This document shows positions 1-64,000 of a stretch of 64,000 nt of DNA, in pieces. Position numbers and translations under genes: made by a program. Numbering within the stretch: the first letter of the stretch is position 1; each line of letters starts with the position of its first letter. Under the pieces are notes generated by a model. It did no database searches, was not told where the DNA came from, and saw only the letters and a list, made by a program, of their open reading frames with translations. The DNA lies in assembly GCA_905178155.1 (NCBI GenBank), contig CAJINV010000009.1, positions 124,001-188,000 on the forward strand, in the 5' to 3' direction. This DNA is from Amoebophrya sp. A120 (taxonomy: Eukaryota > Protista > Dinoflagellata).

Positions 1-228
1 CCCTCCGCCCTTTTCCCTCGTTATCCTATTCCGCGAGTGACCATGGACGCAAACTGTACTATAGCCACAACCTGCAACCCCTTCATCTTCCCTTGTCGAT
101 GACCTCGATCATTGAGTAACAGGACATAAGACAGACCAACATGATGCCCCTGCCTTTTTGATTCACAAAAAAGTTCGCAACTTGTTCATTCGTGATAAGC
201 CAATCCCATACAACATAGGCAACGAACA

Positions 229-2730
229 ATGGCGCTTCATTTTGAAACTCGCGGCCGCTGCGAGCACAATACCTGTGGTCGCCCCCTATTGTCCGCGAAG
301 ATTATATCGACCGTAGCTCTTTTCGGTCTGAAGCTCCAGCTAGCAGGGCTTGTGTTACATGACGAGGATAGCCTGGTGAAAGCGTTTCTTTTCGTGAAGA
401 AGAATCAGGAGACAAAAAACAAAAAGCATCTGATCGATGTGGACAACAATAATAAAAAGGCTTCTACTCTTGTTCTTGAAGGAGACGGGACAGAGACCAC
501 GCAGAGCCAGCTACTCGACGAGGCACCTAAAAAAGTGCTTGCAACAAATGCGGATAATTCAAAGGAGACGGCCGAGGACGCGCGGCATTATGGGGCGCCA
601 ACGGAACTGGAAAAGCAAACAGAAAGTTGGGTCGTGCTGAGTCAGAACGGCACTCCAAAAGAACAAGAAGGAGGCGGTGGGGAAGGGACTGCTGCGACCA
701 GACCAGATTCCACCGGAGGACCAGGACATGCAGTTCCGCCTCCTGTGGATAACCCGCCGTACATGAGGTCGCTTTATTCCCCGGCTGCAGCTCCCCTCGA
801 CAGTCCTGGACTGAATACCCCACTGATCGTTGCGGGGTCCATCGGGCTCTTCATTGCGGCGGCCATCCTTGGTGCGGTGGCGTATTGGTTTTGCTTCGTC
901 AGGGAGAGCGCATCTAACAAGAGCGATGTCGGGGGCCAGAAGAGTAGATCGGGCGAAGGCAAAAGCAAAACAGGCAAAGATGCGAACACGAAGTACTACT
1001 CCAACGAGCCAGCGTCCGCCGCACTGCAACGGCTGAACGTCGCGAGCGGCGGGGATGCTCAGGGTGTAGACGGCTCACAACAGTTTTTGCTTGCGCAAGA
1101 AGACCGAAAACTCGGCGAGACAGGTACAACCTGGACGAGCAACTTTGTTATACAACAACAGCAGCAAATGGGGCAAAATCCTCTTCAAAACGGAGGTACA
1201 ACAATGCCCGGCGAGGGAATGAAAATCAGTGCGCAGGCGGCACCTTTGTCTCCTCTGGATCCCTCGGAAGCCGCCTCCGCCACCACCGGGAACACGAGTC
1301 GGTCCACCAATGCGGCCTTCAAGTCGCAGTCGATGGGGGCCGCAGACTTGATGAATGCGTCCGCCACCACGGGCGGCGAGACGAACGCTTCGCTGACAAA
1401 CGTGAACCAGTCGATTGGAAGCCACCTGCTCGGCTACGGCGCCGCAGCCGCGAGAGCTACGGGCGGGGACGCTGGTGGACCGCCGAGCTCCAAAAAGTAT
1501 TATGGCTCCAACATCGGTAATATGAACAATATCACACCATCTGGGCTATCCAACCTCGGCATCACACCATCGGGGTTCATCGCACCATCGGGGATATCGG
1601 GCAGCCTCAACTTGATCGCGGCCGCCCCGGAGCCAAACGACAAGAGCAACCTGGTTCGCGGAAGATCGAAGGGAGAGCTAGACAAGTCGGAGAAGAAGAA
1701 ATCGAAAGTAACTCCTTGAAAAAAGCACTCGTTCCCGTGTCTTTTGTGCGCGCCGTTGTGAAAAGTATTTATTTTGAAAGATTTGCTTTTGCATTTGCTT
1801 AGATGGCAGTGGCACATTGTGGTGTTCATCGTGGAAATTAAAAGTCACGTCTCGTCCTCACATTTGTGGGGTGTGTTGGGTAGATGTCCAGCTGGAGAAA
1901 AATCTAGTTGAAGTTAGAAACTTCTTCTATCGGAAGTACGCGACGAGAACAACTCTGCATGATGATGAAGACAACGATGAACACGACAGCACATAGCATG
2001 GTTAGTACGAGTGCAGTATGCGCTTTGATAAAACGCGTTTACCCCGGAGACGCGACGCGAGGTAGCTGAGATTGAACCCGGGTTCCAGAAAAAGCAAAAG
2101 GACAGCTCTCGTAAGACGGACAACGACCGGAAGACGGACCCGGACGGGGACAAGAAGGACCGGAAGACGGACCGGGACGGGGACAAGAAGGACCGGAAGA
2201 CGGACCGGGAAGGCGACAAGAAGGACCGGAAGACAGACCGGGACGGGGACAAGAAGGACCGGAAGACAGACCGGGACGGGGACAAGAAGGACCGGAAGAC
2301 GGACCGGGAAGGCGACAAGAAGGACCGGAAGACGGACCGGGAGAAGGAGAAAGAACGAAAGGCTTCGAAGGAGCGGTCCCGGTCGCGCGGGGCCGCGGAG
2401 CTGGAGAAAAAGGGCATCCTCAAGAGCGCAGCGAACGATTTTCTCACGCTAAAGAGTGCCACGTCGTCCTTCACGACTCGCCGGGATCGGGAAGGGCGGT
2501 CCAAGGAGAAGGAGACGAAGGGAGAGGTCAGTAGGAAGGAAACGAAGGAGAAGAAGGAACTGAGTAGGAAGGACACTGGTGAGAAAGAGACGAGGGACAA
2601 GAAGAAGAGTAGAATTGACTACCCGCTCAACGCGGCGGAAATCGCCAAACTCAACAGGATGGCCACGGACGAGGAGGAGCATATGAGAGGCACGGACCAG
2701 CCCGGTTTCGACGAAAGCATCGCTTATTAG
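229..2730 (+). CDS. Single-pass membrane protein of unknown function with a low-complexity tail; probably two exons (229-1707 and ~2089-2730), the second encoding DRKTDRDGDKK repeats
   Basis: 496-aa ORF with an N-terminal hydrophobic stretch and a TM helix (LIVAGSIGLFIAAAILGAVAYWFCFV). A stop-free frame 2032-2730, with no ATG upstream of the repeat, joins in phase 0 via GT at 1708 and CAG ending at 2088. The splice join is inferred. Confidence 0.6.
2125..2342 (+). repeat. 33-bp coding tandem repeat, about 6.5 copies (GACCGGAAGACGGACCGGGACGGGGACAAGAAG)
   Basis: Units visible at 2125, 2158, 2191, 2224, 2257, 2290 and a partial one at 2323. Confidence 0.95.
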
Positions 2731-3752
2731 TGGATGATTGAACACCAGTTGCACCATATAAATGCATTTGATTCCTCATCATTATGCTACTTTTTACTTT
2801 AGCTAACCGCTAAAGCCTAAGACGCACTTGAGAACCATAAACCCATTCATTTACGATTTTTTTATGCTGCCCCCCTGTTTTTTTTAAAAAAATTGAGTAT
2901 ACCCGCTTGCTCTGACGGTGACCACGTTGAGACGCTTTAGGCTTCTAGCATTCGAAAGACGATCATGACCCTAGAAGTTCTTATGCGATTCATCGAGAAG
3001 AGAGAGCATTTCCCCCAGTCATGAGTAAAATCATACGAACAAAGTTTTTGAAGAGTACTCTTACCCGACCCATAATTTTCGTTTTGAGTGCGGGCCGCAG
3101 TGAAGCACAAAAGGCTGCAAATTCCGCTTAATTTGCATGCGCTGTTCGTGCATCTTGGCAAATGGAAACAAATGCGGGCATGGCGGGGAATCGTCCTATT
3201 CTCCCGCATTCGGAGGGCCCAGGAATCATAGGCCAGCCACACCAGGTGATGAATCGTTTCGTCTTGTATACTCAAACTTCCCTTTGGGATTTTGCCTTTC
3301 AATGCATACGAGTTGTCGTCATCCATTGGAAGAAAGCCCGTGCCGCTACTAATTTCGTCGTTCACACACTGCTCTGCATCCAGTTTCGTTTTTGTTTTCG
3401 TCCTATGTCGTGCAATCGCAAGTTGACAATTTTTTGATCGTTGTCCCGTGTCGCTTCAACGGATGGATTCAATGGAATGCTGCAATAATAAACTGAGGTA
3501 CAGCAGGTGCTAACCCGAAGTATATACAGCCTCTGCTTCTATTTTTCCCCGTAGGCTTTACGTTCATTTCTATGTTTTCATTCTACCTTTTCCGCCTTTT
3601 TGGCCGTCTCCGTAAGTAGTAGTTGATTGTTGCGTTTACTTTGTCCTGTCCGTCGTTTGTCGTTTGTCTTTTCTGCACGACCAACAGAGCTATGTTGACA
3701 TGAAAAGACAAGAAGAGAAGTTTCTCTAGATCTGTCTGCGTCTAGATTCGTG

Positions 3753-6050
3753 ATGAATGCGTTCAAGTTGTGCACGTGGGTAGGGCGGGTCGCCTTCTTG
3801 TTCTGGAGCAGTACGATTTGGTCGTCCAGAATCGGAGAGACGCAGGACAACGAACAATACCAGGACCATGCCCACAGGACGCAAACGAGCCCGGGGACAT
3901 CAAGCGGACCGCACCACCCGCACGACCGAGTGCGACTGACTGCCGCTTGGCCGAACTCCGTTCAGAAGATGCCATCTTCACCGGTAATCACAGGTGCGTT
4001 CGCGATGGTAGTCACGACAAACACACCATCCTCGTCTCTGCGACAAGTGGAAGCAAAGCGCACCGGCAGATCCACTCGGTCGCGACCTTTCTCATTTCTA
4101 GCTTCGCGAAAAAGTACGAGGAGGCAGTCACGCCCACCGCGGAGTCGGGAACTAGAGTCCGTGCGAGAAAAAAGTAAAGATCGCTTCCACAGCATTCGCG
4201 GCCCAGAAAAGAAACCTCTTTTGGGCCTGAGGAGGGGACTGGAGCCCCCCTTGACGGAAGTAGACATCGGAAGAACAAGTAGCAGCCACAGAAGCGATGA
4301 TGATATGATTGAACTGCAGCTGCAAAAGGCCCCCTCGTTTGTCTCACTGTCTTCATCCGGTGGCGCAAATACGAATGCAGCCTGCAGTATTCATCCAAAC
4401 TGTGTGAGTGCCGGCTTCACCGAGGGTAACTGTTGCCCAACCGACGGCGCAAACGGGATGGAACTGAAATGTTGCAGCGTGGAACTTCTCGTTGGCGACC
4501 CCGACGTGCTGTGCAGTGCGCACCCAAAGTGCGCAGGCCTTAGGGGGAGGTGCTGCCCCACCGAAGAAGGTGTGCGACTCGGCTGCTGCGGGCCCAAGAC
4601 GGAAGTTAGTGCAAACGTTGGGGTGAAATTACCTACACCTATTGTTGCACTTTTTCCCGGACAAGTAATCGACACTGTTCCTGCTGTAAAAGTTGGTGCT
4701 CCCGAAGAGTTATCTCCATCACTCTCGCCCACCACCGCATGGTGGGCTTGGCTGAGCAAGCTAGACGACACGAGCCCCTCCACTGCTGGTGGTTGCGCGT
4801 GCAGCAACGGCTATGTTGACACGGCTGGTGGCAGGTGTTCCTTTGAGGGGCAGCAGCACTGCTCGAGCTGCGTGCCCGGTTTTGCGCCGCGCGCCGACTG
4901 GCCGCAGCGCGGGGAGCGAGGGTGCCACCCTATTTGCGGCGAGTGTCCCGACGACCGGGTGGACCAAGAGGCTGGGGCTGTTGTAGTGAAGAAGTATTTG
5001 CAGCTGCACGGTCCAGCGGAGTTTTGTCCGAATATATTGCCCGCCGACATGAGCGACCTCGTCTTGTCCGCCGGGGTAAAAAGAAGAGAGGACGTGAGGA
5101 CTCTGTGCGCGCGGGTCTGTTGCGAGGAGAACCAGCACACTAGAGACAGCACGCTAGAGACAGCGCGAGCTTTGAAAAGTAGTAGTGACGAGGTGGTTTA
5201 CAACGAGAACCACCAGGAGGATCAAAATGGGAACGGGGAAGCAAATAATAAGCACGGACAAGAAGAGGAGGAACAGCAACTAGGCGGGGGCCGCCATGCA
5301 GACGAGAGCCCCCCAAACAAAGGCGATGTCGATCAGAGTTGTAGTAGTACGTGCATCGGACTGGTGCTGGGCGTATCGCTCGCGATAGTTGTGTTTCTCG
5401 CGGTGGGCGTCATTGTGTACAACGCGTCTGTGAGCAACGAGGAAGTGCATCCACACGTAAGATCTGCGTCCAGCGGGCCCGTAGGATCCTCACAAAAAGC
5501 CGCAGCAGTTGTCAGCGCAGCGTCCTCGTTTACGAAGCTTCCTGATCACGAGGAGGATAAAAAGAAGCATCATCGCGCCTCTTGGGGCCGCGGTAGCAAC
5601 ACGGCGGAGGAGAGACTCGTGCAGGAGGGTAGCGCCGCAAAACCGCCAAGCACCGAGCGGCCGTCAAATAAAGACCGGATTGGCAGCTCTGTGATCTTGG
5701 ATGGACGCGATAACGCACAGCATTCGATCGGCGGGACCGGGACCGACGACGAAGCAGTCCCGGGCAGCATAAAATTTTTCGGATTTGGTTCGCAATCGGG
5801 CGCTTGCCTGCAACAAGCGAGCATAGGAGGGGTAGCTGCGAAACGCGACAATCAATCATCTTCTGCTGCAGAGCCGCCTCAAGAAACTCCGCAGCGCGAC
5901 AGACAGTCTGCCGCGGAGGAGGCACCTGCTCAAGAAACTCCGAAGCGCGAAAGTCAATCTGCCGCCGACCCGCCACAAGAAACTCCTAAGCGCGACAGTC
6001 ACGACGCTGCTGCAGAGGACTCGGAAGATCTTGAGACCTTGACAGAGTAG
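3753..6050 (+). CDS. Type I membrane or surface protein with Cys-rich repeats and an EGF-like segment
   Basis: ~765-aa ORF with an N-terminal hydrophobic segment, two C-S-x-H-P-x-C...CCPT...CC repeats, CACSNGY...CSSCVPGF, a TM helix (IGLVLGVSLAIVVFLAVGVIVY) and three C-terminal QETP(Q/K)R repeats. Confidence 0.8.
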   Translation: MNAFKLCTWVGRVAFLFWSSTIWSSRIGETQDNEQYQDHAHRTQTSPGTSSGPHHPHDRVRLTAAWPNSVQKMPSSPVITGAFAMVVTTNTPSSSLRQVEAKRTGRSTRSRPFSFLASRKSTRRQSRPPRSRELESVREKSKDRFHSIRGPEKKPLLGLRRGLEPPLTEVDIGRTSSSHRSDDDMIELQLQKAPSFVSLSSSGGANTNAACSIHPNCVSAGFTEGNCCPTDGANGMELKCCSVELLVGDPDVLCSAHPKCAGLRGRCCPTEEGVRLGCCGPKTEVSANVGVKLPTPIVALFPGQVIDTVPAVKVGAPEELSPSLSPTTAWWAWLSKLDDTSPSTAGGCACSNGYVDTAGGRCSFEGQQHCSSCVPGFAPRADWPQRGERGCHPICGECPDDRVDQEAGAVVVKKYLQLHGPAEFCPNILPADMSDLVLSAGVKRREDVRTLCARVCCEENQHTRDSTLETARALKSSSDEVVYNENHQEDQNGNGEANNKHGQEEEEQQLGGGRHADESPPNKGDVDQSCSSTCIGLVLGVSLAIVVFLAVGVIVYNASVSNEEVHPHVRSASSGPVGSSQKAAAVVSAASSFTKLPDHEEDKKKHHRASWGRGSNTAEERLVQEGSAAKPPSTERPSNKDRIGSSVILDGRDNAQHSIGGTGTDDEAVPGSIKFFGFGSQSGACLQQASIGGVAAKRDNQSSSAAEPPQETPQRDRQSAAEEAPAQETPKRESQSAADPPQETPKRDSHDAAAEDSEDLETLTE

Positions 6051-6941
6051 GAGGGTCGACAGCTTATTCACATTGAAGGGGTCTTTACGTTTTTTATCAG
6101 GACTGCTCGTCTTCATCGATCTCAGAGCTCCAGACAGATCAACCCCAGAAAGTCTATACTTTGGCCTTGTCCGCGTTTCCGGCTCCCAATGGAAATAAAA
6201 TGTATAATCAGTTCGTCACGATGGAATGATGATCATGATGACGTAGAATGTGAATTGGTATTTGCATGACTACATCTCGAGCGCGATATGCCGTCAATTA
6301 GTTCGACATACTGCTGAGTCTGGATCAAGACCCCAGATTTTCTGAATGCACTGAAATTGGTTTGTTTTCCTTCTTGCTGATCGTTAAAAAACAGTTGGGG
6401 CTGTTTGTCGGTTGTACACGATTTCCGTTTCGTGCACTTCGATTGCCTGTCTTTACGTTCGTGCGCTTGGCTTCGTGTTGCCTCGTTGTCGTGCAAACCC
6501 ACATCACCCAATACATGCACTCAATTATTCTCGTTTCAGTTCTTGCTTCTGCAGACTGTGGTCCTCTCGTCGGACTCGTGCGATCAAGATCGTTCACGTT
6601 GTACAATCTCTGTAGGTCGCAGCTTCGAGTTTCTTTGACCACGCATCGGGACTCGTTGATGCGTTGTGCTGTCTCCCAAGAAGTCCTCTACCACCCAGTG
6701 CCAAGGCTGCCGGTTCGTACGACTTGCCACTTGAATTTTATTTTCTCCCCGCGGCTCTTCTCAGTGATTTACTATTACTTCCTCCTCTGAAAATTAGTTG
6801 CTCCCCCCTGCCGATGTGCTATCGTACGTAGATTGGTAATATCTTAGTACAACTGTAGACCACCTGGCTGCGCGATTATTTTTCTTCGAAATACCCTACT
6901 TCTAGCTACCTCCCTTGTTTGTTTCTGCTTTATTTTTGAGC

Positions 6942-9461
6942 ATGACTAGCACTAGACATAGCTCCTCAATCGCATTCCAGCCTCGTGCGGTTTCGTTTCT
7001 GGGGCTCATTTGCTTTTCGTTGTTCGCCGATGAAATTTTTCGCCGAGGCGCTTTCTTGTCTGGGCAACGGCTTTGTCTGGGTGCGTTGGGTCTTCAGTTG
7101 TACAAGCCCGTTCGGCGCCGAGGAGATGCTGCAACTTCGGGCGGGAAGTTGGTGGAAAGAGCAGAGCCTCCGCAGCACGGGTCAAAACCGAGATCAATAG
7201 GGAACTACGGCGTAGCTGTTACAGAGGACAGACCAGCCGGTGGGACGGAACAAACTAGCAACAGAATAGTACGAGGGGGCGAGCAAGAAAGTGGTGAAAA
7301 CGTTGTCGCACCTTGGCCCGCCAAAAGGAAGCTGATTGGTATAAAAACTACTCTTCGATCTCGAGTAGTCCGAGCGACGTCTTACCTGTCCCCGCACGAG
7401 GACCACGGAGCCAGCGGAACTACGCCGAGCGATGTTGAATCCAAATTGCCATATGCTAGGACACGCAACACTAGCAAGGATCAGGAAGCAACAAAGATAA
7501 TAAACAGAGGTTCCCGAGGTATCTTTATCGCTCAGGCTGAAGGTGGAAAAGGAACGGCAGGAGCGTCCTCAGCATCTGCTTCTGTATCAAGAGAAGATAT
7601 TAATCGTCCTGTCGCTGCGGCAGACGAATATCCCCATCCAGATCCGCGTCGATCACAAGATAATTTATCGGAGAACACCAGCGCCAGTCAGACAGTTGAG
7701 AACCCGAAAGGGACGCTCGATGGCGTTGAAGGGACGACGACCGCTGGCCTCCCAATCTCTGGAGGGACAGATGAAGGGACATTCGTGCAGCAGAGTCACA
7801 CAACAAAACCACAGGCAGGATCGCGCGGCGCTGCAATATTACCAGCCTCAGCAGCACAGCTTCCATCTGCGGGAGGTCACGCTGCCCGCGGCACTTCAGA
7901 CAACGTAGAAAAGAACGACGTGACACCTTTTGGTCCTGGTGAAGATGTCCTTAAGTCGGAAGCAGCACACAACAAGCCGAAAAATTGGAAGGAGCATGAG
8001 CACAAGGCTACTCGCACTAGTTTGGTGCAGCAGACGGCAGCACAGTTTTCAACGCCTGGAGTTGTTTCAGGAACACTGCCATCGTCGCAAGTAGGGGCGA
8101 GTATTAGTAGTGGCAAGACCGTTCAGGTGGAGCAGTATAAGAACGCAAGAACGGGCACTGCGACCACGAACAACAGTGGTTCACCGAAAGATATTCCTCG
8201 GCAACAAGGCTGGTATGAATCTTGGTGGGGCATATCGCTGCTGGTACTAGGCGGGGTGATTCTTCTTGGAACCTGTGTCCACGCCATGAGGCACACACTT
8301 TCTGCGGCTCGGAGCTCGGAGTATGGGAGCGGCGCGATCGTAGTGAGCGAATCCTCCTCTGCGTTTGCCGGGATGGACAGCAACTACCTAGAAGTGGTTG
8401 ACACGACGTCGGTTCCAGGAGGTCAGTCTGGGAACGACGACAGCCAACGGGGGCGACCGCGGACCTCGTCCAAAAAACGGAGCGTGAAGAGGAAGAGCGG
8501 TAGGAAGCTTTCGAAGGGCAGCGCGATGATCATCCCTCGGGGACAAAGTTCACTTACGAGGGAGCAGACATCCAGAAATATGACAGCAGACACACCGCAG
8601 ATGGTGCTATCTGGTAGCCGCGGACCGACAGCATCAACACTGTCCTCGACTCCTGGTGGCTCTTTGGCATTAGATGGACCCGGAAATAGATTTACGAGTA
8701 ATCGCGAAAGTAACATAGTCGAAAGTGCGGTGCTGGTCGACAAGCCATGGGCAACGGCGCAATCAGCTGTGCCGGCACTAAAGTTCAAAGCCAGGTTGAA
8801 GGGGACAGGCGCCGGCTCTTACGGAACTGAGACTTCATCTCCGACATTCGCGAATAAACCAGCACGGAGACGAGGCGCTGGAGAAAGCTCGGATGGTGTG
8901 GTTGCGGTCTCTGATGCTGATACAAGTGGTTCGAGAACTACCGATGAGGACGAGCAAACACCGAGACAAACTCCCAGGGAGGACCTGACAGGAAACAAAG
9001 GTGCGTCGTCTCCTCCAGCAGCATTGACGCCGGCGCGGACAGTTGATGCGCAAGTGTCGATCAGTCACCAGTCGGCGGGTGCAGCTCCGGCTTTCAAAAG
9101 CGATATCATGCAAACGAGAGGAAGGCAGCCTTTGCAAGGTACCGGCGTCGTACCCAATTTTCTCTTGCGGCAACAAGGTTCTGGATCTTCCAGGGGTCGA
9201 TCAAGCTTGCAGAACAGAAAAATGCGGCGGACTGCATCACGGGAGTTACTGCGCACGAGCGGCATGGATAGAATTAGCGCAGCAAGGAACGCGTCTTCGG
9301 GCCGTGACGGTGTGCCTGCGTTGGTTCCACGTGTGCGCGGGCCGAAGAATCTAGCGCGAACAGGGACTCAGGTGACAACCGCAACAGCCTTGAGCGTGAT
9401 TGCACAGGAATCCGCTCCGCAGCAGGAGCAGGAGCCGGCGGGTATTAACCAGGCTTCATAG
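6942..9461 (+). CDS. Low-complexity Ser/Thr/Gly-rich single-pass membrane protein of unknown function
   Basis: Long ORF (first ATG at 6942) with an N-terminal hydrophobic region and a TM helix (WWGISLLVLGGVILLGTCVHAM). Confidence 0.75.
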   Translation: MTSTRHSSSIAFQPRAVSFLGLICFSLFADEIFRRGAFLSGQRLCLGALGLQLYKPVRRRGDAATSGGKLVERAEPPQHGSKPRSIGNYGVAVTEDRPAGGTEQTSNRIVRGGEQESGENVVAPWPAKRKLIGIKTTLRSRVVRATSYLSPHEDHGASGTTPSDVESKLPYARTRNTSKDQEATKIINRGSRGIFIAQAEGGKGTAGASSASASVSREDINRPVAAADEYPHPDPRRSQDNLSENTSASQTVENPKGTLDGVEGTTTAGLPISGGTDEGTFVQQSHTTKPQAGSRGAAILPASAAQLPSAGGHAARGTSDNVEKNDVTPFGPGEDVLKSEAAHNKPKNWKEHEHKATRTSLVQQTAAQFSTPGVVSGTLPSSQVGASISSGKTVQVEQYKNARTGTATTNNSGSPKDIPRQQGWYESWWGISLLVLGGVILLGTCVHAMRHTLSAARSSEYGSGAIVVSESSSAFAGMDSNYLEVVDTTSVPGGQSGNDDSQRGRPRTSSKKRSVKRKSGRKLSKGSAMIIPRGQSSLTREQTSRNMTADTPQMVLSGSRGPTASTLSSTPGGSLALDGPGNRFTSNRESNIVESAVLVDKPWATAQSAVPALKFKARLKGTGAGSYGTETSSPTFANKPARRRGAGESSDGVVAVSDADTSGSRTTDEDEQTPRQTPREDLTGNKGASSPPAALTPARTVDAQVSISHQSAGAAPAFKSDIMQTRGRQPLQGTGVVPNFLLRQQGSGSSRGRSSLQNRKMRRTASRELLRTSGMDRISAARNASSGRDGVPALVPRVRGPKNLARTGTQVTTATALSVIAQESAPQQEQEPAGINQAS

Positions 9462-10287
9462 AATCGGGAGCCTACAACGCGCAAGCACTCGAAGGGGGAG
9501 GCTCCAGATCTGGACCTGGGGTAACCAAGACCCGTCCAATAATGTCGAGGAAACAGATACAGGACAATGAGCTTTGCGAACATGAATAAATTTACTTATT
9601 TCACTCGTAGGCGCTGCTGTACGAGTACGCATAATAAAGCAGTTGTGATCGATCCCGGGTCAAGTAATACCCTATGAAAGCGTATGGAACATCTTCTTGT
9701 AGCGATCAGAAGTCGCGAGAAGATGGCGTGTGTTTTTTCTAGAACTGCTCGTTGCTCTTGTTTCAGCTAGCGGTCTAGGTTTTTTTGAGAGCTGTAGCAC
9801 GGAACTAGTCCGCCGCGGTTTATTGCCTCATGTTTTGGTCGGAAATGAAGGAACCGACACGATGAAGCAGACTTTTGTATATATCGTCGTGCAGATAGTC
9901 ATAGTTGACTTTGTCGTGCAGGTCCTGGTGAATCGTGAAGATTTCGTACTACAAAGAAGGTGTGTCCAACCTGCGTGCACTCTGAACTCAATCGTCCCTG
10001 TCTTCTTCTTTCGTACCACTTCACCGCGATTCGTGATGTGTCGTCTTTTACGTCGAGCCAACTTGAAATTTATTTGAATCCGGCAATTTTTCAGGTCCTC
10101 TCGTAGCGCGTTGTTGTAATGATTAATCATCATGTTGACATGTCTTTGCTTCATTTGCCAAGGAAGACCGTTATCATGGAGGGAGTATTTTTTTAGAAGA
10201 TAGATACATATAAGAAGTCAACATAAACCAACCACATTAGCGTCTCTCCTCGACCCACCACGGCGTCAACTATTTGACGAGCCTGCC

Positions 10288-12738
10288 ATGATTTCTTCAG
10301 TCGTTCGCTTCATCCTTGTGCTGGTTCTGCACAACTCAGCGATGCTGACGTCTTTGTTGGCGCGGTTTTTGGGACAAGGGGTTTTCCCCAGCGGTTCTTG
10401 CACTGGTTTCAACGCTGTCCACCTGTACGTCGCGGCTGTGCAATCCCGGCTGCGGAACACCAAGATCAAATCTGGTCGTCATCGCGAAGATACGCGCAGT
10501 GCCATAGACAGTGAGGACATACGAAACAGGCCGACAGACAGCAAGGAAGAGGGTGCTGGTGCCAGATTCGTTGCGGCTCCCGAAGAGGTGGAAGACACAG
10601 TGGTTGCGCCTCCCGTCGACGTGGCTTCTAGTGCCACGACGTATGCCCGAGGGAAAGGGAATGATAACGAGGACGGACGTGGCTTAGTGCTGCGCGGCCA
10701 GACGTTGATGGGCGGCGGGACCACAGTGACGCACAGAAGAACTAAATCAAGAATAAAGCCGAGAATTCATTTTTTGCAGAAATGGAAAACGAAAAGGCAG
10801 AATTCGGTATCGGAACAGGATCAACAGGAAGGAGAAACTTCTTTGCCTTCGACCTCGTCGCCCAGAGCATCTGGCGCATCGAAGGACCATGAGGAAAAAC
10901 CTCGGATGATTGCCGACATTGAGAAAAGCCACCGCGAGGACCGTTCGTGGGAGAATCATTTACGACAACACAATGGGGGACAAAATCTTCTGCAAGTCAG
11001 TGCATCACGAAAAACACAAGGCAAACAGGCGCTCGCGAGACAAACTACACTCTTGCACGAGACCAAAGCTGTGCCTAGAATCGACGGGTACTGTTTGGGC
11101 GCCGATGACTTCTTGAACTGCCCCACGACCGGCCCGAAGGCGTCTGTAAGTTTTCGCTCTTCGCAAGATGATGGGCCGGAGATGCAAATCCAACGGCCTT
11201 CCTCGGCGGTCCGGTGCAGGACGAAGCAGACCTTCGACTTTGGGCCGCCGGCGGTTGAATCGCAATCGTCGCGGCCGCGCATGACCGTCCGGTTCGACGC
11301 GCGAAAGGTAAAGCCCGACGTGAACTTTCAAATTGCGTGGTTCGTCGCCCCACTGGACGATGATGGGCCGACGGGTCGGCCGTGGTGCGGCTACCGCTGG
11401 AAGCACGACCGAAACGGCGCATTTAAGTTCCGGACTGCCTCGTGTCTGCAACTTACTCTCGTGGACATGAACGGGAATGCCAACCCTCTCCAAGCAGGGC
11501 GCGCCGCCAGTGGGACCGCCGTTTTTCCCGAACTGGATAGGACGGGTCAGACGGGCGGCGCGATCCAGACGGCAGCGCACACCTGGCAGCTGGATCCCAG
11601 CACCACCGGCGAGCTACTGTTGGAAACGCGCACCGGTCTGCCGAACGACGACTTCGTGTTCAGCGAGGTATTCACGCCGGTAGATAATAAAAGCGATTCG
11701 CAGGAAGTGGTAGAGGCTACACCGTTTGGCGTGACGTTGTCGGGCCATGGCGCACCGTCGCCGACTGCCCCCGTTTATGCGGACTACTCGCTGCCCCGCG
11801 CATGGTTTTACGAAAAGATGAGACAGAACGGGGTGCAGATTGGGGTCTCGCTGTCCACGGGCTTTGTGCCGGTCCAGCAGGGTAGGTTCAGCCAGCGGAT
11901 CGGGGACCTGGCGGGGTCGAAACTTGCTCTGGGCCCCTTGCAGCTCTGGCACGCAAGGGTCGTGCAGGGCGAGGAGCCAAACCTGGTCATCGTCGACGGA
12001 AAATGCGTGCCGCGACAAACTCTTCCGACTTCCGACCAAACAAGCGTGGTCACGGAGGCTCCGTCTCTCGATGTTGCAGTCCCGATCACCAATCCTGTCA
12101 AGACCACCACCACACCTACTCCTACAATTCGTACTAGTACCCCCACCAACATTATCCCAGCCACCACAACAGTTCCCACCTCCAGCACCTCTACTTCTAC
12201 CGTCACTCCCACAGCCACAATTCTGCCCACGACAGCTACCGCCCCCATAACCACCCCCATGCCAACATCCAGCGCTACCGACAGCAGTACTAGTGCGAGC
12301 ACAAGCACAGCAGCGTCTGAATCCAACATGACCGCGACTGGTTCGTCGAATACCAGCACAGTAGCGCCGACGTCCTCTGACACCGAGATGAACACCCCTG
12401 CCGCCACAAGCACCAATGCGACGGGGACAATTATGAGCACCAGTGCCCCACCAGCGATCAACCGCCTTGAAGGAAACGCAAATCTTACCGATGGAGGCGT
12501 GCTGCCAGAAATAGCTGGGCACATAGGCCTCCCTGTAGTCTCTGCAATGGCCAACGCGAGTACAACTGGTGATTGTAGCGAGACCTGGGGGAAGTGCACC
12601 GATGCGGAGTGTTGTCAACTCGAAATGGAGCATTGCGTGCGAGATGTGAAGAACGAAAGCGAAAGACTCTGCGTGCCGGACGAATTAATGTTAGAGTACT
12701 TCGCGAATGCAACCAATGAAGACAAGCTACTGAAATGA
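10288..12738 (+). CDS. Secreted protein: possible degenerate GH7/GH16-like domain, Thr/Ser-rich linker and small Cys-rich C-terminal module
   Basis: 816-aa ORF with a signal-like N-terminus, a globular region (about aa 265-575), a mucin-like T/S/P linker and CSETWGKC...CC...C...C. The glycoside hydrolase resemblance is by eye only. Confidence 0.7.
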   Translation: MISSVVRFILVLVLHNSAMLTSLLARFLGQGVFPSGSCTGFNAVHLYVAAVQSRLRNTKIKSGRHREDTRSAIDSEDIRNRPTDSKEEGAGARFVAAPEEVEDTVVAPPVDVASSATTYARGKGNDNEDGRGLVLRGQTLMGGGTTVTHRRTKSRIKPRIHFLQKWKTKRQNSVSEQDQQEGETSLPSTSSPRASGASKDHEEKPRMIADIEKSHREDRSWENHLRQHNGGQNLLQVSASRKTQGKQALARQTTLLHETKAVPRIDGYCLGADDFLNCPTTGPKASVSFRSSQDDGPEMQIQRPSSAVRCRTKQTFDFGPPAVESQSSRPRMTVRFDARKVKPDVNFQIAWFVAPLDDDGPTGRPWCGYRWKHDRNGAFKFRTASCLQLTLVDMNGNANPLQAGRAASGTAVFPELDRTGQTGGAIQTAAHTWQLDPSTTGELLLETRTGLPNDDFVFSEVFTPVDNKSDSQEVVEATPFGVTLSGHGAPSPTAPVYADYSLPRAWFYEKMRQNGVQIGVSLSTGFVPVQQGRFSQRIGDLAGSKLALGPLQLWHARVVQGEEPNLVIVDGKCVPRQTLPTSDQTSVVTEAPSLDVAVPITNPVKTTTTPTPTIRTSTPTNIIPATTTVPTSSTSTSTVTPTATILPTTATAPITTPMPTSSATDSSTSASTSTAASESNMTATGSSNTSTVAPTSSDTEMNTPAATSTNATGTIMSTSAPPAINRLEGNANLTDGGVLPEIAGHIGLPVVSAMANASTTGDCSETWGKCTDAECCQLEMEHCVRDVKNESERLCVPDELMLEYFANATNEDKLLK

Positions 12739-12862
12739 AAATCGGTCTTCGATCAGCAGCACACGATTTTGCGTAAGTTTTCGCATACATTTCTGCATTT
12801 TTATGTGCATGAGGCCTGTGAGAACCGACACGGATTGCATTCTTCTGAGTTCATGTCTGTAG

Positions 12863-13928
12863 ATCTTTCGTTGTTGCGCGACTGGCGAGTAAAGCTGAAA
12901 TCAAAAGGAAAACTGCGCACTGTTGCTCGCTGAACGAGCGGCGATTTTCAACTGCATACAACTTGCCAGCGCCGCCGGAAGAGGCCGGAATGCTGCACTC
13001 CCCTTCTGCCTTGCGTAGCGCTATCGTGCCACGAGGGTCGGAGTCCGGCAACGTGCGCACACTCCTCCTGGTTGCGGCCGCGGTGGTCCTGATCGCCGGA
13101 ATGGTATATCTGTTGCTTCACTGTCTTTACGGCACTGACCGTCATTCCGCGGCCGCCTGGTCGTTGAGCGACGCCGAGGACGCCGAGGTGATGGCCGAGT
13201 CTTCATCCGACTATCACTCCTACGATCCGTCGACGGGAGGTTCCGCGGCCTCGTCGAAACAAGCTGCTCTCGGGGAGCAGACGAGCAAAAGAACCGATCA
13301 TGGGGATAAGCACAAATCGGACAAGCAAGCAGAAGCACTGCAGGAGCAACTTGCACAGGATTCTGCATCTTCATCTTCCGCTCTTCCGCAGTCTCCGCCT
13401 GTTCCTTCGCCAGAGCAGGGTTCCCCTGGACAACCAGACGCGGCGAGAAAGAAGAAGCTGAAAGGCAAGCGCCAAGCAGAAGGAGGTCCAGGAGGCACGG
13501 AAGCCAGCTCTGCCGGAACCCGAATCGGTTCAGTGAAAAGGAGCCAACGTGGTGCACAGCAACTCGTTCCGGCAATTCCAGCCGTCGCAGACAGCAACCC
13601 AAAACCTCGGTTCTGGGACAGGTTCCGGAGGAACCGGTCCAAGACTCCACCTCCAGCACCTAGTGTTAAAGCGACCACGCCTCCGGTGGTCCCGACGCCC
13701 ACGCCGATGCTCACAAACTTGCTACAGCGGGCGAAGCTTGTTCGGCCTGCGGCGAGCCCCCAAACGCAACAGGGTGCTGAGGTGAACTCGTATCCAGGTA
13801 AACAGGAGCGGAGCCCGAGCGGCGCCGCGCTGTCGCAGGTGGACTGGGAGAGCCAACTGCGACAAACCGATCAAGTAGGAACTAGTAATCTCTCTTTCCT
13901 AGCCGATCAGCTGGAGGATAAGCTTTAG
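12863..13928 (+). CDS. Single-pass membrane protein with a Pro/Ser-rich tail; 5' end uncertain
   Basis: The frame is open from a TGTAG acceptor ending at 12862 to the stop at 13928, with TM helix LLLVAAAVVLIAGMVYLLLHCLY. A phase-compatible donor (GC|GTAAGT) lies at 12773. Confidence 0.6.
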
Positions 13929-14712
13929 CCTTAACATTTTTTACCTGCATGGATAGGTAGCGCTACAAACAAGAGAGAAACACTTTGGAGTCCTGTTCTT
14001 TGTATACTTTTTCTGGATCGGCGGGCTTGTATCGAGACCGCTTTCATCAGAAACTCCTGAGCCATACGCCTAATTTTTCATAATCATAAGCGTATGGACA
14101 TGGAGTCCCGTGCTGTGTTTTTCGCTTCCAATCGTTCGACTCACTGAACAAAGAAAAAGCAGTGCTGAGATACGTGTTTAGTACAAGTCTTCAACCCACC
14201 TGTGGCAATTTTTGCTCTGTTCTCTCGTGATCTCAGCTACTTTTGTAAAGTCAGCAAAATTCCTGCGAGCTCTTGTGTATTTCGTTCATCAGAATGCCCA
14301 TGTACACACTACGTGTGCCAGACCGTCGGGCATCACAACGACGTGTAGCCCACTAATCATGCGTTTTTCGTGCGTATTCGTAGTCGTACTTGACATGTAG
14401 TACGAAGACGTCGTAGAATGTGAGTTCGTAGTAGGTTGTCCTTTCACTTCTGTACTAGTGCTAGGCTCTTCCACCACGGCGAAGGGTTCCCACGTCAAAC
14501 CAAGCTTCGAGCCATTCGCATATTGTTCAAGATTCAGATTGAATACAGGTCTGCGATTCCCAGTGGAAGCGGAATTTTCTGAGACGTCCTGCAGTTGTCC
14601 CTTTCGTAAGTTCCTCAATCTGTTTCCACTTTGATAAGAAACAGAACAATCACTTTGAAGCTGCGCTATCACCTTTCCTTTCCCCATTACTTTCATCTAG
14701 AAACGATATCAA

Positions 14713-17144
14713 ATGATGGAAGTGGGCAGCAGGAGCGGCATCATCGTGTTTCGGCGCGGCAACAGGCTAGTTGCTACTTCCCTGTGGTCCGCGCTCGTAA
14801 CAGTTCATGTCGCCGCTCTGAGCTTCGAGAAGGTGATGAAGCACAAACAGCGCACGATCTTAAAGACCACGGAAGCGGGGCGGTCGGCTGGGAAGAATTT
14901 GAACCCGAAACTGCATCGCGGCCGGGCCTCCGTGGAGGATGGTGGTGTTCCTGAAAACTTCGTGAACGAGACGTCCGCTTTCGTGCAAGTTGGTCTTAAG
15001 AGGAGCTGCGGCGCTATGTGCGGCGATTCGGAGGAGGCGCTCAACGACGGCACTCTTGCAACGTCGCAGCTCGGGGGGCCGGCCTGGTTTCTGGAGAACG
15101 AGGCTATGATTCTGGATCCAGCGGGGCTGGGCAGCAACGGAGACGGTTGCGCTTTCACGTTCATGAGCTGCCAGAACGAACGGTGCTGTGCCTCCGCGCT
15201 GGACGCGTGCGTTGTCGTTTTCGATGCGTATTTTGCGATGTGCGTCCCTCACAAAGACGCGACCTACGCGTGGGTCTTCGACAAGGACACAAACCCGGCG
15301 TATCGCCAACTGTTCAAGAGCGACGGCGACATCCCTCCGACGATTTCGGAAAACACGTGCACGGACGGCTTTTTCGCCAAGGACTGCGACCAAACGCAGA
15401 ACCGGTGCTGCCTGGAGAACGCCGGAGTCTACTGCTACCAGGCCGACGCAGCAGCCAATCTTCCCTTCACCGCGATGTGCCGTCCCGCCTGCGGACAGGA
15501 CAACTTCCCCTGCGCTGGATGTGTGAGCCCGGAGTGTGGTACCTCTGGCGCTCCAACTCCCGCACCCGAAGGTCCGGGGCCCTCGCCGCCCTCGCCAAAT
15601 CCTTCACCATCCGGAGGTGGTACTGGCACCGGTTCCTCAGAAGCCGCAGACTGTGCTGACGACAAAAGCGGGGAAAGTTGTCTCGAGAAAAGCTGCTGCG
15701 CAGGACTGACGTGCCACAAAAAAAATGAGTATTGGAGTGCTTGCAGTGCGGCCACCAACTGCTGCACCTTCGTCCAGCAAATTGGGGAAGACGTGAATGA
15801 CTGGGAGTGCTGTACTCCTGAGCTGCTGGAACAAGCCAATTTAGCTGGTGCTGGTGCGGTCGAGGAAGTTCAATGCGGCAGCAATTCCACCGCATCCCCC
15901 TGGCCGATGGAGGCATCGAGCGGTACGGAGTTTCGTCTGCAAGTCGGCCAGGACCCATTTGCCACGAGTACACTACCGAGCGTGCTGACACATCCGGGAA
16001 CTGACACGTACGGGCACATCGACAAACTGGTTTGGGACCAGAAGTTTGGTCTTTCTCATTACTGGGATTGCTGTACCATGCCTGGGTGTGCAAAAATTGG
16101 CGATGGCCACCTGAAAGTTGCGAATCCGAGCTTCGCACCGTATGCCCCAACCGACGCGGAAAAAAGCGCCTACGGGGAAAAGCTGTGGGTTACCGCAGCT
16201 GCCTCGGATTTCTTGCGACAACTGGAAATCGAGGACCTCGATCCGGCTCGGCATCCGGACCCCCGCCCGTACTGCTTCATGGTGCGCTACCGCGACTCGC
16301 TCGGGGGCGAAGACTTCAACGTGATGGTGCGGGTGACCAACAGTTGTCAGGGAGATGCAAACCCGCTCTTTATCACATTGGAAAGTAGAGTTGTCTCGAA
16401 CCCAGAACAAGATAGAAGCAAAGGTTTTCCATGCGAAGCTTCGCCGGTGAATCTTGAATGTTCATCTTGCATGTAGCAGCACATGCAGGCTGAGTAGTCT
16501 TCAATTGTTCAGAGGAGCATAGAATTGAAGTAGAAATGCGTGGCGTAGATGTAGAAGCCGTAGACAGAGGAGCAGAAGGTGCAGGATTTGCAATGTAACA
16601 GGTTTCGTGCGCGTTTGGGCTCTGAACAGAAAACAAGTTTGCATTTGGAACGTCCACCTTTGCGATGCTAAAAATGCTGAAGTTTGTCAAGTACGACTTT
16701 GGGTCCGGGGCGCTTTCTAGTTGCATACTGTGCAAAGCGCCGTACCGGCACCTGGACATTGCAGCGCCGGGCTTCGATACTGAGGCAGCCAGTTCAGCTC
16801 GTTATGAGTACGGGTGCGAGTGCAAGCAGAAACTGAACCCCTTTCAGAAAGGGTATTTCGACTCCGAGGATCAGTCGCTGAGCGAGCAAGAGCGCATCAA
16901 ACTCGCGTTCAAGATGATGACCATTCAAGATTTGGCGTTGTACGGCTACGTCAAAGACGGCGAAATCAAGGACACTGCCAAAGAAATCTGCGAGGAGCTG
17001 AGCAGCAGAAAGCACAATGACATGCCAAGCGGTGCCTCGTTTCAGGCTGGGTGCCTGAACTTCCTGAACTGGGGCTGGCCCAACACAGGACCCGGAAACA
17101 ATGCTTGGAAGAATGACCCGGGCGAGGGCGACTGGAGAGACTAA
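14713..17144 (+). CDS. Secreted GH45-family endoglucanase with N-terminal Cys-rich CBM1-like repeats; two exons (14713-16365 and 16728-17144), ~689 aa
   Basis: GH45 motifs SHYWDCC (cf. TRYWDCC), TAAAS, MVRVTN, HLDIAAPG (cf. HFDIAIPG) and FQAGC..FLNW. CCAGLTCHKKNEYWSAC resembles CBM1. A Pro/Gly linker separates the parts. The in-frame join needs removal of 362 nt. Confidence 0.75.
16371..16727. mobile_element. Degenerate TIR introner-like insertion (357 bp) inside the GH45 domain
   Basis: TAT...ATA ends with imperfect inverted repeats (TATCACATTGGAAAG versus the reverse complement of the right end, TATGCAACTAGAAAG). The flanks CTCTT and CTGTG match at 3 of 5 positions. Removal gives ...GDANPL-CKAPYRHLDI. 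Confidence 0.6.
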
Positions 17145-19243
17145 GGATCAAAAATCAGCCACCTCAGAAGGTCCGTGATTGTTGTAATATGGTAGTGCAC
17201 TGAGAAAATATAAATAAAGTTTCAGACTGTTTTTGTTTCTGTCCATAGAAATCATGGGACATGCTTTGCGTCTCTCGCGCAAAAAAGGGAAGCAAGCTTT
17301 AGCAGAGCCCGATGCTGTTCTTTCGCATTGGATGTTCAGAAACAGTGATATTCAAGACTTGCTATGCACTGACGACCATGATGATCACGGTACCTGGAGG
17401 TGACTGACAATTCCTTCTGCATACGCGCGAGCCCAATGACGACTGTACAGCGACACCGACCTGGAACAACCCGTATGCCGAAGGCGCGGTCCTTTTCGAC
17501 TGGGATGGCAAGTGCACTCCCGAGTTTGAACGGCGACTCGCTTGTGATACGCTGAAAGAGCCGACGAACTACGATGACGTCGACCAGCAAGTCTGGGAGA
17601 TTATCGCGTGCAAACATGTATGTCAAGGTCAGGGAAAAACAAACAAAAAGAACAAAAACGAAAAACTGCATGTAAATGATTGCAATTGTAGTTTTGTCAC
17701 GGTTTGCCGTTCCTTCTTGCGTGCGCAAGCAGCCTCTTCGTTTGTTGATTATATCCATGTCTCGACAATATTTGAAACAAAGACACCGTAGATACTGCGC
17801 GATCTTGGATTCTTTATATTGATGTATCTTTGACCGAAAAGACAGTGCCACCCAACAACAACAGGAGTGCTTTCTCACCAGATACAGTTCTGAATGTGCT
17901 CAGGACTACTCTCTAGTGCGTTAGTTTGCTGGGAGTGGGAAGTCAACAAGCCCATGTATTCGTTGCATATGCTTCCCCAGATACGACCCTGACTAGATTT
18001 TTGCATTGCATAGCGTCTTCGTCTCTGCCGTTTTAGCTCGGGCACGTCGGAAGCGGTAACGACCAAAATGGTCTGGGGGGACGAGGCTTTATGACTTTGT
18101 GCGTTTCAATCGATGCGAACCAAGATGAGAATGACATCGATTGGCTTCTGGACTTGTTGGTTCAGTTTTTCTAGTTTTCATATTTTCTATACCTACCTAC
18201 CTTTTTCTAACAAACCACATACATCTGAAAGTTGTTCATTCATTTTGTGCATTGATCGATACCTTTAGCTACCCCAAGTGAAAGTGCCATATCTGCCGAA
18301 ATACAAGAAGTATCAAGATAAGGTTAAAGAAAAAGACGTTTCATCAAGTACTTGGAGTGTTTAGCGTTTCCCTCATCATTCAGTATTTGGCCTGCACCTT
18401 TTGTTTGATGTCGATCCCCATCAAGCAGTGGACCGCTAATAATTGCCTCGACACCCCAAGTCGCTCCGAATCCAACTGCGTTGAAAGCCTCTGTGCTTTT
18501 ACACATGGAATCAAATACACGCGAGTAAATGATTAAGTACATACATGTCTGTTGTGTTTTTCGCCTGTTCTCTACTGCATTTACACTTCGTTTTCACCGT
18601 CGTTGACAGCATCGAAGGGCCTTATTCAGCAGCTCGGCGCGGTCAGATCGCCACTGCTGCGGCCTGTTGTCATTGTCGAACTTATACTCGTCTCGAGAGA
18701 TTTCGAAAATCGTATTTGGCTGCCAGAGGAGAGTGAATCGAATCGTGCTTGAAGACAGTCGAGAGTCGAACTGTCCCTGAATCCAAGGTAAAACAACATG
18801 ATGGTGGAAACGGAAATCCATCGAATAAAATTCGTGCGTTTCGTGACAAGTATGGATGATGTCGGACGAGCACGCCCACAGGAGAAAAGAAAAAAAACAG
18901 TTTTTGACGGAATAACGCTAACAAGAAAATAACCTGTCAAAAGTATAGCAAGAACTTCAAAGACTAATGGTCGCTGCGAGCGGCTGCACGCCATTCGGGC
19001 GGTCTCGCCGCTTCGGGGTTCATCTTCTCTTTGGCCGGGATAGGTGGTAAACGTTCAGCTCAGGCTACAGCAGAACCGCAACGAAAAGAACGTCCCTGCA
19101 CCAGCGTGAAGGGTCCGAGAAGCAGCGGAAATAAGTACATTCCCGCACTCCACGTAGGATCACGAAAAGCCTGTGCGCAACGGTAAAGACAGTCAGGAGA
19201 AGCAAGTGTCGCACTGGCCGACCGCTGCTTTTGCGAGAACAAG

Positions 19244-21280
19244 ATGGTGAATCAACAGGACCAGCAGCTCTACCGGGAGGAACCACCCGAAGATGGTTCA
19301 TTTTTCGCGAATATCCACCAGGACAAGCGAGTACTTATTTTGATTCCAGCATTTTTTCCAAAATGTCAATGTGATCATGTTCAGGGCTTTTTTGATTGCT
19401 ATGTGTGATGTTGTTTTAGCTGGGATACGCGATCAGGAACGCCTTGGCTTCCCGCATGCGACCGGCCTTGGCTTCCCGCATGCGCGTGATTGAATGTCAC
19501 CGTTCTTCTTCTTACCAATAAATGTGGTCGTCTTGTTGATTGATTCTAGCAGTCCATGCGACAGCTACCACCGTCTGTATGTCAGGTATATCGGGGAAGT
19601 ACGTATGCCAACGGCAGACCGGGAGCAGGACCACAGAGAAGTCCAAAGCGAGTAAAAAAGAGAACAGAGCCCGAAGCTGCAAATCCATTTTCTATCGACC
19701 TGCCGAAGCCAGAAAGAATCCCCGTCGACTTGCTCAGGTAATGAAACAACTAAACCGTAGTTTCGTTTGCCGTAATGCATATGCATTGTGCGATCGATTT
19801 CGATTCCGCTCGTTGATCCTGTTTCGACCTGTATCCTTTTTGACGATTTCCTGGATTAAGATTCAATTTTCAAACATTTTCACAGCCATCTCGTGGAACC
19901 CCGGCCCCAGCTGCACCATGCCTCGGAGAGCTCACAGACAGATAATTTCAAGCCCCGGCCGCCAGAGCCGAAGTTCGTCCCAAAAAAGACCGGGGTGGAC
20001 GCGGCAACACACATACCGGAGGGAGAGCTTTTCAAATTTGACACCGAAATCGAGCCCGTGCTAAATGTACACAAGATCATTGTTTTCATGTGAATTCGAT
20101 TTGAATAACCGCGTGTGTTCGGCGCATCCGTATATTCATGCTCATGCTCCTTTGATGTTAGTATCGTACAGTTGAAATAAAGACACTTTTCAATTTCGTT
20201 TGGAATGGATGCTTCTCTCACGAAATGCAGGTCCTGGTTACAAAAACGATTGAACAAGCTGTAATGGAAGTGGAGGAGGAGCTCGAAATGCAAGCAATGA
20301 CGGCGTACAAGTCATCCTGGCTCGAGGATTGCAGAATACGCCGCGAAGAGGAGCTTGCCGAAGTAGAAGCCGAGAGGGCGCGGTAAGAAATCGTTCGATA
20401 TTTTTGTGTGAGCTGGTGTGACATAATGAATTTCGAATTCGATATAGGAGGGGATGATTTTCTCACGAACACGAATAAAGGTCGTAGCTACAAACATACA
20501 CCTTGCTTCTCGCACTCAACTACACAGCATGGCTGCCACCGAGCGGCTCAAGCGAAAGAGGATAGCGGCCCGGGAGAGCGAGTTGCGCAAGAAAATTCTC
20601 TGCCAATACGCCTCCAAGCGGTATCTTTCGGGATTGTGCTCCGGTGCCCTGGAGAGTGTGCAGGCCGACCACGGGCTTTTTCCTGCTGCAGAGAGAAGAA
20701 TCATCGCCGCCGAGTTTCTGCCTTGGGTACCTACTAGGGATATTCTGTAACTTGTTGTTTTTTCCAATGCCAAGAAGAAGCTTGCTCCACATTGTTTTTC
20801 CAATGACGGCGTATAGCCTTTTGAATTCCTGAACCTGATGCGAGATCGTTTCGGCTTTGAAGAAGACCCATAGCAACAGATTTAAAGAGGCTTATTGTGG
20901 CGCGCGTCATATTTTTGAAAAAAGACCGTGCGGCACTTTATCACTGCCGACGAGTACATGTAAAATGATGAACCTCTACCTGGAATAAACGCAAAGTGAA
21001 ATAAGAAACTCGACAAACATCAAAGGTGCTTACCCAGACGACCAAGAAGCTCGCGGACTGCAAAAGGAACGACGCGATCGTCAGTGACCTCGTGCGCACC
21101 AATTGCATGGAGCGCTTCACAAGCAGGAAAAAAGTCCTTACCGAGCTCGAGCAGAAGCAGGCGGAGCTCGACCAAGCCGAGCTGGCCCGGCGGGAGGAGG
21201 AGCGCAGGTATGTGCCACCGCCAGACCCGGTTGATGAGGAGAAACCCGATGAAGAGGAGGAAGCAGCGGCGGATGAGTAA
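19244..21280 (+). CDS. RSP3: Flagellar radial spoke protein 3; exons 19244-19330, 19586-19737, 19886-20066, 20231-20382, 20528-20726, 21026-21280
   Basis: Spliced motifs ANIHQDKR|VYRGSTYA, QTDNFKPRPPEPKFVPKKTGVDAATHIPEGELFKFDTEIEPVLN|VLVTKTIEQAVMEV and EFLPW match RSP3/RSPH3. The five GT-AG introns are phase-consistent. Confidence 0.9.
19441..19484 (+). repeat. Short direct duplication (GCCTTGGCTTCCCGCATGCG twice, 24-bp period) in RSP3 intron 1
   Basis: Exact 20-mer at 19441-19460 and 19465-19484. Confidence 0.9.
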
Positions 21281-22666
21281 AGAATAGGTCTGCAAGAAGA
21301 AGAAGAAGAACCATCAAATCCTCGGTCGGTGCGACGCAGAAACTAATCGCAGTTTTTGTTGTGCCTCGTCCGCGGGGGAAATGAAAGACATGCAGATAAA
21401 GCCGTTGCCTGCATTGCCATGCGGCCGAATCAAATAAAGTCTCATTGTTGCGATTGATACAAGGAAGGTAGAAGCACGATAAATAACGATAACCCTTAAC
21501 AATTTGATACAAGAGTTTGTTGCTAATTGATACAGTCACTGAGCAGACGTTGCTGTCTGTAAAGCGAGAAATCTTGAGTAAAGTTTGTCAACGAAAAATA
21601 CCGGTGGGCAGGCGTCGTCCTAGCAGGTTGGTATTGGCGTCGAGAAGAGTGAGCGCGTTCTGCTCGACGGACGATTACAGAGCTTTTGAAAAATCCACAC
21701 TTCACACCGAAAATGAAATGTACAAAAAGAAAAAACACGACACAAATGAAAGCTTTCGATGTAAATGGAGCGTTTCTACTTCATCCTACACAGCAGTTTA
21801 CAGGAAATGTCTAAAGGAGACTAAAAGAACGAAGTTTCCTGCCCTTCATGATTCCCGTGTTTTCTTTCTGCCAGCCACTTGGCTTCCATACCCAAAGGTG
21901 AGTGCGAACAGGTTTGTCCGGGAATTTCGTTCCGTTTTCGGTCTCGTCGGAAAAAAAAATCGTTGGTTGATTATGTTTTGCGTCCTGGTAGTTCAAGTTC
22001 TCTCCAGTTTTGAGAGAGAAATACGAGCCAAAATGTGAGACGTGCAAAATTGTATACAGCCTTTAGGGAAGAGTTTCACACACACACTGACCTCACGTAA
22101 TCCTCTTGCAAAGCACAGCCGCTGTCAGCGCAGCGCTCCTAGTCACTTCTTGTGACAGGCAAGCTTTCCTGCTTTGCCACGTCGGAACAAAAAATCAGTG
22201 TGGTCAAACTCGCGAGAGAAAACCAAACGCGTTGGTGAACGGAAAAAAGCTATATCAAAATGTCGTCTTGTTATTCTTTCCTCTAGGGAGCGCGGTCTCG
22301 CCGCGGTGTTCTTGATCACTCTAAAAGAATGTTTCAGCCGGGCCCGTTATTGAGCTTCACAGGCCCTTGGCAGCTGGGCAGCGGCGCAGTTGTTGCGCAC
22401 CCCTCAGACCATCAAGCGCAGCAACATGGTACTTCAGACGATTTCCAATGCCATGCCTCCTGGTATCTCAGGGCAAGTGATAAGTTGTTGTGTGTGATGG
22501 CGGATTTTTTTGGCCACGACGAGACTCAATTAAGTACTGGAATGAATATCAACAAGTGCAGAAGCACAAATTACAATTCTAAGGTAGTGCAACGCAGCAG
22601 CCACAGCAGCGCTCGGCGTCCTCAAGCGCGAATAAAGCAGGACAAGTCAAGAAGCAATCCAACCTG

Positions 22667-25600
22667 ATGCAGCCGCGGGACTGGAAGAGGGAGACGATTT
22701 CGAACTCCCCCAGTCGCGATGACGATGCTGTTGACAGCACTGTTGTAGTGGCCCCCACGGAGCAGATCCTAAAGCCAAAGAAGCCGATTCTGCAAGCCAC
22801 GCAGCAGTACCACAAGACCAGCAATAAATCCGTTGGGAGCAGAAGTGTGCTAAACAGTAAAAGTGGCTCAACTGCGGGACATGTAGCATCAACACCAGCG
22901 GCACAGAGGAAAAGTAACAAAGTGGCGACTGAGCAGCAGAAACTTGAAGAGGAGCATTTTATTGTGTCGTCGGAGCAAAAGGAGCTGCATCAGATGCACC
23001 AGACGAACAAAGGGTCGTGGAACACTAGACCAGCACCGGAAGGAGCGCGGGTTGTCGAGGTCGAGCGACAGTCCTCAGCCTACGAAAGTTCTTTTTCCCG
23101 TCCGAATTTCCTCGTGCAAAACCTACACCAATCCGGCGGCAGCGTCTCGGTGCGGCCGTTCGCAACTGGTGCGGCCAGTACTTTTGCTAGCCAGCACGGA
23201 ACCACGAACTCTGGGTCCGTGTCGGTTCAGTTTCACCCCCCAGAGCGGCCTGCGCACCGCTACACACTTTCTTCTGCGTCTGCCTGGCGCCCGACTCTCA
23301 CCACTGCAAGCTACGTCAACGTGACGGCTGTGCCGGTAAGTCCGCCGGCGGGCGGCGGGGCAGGAGGGGGTACTGGAACTTCTTCGGCGTCCTCCGCCAC
23401 CTTCAACAGCGCGCTTCGCAGTACGCCGCCCGTGGTGCAAAATTGGCTCATGCAGCCGCCCTTCTTCGCGCAGCGGCAGACCAGCAGCGGCTTTCAGCAG
23501 ATTGGTGCCGAGGGGAGCAAGGCAGCGAGCACCTGTGCTCCTGTGGTCCATGTGATTTCAGGCACTTCGACCGCGCCACACCGACAGCAAAGCTCGCCAC
23601 AAGTTGTCGGCCTGTTCCCCGCGAATGAGCAAAGAAAACACGTTCTGGCACCAGCTACCAGACCGGGAGCGGGAGCTGGGGCGCAGCACACTATTGCGGT
23701 GGCGGCCAGACCACTTCCGCCGGAGGAAAGCGCTGTCATCGTGAACCAGCCTGTCCCTGGCGCACCAAATCATGCCTCTACTTCCTCTTCGTCAACAGCG
23801 AAGATCACCTCGACCACCACGACCGCGACCACGCGCGCGTCGACGCTGCCGCGCGGCCGCAGTCCAGATTTGGCTGGAAAAAACCAGCAGGTGCAGCGGG
23901 TTTCCTCTGCTTCGCACGCGAAGGCGCTCAGTGTGTCCCCGAATAAGGTGTTCACGCTCGAGGGACAGCTGAACCAGAATAGCATCTTGATGCGCGACTA
24001 CCGAGATGAGGAAGATAGAGATGCAGCTACGGGGCGCAGGGCTTCAACAAGTCAAGGCGGCGCTGGCGGTCTATCTCGCAGAAACAAAGTACTAGTGCGA
24101 GTGTTACTTCTTCTCGGAGTATAAAAGTTGCTCTACTTGTTACAACCTCCCCTCGAGGATACACATCCTGCTGTTTGTAGTTTCTGTTTGTCTATTTTAT
24201 TGGCTCATTATTGTGTCCTGGATTGAACCAGTGTGAGTCGACGGTTCGAGCAGCCGTATAATTTTGATTGAAAACTACAGGACTTCGTCCCACCTCATCT
24301 CGGTCCTCCTGCGCAACGCACCAGCGCACAGAGCAACAGAAGGGCGGACAGTGTTTCTGTCGATGCAAGCTTGCGCGCTTCCGCCAACGGAAGGACCACG
24401 TATCTTTCTGCCACGAGCGTTGAGGCCGAGGAAGTCGAGCCACTTATGATAGACCAGCACGCGGCCAGCAGCTCCGCGTCTCGCCGAGGTGCCTCCCAAG
24501 AAGAAGAAGAGGCAGAGGAACAGGATAGCAGTGAAACTTCCCTCGCACAAGAGTTGCAGCAGAAAATTCAGCTGATGCAAAAGAGAATCAACGAGCAAAG
24601 TGGCGAGATTCGGCAATTGAAGCATGACTTGAAGCAGAAGGACCAGAGCGTCGTGAAAGCGGAGAAGAAAGAGCTGGAAACGAAAAGACACCTGCAAGAG
24701 GCGCGAAAGGAAATCGCACAGTGCCGCATAGATATGACGAAGCAGAAGGAGGAAATTATGTCGCTCCAAGCTGAGTTGGACGCGAAAAAGAAGCAAGCAG
24801 AGCAGCAATCATTGAAGACGCGGCAAGAGCAGGTGGGAAAGCTGCAGGCGACGAAAGAGGTACTTACGAAACATGAAGTGTAGATGTTGATGCGATGACG
24901 TGTGTCGTGGCTGTAAGTAACCCCGATCGTGATCTTTCGTGATTTGGAACATGTAAAAACGTTCAATTTTTTGTTCATATACAAAAGCGAAATCTTTCCC
25001 ACATTCATCGGTTTCAGGCCCGAGAACTGCAGAAGAAGGTCGATCTGCTCGAGGCGCGCGAGAAAAATTTGATTTCCGTGACGAGTGTCCAGACGGTCGC
25101 GCTGAGTAGTAAAATGAGCACGGACGCCGGGAACCACGGCCAAGAACTTCTCATGACCACGGGGAGTGAGGAGGAGTATTCCTCGGACCAAAACGCAAGC
25201 GGGATGTCGGGCAGCGCAACTGCTGGCGTCCACGCAAACATGTCTGTGGTCTCGGGAATTCACGAAACGCCGAAACCGGTTGTACTTATTTGCAGATTTT
25301 TTGAACAAGCTGCTTTTTGATTGGATGCGAATCGGTTGAAAGATCTCCTCGTAGTAGCAAAGTTGAAAACAAATACAAAATCCGGTCATCTATCCACAGA
25401 GTCCTCGTAAATCCGTTTCTTCCACGGACCCCCGAACGGTGGTGTCGTTGCGCGACCTGTCTGAAATCAAGGCGCTGAAGAAACCGCCCGAGGCGGTACG
25501 CTTGCTATTCGAGGCGTGTTGTCTGTACTTGCACATTGAGCCGAATAAGCGGTTCGATTCCAATTCTAAGCAGTGGGTGGTGGACTACTGGGAACCCTCG

Positions 25601-25936
25601 CGGAAGCACATTCTCTCCGACTCGCACTTCATGCAGAAGCTGCGCAAAGCCAATCCGGGGAACGAAATTCTGCAGCAGATCCAGCTGTTGTGGAACAACC
25701 ACCCGACCGTTTTGACCGAGGAAAAAGTCGCCAACTGCTGCCGTGCGGCCAAGCCGCTCTTCAAATTTATCGAGGGCGTGGCGTTCGGCGATGCTAGCGT
25801 CATGAACAGCATCGCCGTGGACCACAGTCTGGGCTTGCTGGGGTGCAGTCCGGCGAAGGTGCTGAACTTCGAGGGAGGTGGCGCAGGAACGAATGGTGTT
25901 GGAGCCTCGGCGGGTGCTGTGGGGGCGAGTGCATAA
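22667..25936 (+). CDS. Low-complexity plus coiled-coil protein with a C-terminal dynein-stalk microtubule-binding-like domain; exons 22667-24088, 24281-24859, 25018-25278, 25400-25936
   Basis: Three phase-0 GT-AG introns join the ORFs. The last exon, DLSEIKALKKPPEAVRLLFEACCLYL...DYWEPSRKHILSDSHFMQKL...AAKPLFKFI, resembles the axonemal dynein heavy-chain MTBD. Confidence 0.75.
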
Positions 25937-26870
25937 CTTGAAGTTTTTTTGATCAAAACTCGAAACCGAAATTCATTGATGCCGCACGCACACTTTTTTA
26001 CTTTGGTCTTGTTTGCTGTTGAGTTTGTTTCATCGATTCAATGACACCTTCTCTTTCTCACGTGAATGAACTGGTTTGGCCGAGCGACAATTTTCTTCAG
26101 ATTTCCTCCATGTTTTCTTCCACCATGACGATATGTTTGGAAGCCTATTGTGTGGTTTTCGCCTTTCAGATTTTTACTTTTTTGTAATCGACATGGATGG
26201 CAGACTTAGACTTTTCACAGCATCTACGAGAGCCAATTTTTTTTGTTTGCAAGGAACTTCTCAGCATCATCTTGTTGGCAAGTCATATTACATGGGACGA
26301 AGCCTTGGCCTTGCTGCTCTGCAGAAGCACCGCCCCGTTGCCGTGCGGACAGATTGCTGGCGTTTTGTGAACAAAGGTTCCGGCACTAGCTGGAGGTCCG
26401 GTTGCGAGTAAGTACCCCTCAGCAAAAATGGGAGTACAGCGGAGATCTTAGGATCCACCATAACTGAAGATCACGCCAGGAGTGTACCCATTCTGGTTGT
26501 CTCGAAGTGATTTGGTCGTGCCAGATCGTCGCTTTTCCGATCTCATCTTTGTTTTCAGGTCGTTGCTATCTACTTGTGGACCAAGATGATAGACTTAGAC
26601 AGGAGGACTAGCAAAGTAGAAAGCATATTTTTATACGTTTCTTTCGCGGCAGCCCCAGTCCTCTGCTCTCGATGAAATTTGTGATTCGCAGTCTGCGCAG
26701 TTCGCGCAAGTTGTGTACTTAGACTTACTGACTTAGTTTCCGCTCTTGGTGTTACGTGGGTTTTCGTGACAACAGCGACATCTTCAACTCCTATGCGACT
26801 CTGAGATCATTTTCATTATAGATAATTTTCCTGATTCTTTTATTTTTGCTTTCCAATTAGATCATCGAGG

Positions 26871-28663
26871 ATGGACGATGTTTCGCAGAAAAGCGGGCGC
26901 CAGCTGGTCGATTTTCTGCTGCAGCAGTCCAGCTTTGAGGAGAAGAAAAAGCAGACGCAACGAATCCTCGTGGACTGCTACCCGTACCCGGAAAAACTCG
27001 CGGACGTTCTGGAGCTACTGGTCGACTCCGACCGGTTTCAAACCTACGAATTAAGGGCGGTCTTCAACCAGATTGTTGCAGATTACTGCGCGCTCAACAG
27101 CAGTGGAGCGGAAGAACAAAAGGTTGATGCGTTGACGAAGGGCATTGAAATAACTCTTGCGAAGATTATGGCGAAAAAGTCGCGGCTCGCCCGCGGGTTC
27201 GAGGAGGAGGACAAGAAACTGCGCTACGTGTTGGCAAACAAAATGATCTCCCAGTCGCAGTCAAACGAAAAGCTCGTTCAGGCGGCGCAGGTGCTCACGC
27301 AGATGAAGCTTTTCGACTGCGTTCCCGGACCGGATAAGGAAAAAGAAGTAGTGCGGGAGAAGGTACAAGTGATGGTAACCTTGTATTAGAAAGACAGAGC
27401 GCCTCCTGCTCATCGTGGTTATCATTTGCGCACACTGTTCTTGTCGTCCGTCACTGTATTCTGCTTTCGCTCTCTTCATGATTTCGAGAAGATACGTACT
27501 TACGATTTTCCTCCACTCGTGAAGCATTTCCTTATACGTGTTCTGTTGCGCAATCCCTGCTTTTATATTCCGAACCTAGGTTCTTGCCTATGTCGAAATT
27601 GCGGAGCTTGGCCTGCAGACGGAATCGAAGGAATTGCTCGAGAACTACTGTGCGCGCGCGGGTATGCTGGTACACAACCAAGACGATGGGGAACTAGATC
27701 TACGATATCGTAGTACGCACGCCCGGTTGCTGGATAGTCGCGGGAAGTACGCGGATGCGGCCGCACGATACGTCGACATGCTGGATAAGTGCTCTGCTCC
27801 GAGCACGTCCTCGTCGACAGCAACAGAACAAAGCTCACCCACTAAGGATCCGTCTCCCGCCGACTGTTTGACGGCCGCATACCGCGCTGCGAAAAATAAC
27901 CGCAACGAGTTGCTTCTCAACGCGATTCAGTGCACCATCCTCGCGCCGTCCGGCGCGGCACGGACGCGGCTGCTGAAAACCCTGCAGCAACATGCATTGC
28001 TGAAAGACTACGAGAATCGAACGGGCGGGGAAAGGAGGTTGAGCAAGCTATTAGCCGTGATGCTCGAAAACCGCTTCGTCCGACCAAAAGAGGTGCTGGA
28101 AATGGAAAAACTTTTGCTAGCGCACAAAACCGGAGCCTACAGTGGGAGCCGAGACAGCGGAAGCGAAGACATCGTCATGGTCGACGCTGTTGAAAGTGGT
28201 ATCAAAATTAAAATGCTTCATCTACGACTTCGGTTTACTTCCTTCGCTTCATCAAAGCTCGATACAAGCACAAGAGCCAAGCAAACGCAAATGGCCACGA
28301 CTTGTCAATACGAAAAAAAAACTTGCAGGCCAAAAGCCTTCCACGACGACACCCCCCCAGCAGAACAACAAGGCGCGCGTATTGCGACAGGCCATCAGCG
28401 AGCACAATATCGTTATTGCCTCGAACTTCTACAGCTCTATCCACCTGCGAAAACTAGAAAAAATCGCGCCCCGGGCGGAGCGACTGGCGGCCAAGATGAT
28501 ATTTGACAAGCGACTTCGGGGCAGCATTGACCAGGAAGCAGGGTTGTTGCATTTTGAGGAAGACGCAATGGCCGCAGAGCTAGCTCGGGACGAGGAGGGA
28601 ATAAAGTTACTACTGGACAAGGTAGAAAGCATCGCTATCAAGCTGGGCGCAACGACAAACTAA
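26871..28663 (+). CDS. CSN4: COP9 signalosome subunit 4 (PCI domain); exons 26871-27374, 27580-28198, 28329-28663
   Basis: Motifs YRSTHARLLDSRGKYADAAARY, AIQCTILAPSGAARTRLL, VLRQAISEHNIVIASNFY and AERLAAKMIFDKRLRGSIDQ match CSN4. The two GT-AG introns are phase-consistent. The start could lie in an upstream exon. Confidence 0.85.
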
Positions 28664-29075
28664 ATAAGTACGTTGTTGTCGAATCTTCGTTAGCGTTGCA
28701 TCTGTGCAAGCGTGTCTTACTGCTATGAGAAAAACGTATAGCATTTCTGCGTCCGTTCCAAATACGTTCCCATCAGCATGGACTGAAGATCAAAAGTGTC
28801 AACCTGAAAATCAAAATTGCTGAAGATCCAGAAATTTTCAAGATCCTCTTCGTAAAATTGGTTCATCATATGCTCCATGCCAATGTTCAAGGAATAGGTG
28901 AGACTGAGAACGAAGGAATAGGTGAGACTCAGACCGAATTGGCAATTCATTGCAACTTCAAATTGACCAGCGAGTTTTGATTCTGCTAAACGTCAAGGGA
29001 CCAAAGAAATTAACGTTTTCTATCTGTTCTTTATAGGCATCAAGCGACACTACACAAAAGAAGAGCTCAACGACC

Positions 29076-30647
29076 ATGACTATCGACGCGACCGCCTTCC
29101 TCAATCGCCTTGCAGGACCCACCTGGGAGGAGGTCCAGGAGTGCCTTTTGAGCGAGAACACGTCCTATGGTATTCAGGTTCTGTACCGCTGCATGTTTGC
29201 GGTCCGAAGCAAGGCTCCCTCCCAGAAGCACGGCATCGATATTCTCCGGCAGGCCTTGAATCACGACGATTCGTCGAGGGCGACCGTAATACCAAGCAGA
29301 AAGCGAAGTAGTGAAGAGGCAAACCAGGAACAGGAAGGCAGCGAAATAGAAGTTGGGCCGACAAAGCAGCAGAAGATAATTTCTTCCGAGCAGAATCAGA
29401 AAGCCGCCAGGCCAGACAAGCAGTCGATTCTGTTCCGGCACGAGTGTTGCTACTTGCTCGGCCAATTTGGGGCCGATGTGGAGGAATTCGAGCTGAAGCA
29501 GCAGGCGTTTGAGTCACTGCTGCAGGTCTTGGACGATGCGACTGAGGATGAGGTCACTCGGCACGAGGCCGCGGAAGGAATTGCGGCGATTTTCAACAAT
29601 AACCTGCGAGACGAGGATGAGGAAAGGATTCGGGACTATTTCCACAAGATTTACACGCAGCGCACGAGAATACATGGTGCGGCTCTGACGTCGGCACTGC
29701 TTGGAGATGATGAAGAACTAGAACGCCAAGAAGACCACGAAGAGCTGGACTCGCACTTGACTTTTGCGCCGGAAAGGAACGAGTTCGCAGACGCACCAAG
29801 CCCTTCTTCTAACACCTACGAAGCAACTGCGGACACGGACGAGGAGCTCGAAGATGAAGTCTCACCTCCCATAGAAGCAGAAACACCCATCATTGATGCG
29901 GTGAAAGAGAAAACATTATTTGTCAGCGACAGCACCAAAAGTGCGAAGACACTGATGTTTCGGCGACGAAATGACACCTTGATCAAACTTCTCGAGCAGT
30001 ACGTTTTGCCTAGTGAAGGAGGAGCCTCGGAAATAGAGAGCCGAATGTCCTCGTCTGGTTCCACTACAATGTCTCCGACCAGCCAACGGCCTTTGACCGC
30101 TCTGAGCCAAACCTGCTATTTGGCCGTGGAGGGCTTGCGGCGCGAAACCGCCCGCGTCTGCGCTTGCCAGTTTGCCAGTTACGACCCGGCGCTCGGCGAA
30201 GCGAATGCGACCAAACAAGACATTCCGCGATTACTGGCAACGCTTTCCGACCCCAAGGTCGAACTGTTTCAGCGCTACATTGCGATGTTCACACTGCGGA
30301 ATTTGAACGCTGTGCAGCCGCTGGGCGAGGCGCTCTTGTCTGACCGGTCCAGTCCGGTGCTGCGGCACGAGATCGCGTTCATCCTGGGCCAAATCGAGTC
30401 CGAGGAGGCCGTCCACTTTTTGGCGGAAAACCTAAATTTGCCGCACAACGCGGAACACGGCATGGTGCGACACGAGTCCGCTATCGCGCTCGGCAGCATC
30501 GGCGGGGAGAGCGCGAAGGAGTGGCTCCGCCGTTTCTGTCACGACCCGGACGTGCTCGTGGCGGAGAGCTGTTTGGTTGCGCTAGACACAATCCACTACT
30601 GGGAAATGTGGGAACGAGAAGAGGAACGCATACTCAACCAAAGATGA
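29076..30647 (+). CDS. DOHH: Deoxyhypusine hydroxylase (HEAT-repeat di-iron monooxygenase)
   Basis: Four His-Glu motifs (FRHECCYLLGQ, TRHEAAEG, LRHEIAFILGQ, VRHESAIALGSIG), plus SYDPA and LFQRYIAMFTLRN. Confidence 0.92.
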   Translation: MTIDATAFLNRLAGPTWEEVQECLLSENTSYGIQVLYRCMFAVRSKAPSQKHGIDILRQALNHDDSSRATVIPSRKRSSEEANQEQEGSEIEVGPTKQQKIISSEQNQKAARPDKQSILFRHECCYLLGQFGADVEEFELKQQAFESLLQVLDDATEDEVTRHEAAEGIAAIFNNNLRDEDEERIRDYFHKIYTQRTRIHGAALTSALLGDDEELERQEDHEELDSHLTFAPERNEFADAPSPSSNTYEATADTDEELEDEVSPPIEAETPIIDAVKEKTLFVSDSTKSAKTLMFRRRNDTLIKLLEQYVLPSEGGASEIESRMSSSGSTTMSPTSQRPLTALSQTCYLAVEGLRRETARVCACQFASYDPALGEANATKQDIPRLLATLSDPKVELFQRYIAMFTLRNLNAVQPLGEALLSDRSSPVLRHEIAFILGQIESEEAVHFLAENLNLPHNAEHGMVRHESAIALGSIGGESAKEWLRRFCHDPDVLVAESCLVALDTIHYWEMWEREEERILNQR

Positions 30648-31296
30648 AAATTTGACAAAGCAGAGCGACCGCGTTTTCAGCGACCTTTTCAAGAATACAC
30701 ACATTACAGATCATCTCCAACATGGCATGAGTTTTTCAGCTGTTTTTGCTATGCCTCTGCCTCGCTGATTGTCCTCGTGTTCATATTTTCGCATCAGGTG
30801 ACTGCCCGGAGTGGCAGCGGTTTGCGTTCTTGTATGGTAGGTATCAAATAGTCCAAGTGGTCGTACTCTTTTTCCTTTTCGTGCTATGCAAACCGGTCTT
30901 CAGCCCGGTGGTTCTTCATCGTTCGTGCAAACAGTGTGCAAGCATCTCGTCGTCGTCCTGTTTCCGTTTAGGCAATCGTACTGCATTCAAGTTTTGTTCG
31001 TCGTCGTACCAAAAAAGATCGTTGTCGTTGCTCCTTCTCAGGATTTATCCGCAATGTACGCGGCTGTGGGTTATCGTTTCCAACAAGATGGAGCACTCAC
31101 AGGGAAGTAGAAGATGCACAAATCTTGCTTGAAGAGCTGCTATCATCGTATTCGTAATCGTACCTGCTCCCTGGATTGAAGTAATTAATTCTTACTCCCC
31201 ACACGACCCGCAAACAATTTGATCCGCATTCGTGCAACCTCTGTTCGATGATTTCCTCTTAGTATACGACAGAAATCAAAAGCAACTTCGGCGAAG

Positions 31297-34200
31297 ATGT
31301 TCACGCTTGTCTTCGGCAAGAACGTTGACGTCCACTGGCTCAACGGTGGGTACTGCAAGTTTCTCTTCACTTACTTCCTGGTGCTGATTCTCGGCGTGAA
31401 GATCCAGTACTGGATATCCTGAGCAAAAACGTCCCCACCCCCGAGTTGTCATGCAGATTTGCAATGGCAGGAACATTTGTAATGCGCATCTTCATGAGAA
31501 GCGTTTCCAAATCCAATCGTGTTTTGCAATTTGTAATGCTGTAAACAGGATGAGAAAGTCATGCGGCTCTCCTTGCTAGCCAGCACTACACTGCAGATGG
31601 AAACTTGTCATGCAGAAGTCCCAAAACTTGGGAATTTGTGTTGCAGACCTCCCATCTTGACTATGGTGTGGGGACGTTTTTACATAGGATACTGGATCAA
31701 CCAGGAGCGATGGTTGGCCAGGCACAGCAACGACTACTACGTATCAAATGTAAAAATGTCTGGGTCTGGAAAGATGTAACTTGTGATGCGCATTTCAGAA
31801 CACACAAAAATCTCTGATGCATAGGCAGCCAAAGCTGCTCACTTTCTGTCACCAAAATGGAGGATTTGTCATGCGGATTCGGCATTGCGGAAGCTTCTCG
31901 AAACCTGTGATGCTAGAGCTTCCATGCCAGACCTTCGGTGTCATGCAGAAACAGCATCACTCTTCCAGACCCAGACATTTTTACATTTGATACTACGGGA
32001 ACACAGACTACTACTACACGCATTTGCTAGGTGGCTACTTGATGGAGGACAGAATGCGCTCAATAAGAGGCATGGTGGCGCCGGTGGCTTCTAACGGAAA
32101 TTTGACGGTTGTGCTAGAAGAGGAAGCGCAAGGAAATGCCTCGAACACTTCTGAAGCTGAGGTTACAGGGCTTTCAAGTTTTTCTCAAATAATGCGCAAG
32201 AAAGATGCTAACAGCAGCTGGCAAGTCCAGCAAGTGGGATTAAATGACGGCAAGCCGCTCCCCATGAAGCAGCACTACCACATGATCCGCTGGGACCTGT
32301 CGCAGGTTTTGCAGGAGGTGGTCGAGGCCATGCTGATGCACAACATCACGTCCAAGGCTTCCTTCGACGAGAAACTGGGGAAGATCCAGGAGGACCCGCA
32401 CACAAAGGCGTTATTTTGGGAGATGTTCGTCGGGAGTGTGGAGATCAAGTTGACAGAGATTCGGCCCAACGAGTACGGCTTTGTTTCGGAGGAGAAACAC
32501 GACCCGCTCTACCGGACCCCAGCGGACATCCGCCAGATCCAGCAGTACCAGCACTTTGCCGGCAACGTGACCCTGTACATCGCGGACCGACTCGCGGTGC
32601 ACGCGTTGCGCACCTACATCGACACCTATTTCAAGCCCTTCCACTCCCGGACCCAGAAGTACGCGGGCTACAAGGACGAGTACCTCTATTTTCCGGTAGA
32701 CGTGACCTTGAAGTCGGCACAGAATCTGTGGGGGCATCTGTCCTTCGTTGAAATTCTCGAAGTTTTGGGCAAGTTGCTCGAAGCGGAGAAGGAGGAGGAC
32801 AGGTTGGGAATTTTAGAAGGGTATGACGATGACCAAAATGCTGCTGGTGCTGTAACATGGATCACGAATAATGGGATTGGCAATGAAACGACTCCCACCC
32901 CCGGAAATAACGGGACAACTATCGGACCGAACGAAACCGGTACAACAAACGACGGCGTGGTACGCTTAAAGATCAACATCCCAGTTGGTGAGGAAAGCCA
33001 ACACTCCCAATCCTTTTTACAGCGCGACGTGAACGACAGTAACGAAACCACTGTAAAGAACGCCACGACAGCAGGTAACCAGACTGGAATTGGAAGAAAC
33101 GATTCCAATTCCACACATAAATCGTTGTCCGGAAGAGGAACCACGTTTGGGTCATGGGGAGATGTGAACTTGAAAGTGGAAGTTCCTGGGATAAAAATTG
33201 ACATGGACTTCTTTGGTGACATTACGAAATTGGACGTCGATGAGGTCCGCGAGAAGCTCGATCTGAACGCCTGGAAGGAGAAGCTGATCGCTCGGCACGG
33301 GCGGCTGAAGGCGTACGAGGACCCGTTTCTGAAGCTGCTCACAAGTGACTGGGTGCTGAAGAAATCGGTGAAGCTGGAGGCCAATCTACAGGAGCGCCAG
33401 AAGCTGCTTGGCCTGGAGTGGCTTGGCACAGCCCGGTTTTTTACGCACGAGCAATTGGCTTTGCTCCAGATGACGCAGGAGGTGTTCCAGGATGTTCTCC
33501 AGCTGCTGCGGCTGGACGTGCGCAGTCTCGCGGCGTGGCAGCAGTTTGTGCAAGATACCTCCACCAGGCACGGCTACGGCGACCACGTGTTACCCAACGG
33601 CCAGAGGCTGGGCAAAGTGCAGCTGCCCTCCGTGAGAGACCTGGAGCAGGTGAACCACGTACTGCGCGGCATGCTCAAGCTCATGAGCATCCCCGAGAAC
33701 CAGGATGCCATGGATGCCGAAGCAGAGGAGATTTTCGAAGATCTGGAAGCCGGGGACTTCGAGGGGGCAAAAGACCGCATGGTCAACGCGATGAATGAAG
33801 TTTTGGAGGAGGTCGAGCCCTTCACCATTCCCGGCTGGTTCAGTTTCAAGAACGGAGGGAGTGACGTCGCAGTTACCCCCTCCAAGGGCTCGGGCAAAGG
33901 AACGGGCGCAACCAAAGGCACGGGAAAAGGAACAGACAGCGACGTCTTGGACCCTTTCCTCCCTGAAAACAGCGACAACAGCACTGTAATCCCTCCGATT
34001 GTAGTGCTCGATGACGCCCTTTCGGAAGAGATTATCGACGACGTGCTGGGGAGCATCACGGGGGAAGTTGACGCAGAGAACATATTGCACGGTCAAGCCG
34101 ACAGCACAACGGAAGAGCCGCAAAACCAAATTCCTGTTACGCCGCTTGCCTCGACGGAAGCCCCGGACACGACGTCTGCTACGCCAACACCGGAAACTCC

Positions 34201-37200
34201 AGTGACGACAGAGGAGATTTCCGTTGAAAACGGATTGAAGGAGATCGGGGAGGGTTTGTTTCCGGCTGAAGACGAAAGCAAGGTCGAAGAGCTTCTGGAA
34301 GAGGGGCTGGCGACTATCGGGGACATGGGCATGATGGACAAACTGATGCTCGCCATGAAAGCCGATGAGTTTCTGAAGGCGGAAGACCCGGAGGAGAAGG
34401 CGCAACTGAAGCAAGACCTCGCCACGAGGCTAGACATTACGCCCGCCGAAGCGGACCTCTTGGCCGCCCACTTGCTCAAACACCACGAGGAAGGGACGTT
34501 GGTGGACCGGCTAAGGCCCTGGTTAGATGAGCAAGGGTTTGGACACTTGGTGAGTAGTTCAGCTTCGTCTTTCGTGTCGAAGAAAGTTGTAAATGCGATC
34601 GCAGGCGGCGTCGGAAGTGTCAGGACCACTCGAAGAAACATCAAAATCACGCCAGCAAAGACGCGCCAGTCTGACGTTCCAGATACGCACATGAAAGAAA
34701 AAGAATTTCGTACAACTTCCCGGCTTTTGAAGAAAGAAAAGCAAAGAAATTCAAAATCATTCTCTCCCGCAAGGACTTCCTTTTTGGAACATTTCGCGGA
34801 TCAGACAAGAGCTCACGAACTGTCTTCCGCGGCGGTATTTGAGAGGAAAACGAGTTTTTTGCGACGCGGACTCGCAATCACAATTGCAGGGAAAGAAGAG
34901 GTTTTGGGTGCAACGTCAGGGAGAAGAAGCTCTCTGCTGAGCCGTGGGACTACAGCATCAGATGACTCGTCGGACGCCGAAATAAAGGGCGATCAAGCTG
35001 CACAGGAGGGTGAGGAAAATGAAGATGGACATGACCACGACAAAAATGGAGATTCTGCCCACGACAGTGAAGACGGCATTTCCGCCCTGGAGCATGAACA
35101 ATCTCAGCAAACTGCGCACGAGGACCAGCACAGTGAAAACGGACCTGACGGAGATGATGACCATACCTCCTACGACCTGGACGAGATCCGGGACATCATC
35201 AAGAACCCGACGGACCGCATCGGGCAGAAGCAGGACGACGCGCTGCTGGACACGTTGCGCATCCTGAACGTGAAGCGCAACGTGGAGAAAGCGGCGCTGA
35301 AAGAGCCGGTGTTCAAGCAGTTCGACCGTTTTTTCCAGATGCTCAACCTCCGCCCGATGATCGATGCGGACCTTGAGGAGGCCTTCGAGGCTGAGGAGCA
35401 GGAGGAGGAGCGGAAAGCGAAGGAGGAACTTGAAGCGCTGCTGAAAGAGAACAAAACGGAAGGGGCGGGCCCGTCCTCCGCCTCCTGCTGCGGCGAAAAG
35501 GCAGAGGAGGAGGAGGAGAAAAAACCAGAACCGCTTAGCACCCTGATCCGGTACAACGTGCCCTGGGGAACCGGCACGGAGAGTCTCCAGCTCCTGCAAG
35601 CGTTCATCTTTTTGGTGGTGGAGGCGTTGACCATTTGGTTCACGTTTTTACTGCCCCTGTCCTTCCTGTACCGGTTGTTTGGGTCGTCGATCTTCGAGGA
35701 GCGCGAGAACAAAATGATGGAGATGCAGCTAATCTACGGCTTAGACAAATCGACCTACTGGCTGGCGAATCTGGTGTTCTTCTGGCTGATTCTGGGAACG
35801 CCCTTCCTCGTGGCGCACTGGCTAAACCTGAAGATGCTCAGCGACGTGCTCCCCGGGGAGCACTGGCAGCTGCCGCGCGGGGACACCAACGAGAAAATGT
35901 GGCACGAGCCGTATCCGCCGGCCTCGGAGTCGCTGATTTCCGTTTCGAGTAAAGCGATTTACCAAAAATTTGACAACCACGGATTGCGACGGCTGTTCGC
36001 GCCGGAGGAACTGAATTTCACCCCGTGGATTCCGATTTTCCCGCCGCTAGCGGCCTTACTCGCAGCGTCTACCCTCGCGATCAGTGTCGAAAAGCGGGAG
36101 AAATTCGAGTCCATCCTCGGCACGCTTTCCGGGTTGGGGAATCTGATGATCCTCGGGGCGTATGTGTTGATTGAGATCCTGTTCCCCACGAGGCTCTCCT
36201 TCTGGCCGACGGCGGTCGCCGGCGCGTTTGGCGTGTCCGAACCGAAGCAGGATGTGGTCTACGACCCGTCGTTATCAAATGCAAAAATGTCTGGGCCTGG
36301 AAGAGTTGGAACTTGTCATGCGAATTCTGGAATAGGCAAAAATTTGTATTGCATAAGCACCAAAAGCTTCCCATTTCTTTCTACGCAAATAGGGAATTTC
36401 TCATGCGTGATAGACATCAGGAGGCCTGCGCAAAACCTGTATTATGCTTTTGCGTGCATTAGAGACCAGTTGCGTGATCCAGAAGATGCATGACAAACTC
36501 CTGCAATCTTCCAGACCCAGACACTTTTGCATTTGATAGTCGCTCCCGCGGCCGCCGGAGCCGTGCAGCAGCGCGTACGACTGGCAAACCGTGAACCACA
36601 TTCTCTCCTTCGGGCTCGGGGTCACCGTCCCGGGCTACAGCTACCTCCGGATCGTCGAGCGGGGGCTGAACCTCATGCGCGCCACGGAGCTCGCGCGGCA
36701 CAAGGGGGCGGAGAGCGGCGAGAGCTCGCTGCTCGCGACCCCGAAGTACTGGAACATGGGGCTGCGGGGGCACAGTCTGTACAACTGTGCGCGGAACAAC
36801 GAGATGTCGCCACCAGAGTGGACGCAGCGGCAGAAGCCGATGCTGAACATTTTGAAACTGTCGAAACTCCCCTGGTATCAAATGCAAAAATGTCTGGGTC
36901 TGGAAGAATGCGCGATTTGTCATGCAGCTTTTCCATGACCATGAGGTCTGGAATGCAGGACCTAGCATGACAGATTCTGTGCGATCTCTCTCATGCCTAT
37001 CCTACATGACAAACTCCCTCACGACTTGGTCAAAACTGGACGACCTTTGGTAATCCTGCAACACAGATTTTTGCATGCTTGAGATTTAGCATGACAAGTT
37101 GCATTCTTCCAGACCCAGACATTTTTACAATCCATACCTGGGTCTGGGACGACGAAGCGAAGCTGGAGGAGTACGTGAACAACGCCGGCGCGACGGACTT

Positions 37201-40200
37201 GGCGCACCACCTCGGCCCGGAGTACTGGGTGCCGGTCACGCTGGAGTATCTCAGCTTGGTCTTGAACGTGCTGTTTTGGGGTTGCGCCCTGCTCTACGCG
37301 GAGAGAAGGCGACACAGGGCGGAGGCCGGTGATCACAGGGAAGCGGATGCTGAGACCGCGAAGAATGCTGTAAATGCAGCTCCAAACAAGGGTGGCATCC
37401 TGGATTCGCAGGGGAATCCCTCTATCGCACTCAAACTGGTCGAAATGACCAAGACGTTTGATAACGGGAGGAAGACGGCGAACGACAGGATTTCCTACGC
37501 TGTGAAGCGCGGGGAGATTTTCGGCTTGCTCGGCCACAACGGCGCGGGGAAAACGACCATGGTGTCGCAGATCTGCGGCCAGATCCCGGTCACGAGCGGG
37601 GACTGCTTCGTGACCGGACACAGCATCAAGACCTCGATCACGAAGGTCCGGCAGAACCTGGCGCTTTGCCCCCAAGCGAATCCGCTTTGGAACACGTACT
37701 CGATGCGACAACACTTACAGTATTTCGCCCGGTTACGGCAATTACCCGAGAAGGAACTGAACCAGACGATCGAAAAGTACGCGTTTCTGCTCGGTCTGGG
37801 CGAAAAGTTGGACACCAACTGCGAAAAGCTCTCCGGTGGCCAGAAGCGGCGGCTGTGGGTGCTTTGCTCTCTGCTAGGGTCAGCACCCGTTGTCATCATG
37901 GACGAGCCGACTTCTGGGATGGATCCGCAGGCGAGGCGGGATTTCTGGGTGTTGCTCAAGCGATTGGTCAAGGAGGAGCAGCGCGCGATCATTTTCAGCA
38001 CGCATTACCTGGAGGAAGCGGACTTGCTGGCGGATCGGAAGTTGATTCTCGCTGGCGGCAAGGTCGTCTGCATTGGCACGTCGCAGGAGCTGAAGCATAA
38101 CTTCGGCCAGGGCTTCTGGATCCACGCCATGGTGGACAAATCTGTGTGCCAGAACAATGTCGCCTTGGCAGAGAAGATTCTACACCAAGACTTGAAGCAG
38201 ATCGTGGAAAGGGAATTGTTCGCAAACGCGGAGAAGAATATGAAACAACCGGTCACGTCATCAGAGCAGATAGAACAACAAGGTACAACTCCAGGTGGAA
38301 ATAAAAATCGGGCAACAGCTGCCGCTTTCAATCGCGTGCGGACGAAGAACCCGAAGGTTTCCGACTACTTCCTCGCGTACAGCATTCCATGGGCGGAGGT
38401 GAAGGAAATGCCGCGCATTCTGGACGCACTGGCGAATTTTGCGGAGCAGAATTACCCACCCGGCTTGGTCGAGTTCACGGTGGAACAGACCACGTTGGAA
38501 GAAGTCTTCCGGAACGCGGGGGAGCTCGCGGACCGCGAGGAGGCGGAACGGCAAGAGAGGGTTCTGCAGGCGAAGGGCGGGAGCAGAAAAAAATTGAACC
38601 AAAATGCAAGAGTTTCCCTCGCCGCGATCGAGAACGAGAAAATGAAGGATTTGGTGGACAGCAATCCGAATGATATGCTGAAGCGCGTAACCGCACGAAC
38701 GGACCAGCTGGATCTGCATAATCCGATCGACGAAGACGGAACCACAACAAACGCAAACCGCCCACCGCTGATGCCGCGCAACTACTCCTTCTTTGCCCAG
38801 GTTCTCGCGATTTGGGAATTTCGATTTTACGGAGAATACCACCAGAGACTGCTCGGTGCGCAAATCGGCGGGGCGGTGTTTCTGATCGTGTGGGTCGTGC
38901 TCTGCATCCTGGTGAAGCTGAACGTCGACGACAAACTGGAGGAGTTCATGGAAGTGAAGGAGGAGGACAAGGAGAAAACGGAGATGAAAACTTCCACCCT
39001 TGCCACGGTCATGTCCGTCGGCCTCGGCGGCGTGATCGCCCCCCTAGCCTGGCAAATGTTCGGCGCAAGCGTCGTGAAGGACAGCTACCTGCCGGAAGAG
39101 GACCACGGGCTCGCCAAGCACCTGTACTTGCACGGCATCAGCAAGCCGGCTTACCACATTGCGTCCTGCCTCCACTGGTTGTGTTTTCTCACCCTACCCG
39201 GGTTCTTCTTCTTCACGCTGTCTTTGATCATTTACTTGAACCCGGTCTATGGGTTCAATGACAGTATGATCGGGACGCTGTGGCTCTCCTTCTTCTTCCT
39301 CGGCGTCATCCTCTCCCTCTTCCCCGCCATGCTGCTCACCTCCGGCATGGTTTCCCCGGGGGGCTGGACGATGTACGTGATCCTGAACTACGCCATGGGG
39401 TTCATCCCGACGATCATCGAGCGCGTGATGCAGACTGACTCCTGGGACATGAAGAAGGGAAACACGATCGACTGCTGGGTGCTCCCCACCGCGATGATTC
39501 AGGCGGGCGTCACCTCCACCGAGCAGATTTTCAACTTCGGCGCGCCGGTCTGGTGGCCGAAGGTTTGTTTGTACTTGATCTACATCGTGTTCCCGCCCAC
39601 CGCTTTGGCGGCGAACCTGAAGGGGCTATGGAAACTGCACGCACTGGACCGGATCACGGGCAAAAAAGCCGAGCATTTCTCCGTCTGGTACTACCTCACC
39701 GGCGATGTGGAGGAGCTACCCGCGGATTTGCGCATCTCGTTCGCGGACTCCGGTCTGCCGGACAACTGCAACTCGAACTACTTCCAGGTCACGAGCAGAT
39801 ACGAGGTGCTGGCGCCGCTGTGGAGCCTGGTGTTTTACATCATTGTCGGCATTCTCTACTACAAGGTCTACCTCCCGTACTTTGGGAAGGACGCCTACCG
39901 CACGGAGCAGCAGCTGTTGCGCGACCCGGTCATCGGACTGAAGCTCGCGGAGATCCTGCACAAGAAGTTGAAGGTGCGCGTATTGAGAGGAAAAATCCCC
40001 CCTCCCCATATTAAAAAGGTATGTTTCCAAAAATTTGTGTTGCGGATTTGAGGTCACAAATCCGATCTGTCTTGTAAGAAGACAAGGGCAGAAGCTTCCG
40101 CCCCATTATGGAAGCGACTTCTCATGCTGTCTGGCCTAAAGGGGGGCCGTTTGCCATGCTGAACCACTAGACCCATACGCCCCTACCTAGCCTGGGGATC

Positions 40201-43200
40201 TCGCCGCAGTGCCTCTGTGCAATACAAAGCTGATTTGTGGCCACAAATCAGCATAACAAGTCTCCGTTTTGATATGGGGAGGGGGGATTTTTCATTTTGA
40301 TAGCGCGACACCAAAACGGGGGAGGTGGTCCGGCTGGAAAAGCTCGGCGACGATAACGACGGGGACGTGAATATCCTGAGTAAAAACGTACCCACACCAG
40401 ACTTGTAATGCAGATTTGCAAAGACAGGAAGACTTGTAATGCGCATCCCCATGAGAGCCATTTCCAATCGTGTTTTGGAATTTGTGATGCTGTGAACAGG
40501 ATGAGCAGCTGGATTTGTGACGCGGCTGCACTTGCTAACCTGCACTACACTGCAGAGTGCAACTTGTCATGCGTGACTCACAAAGCTCCTAGGTTTGTGT
40601 TGCAAAATCCCCATCCTGACTCTGGTGTGGGTAGGTTTTTACTCAGGATAGTGAATGCGAATCGCGACCCGGACGTCGTGCGAGAGGAGCAGAAACCGGA
40701 CCGGGCCGCGGAGAGCTACGCGCTGGACGCCGTTAAATTGGTGAAGCACTTCCCGCCCAGCAGCAAGGCGCTGCAGGACAGCCATAACGAGCACCACGGA
40801 ACCGCGACGGAGAACAAGTACACGGCACTGCAGCTGCAGCAGATGAACACGAAGTGGGCCACGAAAAACGTGACGTTCGGTGTCTACGAGGGGGAGTGCT
40901 TCGGCCTGCTCGGGCCCAACGGCGCGGGAAAAACAACGTTGTTTAACCTGTTATCTGGCACGGAGATGGTGGATGTCGGGAGGATTTCGATTTACGGACA
41001 AGACTGTGTGAACACGAAGGAAGCGAGCTACACGGTGGGTTCCTTCCCGCAGGCCGCGCGGGAAAAGATGGGCCTGGCGCTATCAAATGTAAAAATGTCT
41101 GGGTCTGGAAACTTGTGATGCTAAAAGTGAACGAGAGTTCCACTGCAATACGGAGCCAAGCATGACAAATTTTTTGGGCTCCTATGTGTTGCGTGTCCCG
41201 CATGGCAAACTGCGTGTTTGCATGACAGAAAAGAGGACCGCTTCGTGCCCATGCATCACAGATTCTTGAGTCATGTCAGACACGCATGACAAATGCAGGA
41301 ATCTTCCAGACCCAGACATTTTTACATTTGATAGGCGCCGCAGTTCGACAAACTGTGGCCGCACGTGAGCGGGAGAGCGCATTTGCGCCTCTTCTCGAAG
41401 TATGGATTGTAAAAATGTCTGGGTCTGGAAGAATGCAACTTGTCATGCTGTTTTTGGATTCTAAAAAAATTAGTGTTGCGTGACCAGCAAGAAAGGTCCA
41501 GTCTGTGCTACGCGGAGAGGGCATTTCTCATGCGGAAGGCGCATCAGGAAGCCCTCTAAAATTCTGTGATGCTAGGTCATGCATTACAGGCATGAGGGGT
41601 CATGAAAAATATGCATGACAAGTCTTGCACTCTTCCAGACCCAGACATTTTTACATTTGATACGAAGTGCTGCGGCACCTACATGCGCGAGGGCGAGTTG
41701 GATCCCGAAGCCGGGGAGAAGAGGATTAGCACGTTTCTATCCTGAGTAAAAACGTACCCACACCAGAGTCAGGATGGGGATTTTGCAACACAAGCCTAGG
41801 AGTTTTGTGAGTCACGCATGACAAGTTGCACTCTGCAGTGTAGTGCAGGTTAGCAAGTGCAGCCGCATCACAGATTCGTCTGCTCATCCTGTTCACAGCA
41901 TCACAAATTCCAAAACACGACTGGAAATGGCTCTCATGGGGATGCGCATTACAAGTCTTCCTGTCTTTGCAAATCTGCATTACAACTCTGGCGTGGGTAC
42001 GTTTTTACTCAGGATAGTTTCTCAAGCAGGTCAGCCTATCCGAGATCGACGCCGACCGGAAAACCGAAGAGTACAGCGGTGGCATGAAGCGCAAGCTGTC
42101 TGTATCAACTGTAAAAATGTCTGGGTCTGGAAGAGTCATGCTGTTTCTGCATGACACAGAAGGTCTGTCATGGAAGCTCTAGCATCACAGGTTTCGAGAA
42201 GCTTTTGCTACCGATGCATGAGAGATTTTTGTGTGTTCTGAAATGCGCATCACAGGTTACATCCTTCCAGACCCAGACATTTTTACACTTCATAGTCTGT
42301 GGCGCTCACGTTGATCACGGAGCCGAAGCTGGTCTTTTTGGACGAAATGAGTGCAGGTATTGAACACAAATAAAGTTGCGTTTTCTACATACTGACATTT
42401 TTTCGCTATGCTGGTCTGTCACTGCCATACTCAGATGTAGCGGTCAATAGAAGCGGTTATTTCTTGTTTCTGGTACCAGGCTTACTTATGCTTCCGCACC
42501 ACTACTTTCAGAAGATTAGAATGTCAAGAAAAAGAATTATCTTTCTCTCCCCACTTCAGGCGTGGACATCGTTGCCCAGCAGTCTTTGTGGCGGAAGTTG
42601 ATCAACCGGCCCAAGGGGCAGACGATCATTACGACCACACACAGCATGATGGAAGCGGACGCGACGTCGGATCGCATCGGTATTCTGGTCGGGGGCAAGT
42701 TGAAGTGCCTCGGGTCCACGCACCGCATTAAGTCGCAGTACGGTAACGGCTACCAGCTGGAGCTTCTCGTGCGGTGGAAAAAGGGTTTCACGACCCCCGC
42801 CGGCGCGGGGATGGCAAAGGTAAGCACGAGCAGCCCGCTGGTGCGACGCACGGCAAGCATTTTCGCGCTGACCGCGCCGGAAACCAAAACTGCGTCCGTT
42901 TGGGAAGATGACGATCAGCCGCTCCTGGAGGTCTCGGACGAGGAGCGACGCAGCAAAATGAGTGTGGAAAAGGAGGAGCAGGAGAAAGAGATTTTGAAGG
43001 AGCTGCAGGCGGCCATGGAGGAGGAAGATAACAGCCCCGCCACACCAACTACGCCAGATCCCGCGATGAACGTGATGCCTTTCGTCCAGAGCATTCAAAA
43101 AGCGGGAAACATCGATAGTTTCCGGCTGGAAGAGAACGGACGTCGCAGCCAGGCAGGCATCAATGAAACTGCGCCTCTGGCGGGTGTCAATGAGACCATC

Positions 43201-43998
43201 GCTCCTGGGAGCGATAACTTTAGTATCGCAGGAGACTACGATCAACAAAATATTGCAGAGGTCGAAAGAAGGCGGGAGGACATTTTAGCGTCGTCGACCG
43301 TTGGCTCACAAGCAGGAGGAGCCCCAGTGAGAGGTAGTGCGGCGACCCAGGATGATTCGATTGATATCATTCCGAGTAGTCAAACGACGAGTCTGCCTTC
43401 TGGTGCGGAAATACCGCAGATACAAATTATTCACGGGGCACAACCTGAGGGAGAGGCGGATGAGGATGCTATTTCCGCTGGAGCAGAGTCGGACGCCGTA
43501 AGCAGTCTAGCCGTGAGCAACGAGATACTCTCGTCTGCCCCACCACCACCACCTGGTGCGCCAGCCGCTGTTGCGGCCGAAATCGTGGTCGCAGCAGCAG
43601 CTCCAAGAAGAACTACTGTCGCAAGAATCGAGCCGGCAACGGCGGACATCCTGGACGAGCGGATATTGATGCAATCTCTGATGCAGCATACTCCCCTGGA
43701 AGCGGAAGACATCTCCTTGAGTGAGAAAATGCTTTTCCAGACCGCGAATGCGGAGGGGGCGACGGAAACAGGGGCGCTGCCGGACGAGACGCAGAAATCG
43801 TTCCGCGTGCGGGTGATCTTCAACCTAAAGAAGAAACCGGGACTGATGTCCGCCGTGTTTCGGTGGTGCATGGACGACCCGCTGCAGATCATCGAAGACT
43901 ACGGCTTCGGTGAGCCAACACTGGAGCAGGTCTTCTTGAAATTCGCAAAGGAACAGGAAACCATCGAAGAGGATAAGGGCGCTTCAACAGAGACCTGA
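31297..43998 (+). CDS. Full-size ABCA-subfamily transporter (paralog 1), 12 exons, ~3,268 aa, interrupted by 10 TIR introners and one GT-AG intron (42357-42559)
   Basis: Exons 31297-31414, 31697-31741, 31998-36271, 36543-36875, 37142-39980, 40308-40371, 40656-41080, 41339-41400, 41668-41737, 42022-42102, 42300-42356 and 42560-43998 sum to 9,807 nt in frame. NBD1 has GHNGAGKTT, LSGGQKRRL, DEPTSGMD and THYLEEA. NBD2 has GPNGAGKTT, YSGGMKRKL and DEMSAGVD. C-terminal PTLEQVF. Colinear with the neighbouring paralog. Confidence 0.92.
31415..31691. mobile_element. Introner/MITE family B, 277 bp, TSD CTGGA
   Basis: Ends TATCCTGAGCAAAAACGTCCCCAC and GTGGGGACGTTTTTACATAGGATA. CTGGA at 31410-31414 and 31692-31696. 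Removal gives IQYW-INQE. Confidence 0.93.
31742..31992. mobile_element. Introner/MITE family A, 251 bp, TSD CTACG
   Basis: TIR TATCAAATGTAAAAATGTCTGGGTCTGGAA / TTCCAGACCCAGACATTTTTACATTTGATA. CTACG on both sides. Removal gives NDYY-GNTD. Confidence 0.95.
36273..36538. mobile_element. Introner/MITE family A, 266 bp, imperfect TSD GTCGT/GTCGC
   Basis: TATCAAATGCAAAAATGTCTGGGCCTGGAAG ... CTTCCAGACCCAGACACTTTTGCATTTGATA. Removal gives YDPS-LPRPPEPC in frame. Confidence 0.93.
36876..37136. mobile_element. Introner/MITE family A, 261 bp, TSD CCTGG
   Basis: TATCAAATGCAAAAATGTCTGGGTCTGGAAG ... CTTCCAGACCCAGACATTTTTACAATCCATA. Removal gives KLPW-VWDDEAK (paralog: RLAWSYEDGDK). Confidence 0.95.
39981..40302. 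mobile_element. Introner/MITE family C, 322 bp, TSD GCGCG
   Basis: TATTGAGAGGAAAAATCCCCCCTCCCCATAT ... ATATGGGGAGGGGGGATTTTTCATTTTGATA. GCGCG on both sides. Removal gives KVR-DTKTG. Confidence 0.93.
40372..40650. mobile_element. Introner/MITE family B, 279 bp, TSD GTGAA
   Basis: TATCCTGAGTAAAAACGTACCCACACCAGA ... TCTGGTGTGGGTAGGTTTTTACTCAGGATA. Removal gives GDV-NANRDPDV. Confidence 0.95.
41081..41333. mobile_element. Introner/MITE family A, 253 bp, TSD GGCGC
   Basis: Perfect 30-bp TIR TATCAAATGTAAAAATGTCTGGGTCTGGAA. Removal restores the Q-loop MGLA-PQFDKLW. Confidence 0.96.
41401..41662. mobile_element. Introner/MITE family A, 262 bp, TSD CGAAG
   Basis: TATGGATTGTAAAAATGTCTGGGTCTGGAAG ... 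CTTCCAGACCCAGACATTTTTACATTTGATA. Removal gives LFSK-CCGTY (paralog: LYAKCSGTY). Confidence 0.95.
41738..42016. mobile_element. Introner/MITE family B, 279 bp, TSD GTTTC, inverted relative to 40372-40650
   Basis: TATCCTGAGTAAAAACGTACCCACACCAGAGT ... ACTCTGGCGTGGGTACGTTTTTACTCAGGATA. Removal gives ISTF-LKQV. Confidence 0.96.
42103..42294. mobile_element. Introner/MITE family A, 192 bp, TSD GTCTG; shorter, inverted relative of 31742-31992
   Basis: TATCAACTGTAAAAATGTCTGGGTCTGGAAG ... CTTCCAGACCCAGACATTTTTACACTTCATA. Removal restores YSGGMKRKLS-VALTL. Confidence 0.95.
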
Positions 43999-45282
43999 TG
44001 AATTCGCTCAACCCTCACTCGATCGACATCAGTTTCTGGATACAACTATTTTGCGTTTCTATTTCTAATTGAATTCATCTATGTACTTACTTACTACTAC
44101 AGCACTTTTGGCCCAATTTGAATTTTCAAGGAGCGGCAGGGTTTGCTGTCTCTTTATCTTACATCACCCAGACCCAGACCCACCATCACCAATTATGGAC
44201 TTCCACTTTATTCTCATACTGACTCCTGTCGGACTTACATCACAGAAACAGACATTCTTTCTATCTTCCTTCTTCGTCTTGTTTCTAAAGTACGTCTGAC
44301 GAAGAACAGCAAGCATGCATAGCAGCCGTTAGTTTAGCTTCCCCAGAAATTTTCTACATTTGGACACACGCATCTGTGCATTTTTCTCCCCTTCTGCCCG
44401 CGGCCAGTAGTATCCCCACAGAAGTTTTTCATTTTGTCATCTATGTATCTTTCCAAGAGAAGAAAAAATATTGCCGTCGACCATGGGATGTTCATATTTT
44501 GCTTCGCTTGTTGTTGTTCATCTGCGGGCTTGAGCGCGTCGCTTTGATTCATTTATTGCAGGCTCCAGGAAGAATGTGAATGCAAAAAGCCACAATCACC
44601 CGCATGTTTCGTATTGTGATTATGCATCCGAATCTTCGTCCGCTCCTGATGCAGTGAGGAAAAAATAACGGCGCTCTAACATTTTCGTGCATAGTCTGGC
44701 GATCGTTCTTCTTTAGTGTCGTGTCAAATTTCAGTTGTGATACATCTTGGATCGTTCGTATTCTTCGTCTTCGTGCGTCCTTCGACGGTATCGCAAGTAC
44801 AGCTCCTGTTTCTGTTTCACAATGTCAGGATCTCTTGAGGCCCTTTCGTTACACTTACATTGGCAGGATGAAGTAGCATTCCTAGAAGTGAAACCCATAT
44901 TTTTACCCCATTTGAATTACGAAAAAAAATCCACCCGCTATGTAAATTCACTATAGCTGCATCTCGACGATGAATATTGTGAGTCGGTGTCTGCCCTCAA
45001 TAACTACAATAAAATTTTACAGGAGACAGAGTCACGAGAGCCCGTACATGGGTGACTAGTACCTAAGTACACTTCCTTGTTAGTTATGATGTTTCGTACC
45101 TTGTGTTACTATGCAATTTGACAATAGAGCTCGTTTCGCCACGGCGTAGATCCTACTCCAATATTATCCCACAGAGCTAGTTCTTGATTTGACAAGGCCT
45201 CCCTTTTATTGTTCCTTCATGCGAGAAGTCATCAAACCTTAAATCCTCCTTCATCCGTTGCTTTTGTTCAGGTCCGCCCAGC

Positions 45283-48200
45283 ATGTTGGCGGGTTTTGGC
45301 GTCGTTTGGGAGAAGAATATGCAGGTGTATTGGCGAAACGGGGGCTACTGCCAGTATCTGGTCACCTACGTGATTGTCTTATGCCTGGGTATCCGTCACC
45401 AGCTGTACTGGAACGCGGAGGAGTTGCGCGCGGACCACTTTACAGCGTACCACGAGACGCTCACCCTCCCGAACACGACCCTGGCGGAGCTGAAAGAAAA
45501 CGCCACCGTGGTGGACACCGTGCGCAAGTGGATTGTTCGTGAGCTCGCGTACGGTCTGGTTCACAACAACGCGGACAGCCAGCAGGAGGCGATGACGCTC
45601 TTGCACGGCGTGTTGCAGCATCCCCACGTGGCGAACTCGGAGCTCGTGTCCGTGCAAAGGGGCGGCCCCGAACCGGAGCTGTTCCGCCACGCTGTGAGCG
45701 GCCTGGTGTCCAACATCACCGCAAAGGTGCTGCGGCAGGAAGCAAGCATTTCCATCGTGGACTTCGTGCGCGAAACCAATCCAGCGTTGCTGCTGCGGGC
45801 GTTTCCCGATCCGCATCTTCTGCAGAACAGCCTGATGCCGATCGAAGAACAAACGGAATACGCACGAAGGCTTGTTTCGGGGGGCCACTTGGGGGGTGGG
45901 ACTGGAAAGATCTTGGGCAAGAAATCTTCTGAGGAGAATGCTGAGATGAAAAGCGCGAGGACGTTTGCGGAGAAACTGTCGGACGAGCACGATTTGATCG
46001 GTTTGTTGGAGAAGATACTCGCCTCAACCGAGCCGCCGGGCGACCTGTCGCGAGTCGTGGACTGGAAGTTTTTGGCCGGGGAAAGCGTGTACGCGGACTA
46101 CGTACGGGACACGCTGAACGTCACCGCCGAGCTTGTCCGCGCATTCTACGGGGAGGACCTGGACAGCGCGAATTATAACGAAGGAGAAGGCGAGGGCCCT
46201 GTTCCAGCCGCCCCTTCCACGCTAACCAAGGAGGATCTGCGGCAGCTGGGAAGCCTGAGCACGGCACTGTTTTTGGCCAATCTAGTGGTGCCAGCCAGTC
46301 GTTTTATTGCGCTCGCGCAGACCAGAAACATGTTTGTTGAAAGCGGCCTTTCACTGTCAGCCGCGGAGGGAGCAGAGAGCGAGACCAACCTCCAGTTGCT
46401 CCACAGCCTGGGGATGCTCATCACCTCGCTGAGAACCGAGAAGCTCGATGTGAAGAAAGATGCAGAGACTAAGAAACCTGAAAAGGCGGGGCTTCAGAAC
46501 GTGGACGGGGAGGAAGCTCCTGCTCCCTGGGGAAACGATCATCCCTGGTGGGTTTTGCAGCTGTTTTCCATGCGACCACGAGCTGCCGCACTCCAGGAGA
46601 AGCTCGGAAACCTAAAGCAGGGCGGCGGCGCTGCCAATGCCACAGTAGGGGTAGTAAATGCCACGGAAATTCCTACACCGACTCTTCAGAGTGAGCTACG
46701 GCAGTCGGTCGAAGCAATTTTGACGATGGAGTTTTTTGCGAACGCACTCGCGTCGAGCGACGTGTCGGCAGTCGAGCTGGGTAAGAGACTGGCCAGCTCA
46801 CGGGAAAGGGCCGCTGAGGTGGCTGTGAAGGAGGCCACTGATCTGAAGAATTCTACCTACTACGATATGCCTTTGGCGCCCATGCTGCTGGATGCGGAGC
46901 ACAGTAAAGAAAGTCAAAAGGTTGGCCCAGCACCAAACTCGTTATACATGTACGAGAAAAATAAGCAGGAACTTCTGAATCCGGGCGGGCGCTTCGGTCC
47001 CGGGGGGGCCGAGGACTTTCAGGATCAGGACCCGAAGAAGAGGGTGGCTAGATTTTGGAAATTCGGGGGCGCAGACCCCTCCGCTGGAGCACTAAAGGAC
47101 CGAACAGATGATCCGGAACAAGCAAAATCCCCCGTAGAGGAAATAGCTAGATTCTTGCCGCGCGACAGATCGAAAGATCGGCGGTTGGCGGAAAAGGGAA
47201 GCGGAAAGGGGCAGCAAGACCACAAAGGCATAGATATGGAAAAGAGGCTGGAGAGGAGGGCCCGACGTGCCCCGCCAGGGAAGGATTTTTTACAATCTCG
47301 CGTTTCGTTTCTGCAGAAGTCGCATCTGCGTCGACGCGCGAGTCCAGCAGCTACGCTTGACGGGAAGTCGAGGGACGCTGGTTTTTCAAAAATCAAAGCT
47401 CCTCGACGTCCAACGACGCTGCTGCAACGCGGACTTCGCCGTGAGGGTGTAACTACTCTGGCCGCGTCTCCACTCAGACCGAAACCGCAGCACACCATGT
47501 TGTCCGAAGACATTCGTCCGGGAGGAGGAGAGTTGAAGACAGAAGGACGAGGCGTCGGTACAACGGGAGAAAGCTCGGCGTGCGCGGATCCAAGTTCCGG
47601 CATCAGACGAAGCGTGAACAACAATGCCAGGGGCACGAACTCCTACGGCAGCCACGCTGGCGGTGATTCCCTCATGGATAAGTCGTCGCGATTTTTGTTT
47701 ACCGCAGAGGGCGATGAAGCAGGTACAGCCGCGAAGATCCACTTCACATCTACATCTTTCGCCGAAGCAGAGGAAGAAGATTCGCAAGAGCAAGATGATG
47801 TCGTGTATAAAAATGCACGTCCCCTTCGGAAAGAAGAGGACACGGCAACATCAACCTTCCTGGCGACTTCATCCAGCAGAGCGACCAAAAATGATCCCCA
47901 TGTTGACGCAGAAAGCCAGAGAGTACAGCTGCCCGACGGGACTGTGGAGCCAGGGAAGAATGAAGGGAAAAGTATCGCACCAGCGCCAACTTCCACACTG
48001 CCCCCGGAGCCAGCCGCACCACAACCGCCTGCTCCGCAGGAGGCCTTGGCACTCGTGTCCCGTCAGACGGAGCGGAACCTTTTGGATTCCATGCGCGCCG
48101 AAATTTTGTCAACATTTGACACGGACGGGGCGCTACTGAACGCCCTGGACGCGGAGCTGACGGACGCCCCGTCCGATCTCGATGTGAAGACCACGGGCGG

Positions 48201-51200
48201 GTGGCCCGACGCCATGGGAAGCATGCGGCTGTTGCTCGGATATCAAAGTGAAAAAAGCCCCCACCCCATATCGGAAACGGAAGATGCGCGAATTTGTGAT
48301 GCTGTATTTGAGTACACAAATCAACTTGTATTGCTAGAAGGCCGAGAGACGAAGCTGCGGCCTAAATTGCAGGTAATCTGTCATGCTGTTTCCCACTTCC
48401 AGTTGCCTCTTGTCATCCTGGAGCTGCAAGGCTTTCCCACGCTAGACAGCGCTACAGTCTGCATCTTTTGCCTTCTAGCATCACAAAGCTGATTTGTGAC
48501 CACAAATCTGCATCACAGATTTCCGTTTTGATATGGGGAGAGGGCATTTTTCATGGTAATATCGGATTCATCCTGTTCATCCTCGAAGCCGTGGTGGCCT
48601 GGTTCACGTTTCTACTACCGTTGTCTTTCCTCTACCGCTTGTACGGACTGGCGATTTTTGCGGAGAAGGAAAGCGAGCTGATGGACATGCAGCTGATTTA
48701 CGGCATGCGGAAGCGCACGTACTGGGTGGCAAACATCCTCTTCTTTTTCGTTGTCCTCGGCACCCCGTTCATGATCACGCACTGGGTGAACCTGGCTCTG
48801 GTCGCACAGATTATCCCCCTCGACCGCCTGTGGCCGTCGAACTTCCTGTTTTACGTCTTCGCGCCCATGTGCCCACCGCTGGCGGTGTTGCTGGCGGTGT
48901 CCGCCTTGGCCATGCGTGTGCGAAATTCCGAGAAGTTCGAGAGCGCGGTGACCACGATCAGTTCGCTCGGGAATTTGCTGGTCTTGGGCGTCTACATTCT
49001 CTGGGAGGTCCTCCTGCCGACGCGCATTTCCTTCTGGGCGACTGCGATCCGGGGCGCGCTGACCACCCACGGGCTCGCGGCCACGGAGGAGGTCCCCTTG
49101 GCATCCATGTGTCCCGACGTCAGCGCGGGCGCGTGGAACGTGGTGCTGTCGACGATCTTCGGCGTTGCCGTTCCCGGCTACGCCTACATGCGGCTGAACA
49201 TGCGGGGCTGGCAAATGAAGGGCGTGCTGCAGCTGATGCGGCATCGGGGCAGCGAGATGGGTTGGTACTCGCTGGAACCCTTGGCGCCGGCCTGGAACCA
49301 GGGCCTCCGCGGCCACAGTTTGTACTACTGCGCGCGCGACAACTTTCCCTCCCCGCCACCGGACACCGTCCGCAGCCAGCCCGCGCTGGATCTGACCGGG
49401 CTGTCCCGTCTCGCGTGGTCCTACGAGGACGGCGACAAGATCGAGCAGTACGCCAACCAGGCGGGCGCCGCGGAGCTGAGCCGCACGCTTCCGTTTGCGG
49501 ACTACGATCTGATCATCCTGCTGGACCTGCTCGCGGTCTTTCTCAACGTGGGCTTCTGGATTCTGGTGGTGTACCGGATCGAAAGGTACCAGAAGCAGGC
49601 CACTTCCGGGGACGTGCTTACGGTCGAGGAGACCTTTCGCGAAGCGGGACTCGCGACGGACGCGCCGCCCAAGGTAAAAATGGTGCTTGCGAGTTCCGAT
49701 TCTTCGGACTCGGATTGGGATTCAGTGCGAGCAAAGTATCGCCAGTCGGTCGCCGGGCCGAGCGGAGCAGACAGAGCTTCTGCGAGATTGTCGTTGTTGA
49801 AAAGGCAAAGCCTACAACAACGGGGAAGCAAAGAACCTGCTTTCGAGCCGCCTGATCGTCCTGAAGAACAAGCCAATTTGCAGCCCGCGGGGGCGAAGAA
49901 GGGGAAGCATGTTGCGCCGTCCGTCCCGGCGCGCGGACACAAAGTGCCGATCGTTCTGCAGGTGAAGAAGGTTACGAAGACGTTTTTGCAAGGCGAGAAG
50001 GTCGTGAACAACGACGTGAGTTTCGAGATCAAGCGCGGCGAGATTTTCGGGCTGCTGGGGCACAACGGGGCGGGAAAAACCACTTTGCTGAACATGATCA
50101 GTGGCAAGGTCCCGGTGACGTTCGGAAAGATCGTGATCATGGGACGAACCAACAGCGCGGCAGAGATCCGCAAGAACAATTTGATCACACTCTGTCCGCA
50201 GGGGAATCCCTTGTGGGACAATTTCACCGTGGACCAGCACGTGCGGTTCTTTGCCCGGTTGCGCAACGTGGACGACGTGGAGGCCTCGGTCCGCAAGTAC
50301 GCGTCGCTTTTAGGGTTGAGCCAGCACTTTGACACGCACTGCAAGTACCTGTCCGGCGGGCAGAAGCGGCGGCTGTGGGTGCTGTGCTGTCTGCTCGGGT
50401 CCGCGCCGGTGGTGCTGATGGACGAGCCCACGACGGGCATGGATCCGCAGGCGCGCCGAGATTTTTGGATTTTGCTCAAGAAGATCGTGAAGGAGGAGAA
50501 GCGGTCCGTCATCTTCACCACACACTACCTCGAGGAGGCGGACCTGCTTGCGGAGCGGAAGTGCATCTTGGCGCACGGCAAGATCCGTGCGATTGGCACG
50601 TCGCAGCAGCTGAAGCGGCAACTCGGCAGCGGGTTCTGGATTCACGCGATGATCGAAAAGCGGGAGGACGCGAACCCAGACCTGGTAAGGAACGCACTAA
50701 GATCCCTCGCGCCCATCATCGAACGTGTTCTGTACCCGAAAGGCATCACATTTTCCTCTAGGCCAGTGACATCAACTGCCGCCAGGAGTCCTCCTTCGAT
50801 GGGCACTGCAGCACTTCTGGACCGAGGCGCAGATTCCATGGACACGGACAGCGAGAGAAGCGAAAAGAAAAAACGGAAGAAAAACAAAGAGCCACTTCCG
50901 CTGGCTGAGTTGGACGACGGGTCGCGGACTATGATTGGCAAGATCGTGACGAAAAATCCTCGCAACAGCCGGCACTTCTTGGCCTTTCTCATCCCTTGGG
51001 AAAAGATCCCGCAAATGGCGGCCGTGCTGGAGGCCCTGCAGAAGCGCCGGGGGGAGATGCTCGAACGGGGATGGACAGTGATCCCCACCAGTTTGTTGTC
51101 CGGATTGCACGGTGAACTCGCCGACCCCGTGAGGGTGGACTTCACCATCGCACAGACCACGCTGGAGGAAGTGTTTCACACGGCGGGCGAGGTGGCAGAC

Positions 51201-54200
51201 CGGGAGCTGTACGACTTCGCACAGCTAGCCGCGTTGCGGTCGGTCGGCGCGCGGGACCTGGCCCTGTCTCGTGCGCCGCTCAGGAGGCGGCAGCTCGGAT
51301 TCAAGTCGCAGTTCTTGGCCATCGTGGAGTTTCGGCTTTTCGGTTCCGTTTTTAATCGAACCACTCTGGGACACTGGGCAGTTGCCGCCTTTTTTCTGGC
51401 GGCGTACTTCGGCTACTGCCTTCTGATGAAATACCAGGTCGACTCCCAGCTCGCGGCCGCCGAGAACGATGAAAGCACGACGACCTCCTCCTCCGCCGAA
51501 GACCAACTGAATCTCCATTGGGCCGCGGTGCTCATGTGCTTGGGTCTCGCCTCGCTGGTGATGCCCTTTGCCTTCTTTCTGTTCGGCGGAACCCTCGTCC
51601 GGAGAGACTACCTGCTGGAGAGCGACTGCGACCTGCAACTGTGGCGCCACTTGTCCATGCACGGTGTCCGCCGCGTTGCCTACCACGCGGGCACTTTCGC
51701 GTCGTGGTTCATTTTCTTTGCGACCCCGTTCTGGCTTGCGTTTGCGCTGATCACGCTGCATTCCATGGGCGACGTGTTTTCGTGCTCGAGCGCGATGCGG
51801 GGCGTCTTTGTCTGCATGCAGCTCGTCTTCCCCGCCTTGAACTCCATTATTTGTCCCATGTTCGTGTGCGGCAGCTCGTTCACGACGAGAAACCTGTGGA
51901 CGGTGTTTTTCGTGTGCAGTTTTGCGGTCGCGTTTCTGCCGATGATTTTGGGGAAAATCCTCAGCACCGGCTACTACGACGTGGAGCAGACCGCGCCCAG
52001 CTGCCTGATCCTCGAGTTCGCGATGGCCAGTGCCGGGGTGGAGAGTGTGGGGGAGATCCTGCAATTCGGGTTCCCCAACGGCTGGATGAAGGTCTGGCTG
52101 CCGATCTACATCCTGTTCCCACCGATCGCCCAGGCGGCGAGCCTCCAGGGGCTCTACAAAATGTGGGCATTGTGGAAGTTGGACGTGCATTTTGTCGGCC
52201 ACATCAACACTGGGGCCTTGCTCAGGTCACGGCTGGTTCAAAGAACCAACTCTGGAAGTTTCAACAAACTCGCACCTCCGTCGGAGGCTCGGCGTCATTT
52301 CGACAGTGCGGTCGCAGAAGAGAACGGGCGGACGGTGGTAAAGAGCAAGTACTACGGTGCCAACTTCTTTCTGTTTGGGCACGTCCCGGAAGACATGCCT
52401 GATGGCGACGACCTGCAGCGGAGCCTGGCGAAGCTTGAGCCGAATCATTGTCAGGCCGAGTACTGGGAGACGGTTGCGTGGTATGAGGTGCTGGCTCCGC
52501 TCTACAGCTTTTTGTTCTACCTTTCCGTTTGGCTTCTCTGGGAGGGGCTGATCCAGCCTTACCTCGCGGGACGCGGAGAAGTGCGGCACGAGAGCAAGGC
52601 AAAGTTGGAAGGCGCCCTCCGCGACGAAGGGGCGGAGCCGGCTCTACAGGAGCACAACCTGCCCTCCAAACCGCCCTCGCTGAACCCGATGCTGTCGCGC
52701 TGGTCGCAAAACTCCACGAACAGCGCGGGCTCGCAGGGCTCTCTAGGCGGTGTAGCCGCCGGAGGACCGGGCACGGTTAACCTACCCAGCCCGGAGGCGA
52801 TTGCCGCTATGACCGTCGTTCCACCGATCGCTGCGGACGAAGAAAGGGACGAGGACATCGTCGCCGAGGAAAAGCGGCTGAAAAACCGGGAGCACGAGCC
52901 CGCTGTGCTCGCGATAGACGTCTGGAAGCACTTCAAAGTGTTGTCAACAGCAGCGAGTACCCAGGCGCGGCTCGTTCGCGACGGTCTGAAGAAGCAATTC
53001 TCGTCCGCCGAGGGAGGAGGTTCTTTAGCAAAGCCGGCTACAAGAACTCCTGCCGACGCAGACGCCGGCAGGCACGTTCCTCCTGGTGAAATAATTACAG
53101 CTGAAGAGAAGGGAACCAAGAATCTTCCTCCCTCGCCGTCCAAAGAAGATCATAGTGCACCGCCTCCAGCACTCGACATCAGTCCGACACAGGAGGAAAC
53201 CACCAGCCTCCGGTGGGCTACCCGGGGCGTCACTCTGGGGGTGGAGAAGACGGAGTGCTTTGCACTGCTGGGCCCGAACGGCGCAGGGAAGACAACTTTG
53301 TTCAACCTTTTGTCGGGCTACGAAACCTTGGACATCGGAGAGGTTTCTCTTTTTGGCAAAATCATGTCTAGCTTTGGCACGACGGATCAGGAGAATGCGC
53401 GGTCGATCATGTCGTCCCCCAAGCGAAGCAAAAGGCGGACCAGCTATGAGCTGGATATGTTAACGACGGGGTTTCAGCGGCGGGAGGACGTGATCGGGGT
53501 GGTCCCGCAGTTTGACAAGTTGTGGCCTCACCTTACCGGCCGGCAGCATGTGCGTCTGTACGCGAAGTGTTCCGGCACGTACTACCCGTTACCGCCAGGA
53601 CCGGGTCAGAGGCTGTCTCCGGACGAGCTGCTCGGCATTCCGCGCGATGACGGCGAGGAGCGGGTCTCGCGGTTTCTGCGCGAGGTGCAACTTTCCGACA
53701 AGGACGCCGACCGGGCGGTGGAAACCTACTCGGGCGGCATGAAGAGACGTCTCTCCCTCGCCGTCAGTCTGGTCACCGATCCCGCACTGGTGTTCCTCGA
53801 CGAGATGTCTGCGGGCGTGGACGTGGTGGCTCAGAAGGCGTTGTGGAACAAGCTGATCAACCGGCCCCGTGGGCAGACGGTGGTCACCACCACGCACTCC
53901 ATGGCCGAGGCCGACGCGGTCTCGGACCGCATTGGCATTTTGGTGTCGGGGCAGCTCAAGTGTCTGGGGCCCAGCTACAAAATCAAAAGCAAGTACGGGA
54001 ACGGATTTCATTTGGAATTGATTCTGAACCTGAGCAAGCACCGGTTGCTAAGGATGCAGCAAGAGTTGGCGATGGAAGCGGGCGGCGGATCGCGCATAAG
54101 CGGTATTGGAGAATCAGTTCTCCCGGCAGCAGGAAACAAGGCACAAAAGAACTCACCGAGGAGCGACGCTGTGGTCGAAGTTGTAAAAAGCAACGGCGTG

Positions 54201-55526
54201 TCGGAGTTGTCGAGACCTGCAGTGGGTGGATCAGAGGAAAGAGTACCGGCTTCGCAGGAGAACGCAACAAACGTCGCAGCGCGGGTGGTGGTTCCCGAAG
54301 GAGAGACAGATGCACTAGAACCGGAACAAGGAACTGAACAACATCACAACCCGCTGGGAAGTCGTGATATGATTGAAGAGCAGGCTCTACCTCACGCGGC
54401 GGAAGAAGAAAGGCCACCATCAACCACGCACAGTGTTTCTCCTGTTGATGTTCCGCCGAACGGTCTCTCAGGTACGACGAGCCACATCGCGGTCCACGCA
54501 AATAAACCAGGCGCGGTTGGTAGCCCGGGAACTTCTACACGTGCCGGTTACCATCATAGTGGTAGCAACGTCACAAAGATGTCAACGGAGATGATTGAGC
54601 AGCTGACTTCCAATGTTGAGGAGGTGGAAACGTTTGTGATCGATTCTTTGCTGTCGTGGAAAAGTAGACGAGATGGGGGAGGAGAAATCGAACGCGGCAA
54701 GACTGTCGAGCAGACGAAGAAACAAGTACAACATCGCAGGAGCAGAAGTACAACATCGAGCGGAAGTTCAACATCGCAGGAACAGACGCCGGTAAGCGAG
54801 ATTGGATTGATTCGCGAGGACATCCAGGTGCTGGAAAAAATGCTGTTTTCGCATCACCGAGTGCGACTGATTCTCTCGCTTAACCCGCCGAGGATCCAGA
54901 AAAGGTCTCTGAAGAAACAAACGAGCAAAACAACGTCTCCAAAAAACGCATTGAGAGTGCCAGGAAATAAACAAGCAAAACAGGGTCAACCAGTAGCGCC
55001 ATCATTTACCCTGAATTACAAGGCAAGGCTCAAAGGAAATCAACAAGAAAGAGTTCCAGCTACTGCACCGGAAGGCGAAGCTGATCCTCCAGATGCGGAA
55101 AATGCCGTCAGTATCGACATCGATGGAGGTCGAGATGATGCGGAGGCGACTGGAGATGACGGGACTATCAAGGATCTAACGGCACAAGAGTTCGAGAAAT
55201 ACGGCTTAGCGGAGGCGTTGCTCCTTTCCGAGGAAGACAACGAGTTTAAAGAGGTCACCACTCAAGTGCAGGGTGCGAGAAGAGGATCGCTGGCCGCGAA
55301 ATTTATGCAGAAGGACAAGAAGAGGCTGTTGCGGCAAGTGAACCTGGCGGGAGTGTTTCGGTGGTGTGCGGAGGATCCATTGAATATTATTGAAGACTAC
55401 TCCTTCGGTGAACCAACGCTGGAGCAAGTCTTTCTCAAATTCGCCAAACAGCAGGAAAAGGACGATGCCAGCGGAAGGAGGGACCGCGCGGAGGCGAAAT
55501 TCCGTGGAAGCACTGATTCGTTGTAG
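45283..55526 (+). CDS. Full-size ABCA-subfamily transporter (paralog 2), two exons (45283-48240 and 48567-55526), ~3,305 aa
   Basis: Two TMD-NBD halves with GHNGAGKTT, LSGGQKRRL, DEPTTGMD and GPNGAGKTT, YSGGMKRRL, DEMSAGVD; C-terminal PTLEQVF. The N-terminus (KN..V.W.NGGYC..L.TY) is shared with paralog 1. Confidence 0.93.
48241..48561. mobile_element. Introner/MITE family C, 321 bp, TSD TCGGA
   Basis: TATCAAAGTGAAAAAAGCCCCCACCCCATATC ... GATATGGGGAGAGGGCATTTTTCATGGTAATA. The subterminal sequence is shared with 39981-40302. Removal gives MRLLLG-FILFILEA (paralog: LQLLQAFIFLVVEA). Confidence 0.93.
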
Positions 55527-56069
55527 CTTAGTTTTAAGGTTGTGAATTTACTACGGCTCCTTTATCGCTGTTTGTAGCTTTCACAGAACGCAAGAAAATC
55601 GCGTCGAACAATCTGTCAGTGGAGAGAAAAGGAACGGCACTTTACCACTTTCATTGTAACGCACAGTTTTTTTTATTCGTTTACATGATCCTTTGATTCG
55701 GAACAGAAACAATAACAAATTACTCAATCTTGATCTTTCCAACGAAGTCAAAAATTGCTCAGTAACACCTCCTGACGTCGACAGACGTGTATTTCTTTTT
55801 ATTCCACTCGGTGGTCTTCGTGTTCGATATGGTTACGGTCACGGGTGCTCTTTTATTGCTTCTGTCTCGTCACGATGTACTCGGTATGCGCTCCTACTTT
55901 CCAACCACTACCATACCCACAGTCGTAAGTAGCAAAATTTTCCAAGACCATTTCGAAACATCGTGTTTGTTGAGTTGTGATCTCGTCCTCCTACTCCGGA
56001 GTAGTTCCGTTTCTGTTTCAAGGTCGATCTTTCTACCATCTGCATTTGCTTCTGGTATTTTCTTAGAAA

Positions 56070-57137
56070 ATGCTAATGCTGGCTCTCGTCCCTCCCAGTT
56101 TCGCTCGGTTGCGTTCGTCGTTCCTCCACCTTGCGGCTGCGGTTTTGGGCAGCACTATTTCGTCCAGCCTCGTGTCAGCGCGTAACCTGAAAGTTTCATG
56201 GAGCGACTGCGGGGCGGTCAGCGACAAAAGATTCGGGGTACTTCCCTTTGGGAAAAGAATGAAAAAGCTAAAGGAAAATAAGGCCGCTGCGCGGATGAAC
56301 TCCAGAGGCGTCGGCGACGCGGGTAAAATCACCAAAGTGGATATTTCGCCGCAGCCCCTGGTCTTGGGACAAGAGATGAAGATTGGAATCGAGTTTCAGT
56401 CGGGCGTGCCTGTACAATTTTCTATCGTGCCTAATCCTGCACCTGTAGCTTTTTGGAATTAGAACATGAAGAACTAGTCCTTTGTTTTTGGTCCTGCTTG
56501 TTCGGTGAAATTTACACCTGTACATTGATTGCGGCGACAAGAGTGAAACTCTGCAATATTAAGTATTGATCAGCGTCCATTTAGTTTCGCCTTATTTATT
56601 GTTCTCTCTCCTTAGGTTCCGGCCGGAGCAGGAAGCATTTTGGAAGTATCTGGGAAGGAAGGCTGGTTCGTGAGTTTCAAGCACGACTTCGATCTTTGTA
56701 CGGACCAAGATTTCGAGTTTCCCATGAACTTGGGCAACTTTCACCTGGACGGTCTGGGGAATTGCGGTGAGAAGAAAGAAATGGTGAACCACAGCGGTGC
56801 GTTTCCGTCAACAAAGTGGTCCTCTTCAAGTAGATTCGCGAGGAAGAAAAACCCGGAAGTTGATGAAAACCAAAACTCTACTGCGCCCAAGACATACGAT
56901 CTAGCTCTGTCCGCGACAGTGAACGAGGGTATCGCGAGCTTGGCTTCGAAAGGAACGGTGTGGCTCAAACCGAAGATCAACAACGGCGAAGAATTAGCCT
57001 GTTTGCAATTTCAACTGGAACTGGAGGGGGAGCCGAACAATAAAGCCGACCCGGTCGCCGGCAGCGGTGATGGCGCGACGGTTCCGTCTGTTTTTTCTAC
57101 GGCATTGCGAAATAGTGGTCAGGAGGTCTGGATCTAG
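56070..57137 (+). CDS. ML-domain (NPC2/MD-2-like) lipid-recognition protein; exons 56070-56411 and 56616-57137
   Basis: Signal-like N-terminus followed by VSWSDCG, ITKVDISPQPLVLGQEMKI, FDLC and ELACLQFQL, which are typical of ML domains. Phase-0 GT-AG intron at 56412-56615. Confidence 0.75.
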
Positions 57138-59229
57138 AGGCACACGTAGACGATGGAGTCACTGGCGCTTCGTTTTTATCCCTTTCCGTGTAATAAAAGA
57201 GAAAGCATTTTTTACAGTCAAATTTTGCGTAGCTCCAGATCAATGTAAGTACGCATGGAAATATGTCGTTGTCTACTGCAGCCTGCAAAACGAAAATCAA
57301 AATTGGTTCTCACACTGATATCTACTTACGGCATCATAGCGTGATGAATGTCCTGCATTCCTCCAGAAATGAAATGATGTGATATTTCTTGTGCAATGAA
57401 ACAGTAGTCTTTCGATGGCGACACTTTCAATTTCACAATTACTCAAATAGAATGCGAATTTGTACGATGAAGATCAAATTCGAGAAGATGTTCCGCGGTA
57501 AAAGCTCCTTCCTCATTTACTACTTGTATGCAGGAGGTACAGCTGACCCATATGCCTGCACGAAAGTGAAGATCTCAGTAAAAGGTTCGTAGAATAAGGA
57601 GGTCCAGCGTGCATGTAAGTTAGTAAATACAAGTAGTACAACTACAGCACGACAAGATGATACGACTTGTTAAGCTATCGAATTATTTTTTTTATTTTTC
57701 AGGAGGACGAAGAGGCGACACGGGGAAGATTTCTGCTGTATGAACTTACCAGTAAATTAGTGGTTTTTGTAGCCAGTCCAAGTTTACACAGATAGTGTTG
57801 TCGAGATTTTTTTGTTTTTTCATTCAGTGTCAGTCACTCGTCAAATTAATAGGTTTCGAAAAAAGAGCAAATATATTCTCGTACCTCCAAGATTCGCCCT
57901 TAAGGTTCATTTTTCCAAAGATTTTTTTAGGAAAGGAGGCATACACACGAACCGTTTTGTAGTGATGAAATCGTATGCGCGAGCTGTGTAAACAAAATAC
58001 ACCTAGAGCTAGTAGGTTTATGAAGAGGCTTCCCGAAGCGACATTTTGTGTGTAAAAAGAGAGGGTGAAGTTGAGTTTCATGCTCATGGTTCGTCGCTAC
58101 TGTGAGAGCTAGTACATCAGCATCCTTCTCGTAATGTCGAACAGAAACATTAAATCTGACTTTTTGATAAAAAGTTTTGACTCCGTCATCTGACGCAATT
58201 TTTAATAATAACATGTAGGAGAGTACCTCGAGCTATGCTCGGAAGCAGAACAAGATGTAGACACACACAACCCATAAGTATCGTATACATAGAACCAGTA
58301 GTATTTTTGCCTATTAGATAGGAGCATCAGCTGATTAAGATTATCTTCATCTTAGCCGAAGAGCAACGACGGCCACGGAGCTCCCACCCTGCTCCTGGCT
58401 TTCTTCCTCAATAGTTTCTTTCCTATTTCAGTAACATACAAAACGCACATGACTTCCGACCCGGAAAGGAGAGTTTTTTCCACTGAGAGTTTTTTTCTAT
58501 AATTAAGTAGCAGAAGCAAACTACAAAAAAGAGGAGAAGGAGCTCTGTTACCGCTTGCGGTGGTTGAGGCCGGACATGTACAGCCTAGCTTAGTGTTGAA
58601 TCAAGATTGTAGGTGCTCCAGCTTCGGGTTTTCGCGCAAAAGTTTTTTTCTGAAAGTGTTTTTTCAAGAAAAAATCGGTACTAGTACTGCCTGGTGAAAT
58701 AGATGCAAGAAACATCGGAATAGATGGTTCTTGATGAAGAACGTAGTTACTCTAGTACTAGATTTGCTTAGTCTTAAAAGATTCCACGGAGGGTACTGCT
58801 GATAGAAAGAAAAGGCCAAGGTACTTTTCTCCATCCGCATCCACCTGAAACTAACACACTGTAGCAATCGATATAGAGCCTAGTTCTTCAGCTTCGTACG
58901 GAGCTACCGAAGCGCATTTTTAAAACCGCAAGTAGTAGAAGGAGAAGAATCGAAGCCAATCATGCTCAACGCATCGGCCGGAAAAAACAAAAAGGACACC
59001 CAAAACTCGTGAGACCGGCACCAAGGTTCCTTTGGCTCCCGGCAGAGACGAGCTGCGTTCGAAGTTAACCATTCAAAACGCCAGCAAGATACCTAAGCAG
59101 CTGCTAACCGAACATCAGCTCGCTGGAATTATTGGTAGCAACTTTCGAGGAGTTATCCCCAGTATCTCTTGCGCCTGAAAACAAGCAGACAGAGAAGAGG
59201 GGATCGACGACACTGGCACTGCTCGCACC

Positions 59230-61468
59230 ATGTCGACAGTCGGGGTGGAAAAGGGCATAAGAAATCTTGCCCTGGATGAGACAACGGCAAAAGCAACTAG
59301 CGGTAGCTCGTCGCAGCCCGCAGGAACGAAGGCGAGCTTTACGTATCGCATAGTTTTTTTACCATTCGACGCTTTTTTTGGCACCAGGTCCTTTTTGTTG
59401 AATTCGGTTCTTGTACAACGTTGCCTTTGCAGTCGTGATCAACTTTTGTTTACGCAACTAAAAACTCCTTCAAAACCCACTCAAAAAAGGTATAACGCCG
59501 AGAGGGTACTGGGGAGCGGGAGTTTCGGTATCGTTTACCAGGCACAAGTGGTGGAAACAAACGAAACGGTCGCCATCAAGAAAGTTTTCCAGGACAAGAG
59601 GTGAAGAGATGGTTTCAAGGCAAAGCTAAAAGCGATATGATATGACTAATGATAATAAAGATACAGACCTTGTTTGCACAAAACAGAGAGCTGTCCGCAT
59701 CCGGTTTCGGCTCCCTGCGTCCATGACGATCAATCAATATCACAACAGGTACAAAAACCGAGAGCTGCAGATAATGAAGGAGCTGAAGCACCCAAATATA
59801 GTAGAGCTGAAACACGCCTTTTACACTTCAGGTATGCTTTTTTTGAAGTACTATGGCAGGTTGCAGCATTTTTTCGTTCATTGTATGTCGTGCGAAGAAA
59901 CGAGATATCTATGACTGATTTCAATATCTTTGGAACAACACAACCACAGGCGACAAACCCGGCGAGACATACTTGAACGTAGTAATGGAGTATTGCTCGG
60001 ATACCGTGTACCGAGTAATGAAGCACTACAATAAGATGAAGCAGCCGATGCCGATAATCTTCGTCAAACTGTATAGAATACGACGATGATGGTTCTGTTT
60101 TTGCTGTACCTTTTCTGTTAGTCATAACAAACCGCAACATCGCTATTGTTTTTGCACGATGTTGTCCGTAGCACAACTAGAAGTGAGCAATTGCAAATCG
60201 CTCTTCGCGAAAACAACAGGTACACATACCAGATGTGCAGGTCGTGCGCCTACATACACGCAGTCGGTATCTGCCATCGAGACATCAAACCACAGAATCT
60301 CCTCGTGGATGGAAGAACGCACTGCCTCAAGCTTTGCGATTTCGGAAGTGCGAAGCGGCTAGTGAAGGGCGAGCCAAACGTTGCGTACAAAAATTTCTGA
60401 ACTCCGCATAAATTACACATCAAGAACAACAAATTTCGTTGGAGTTATGCTAGCGACAGCTTCATAGATTGACAGTTCTGCGAAGGACCTTCCTAATAAA
60501 TAGAGTAGACTGGTGCCTACTTGAGTATCAGAATCGAGTAGAATTTGCAATCCTTTCACAGCTACATTTGCTCGCGGTACTACCGTGCGCCAGAGTTGAT
60601 TTTCGGTGCTACTGACTACACCACCGCGATCGACATATGGAGCGCCGCGTGCGTGACCGCGGAGATGATTCTGGGGCAGCCCCTGTTCCCCGGCGAATCC
60701 GGAGTGGACCAGCTCGTAGAAATCATCAAGGTGCTTGGTACCCCCACGCGCGAGCAACTGATGGCCATGAACCCCAACTACACCGAGTTCAAGTTCCCCA
60801 GCATCAAACCACACCCATGGAGCAAGGTACTTACCGATCCCTTTTTTGGACTTCGTTTTTTCGTCATGACGGACTGTTTTCATTCTCGAAGTTATTTGCA
60901 GATCTAGAAGCTTTTGATGGTGGCATGCGCGACCTCCAGGTGTTACTTTTTTCTCCCATCGACGCTGTTGATTTTCTATCACAACGACGTAGGTGTTCCG
61001 GCAGCGCACGAGTCCCGACGCTATCGACTTTGTCTCCAAGCTTCTGCAGTACGACCCCAAGGTCCGGCCCCACGGCTTGGAGGCGATATTACACGAATTC
61101 TTCGAGGAATTGCGCGACCAGAATACCAAATTGAGCAGCAGCAAGCCGGTACTTAAATCTTTTTTTCGTCGTCATGACGTGCAAAATCCTGATCAAGAAG
61201 AAGCACCGATCTCGACCGTGTGTGCAGCGGTCTCGTCATCATTTGAATCTTTTTTGTTTGCATGCAATTAGAATATATATATAGGCATATTTCTACTTGT
61301 CCAAAATCTAAATCAATGATATGTGAAAAAGATAGGGCAAAATTAAATCAACAGATGCCGGAGCTGTTTGATTTCAGCAAAGAGGAATCCCAGATCATGC
61401 AGGAATTGCCACCCGAGGCCACCGCAAAGATGTTGCCAAATTGGGTCCGCGAGCGAAACAAAAAGTAA
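59230..61468 (+). CDS. GSK3: Glycogen synthase kinase-3 / shaggy-like kinase, multi-exon with GT-AG introns
   Basis: [22 protein letters not shown]|[81 protein letters not shown] and HEFFEELRD. Confidence 0.95.
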
Positions 61469-63350
61469 AAAGCGAAGCCTCTTGCAGATACGAACAGTCA
61501 GCGATGCTTCTACGCTGCCGCGACACAGCGAAAGTTTGTTTTTAGATACAGCGAACTTACAGTTAGATAGTATGATTCATTCGAATACTTTACAGGTTAT
61601 CAGTATAGCAAAAGAACAAAAAAGAAAACGAAGTCAAAAACTTGATCAAATCCAAATCCTAAATATGACAAGATGAAATTAATCCAAAGCGAAATCTCAC
61701 AGAAGCGACATTGCGACATGTCGGGGGGAAAGATTTTATGAATTTCTTCACGGGAGAAAATAAATAATTCTTATGTGACTCGTTTCTCCGATAGAGTACA
61801 AGAGCCTTGTCTGGTACAAGTAAGAAAAAGAATCCCAGCGAAAGGGCAGTAGACGACACTTTCATCAAGCCGTCCCTATTCCGCAAGACAGTCAGGGCAG
61901 ACAGCGGTAGGCACGAAATTTTTTTGATAGCATTTCTTCGTTTGCTACTGCAATAACTTGCACGAAGATGTGACATACGAAGGAAACTGCGAAAGATTTG
62001 CTGTGCCATCAAGACGCCTGCCGCCTGCTTGACTTCCAAAATACGGAAGAAGATGAAAAGAATGTACAATTTTGAGGAGCATGATAGGACTAGACACGTA
62101 TCGAAACAGCATAGTGCCAGACTCTTGTTAGCATCGCACAGAAAAGCAACAGGAACCAAGTGCTGCGACAGATCTTGAAAACTTAGATTTACGGAAGGGG
62201 TTTACATTACCTTTTATGCTACTGCGAAATTAAAGGTTTTCTTCAGTATTTCGCTGCGTGAAAGAATAGATTGTGATCCTATGCCAGTAATACTTTACCG
62301 GCAAATTGCGTGGAAGATTAGGTGGATCCGTTTCTTTTTCATGTATCGCATATCTTTGGAACACCATAGATTTCTGTCTCCAGCCTGGTTCTAACACGAC
62401 AACATCATACTGGCTGTATTTGCTACTTGAAGGGCAACAAACCGGCTAAAAAAGGTTGATGCCGAAACCATCAGCGCGAACCCGTGTGAAATGTTTTTTC
62501 TCTGTAGAGGAGTCAATATGTCCTAATAAACGATTTGATTGCGGCACAAGCATTCCAGTAAATCTTTCCTCCTATGTACCCCCGAAGCCGGAGAAGTATG
62601 CATCTCCTTCTATTGTCAAATGAATTATAGTGTGGAAGGAAAAATCTGATGAGTAAATCCGCGGGCGCGCGGCTACTCTGATTTGGTATGAAAATGCTTC
62701 AAATTGTTGCGGACGAGAATTTTGCGATAGATGCTCTAACCTACGACGATGTTAGGGTCAAAATCAAGTTAAATTCGACAAATGTCCAGGAAAATGTACC
62801 ATGTAGAAGTGATGGAATTTTGACTCGTGATGAAACCGGGACGAGAAGTAAACTTTACCGATTAGTTGCCTCCACGAAAAATTTATTACCCTTCTAGGCG
62901 CAAACACGATCAGGCGATCGCTTTGCGCCGCTAGCCACAACGACTATACAGAGCGACGGTATAGCTTTATCCTTCGAGCGAAGAAGATACCACCAGCACG
63001 ACCTAATTTTTGAAGTTGGGACCCTTTTTTTCTATTGATTTCAGACATTACAGGAAGTCATAGATTATATGTGAAAGACAAAGAATGTAACCCCATAGGA
63101 TCATCCTGATATTACGACTACATGAAGGTACTTAATCTAGCACCGAAGATCTTCACAGTCAGCGACAGCATGTGAATCACCGCCGACGTAGCGCGAGTCG
63201 ATAATGAACGACAAAAACAAAAAGAAGATTAAACACGACATCAACGCGAAGGCCAAACTTTGGAGCCAGGTACGCCTGTACCCAGGGAAAAGATTTTGGA
63301 TTGTTGTTCGTTTGTTGAAGAAGCAAGAAGTAGTGTCTGTCGAACGTGAA

Positions 63351-63370
63351 GAGAGAGAGAGAGAGAGAGA
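63351..63370. repeat. (GA)n microsatellite
   Basis: About 10 GA units. Confidence 0.85.
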
Positions 63371-64000
63371 CGGGGTGAAAATGAGGTGACGGAAGGAATT
63401 CGCTTGAGAAGAGAGGAAACTGAGGAGTGAAGAAGATTCGCATATTATTACGTTCGTTGAGCGAATTGATAGTAGTTCTACTCTGCCTTCGTCTGTTGCA
63501 TTCTTCTTGAAGTTTTCCAAGTCCATGGCTCCAATATTTTTTGTCTTTCGCAGAGAGAGCGCAGCGGGAGCGCGAGCTTTTCCTTTGCCTTTCCCGTCGA
63601 AGAGCATAAAGGAAGATCGAGCTTTTCATAAACCTAGACCAGTAAAGATAATTTAGTGTGGACCACCAAAGGCGAATAATTAAAGAAGTAACACACGAAA
63701 ATGGCTACGCGAAAGAATAAGTCCGGTCCCGGCAATAAAGAGTGGCTCCGAAATGTGGACACGTCGCCACTGCCGACCATTCCACACAGGAAACTGCGGG
63801 AGACCGGGCCGACTGGTAAGTGCCACAAGGATCATATTTTTCGATGGTGCTGTCAATTAAGTATAATTTCAGAGTCATGTGTATGAAAAGAGTCATCGTT
63901 TCCCTGATGCTGATCTATTCCGGACTATAATTTGTTCGGAAAAAGAACAAGCCACAAAATCAAAATGCAGGCACCGACATTACCTTCGGCACCCGGAAAC

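What the first reader, a model, noticed from the sequence alone, without database searches (positions are those of the whole stretch)
31415..48561. MITE-like TAT...ATA introners with 5-bp TSDs that must be excised precisely from intact ABCA genes
Seen in sequence: 11 insertions of 192-322 bp in three TIR families (A TATCAAATGTAAAAATGTCTGGGTCTGGAA, B TATCCTGAGTAAAAACGTACCCACACC, C TATCAAA.TGAAAAA.CCCCC.CCCCATAT). All sit in coding sequence and all are flanked by a 5-bp duplication. Removing the element plus one duplicate restores a stop-free ~3,268-aa ABCA with intact Walker, signature and Q-loop motifs that is colinear with its paralog, so the gene does not look decayed. Established: introner elements with inverted and direct repeats are reported in Amoebophrya genomes, but to my knowledge the excision machinery and the mobilising transposase are unresolved. 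Inference: these are non-autonomous DNA transposons made harmless by a dedicated precise-removal system that recognises the paired ends.
Basis: partly seen in the sequence, partly recalled or inferred. Interest (0 to 1): 0.92.

Follow-up and report, generated by a model that had tools for sequence, protein, structure and literature searches.

The report
Known hairpin transposon introns, cut exactly
Eleven small transposon-like inserts interrupt two transporter genes of the marine parasite Amoebophrya, and those covered by RNA data are missing from the transcript to the exact base despite lacking normal splice signals; this class of intron is already published, and the enzyme that cuts it out, likely guided by the inserts' own ends, is still unknown.

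Summary
Real, but already published. The 11 elements are present as described (10 perfect 5-bp repeats, one 4/5). They match the introner elements of Amoebophrya A120 (Farhat 2021: TAT, 7 nt, AAA ends). The public A120 protein for this gene is the same 3,268 aa apart from one residue. Contigs of two probable RNA runs (one sample) lack six elements plus exactly 5 nt each, while DNA contigs keep them. A second assembly gave 234 short copies: 195 with a perfect 5-bp repeat, none with 4, 6 or 7. There, removal of element+5 restores conserved RPB1 motifs. Added here: near-identical copies are removed in either orientation; a GT..AG pair one base outside the ends is ignored; and one architecture plus aligner sliding reproduces the published 'diverse' splice-site spectrum (r 0.97/0.99). 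Best reading: non-autonomous DNA transposons, probably of an integrase-type (IS3EU/GingerRoot-like) transposase, spliced at fixed offsets from their ends. No transposase was found and the cutting machine is untested. Earlier scan notes saw similar hairpin introns in other dinoflagellates.

The parts
31297..43998 (+). ABCA transporter gene, paralog 1 (3,268 aa after removing 10 elements +5 nt and one GT-AG intron)
   Evidence: public A120 protein P0001 same length, one residue different; two ABC_tran domains
31415..31691 (.). family B element, 277 bp, perfect 5-bp repeat
   Evidence: removal shown only by public model and paralog alignment
31742..31992 (.). family A element, 251 bp, perfect repeat
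36273..36538 (.). family A element, 266 bp, repeat mismatched at position 5; natural marker of the cut register
   Evidence: public protein keeps the right-hand copy's base (Leu1480)
36876..37136 (.). family A element, 261 bp
   Evidence: X3 contig piece starts at 37137
39981..40302 (.). family C element, 322 bp; offers GT..AG one base outside each end, which the RNA contigs do not use
40372..40650 (.). family B element, 279 bp; 96% identical to 41738-42016 in opposite orientation
41081..41333 (.). family A element, 253 bp, in the Q-loop region of NBD2; only element with a canonical (GC..AG) register
41401..41662 (.). family A element, 262 bp
   Evidence: (summed length)
41738..42016 (.). family B element, 279 bp
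   Evidence: (summed length)
42103..42294 (.). family A element, 192 bp, internally deleted relative of 31742 in opposite orientation, just after the ABC signature
   Evidence: (summed length)
42357..42559 (+). ordinary GT-AG intron, 203 bp
   Evidence: absent from X3/X4 contigs, present in X1 contig
45283..55526 (+). ABCA transporter gene, paralog 2 (3,305 aa after removing one element +5 nt)
   Evidence: public P0011 identical over its 3,121 aa
48241..48561 (.). family C element, 321 bp, perfect repeat, in paralog 2
   Evidence: X3 and X4 pieces start at 48562

Best explanation
These are the published Amoebophrya A120 introner elements: short inserts with inverted ends and a 5-bp flanking repeat that stay in the DNA and are missing from RNA contigs together with exactly 5 flanking bases, likely spread by an integrase-type transposase and likely cut out by a modified spliceosome that measures from the element's ends. 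Shown: anatomy, uniform 5-bp duplication without target consensus, element+5 removal at six sites, removal in either orientation, no need for GT/AG. Inferred: (a) cut-and-paste insertion by an unseen DDE transposase of the integrase-related kind that leaves TA..TA ends; (b) both RNA cuts lie at fixed offsets outside the ends, k bases before and 5-k after, with k at least 1 from one indirect marker, so any target is restored; (c) the signal is the symmetric end (terminal motif, A/U run and roughly 30-bp stem); (d) the catalyst is the U2/U5/U6 spliceosome working without the usual U1 step. Odds: identity 0.95, end-measured removal 0.8, spliceosome as catalyst about 0.55.
For: Farhat 2021 describes A120 inverted repeats as TAT, seven variable bases, at least three A, with 3-5 nt direct repeats; all 11 fit. 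P0001 is 3,268 aa and differs from my splice at 1 of 3,268 positions. X4 contig gaps of 64 and 272 nt and X3's 761 nt equal +5 removal and not +0, +2 or +8. X1 DNA contigs run from exon into element with 0 differences at unique depth 42-49. Second assembly: 195 of 234 short copies have a perfect 5-bp repeat, 0 at 4, 6, 7 or 9, 1 at 8; target composition is near background. A canonical register exists in 12 of 151 oriented copies, 10.7 expected. 40372 and 41738 are 96% identical in opposite orientation, and both are removed; both orientations occur for all six reference types (88 assigned of 140 oriented). In RPB1 of locus L048, +5 matches homolog spacing in 44 of 44, 37 of 38 and 28 of 28 scorable homologs and, by eye, at a fourth site; one of the four elements is 972 bp. 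IS3EU/GingerRoot transposons have TA..TA ends; A120 fam38 is labelled Ginger, 5-bp TSD, TA/TA. 83 of 89 spliceosomal proteins and U2, U4, U5, U6 were found in A120, U1 snRNA was not.
Against: Nothing here tests the catalyst. With cuts inside the repeats both terminal intron bases are free, and a 30-bp stem would hide donor and branch signals, which is hard for a spliceosome. U1 may only be undetected: a U1-70K homologue is reported in A25. AG in the 3' window is mildly enriched (91 of 151 vs 74.7, p 0.009, one of 8 tests), so junction sequence may matter a little. The outermost stem pair is poorly predicted (0.01, 0.18, 0.47) in 3 of 11 elements. No transposase was found in 50 of 159 long ORFs of the fetched loci or 17 window ORFs, and Farhat reports none in A120. 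IS3EU/GingerRoot usually give 6-bp, not 5-bp, duplications. RNA support is one sample, labelled RNA by guess, contigs only, and may be the data behind the public model. Three elements (31415, 31742, 36273) have no direct RNA junction here.
Confidence: 0.55

Rival explanations
1. Same elements and same exact removal, but by a non-spliceosomal structure-specific endonuclease plus ligase that cuts at fixed distances from the stem, as proposed for euglenid nonconventional introns.
For: Indifference to terminal dinucleotides, orientation and length; an available GT..AG at 39981 is not used; strong predicted inner stems in all 11; euglenid introns with inverted ends need pairing and are excised as circles.
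Against: No candidate enzyme seen. Fritillaria removes MITE-derived non-canonical introns with its U2 spliceosome (second-hand). Mild AG excess at the 3' side.
Confidence: 0.35
2. The joined form is a reverse-transcriptase template switch across a hairpin between two short repeats, and the interrupted genes are dead.
For: A 30-bp stem with flanking repeats is the known recipe for such false introns (recalled); RNA evidence here is cDNA-derived contigs only.
Against: Every element has stops in three frames, yet NBD motifs are intact. RPB1 in the second assembly carries four coding insertions and keeps its motifs (single-copy status not tested). The joined contigs run unbranched over six or more junctions at depth 13-20.
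Confidence: 0.04
3. The elements are excised from DNA, like ciliate internal eliminated sequences, in the transcribing stage.
For: Transposon-like ends and exact restoration of one repeat suit a transposase-derived DNA excision.
Against: X1 DNA contigs cross the junctions unbranched at single-copy depth; element-bearing pieces of other loci occur in the RNA contigs (loose ends). Contigs drop rare variants and the life stage of X1 is not known.
Confidence: 0.03
4. Ordinary spliceosomal introns using GT/GC..AG made by the repeat (element+2, one codon added).
For: 39981 and 42103 offer GT..AG one base outside; +2 keeps the frame.
Against: RNA lengths reject +2; +2 breaks homolog spacing; 10 of 11 have no canonical register at +5; canonical registers are at chance level.
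Confidence: 0.02

Closest known systems
Introner elements (IEs) of Amoebophrya sp. A120 (Farhat et al. 2021, PMC7789003; Gozashti et al. 2025, PMC12130899)
   Same: TAT-N7-AAA inverted ends, 3-5 nt direct repeats, about 250 nt, non-canonical RNA-supported introns; this gene's public model already removes them; listed families of 278 bp/30-bp TIR (fam9) and about 321 bp (fam68) resemble B and C by size only.
   Different: Nothing in kind. Added here: strict 5-bp repeat across at least five families, orientation independence, unused GT..AG, and a one-rule account of the splice-site spectrum.
Euglenid nonconventional introns (Nomura et al. 2025, PMC12501133; review PMC11282704)
   Same: Inverted ends, direct repeats, no GT-AG, suspected MITE origin, spacing from the paired motif to the cut matters.
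   Different: Euglena uses a CDG/CHG motif and a purine after the cut, tested by knock-in; no circle, lariat or mutant data exist here.
IS3EU/GingerRoot DNA transposons (PMC10045372, PMC6839031) and Ginger2/TDD (PMC2836005)
   Same: TA..TA ends and no target consensus (IS3EU/GingerRoot); 5-bp duplication (TDD-4/5).
   Different: IS3EU/GingerRoot mostly 6-bp duplication and 100-150 bp TIRs (GingerRoot); Ginger ends TGTNR; no transposase seen for these elements.
MITE-derived introners of Micromonas/Aureococcus and Fritillaria (via PMC11282704 and PMC7789003; primary papers not read)
   Same: Transposon copies made harmless by splicing.
   Different: Those carry or co-opt fixed splice dinucleotides; these need none.

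Membership tests
Amoebophrya A120 introner elements | Inverted ends starting TAT, 7 variable bases, 3 or more A | tested here: met
   11 of 11 against the definition
Amoebophrya A120 introner elements | 3-5 nt direct repeat at the borders | tested here: met
   5 bp; 10 of 11 perfect, 1 with 4 of 5
Amoebophrya A120 introner elements | Removed from RNA with non-canonical borders | tested here: met
Amoebophrya A120 introner elements | Repeated families, in strain A120 | tested here: met
MITE (non-autonomous TIR DNA transposon) | Short, non-coding, TIRs, constant TSD, many copies | tested here: met
MITE (non-autonomous TIR DNA transposon) | Cognate autonomous element or empty-site polymorphism | tested here: inconclusive
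   none in fetched loci; no whole genome held; paralogs lack the inserts
IS3EU/GingerRoot | TA..TA termini | tested here: met
IS3EU/GingerRoot | TSD usually 6 bp | tested here: not met
   5 bp in 195 of 234, 6 bp in 0; so 'like', not filed as member
IS3EU/GingerRoot | Integrase-related DDE transposase in that clade | not testable with these tools
   no coding copy obtained
Ginger1/Ginger2 | TGTNR termini | tested here: not met
   ends are TAT
Canonical U2 intron | GT/GC..AG borders | tested here: not met
   1 of 11 has such a register; 12 of 151 vs 10.7 expected
Canonical U2 intron | Lariat and branch point | not testable with these tools
   no raw reads of this strain were laid
Euglenid-type nonconventional intron | Paired ends required; excised as full-length circle | not testable with these tools
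   stem predicted only

The most novel reading that the evidence does not exclude
A120 has one non-spliceosomal RNA 'ruler' that removes any TAT-ended hairpin plus exactly five flanking bases, blind to orientation, length and junction sequence, matched to the 5-base stagger of an undescribed IS3EU/GingerRoot-like transposase; the unprecedented splice-motif diversity reported for this genome is mostly aligner sliding inside the 5-bp repeat.
Probability: 0.3. Interest if true: 0.85.

Novelty: already known. Interest (0 to 1): 0.35.

Why it matters
How Amoebophrya removes tens of thousands of introns without GT-AG is an open question, and an exact, sequence-blind RNA excision system would be new biochemistry. 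The elements themselves are not new. What this work offers is a sharper target: one architecture instead of many motifs, orientation-reversed twin copies, repeats that offer an unused GT..AG, and mismatched repeats that can map the true cut sites from existing RNA-seq.

Tried and rejected
No whole genome is held, so copy number and a genome-wide transposase search were not possible; depths over the elements are not copy numbers. No run holding the stretch is on record as RNA; X3/X4 were judged RNA because they lack the GT-AG intron. X8 raw RNA reads gave no exon coverage: no evidence either way. Junction reads for 31415, 31742 and 36273 were not obtained. The A-type end had 0 matches in viral contigs; Rfam gave 0 matches over 31300-48700. 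Five long end-pairs (498-1,148 bp) with 0-1 repeat mismatches had no ORF above 149 aa; one is two tandem elements; they were not scanned against Pfam. An apparent skew of repeat mismatches to positions 1-2 (12, 9, 4, 3, 2) vanished in transcript orientation (4, 2, 2, 4, 4) and was dropped. An apparent synonymous/non-synonymous gradient did not hold with better frame calls (13 synonymous of 21, no trend). A G/C target preference seen in the window's 11 was not seen in 195 copies. A second register marker (L059) found no homolog. No A120-named RPB1 was among 44 hits, so the relation of the second assembly to A120 is not established. dN/dS was not estimated: no close orthologous DNA. No folds or complex jobs were run; there was no candidate protein.
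Full report
Observation. Motif and generic scans place 11 elements at 31415-31691, 31742-31992, 36273-36538, 36876-37136, 39981-40302, 40372-40650, 41081-41333, 41401-41662, 41738-42016, 42103-42294 and 48241-48561. A relaxed scan finds no others in the window. Arms match at 23-30 of 30 bases; all have stops in three frames; 10 of 11 have a perfect 5-bp flanking repeat and 36273 has 4 of 5. Removing element+5 and one GT-AG intron gives 3,268 aa for paralog 1 and 3,305 aa for paralog 2, but +2 and +8 are also open, so the frame alone does not prove the length.

Identity. A search with one unbroken exon returned a 3,268-aa protein named Amoebophrya sp. A120 by its sources. It differs from my splice at one position, Leu for Phe at 1480. 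Farhat et al. 2021 (PMC7789003; abstract, sections 11, 12, 25 whole, passages of others, supplement legends and table starts; figures not seen) define A120 introner ends as TAT, seven variable bases, three or more A, with 3-5 nt repeats; they count 29,850 copies, find no transposase in A120 and no U1 snRNA. The finding is therefore a set of published elements in a gene whose public model already removes them.

RNA versus DNA. Four of ten listed runs were laid. X3 and X4 are one sample, RNA by guess; they lack the ordinary intron, which the DNA-like X1 keeps. An X4 contig leaves 64 and 272 letters between its pieces and an X3 contig 761. These equal +5 removal at six elements and reject a uniform +0, +2 or +8. 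Piece ends fix +5 singly for 39981, 40372 and 41081; 41401, 41738 and 42103 are fixed as a sum, backed by ungapped motifs in ten homologs. Pieces starting at 37137 and 48562 fit removal of two more. 31415, 31742 and 36273 rest on the public model. X1 contigs run from exon into element with no differences at depth 42-49, against assembly error and against common DNA excision; X1 may be the window's own source, and contigs drop rare forms.

A larger sample. Of 265 end pairs, 31 over 400 bp were set aside as mostly mis-paired. Of the other 234, 195 have a perfect 5-bp repeat, 30 one mismatch, 9 more; none is perfect at 4, 6, 7 or 9 bp. TAT and AAA are fixed by the search, so their conservation is not a result. 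Target composition is near background. With relaxed rules 300 elements were found, 0 in one shuffle; 172 could be given strand and frame; among 151 perfect ones a GT/GC..AG register exists in 12 (10.7 expected); AG somewhere on the 3' side in 91 (74.7 expected, p 0.009, one of 8 tests), and 60 have none. RPB1 in L048 holds four coding elements and +5 alone gives the homolog spacing.

Constraints on mechanism. (1) Orientation does not matter: 40372 and 41738 are 96% identical and reversed, 31742 and 42103 91-96% and reversed; both orientations occur for all six reference types. The signal must be in the symmetric ends. (2) At 39981 a GT..AG pair one base outside would give an in-frame product, yet the contigs show +5; 42103 is a second such case by sum and model. 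(3) Length from 192 to 972 bp is tolerated. (4) The public model keeps the right-hand base at the one mismatched repeat; since models came from transcript alignments, the 5' cut probably lies at least one base outside the end. This is one site and indirect. (5) Inner stems are predicted in all 11, the outermost pair weakly in 3. These facts fit cuts at fixed offsets from the ends. They do not separate pairing from sequence recognition, nor spliceosome from endonuclease-ligase.

The published motif diversity. Gozashti et al. 2025 (PMC12130899; passages, supplement legends, all 58 A120 rows of one table) give full dinucleotide counts for fam2 (9,716 introns): 69% NT at the 5' end and 68% AN at the 3' end. 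A model with TAT..ATA ends, a random 5-bp repeat, exact removal and an aligner sliding to the best per-base match to GT..AG or CT..AC reproduces this (r 0.973 and 0.987; distance 0.093, against 0.16-0.47 for eight alternatives). Caveats: the sliding rule is recalled from BLAT, which Farhat used; the test is post hoc, on one family, and fam2 sequences were not seen. Farhat's own figure legend says the border positions remain unknown, so this quantifies a flagged ambiguity. Five searches and a term search in Farhat showed no treatment of element orientation or of this sliding; most subscription papers, including Roy et al. 2023, were not searchable or read.

Mobiliser. No transposase domain was found in 50 of 159 ORFs of 200 aa or more in the loci, or in 17 window ORFs. 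TA..TA ends mark IS3EU/GingerRoot, usually with 6-bp duplications (PMC10045372 section 10 and passages, PMC6839031 passages); Ginger ends are TGTNR and TDD-4/5 give 5 bp (PMC2836005 passages). A120 fam38 is labelled Ginger with 5-bp TSD and TA/TA ends, though its authors say in the text that it lacks Ginger ends and homology. An integrase-type transposase is the best lead, not a result.

Comparison. Works like euglenid nonconventional introns (PMC12501133 abstract, discussion, passages; PMC11282704 passages). Another Amoebophrya has canonical introns and U1 (PMC12005148 passages). A U1-70K homologue is reported in A25 (PMC12787238 passage). Earlier scan notes describe similar hairpin introns in other dinoflagellates (unchecked); none by sequence or in this genome.

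Verdict. Real, functional and already known; interest 0.35 for the still-open splicing mechanism and the sharper tests this locus offers.

Noticed in passing
window 39981-42294: Six of the 11 elements sit within 2.3 kb and ten in paralog 1, against one in paralog 2 and none in the rest of the window; two near-identical pairs lie in opposite orientation, which may mean local hopping.
   Followed up: partly
window 45283-45834: The public model of paralog 2 (P0011) starts 184 aa later than the open frame, whose start aligns with the start of paralog 1 (24 of 53 identical); the model is probably truncated.
   Followed up: partly
inside the elements: A short motif TTGT.ATGC recurs inside families A, B and C, often inverted near both ends (9 of 11 elements); possible subterminal transposase site.
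   Followed up: no
L048 1256-6777: RPB1 of the second assembly carries four elements in coding sequence, one 972 bp long, and one more in probable intron.
   Followed up: yes
loci L001-L142: Further families of about 150 bp and 210 bp share the TAT-N7-AAA end and the 5-bp repeat.
   Followed up: partly
L043 4329-4608: A perfect family B copy has an 8-bp repeat instead of 5; removing element+5 would leave 3 extra bases, a natural test of a fixed ruler.
   Followed up: no
window 37058-37129, run X8: About 122 raw RNA reads match part of a family A element at 90-95% with foreign flanks while the exons have no coverage: a related element retained in another organism's RNA.
   Followed up: no
loci: Insertion phase is uneven (57, 40, 75 of 172), unexplained; may reflect base composition or frame-calling bias.
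   Followed up: no
window 29037-30647: Transcribed gene with HEAT/PBS repeats, probably deoxyhypusine hydroxylase (name recalled, not tested).
   Followed up: partly
window 59400-61000: Kinase gene resembling GSK3 with ordinary GT-AG introns (read by eye, name recalled).
   Followed up: no
window 199-28506: Fifteen + strand ORFs scanned have no Pfam match.
   Followed up: partly

What the first reader, a model, noticed from the sequence alone, without database searches (positions are those of the whole stretch)
31410..48566. No GT-AG register exists: non-canonical splicing or IES-like DNA excision
I slid each boundary through its 5-bp duplication (six frame-restoring registers). None of the 11 elements gives GT...AG, and only 41081-41333 allows GC...AG. 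The only invariant is the element's own TAT...ATA ends. A normal GT-AG intron (42357-42559) lies 57 coding nt from the last element in paralog 1, so two removal modes act on one gene. Inference: either the ~30-bp TIR stem guides splicing by a modified spliceosome or an endonuclease/ligase, or the elements are removed from DNA leaving one direct repeat, as ciliate IESs do with their pointers.
Basis: partly seen in the sequence, partly recalled or inferred. Interest (0 to 1): 0.8.

Follow-up and report, generated by a model that had tools for sequence, protein, structure and literature searches.

The report
Hairpin introns without splice signals
Eleven short transposon-like hairpins interrupt two transporter genes of the marine parasite Amoebophrya, and those that could be checked are cleanly missing from assembled transcripts although they lack normal splice signals; this is an already described oddity of this organism, in which the paired ends likely guide a still unidentified RNA cutting-and-joining step.

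Summary
Observation confirmed; phenomenon already published. Eleven 192-322-bp elements (TAT...ATA ends, ~30-bp inverted repeats, 5-bp duplication) interrupt two ABCA genes; no equivalent register gives GT-AG. The window matches Amoebophrya sp. A120 proteins at 100%, and the elements fit the non-canonical 'introner elements' of Farhat et al. 2021 (TAT-N7-AAA ends). Transcript-like contigs lack six elements plus the GT-AG intron to the exact length; DNA-like contigs run into the elements. So removal is at RNA level (about 0.92); IES-like DNA excision is unsupported. Added here, from 155 elements of a related genome: insertion in both orientations, GT-AG registers at chance level (4 of 82 vs 3.5%), and three imperfect duplications that place a fixed cut inside the duplication. 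The catalyst is unknown: structure-measuring nuclease/ligase about 0.5, modified spliceosome about 0.42. The scan noted similar hairpin-bounded introns in other genomes (unchecked).

The parts
31297..43999 (+). ABCA-type transporter gene, paralog 1; 12 coding exons, 3268 aa after removal of 10 elements (each with one duplication) and one GT-AG intron
   Evidence: identical to public A120 protein P0013
31415..31691 (.). introner element, family B, 277 bp, duplication CTGGA
31742..31992 (.). introner element, family A, 251 bp, duplication CTACG
   Evidence: 96% identical to an element in locus L101
36273..36538 (.). introner element, family A, 266 bp, imperfect duplication GTCGT/GTCGC; the right copy's fifth base is the one kept
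   Evidence: X3 record 12 ends at 36267
36876..37136 (.). introner element, family A, 261 bp, duplication CCTGG
39981..40302 (.). introner element, family C, 322 bp, duplication GCGCG; skipped exactly in transcript-like contigs
40372..40650 (.). introner element, family B, 279 bp, duplication GTGAA; 96% identical inverted copy of 41738-42016; skipped exactly
41081..41333 (.). introner element, family A, 253 bp, duplication GGCGC; only one with a GC-AG register
41401..41662 (.). introner element, family A, 262 bp, duplication CGAAG
41738..42016 (.). introner element, family B, 279 bp, duplication GTTTC; opposite orientation to 40372-40650
42103..42294 (.). introner element, family A, 192 bp, duplication GTCTG; internally deleted, inverted relative of 31742-31992; sits in the ABC signature region
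42357..42559 (+). ordinary GT-AG intron, 203 nt, pyrimidine-rich 3' end
45283..55526 (+). ABCA-type transporter gene, paralog 2; 3305 aa after removal of one element
   Evidence: public A120 protein P0001 matches residues 185-3305
48241..48561 (.). introner element, family C, 321 bp, duplication TCGGA
   Evidence: junction peptide present in P0001

Best explanation
These are miniature inverted-repeat elements, the known introner elements of Amoebophrya A120, that stay in the DNA and are missing from transcript-like contigs together with exactly one 5-nt duplication, and they are likely cut out of the pre-mRNA by a structure-measuring nuclease and ligase separate from the GT-AG spliceosome. Steps 1-4 (RNA-level, stem-guided removal) about 0.92; the catalyst in step 6 is close to a toss-up with a modified spliceosome.
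For: Identity: paralog 2 region 100% identical to a protein named Amoebophrya sp. A120; paralog 1 exact-removal translation identical to P0013 at 3268 of 3268 aa; published A120 end motif TAT + 7 nt + at least three A (PMC7789003 section 11) is met by 11 of 11. Need for removal: keeping any one of the 10 elements of paralog 1 gives a stop (10 of 10). RNA level: X3 record 13 and X4 record 19 skip six elements and the GT-AG intron with gaps of 64, 272 and 761 nt, equal to prediction; no indel against homologues at the four NBD2 junctions. No border code: GT-AG register possible in 4 of 82 sense-oriented perfect duplications vs 3.5% in flanks, G[TCA]-AG 7 of 82 vs 9.9%; no base bias at any duplication position. 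No orientation code: 191 opposite vs 189 same-orientation homologous pairs; largest clusters split 26:18, 11:11, 3:3; 40372 and 41738 are 96% identical, inverted, and both skipped. Stem: 31-42 terminal pairs predicted in 11 of 11. Cut inside the duplication: position 5 from the right copy (window 36273), position 1 from the left copy (L018; Gly in 8 of 8 other homologues that cover the site), position 4 from the right copy (L089; Lys in the one orthologue). Precedent: euglenid hairpin introns leave as circles without lariat and are proposed to use other factors (passages of PMC11282704, PMC12501133).
Against: No call shows the catalyst, an intermediate or the excised RNA. A120 keeps nearly all spliceosomal proteins and U2, U4, U5, U6, with U1 undetected, which fits a changed spliceosome equally well. 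One register allowed by my three cases ends the intron in TA-N, like YAG with a free last base. The RNA evidence is one sample of assembled contigs whose RNA label is a guess; joints were inferred from lengths, not read base by base, and four arithmetic all-canonical combinations also sum to 272 (excluded only by the homologue alignment and the public protein). The register argument rests on three elements, two from another genome without RNA, one of them a conservative Arg/Lys difference. Mismatches between duplication copies are mostly silent (11 of 15), which hints that the register may not be fixed.
Confidence: 0.5

Rival explanations
1. Same RNA-level, stem-guided removal, but catalysed by a modified U2 spliceosome: the hairpin (or a protein on it) replaces U1 in defining the 5' site, and the 3' site is TA-N instead of YAG.
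For: Six of 89 spliceosomal proteins and only U1 among snRNAs undetected in A120 (PMC7789003 passages); GT-AG and element introns alternate in one gene around 45-81-nt exons; the register 4 nt before TAT / 1 nt after ATA fits all three imperfect duplications and ends in TA-N; a T-run lies 11-15 nt from the 3' end in 11 of 11 window elements; tunicate precedent (review passage).
Against: No selection on first or last intron bases in any register; orientation independence leaves no room for an internal branch point unless it sits in the inverted repeat; several families lack the T-run; both sites sit at the foot of a long stem that would have to be melted (inference).
Confidence: 0.42
2. The skips are reverse-transcriptase jumps across a hairpin between short direct repeats; in the cell the elements stay in the mRNA and are bypassed at translation, or the genes are not translated.
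For: Hairpin plus short direct repeat is the known substrate for such artefacts (PMC8240250, abstract and listing only); all RNA evidence, mine and published, is cDNA-based as far as I read.
Against: The assembled contigs skip six consecutive elements at once; a 3268-aa frame with intact ABC motifs is kept across 10 elements that each introduce a stop; about 30,000 such elements in A120 genes would need efficient hops of 200-330 nt.
Confidence: 0.03
3. IES-like DNA excision: the elements are cut from the DNA in a somatic stage, leaving one duplication as a pointer.
For: Geometry fits (one direct repeat left, inverted ends). Assembled contigs drop rare variants, so a minor or stage-specific excised DNA is not excluded.
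Against: In X1 (flat depth about 43-50 over unique DNA, hence DNA-like) listed contigs cross 12 of 22 exon-element borders without mismatch or break at depth 42-49, though only 1 of 12 has 31 or more letters on both sides; the element-free contigs also lack a GT-AG intron, so they are spliced RNA; no germline/soma nuclear dimorphism is known in this group (recalled), and excision from the only genome would lose the elements for good (inference).
Confidence: 0.02
4. Ordinary spliceosomal splicing at nearby cryptic GT/GC/GA-AG sites that change a few codons.
For: Frame-keeping, stop-free options within 20 nt exist for 10 of 10 elements of paralog 1.
Against: The 64-nt gap leaves no canonical option for 39981 and 40372; every zero-sum canonical combination for the other four needs 3-11-residue indels that homologues do not show; P0013 equals exact removal; 48241 has no GT/GC option within 20 nt.
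Confidence: 0.02

Closest known systems
Introner elements / non-canonical introns of Amoebophrya sp. A120 (Farhat et al. 2021, PMC7789003; Gozashti et al. 2025, PMC12130899)
   Same: Same organism label; TAT-N7-AAA inverted ends, 3-5-nt direct repeats, about 240-nt length, non-canonical borders, genes with both intron types, RNA-seq support; classed as TIR DNA elements with mostly non-canonical sites in the 2025 data set (19 of 58 A120 rows seen).
   Different: Nothing in kind. The paper leaves the border position unknown and, by word search of its main text, does not discuss element orientation or excision from DNA; those points are addressed here.
Nonconventional introns of euglenids
   Same: Variable borders, terminal inverted repeats that pair, target-duplication-like repeats, MITE origin proposed, coexist with GT-AG introns, machinery unknown.
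   Different: Euglenid introns have a weak border consensus and CAG/CTG motifs inside the ends and are shown to leave as circles; the A120 elements have a fixed 5-bp duplication, TAT...ATA ends, no border preference, and their excised form is unknown.
MITE-derived non-canonical introns of the tunicate Fritillaria borealis
   Same: Transposon-derived, non GT-AG, abundant.
   Different: They keep preferred dinucleotides (AG-AC, AG-AT) and are attributed to the spliceosome (review passage); here no dinucleotide is preferred.
Ciliate internal eliminated sequences with pointers (recalled)
   Same: Interrupt coding sequence, flanked by short direct repeats of which one remains, transposon-like ends.
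   Different: IESs are absent from somatic DNA and need nuclear dimorphism; these elements are present in the DNA-like run and absent only from spliced contigs.

Membership tests
Amoebophrya A120 introner element | Occurs in the A120 genome, inside a gene | tested here: met
   100% identity to A120-named proteins P0001 (searched region) and P0013 (whole)
Amoebophrya A120 introner element | Terminal inverted repeat starting TAT, 7 variable nt, then at least three A | tested here: met
   11 of 11; definition from PMC7789003 section 11
Amoebophrya A120 introner element | Direct repeat of 3-5 nt at the borders | tested here: met
   5 of 5 in 10 of 11, 4 of 5 in 1 of 11
Amoebophrya A120 introner element | Non GT-AG borders, absent from transcripts | tested here: met
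   0 of 11 GT-AG; six of 11 skipped with exact length in X3/X4 contigs, four more have a contig that stops matching at the border and runs on
Amoebophrya A120 introner element | Repeated in families | tested here: met
   three families in the window; 9 of 11 have a near full-length relative (74-96%) among 155 elements of related loci
MITE (non-autonomous TIR DNA transposon) | Short, TIRs, target duplication of fixed length, many copies, either orientation | tested here: met
   136 of 164 raw calls with perfect 5-bp duplication; both orientations
MITE (non-autonomous TIR DNA transposon) | Cognate autonomous element / transposase with the same ends | not testable with these tools
   no whole genome held; Farhat found none in A120, Gozashti report TIR elements with Copia/Gypsy-like ORFs, ends not seen by me
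U2 (major) spliceosomal intron | GT/GC...AG borders | tested here: not met
   0 of 11 GT-AG, 1 of 11 GC-AG; chance level in 82 others
U2 (major) spliceosomal intron | Excised as a lariat through a branch A | not testable with these tools
   needs lariat sequencing
U12 (minor) spliceosomal intron | AT-AC or GT-AG borders with the U12 5' consensus | tested here: not met
   AT-AC in 0 of 11 equivalent registers; minor snRNAs reported absent
Ciliate IES | Absent from somatic DNA | tested here: inconclusive
   no element-free DNA contig among those listed; borders present at genome depth; rare or stage-specific forms would be dropped
Ciliate IES | Element-free form exists as unspliced DNA | tested here: not met
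   the element-free contigs also lack the GT-AG intron
Ciliate IES | Germline/soma nuclear dimorphism and domesticated excisase | not testable with these tools
   recalled as not known in Syndiniales
Euglenid-type nonconventional intron | Excised as full-length circular RNA without lariat | not testable with these tools
   needs circle sequencing

The most novel reading that the evidence does not exclude
Amoebophrya A120 runs a second, non-spliceosomal nuclear splicing machine that finds tens of thousands of transposon hairpins by shape alone, in either orientation, cuts inside the 5-nt target duplication on both sides of the stem whatever the bases, and ligates the exons, so that any insertion of this transposon family into a gene is neutral from the first moment.
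Probability: 0.45. Interest if true: 0.8.

Novelty: already known. Interest (0 to 1): 0.3.

Why it matters
The elements and their odd borders are published, so the finding itself is not new. What stays open is how about 60% of this organism's introns are removed without splice-site bases. The tests here narrow that: no selection on border bases, no orientation preference, and a cut that probably lies inside the duplication. Imperfect duplications are a free, genome-wide ruler for the cut position that existing raw RNA reads could answer. If the catalyst is not the spliceosome, it is a sequence-blind, structure-guided RNA excision system that makes transposon insertions harmless, parallel to the euglenid case in an unrelated lineage.

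Tried and rejected
No whole genome is held for this window, so no search for snRNAs, transposases or ligases was possible. Junctions were not seen base by base: the joints table was filled by repeat cross-matches from X1 (15 shown, 1027 not), so exact removal rests on contig lengths and the public protein. No holder is on record as RNA; raw-read run X9 had no reads on the exons, so it says nothing on these genes. A lead that the base before TAT pairs with the base after ATA (6 of 11 in the window, P=0.03) did not hold in 136 others (20.6% vs 24.3% in flanks): rejected. The idea that N-TAT mimics a GTAT donor (cut 1 nt before TAT) is contradicted by L089, on one conservative difference. The A/T-run as a universal polypyrimidine tract: not universal. 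No 5'/3' asymmetry in end conservation among 96 oriented elements. The strand model had one mis-framed training sequence, corrected; its control on the 11 window elements is not independent of training. Rows dropped: 9 of 164 raw calls (8 with fewer than 3 of 5 duplication matches, 1 nested duplicate); 59 of 155 without a confident strand. The PDB search did not reach the junction residue. Paper searches found no study that identifies the catalyst or excised form in Amoebophrya; subscription journals are not covered. No earlier scan note exists on this genome.
Full report
Observation. A scan of the window for TAT...ATA pairs with complementary 30-nt ends found 11 elements of 192-322 bp between 31415 and 48561; 10 have a perfect 5-bp flanking duplication and one has 4 of 5. 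Across all product-equivalent registers none gives GT-AG or AT-AC and one gives GC-AG. The GT-AG intron 42357-42559 starts 57 coding nt after the last element's duplication. A random coding 5-mer allows a GT-AG register 4.1% of the time, so 0 of 11 is the chance expectation: the sites were not selected to be canonical.

Host genes and organism. The interrupted genes carry ABC_tran and ABC2_membrane_3 domains. Removing each element with one duplication, plus the GT-AG intron, gives one 3268-aa frame from ATG 31297; keeping any one of the ten elements gives a stop. The best hit of the second gene is 100% identical over the searched region and is named Amoebophrya sp. A120 by its source; another A120 protein, P0013, is 3268 aa and equals my translation at every residue. 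That annotation was transcript-guided (PMC7789003 section 25), so it is support from RNA but not independent of the genome.

RNA or DNA. Eleven runs were listed, none of the holders on record as RNA; four were laid. X1 has flat depth of about 43-50 over unique sequence, which I read as DNA; it may be the source of the assembly. Its listed contigs cross 12 of the 22 exon-element borders without mismatch at depth 42-49, running 23-47 nt into the inverted repeats (only one meets the tool's 31-letter bridging rule). X3 and X4 (one sample, RNA by guess) have uneven depth, and one contig in each skips six elements and the GT-AG intron. The unmatched stretches are 64 and 272 nt in X3 and 761 nt in X4, exactly the lengths predicted by element-plus-one-duplication removal. 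Because those contigs also lack a canonical intron, they are spliced RNA. Contigs drop rare variants, so a minor excised DNA form is not excluded, but nothing points to it.

Cryptic canonical sites. Frame-keeping, stop-free G[TCA]..AG options within 20 nt exist for all ten elements of paralog 1. For 39981 and 40372 the 64-nt gap and the match up to 39975 leave only exact removal. For the four elements in the 272-nt gap, four all-canonical combinations also sum to zero, but each needs indels of 3-11 residues that the alignment with ten homologues does not show at these junctions.

A larger sample. They come from a related but distinct organism: one exon is 83% identical to its A120 orthologue. 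They gave 164 raw element calls, 136 with a perfect 5-bp duplication and 18 with 4 of 5; 155 were kept and 96 got a confident gene strand from a codon model. Removing element plus 5 nt gave a confident open frame in 96 of 155, against 27-42 for out-of-frame removals. A GT-AG register was possible in 4 of 82 perfect duplications (flanks 3.5%), G[TCA]-AG in 7 of 82 (9.9%), and no duplication position showed a clear base bias. Homologous elements lay in the same and opposite orientation to their genes about equally (189 vs 191 pairs, not independent; clusters 26:18, 11:11, 3:3, and small ones 4:0, 3:0, 1:1, 2:0, 2:0). In the window, 40372 and 41738 are 96% identical inverted copies and both are skipped. 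So the removal signal is symmetric and lies in the ends, which fold into 31-42 terminal pairs in 11 of 11.

Where is the cut? Imperfect duplications act as rulers. At 36273 the public protein has Leu, so position 5 comes from the right copy, and the X3 contig stops matching at 36267 as that reading predicts. In L018 position 1 gives Gly (left) or Glu (right); 8 of 8 other homologues covering the site have Gly. In L089 position 4 gives Arg (left) or Lys (right); the single orthologue has Lys. One fixed register fits all three only if the cut falls after position 1, 2 or 3, that is 2-4 nt before TAT and 1-3 nt after ATA. This is three cases, two without RNA. Against a fixed register, 11 of 15 mismatches in 14 confidently framed elements are silent, more than a model with one free copy expects (P 0.001-0.03 by settings; up to 0.055 with the window's case added), a hint that both copies may be read at times.

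Mechanism. Shown: need for removal, exact length of removal, presence in DNA-like contigs, indifference to border bases and orientation. Inferred: origin as a non-autonomous TIR transposon with a 5-bp target duplication; recognition of the stem and its TAT/ATA base; cut inside the duplication. Untested: the catalyst. I lean slightly to a structure-measuring nuclease and ligase (0.5), because the spliceosome's active site normally reads the first and last intron bases (established knowledge, recalled) and none is selected here, and because euglenid hairpin introns leave as circles.

What is known. Farhat et al. 2021 (PMC7789003; I read the abstract, passages, sections 11, 12, 16 and 25, and passages of the supplement's text; its figures S19-S25 are not readable here and may already show register or orientation data) report that over 60% of A120 introns are non-canonical, 29,850 repeated ones in 1,954 families, inverted ends starting TAT + 7 nt + at least three A, 3-5-nt direct repeats, U1 undetected and border positions unknown. 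Gozashti et al. 2025 (PMC12130899; passages and 19 of 58 A120 rows of one data set; two supplementary files not searched) class most of those rows as TIR DNA elements with many non-canonical sites. PMC12005148 (passages) notes that other strains use GT-AG and have U1. PMC11282704 and PMC11453091 (passages), PMC12501133 (passages and Discussion) and PMC8240250 (abstract) gave the comparisons. Four searches found no paper that settles the catalyst in Amoebophrya; subscription journals are outside the library. Earlier scan notes on other genomes describe similar hairpin-bounded introns; they are unchecked and did not change my reading.

Verdict. Real, correctly described, already known. The open mechanism and the small new constraints justify modest interest: 0.3.

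Noticed in passing
window 45283-45834: The public model P0001 of paralog 2 starts at residue 185 of an open frame whose first 45 residues resemble the N-terminus of paralog 1, so the model is probably N-terminally truncated by 184 aa.
   Followed up: partly
window 40372-40650 and 41738-42016: Two 96% identical copies, inverted, 1.1 kb apart in one gene; may reflect local hopping or just a young family (relatives at 95-96% exist in L017).
   Followed up: partly
L039 1029-1308: An element with an 8-bp instead of 5-bp duplication; removal of element plus 5 nt would leave 3 extra bases and keep the frame, as a ruler mechanism predicts. Single case.
   Followed up: no
L030, L074, L123: Elements whose partner end has a substitution in the terminal TAT but a good duplication; natural tests of whether TAT/ATA is needed for removal.
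   Followed up: no
window 37058-37129 (run X9): About 170 raw RNA reads carry a family-A right end with foreign sequence on both sides, i.e. an element end retained in an abundant RNA from another locus or strain.
   Followed up: no
L012, L017, L030, L041, L053, L057, L070, L097, L099, L131: Mismatches between the two duplication copies are mostly silent in the host frame (11 of 15), hinting that both copies are under coding constraint.
   Followed up: partly
window 199-30647: The long ORFs of the first half are all on the + strand like the ABC genes, and 8 of 9 scanned have no Pfam match; no inverted-repeat element with a duplication was found there.
   Followed up: no

Follow-up and report, generated by a model that had tools for sequence, protein, structure and literature searches.

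Within one gene of Amoebophrya sp. A120, near-identical copies of an introner lie in opposite orientations, and both are joined out of the transcript contigs exactly, each together with one copy of its TSD. The gene lies in the 64,000-nucleotide stretch of DNA analysed here (the window), whose elements belong to the introner class that Farhat et al. 2021 (PMC7789003) have already described from A120; an initial annotation of the window recognised the inverted copies correctly but missed their identity as published introners. What the present analysis adds is that the elements are jointly neutral towards orientation and target bases, which constrains the removal mechanism to the element ends. 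Since both neutralities hold, a fixed polar signal in the interior is ruled out, as is any splice dinucleotide taken over from the target, and the ends are therefore the only remaining cis signal. The likeliest mechanism, we infer, is removal of the focal introners from the pre-mRNA by machinery keyed on their identical ends, with the cuts set by distance and not by GT-AG, a reading towards which we lean modestly. A signal confined to the ends would explain how introners could spread until, as given by Farhat et al. 2021 (PMC7789003), they made up 17% of this assembly of A120.

An inverted pair of introners in an ABCA-type transporter gene

The 3268-aa model of the host gene (Table 1) is identical to the public protein P0001, labelled Amoebophrya sp. 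A120, which already lacks all ten elements of the gene; the exon translation is 100% identical to this A120-labelled protein, its other relatives are ABCA transporters, and it has matches to PF00005. Once every element is taken out with one TSD, ten fragments merge into a single frame of 2809 codons (31252-42371), and each of the ten elements, if retained, leads to a stop within 4-75 codons. The reverse focal copy (41738-42016) is placed within the second ABC domain of the host protein, and its junction is crossed gap-free by 8 of 10 homologues other than the window's own.

A census that required TAT ends found 11 elements in the 64-kb window, and a second search, with the terminal bases left free, recovered 10 elements, every one with TAT ends. 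The TSD is of 5 bp, perfect in 10 of the 11 elements and with one mismatch in the other, and the inverted-repeat motif of TAT, seven variable bases and at least three A is present in all 11. The elements are short, bounded by TIRs, flanked by TSDs of fixed length and present in many copies, as is typical of MITEs, and a miniature DNA transposon is the likely source of the focal elements.

Table 1. Host gene, introners and canonical intron in the window
Feature	Position	Strand	TSD	cDNA skip	Remarks
ABCA-type transporter gene	31297..43998	+			3268 aa once one GT-AG intron and ten elements, with one TSD apiece, are removed
Family A introner	31415..31691	+	CTGGA	282	~80% identical to focal pair
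Family B introner	31742..31992	+	CTACG	256	
Family B introner	36273..36538	+	GTCGT/GTCGC (imperfect; 36268-36272, 36539-36543)		joint 36267>36539
Family B introner	36876..37136	-	CCTGG	266	
Family C introner	39981..40302	.	GCGCG	327	
Focal introner, family A	40372..40650	+ (forward)	GTGAA (40367-40371, 40651-40655)	284	TIR ~30 nt
Family B-type TIR, separate interior cluster	41081..41333	-	GGCGC	258	opposite to 31742
Family B introner	41401..41662	+	CGAAG	267	
Focal introner, family A	41738..42016	- (reverse)	GTTTC (41733-41737, 42017-42021)	284	
Family B introner	42103..42294	-	GTCTG	197	related to 31742, with a shorter interior
Canonical GT-AG intron, 203 nt	42357..42559	+		203	GT..AG; control
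Family C-type introner in next gene	48241..48561	.	TCGGA		removal opens 3335-codon frame 45193-55524

Near-identity of the inverted focal copies, claimed in the initial annotation, is borne out by alignment: both are 279 nt long, and 40372-40650 agrees with the reverse complement of 41738-42016 at 268 of 279 positions (11 mismatches, 0 gaps), a similarity (96% over 279 nt) far above chance expectation. Their interiors match solely when opposed (alignment score of 386 in opposite and 6 in the same orientation) and are not palindromic (self-palindrome scores of just 6 and 14), so that the orientation of each copy is well defined. Each copy starts with TAT, ends with ATA, has a TIR match of 29/30 and carries a perfect 5-bp TSD, and the TIR of 40372-40650 is extendable to 55 nt at 78%. 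That one kind of element occurs in both orientations within one gene holds for the focal pair and for the further examples that had been put forward. For example, the interior of 42103-42294 matches that of 31742-31992 in opposite orientation with an identity of 0.95, the former being internally shortened, and the TATGGATTG end lies at the left of 41401-41662 and at the right of 36876-37136, whose interiors are opposed (121 vs 25). The focal pair amounts to a natural controlled experiment, with one sequence in two directions within a single transcript. The peptide noted on both the + and the - strand is indeed identical over 31 residues because the focal copies are inverted, and it gives no evidence of a gene; as a gene candidate it was rejected as a by-product of element inversion.

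Exact removal in both orientations

Runs X1, X2 and X3 represent one sample of unrecorded library type and were available as contigs only; we treat them as transcripts because the canonical GT-AG intron (42357-42559) is absent from them. All ten elements of the host gene are joined out exactly in each of these runs (the skip being element length plus 5), in both orientations as had been proposed, with the focal joints at 40366>40651 and 41732>42017, each skipping 284. In all three runs, the main contig carries the joined form at 10/10 sites. One X1 contig covers 37144-39975, 40651-41075 and 42557-44438, and the 64 and 272 letters between these pieces are the exon lengths predicted after element removal. 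A single extra joint, of 63 nt inside 31415-31691, occurs in X3 only and probably derives from another element copy. Skipping of the exons between the focal copies, suggested in the initial annotation, found no support: no joint skipping 40656-41737 is present among the joints listed, and the main contigs, which as contigs drop rare variants, retain all middle exons. Judged from the junction phases, such skipping would take out 557 nt of exon and cause a frameshift.

The element at 36273-36538 bounds the cut register. Its joint has 4 letters that fit either side, and the downstream TSD copy is the one kept in the cDNA and in the public protein; because the two TSD copies differ at base 5, the cut in this one element does not lie at the first T of TAT but before the fifth TSD base. 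Imperfect TSDs of this kind could map the cut register genome-wide; in the window and the loci among the matches listed (described below), 26 of 44 are host-called, and half are synonymous with no clear side preference.

The joints might instead be reverse-transcriptase jumps across the hairpin from one direct repeat to the other, the elements being bypassed in the cell by polymerase copy-choice or by ribosome hopping between matched TSD codons. All transcript evidence is cDNA, and a hairpin with short direct repeats is the falsitron pattern, which in the accessible reports makes up as much as 70% of cDNA reads in human cases; such jumps would yield neutrality towards orientation and TSD free of charge and predict that the downstream TSD copy is kept, as at 36273. 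We nevertheless regard this explanation as improbable, for an artefact alone leaves unexplained the intact 3268-aa frame across ten stop-bearing inserts, and the joined form predominates at every site in all three runs. If a polymerase jumped after copying all of the first TSD, the upstream copy would be the one retained, contrary to what is seen at 36273, and for ten long ribosome hops per mRNA we know of no precedent.

Precise excision from DNA by a transposase-like enzyme, in one life stage or in the transcribed copies, would move the event away from RNA altogether. Ciliates remove internal eliminated sequences from DNA, and the recognition of TIRs is inherently symmetric when it takes place on DNA, so that orientation neutrality, TSD neutrality and the equal counts of G.U and A.C pairs reported below would all be covered together. 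We rate it as very improbable. Run X5, which retains the canonical intron (contig 42267-48265) and hence behaves as DNA, has contigs that span the listed exon-element borders unbroken at a single-copy depth of 42-49 (the borders of 41738-42016 lie outside the pieces shown), and no germline-soma split is known to us in this parasite. In its accessible part, Farhat et al. 2021 (PMC7789003) found no transposase in A120, although the accessible part of Gozashti 2025 reports TIR elements with integrase-like ORFs. Contig depth over elements relative to exons is far lower in X1 than in X5, depth here being no gauge of copy number or expression.

The focal exons are not covered in X4 and X9. Raw RNA reads of X9 include family B element ends (window 37058-37129) at 90-95% identity with foreign flanks, the exons of the gene being uncovered, and these reads may derive from another strain that shares family B or from an element retained in another transcript.

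Orientation and frame beyond the window

The tally beyond the window rests on a scan for a 20-base family B motif on either strand, which returned at least 151 stretches. The 149 loci among the matches listed (480,935 bases) all belong to one metagenome assembly and may not be of the A120 strain. Together with the window they hold 304 distinct elements; three longer than 600 nt were dropped, and 275 of the remaining 301 clustered with no orientation conflict. The host strand outside the window was taken not from RNA but from a coding model for which 14 frames of the window served as the training set. This model called 143 of the 301 elements (130 were both called and clustered) among the matches listed, and all 11 of its calls in the window were +, matching RNA for ten. 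In the largest families of the window and the loci among the matches listed, forward and reverse copies stand at 28:24 and 11:13, at 4:9 in family A (p 0.27) and at 5:4, and all 8 families with at least 4 host-called copies occur in both orientations; family A has at least 22 copies and family B at least 105. Element orientation relative to the host gene is about 50:50 in this tally, of the kind that the initial annotation had suggested, and no bias was detected.

The frame on each side of an element was also called separately, with removal not assumed. Among the matches listed, 54 of 301 elements were callable; the strands of the two flanks agreed in 53 of these 54, and removal of element length plus 5 restores the frame in 52 of the 53, that is, in 25/26 and 24/24 when divided by orientation. 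Called pairs at least 92% identical among the matches listed comprise 13 same-facing and 8 opposite-facing ones.

Several families in these loci have TAT and a 5-bp TSD but no A-run at positions 11-13 (for example, L002 3177-3405, L003 5248-5489 and L007 7261-7576), so that the A-run is not universal. One of the elements longer than 600 nt (L018 505-1608, 1104 bp) has TAT TIRs and a perfect TSD; by eye, its 238-codon open stretch looks low in complexity and unlike a transposase.

Absence of splice signals and target-base preference

Signals were sought in 124 host-called elements with a perfect TSD, drawn from the window and the loci among the matches listed. In this set, the TSD has no base bias against a phase-matched coding background (the lowest p among 11 positions is 0.019, for a surplus of A at the centre), no register shows a clear enrichment of GT, GC, GA, AT or AG, and no purine preference follows the TSD. 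Comparison of the 5' with the 3' end profiles of the elements among the matches listed shows no difference (family-wise p 0.34). Some register offers a canonical pair in 17/124 elements in sense and in 9/124 in the antisense control (Fisher p 0.15), leaving 107/124 without any canonical splice option in the window and the loci among the matches listed. Within the window, only 41081-41333 (GC..AG) among the 11 elements has such an option. Neither focal copy contains a GT-AG, GC-AG, GA-AG or AT-AC pair in any register. As for a branch motif, YTRAY is present in the sense strand of 40372 and absent from that of 41738, and the nearby canonical intron lacks it near its 3' end as well, so that YTRAY may not be the consensus of this organism. 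Because the element is removed with five target bases, at least one cut should fall in unconstrained, target-derived sequence.

A relaxed but still polar spliceosome could read linear signals in the TIRs, with the 5' arm standing in for the donor and the 3' arm supplying tract and branch through its T-run and its adenosines, such that the symmetry would reside in the sequence and no RNA stem would be needed. The lack of a wobble signature in the TIR stems and the exact removal of 42103 without predicted terminal pairs speak for it. So do accessible reports that nearly all spliceosomal proteins are present in A120 (Farhat et al. 2021, PMC7789003), that the either-orientation introners of Polarella are spliceosomal, and that the commonest annotated non-canonical ends of A120 are all NT-NN (Table S4), in keeping with a cut one base before TAT. 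Nonetheless, the candidate donor and acceptor positions fall in a TSD free of base bias among the matches listed, TATG, the end that resembles a donor, shows no enrichment on the 5' side (17 vs 34 at 3'), and the ends of Table S4 depend on where the aligner places the cut inside the direct repeat; we consider such a spliceosome unlikely. A more specific candidate, x5-TAT(C/G) as a GTATG donor mimic, was set aside as unsupported, since TATG occurs 17 times at the 5' end only and 34 times at the 3' end only among the matches listed, a difference that is not significant family-wise.

The TSD starts at the third codon position in 59/124 elements, against 34 and 31 for the other positions, among the matches listed (p 0.003). 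A preference for symmetric targets with A/T at the centre may account for this excess, given that only this phase centres a codon on the TSD; a phase-0 intron bias is an alternative.

Predicted pairing of the element ends

Terminal pairing on the sense strand is predicted at 23-30 of 30 positions in all 11 window elements. In 42103-42294, three terminal pairs are predicted to be unformed (P 0.01-0.02), and the element is still removed exactly; in 31415-31691, the outermost predicted pair is weak (0.18). Over 143 elements, including the loci among the matches listed, the sense-strand TIR stem has 134 G.U and 144 A.C, and as G.U is not commoner than A.C there is no sign of selection on RNA pairing in this set. 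The stems may be far stronger than needed, and hence without a wobble signature. Rfam returned no matches at the gathering score in window 30000-50000, where group I and II introns, snoRNAs and other families were covered.

The two focal copies pose a puzzle, in that they are predicted to pair mutually and yet each is removed on its own. The predicted equilibrium fold pairs the inverted copies with each other at -537 kcal/mol, as compared with -110 and -115 kcal/mol. Pairing of the focal copies in the pre-mRNA, as the initial annotation envisaged, is therefore what the equilibrium model predicts, but its supposed outcome, exon skipping, was not seen. If the modelled pairing holds, its occurrence without skipping suggests local, early commitment of each element or a check for matching TSDs. 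Three points weigh against a simple stem model, namely the observed lack of a G.U excess, the removal of 42103-42294 without its terminal pairs and the modelled equilibrium fold of the inverted copies, the last of which would oblige the model to assume a kinetic step.

A further possibility is that A120 frees its mRNA of tens of thousands of transposon inserts by a system that is fully symmetric and non-spliceosomal, acting through the paired ends only, ignoring the cut bases and possibly cross-checking the direct repeats. Were this true, any insertion in any orientation and coding position would be an instant intron; we hold it to be doubtful.

Relationship to known introners and nonconventional introns

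In its accessible part, Farhat et al. 2021 (PMC7789003) describes 29,850 copies of A120 introners with a TAT-N7-AAA motif, hairpin-capable ends and no splice signature, reports no U1 in A120 and proposes a distinct mechanism. The window elements agree with these introners in organism, TAT-N7-AAA inverted repeat, direct repeats at the borders (3-5 nt), non-canonical ends and repeated families, and likewise in their removal in RNA-seq data with non-canonical ends, found here at 10/10 joints and with 10/11 elements lacking a canonical register. They differ in that the accessible text gives inverted repeats of 8-20 nt and variable direct repeats, whereas the window has TIRs of up to ~30 nt and a uniform 5-bp TSD. 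We found no statement on the orientation of A120 introners in the literature searched, which excluded most subscription papers, and in the accessible main and supplementary text of Farhat et al. 2021 (PMC7789003) the passages on 'orientation' concern genes, not elements. The accessible parts of two later papers describe a method that admits opposite-orientation copies (Gozashti 2022) and diverse sources of A120 introners (Gozashti 2025).

TIR/TSD transposons make introns in both orientations in Polarella glacialis and Aureococcus as well, according to the accessible text of a preprint (Roy et al., 10.1101/2020.10.14.339549). These introners draw their splice sites (GT/GC/GA and AG) on the TSD or the element end, require a TSD motif such as GHN6, and are biased to one orientation in classes 6, 8 and 10, whereas in A120 no orientation bias was detected, the TSD is unbiased and 107/124 elements among the matches listed lack a canonical option, so that recruitment from a biased TSD is not seen. 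Because the introners of Polarella and Aureococcus use the polar spliceosome, removal in either orientation is by itself insufficient to argue for symmetric recognition, and the argument depends in addition on the observation made here that the TSD contributes no splice dinucleotide. The ends of canonical U2/U12 introns (GT-AG, GC-AG, AT-AC) are found in neither focal copy. The non-canonical introns of Fritillaria borealis (known to us through the accessible part of a review, PMC11282704) are similar in being TIR/TSD-derived on a genomic scale, but are spliceosomal with preferred AG-AC and AG-AT ends and exonic TAC, and no such preference is seen here.

The A120 elements appear, by analogy, to work like the nonconventional introns of Euglena and hemistasiid diplonemids, which in the accessible parts of PMC12501133 and PMC12621601 are described as having no GT-AG, paired ends, spacer-defined cuts and a proposed MITE-like origin. 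The code of the Euglena introns, N3CDG / CHGN5-6 followed by a purine, is a short motif with an exon-base preference in these sources and was not found here; in contrast, the A120 elements end in long TAT TIRs, their TSD is strictly 5 bp long and the exon bases show no preference. A120 belongs to a different lineage, and homology is not implied.

A proposed model of end-keyed removal

Returning to the preferred reading of removal from the pre-mRNA through the element ends, we suggest the following course. A non-autonomous TIR element, presumably mobilised by a transposase, would insert with a 5-bp TSD in either orientation and with no target-base requirement, in agreement with the structure of the copies. 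After transcription, the element and one TSD are removed exactly and the frame is restored, as seen in the cDNA contigs. Recognition would rest on the TAT-N7-A-rich motif, which is met at both ends whichever the direction, and the arms, predicted to pair, would place the two TSD copies adjacent at the foot of the stem. The cut in target-derived sequence is likely set by a fixed offset, comparable to the spacer lengths of the nonconventional introns of Euglena. Each element is likely committed soon after transcription, because the predicted fold of the full-length RNA joins the inverted copies to one another instead. As for symmetric recognition of the TIRs, proposed in the initial annotation, its factual basis stands, namely the removal of both orientations and the lack of a canonical pair, and the recognition itself is what we infer from these. 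As the catalyst, a spliceosome-derived core without U1 is slightly favoured over a separate nuclease and ligase.

Other features of the window

A second very long gene (~45193-55526) shares ABC-like repeats with the host gene, of which it is probably a tandem paralogue, and contains a single element, 48241-48561, at which no RNA joint was seen. A 33-bp tandem repeat of about nine units lies at window 2089-2385. Among ORFs of at least 300 aa in window 1-55526, 13 of 16 are on the + strand, and all three on the - strand overlap + ORFs, a mostly + arrangement that resembles the co-oriented gene blocks reported for Amoebophrya.
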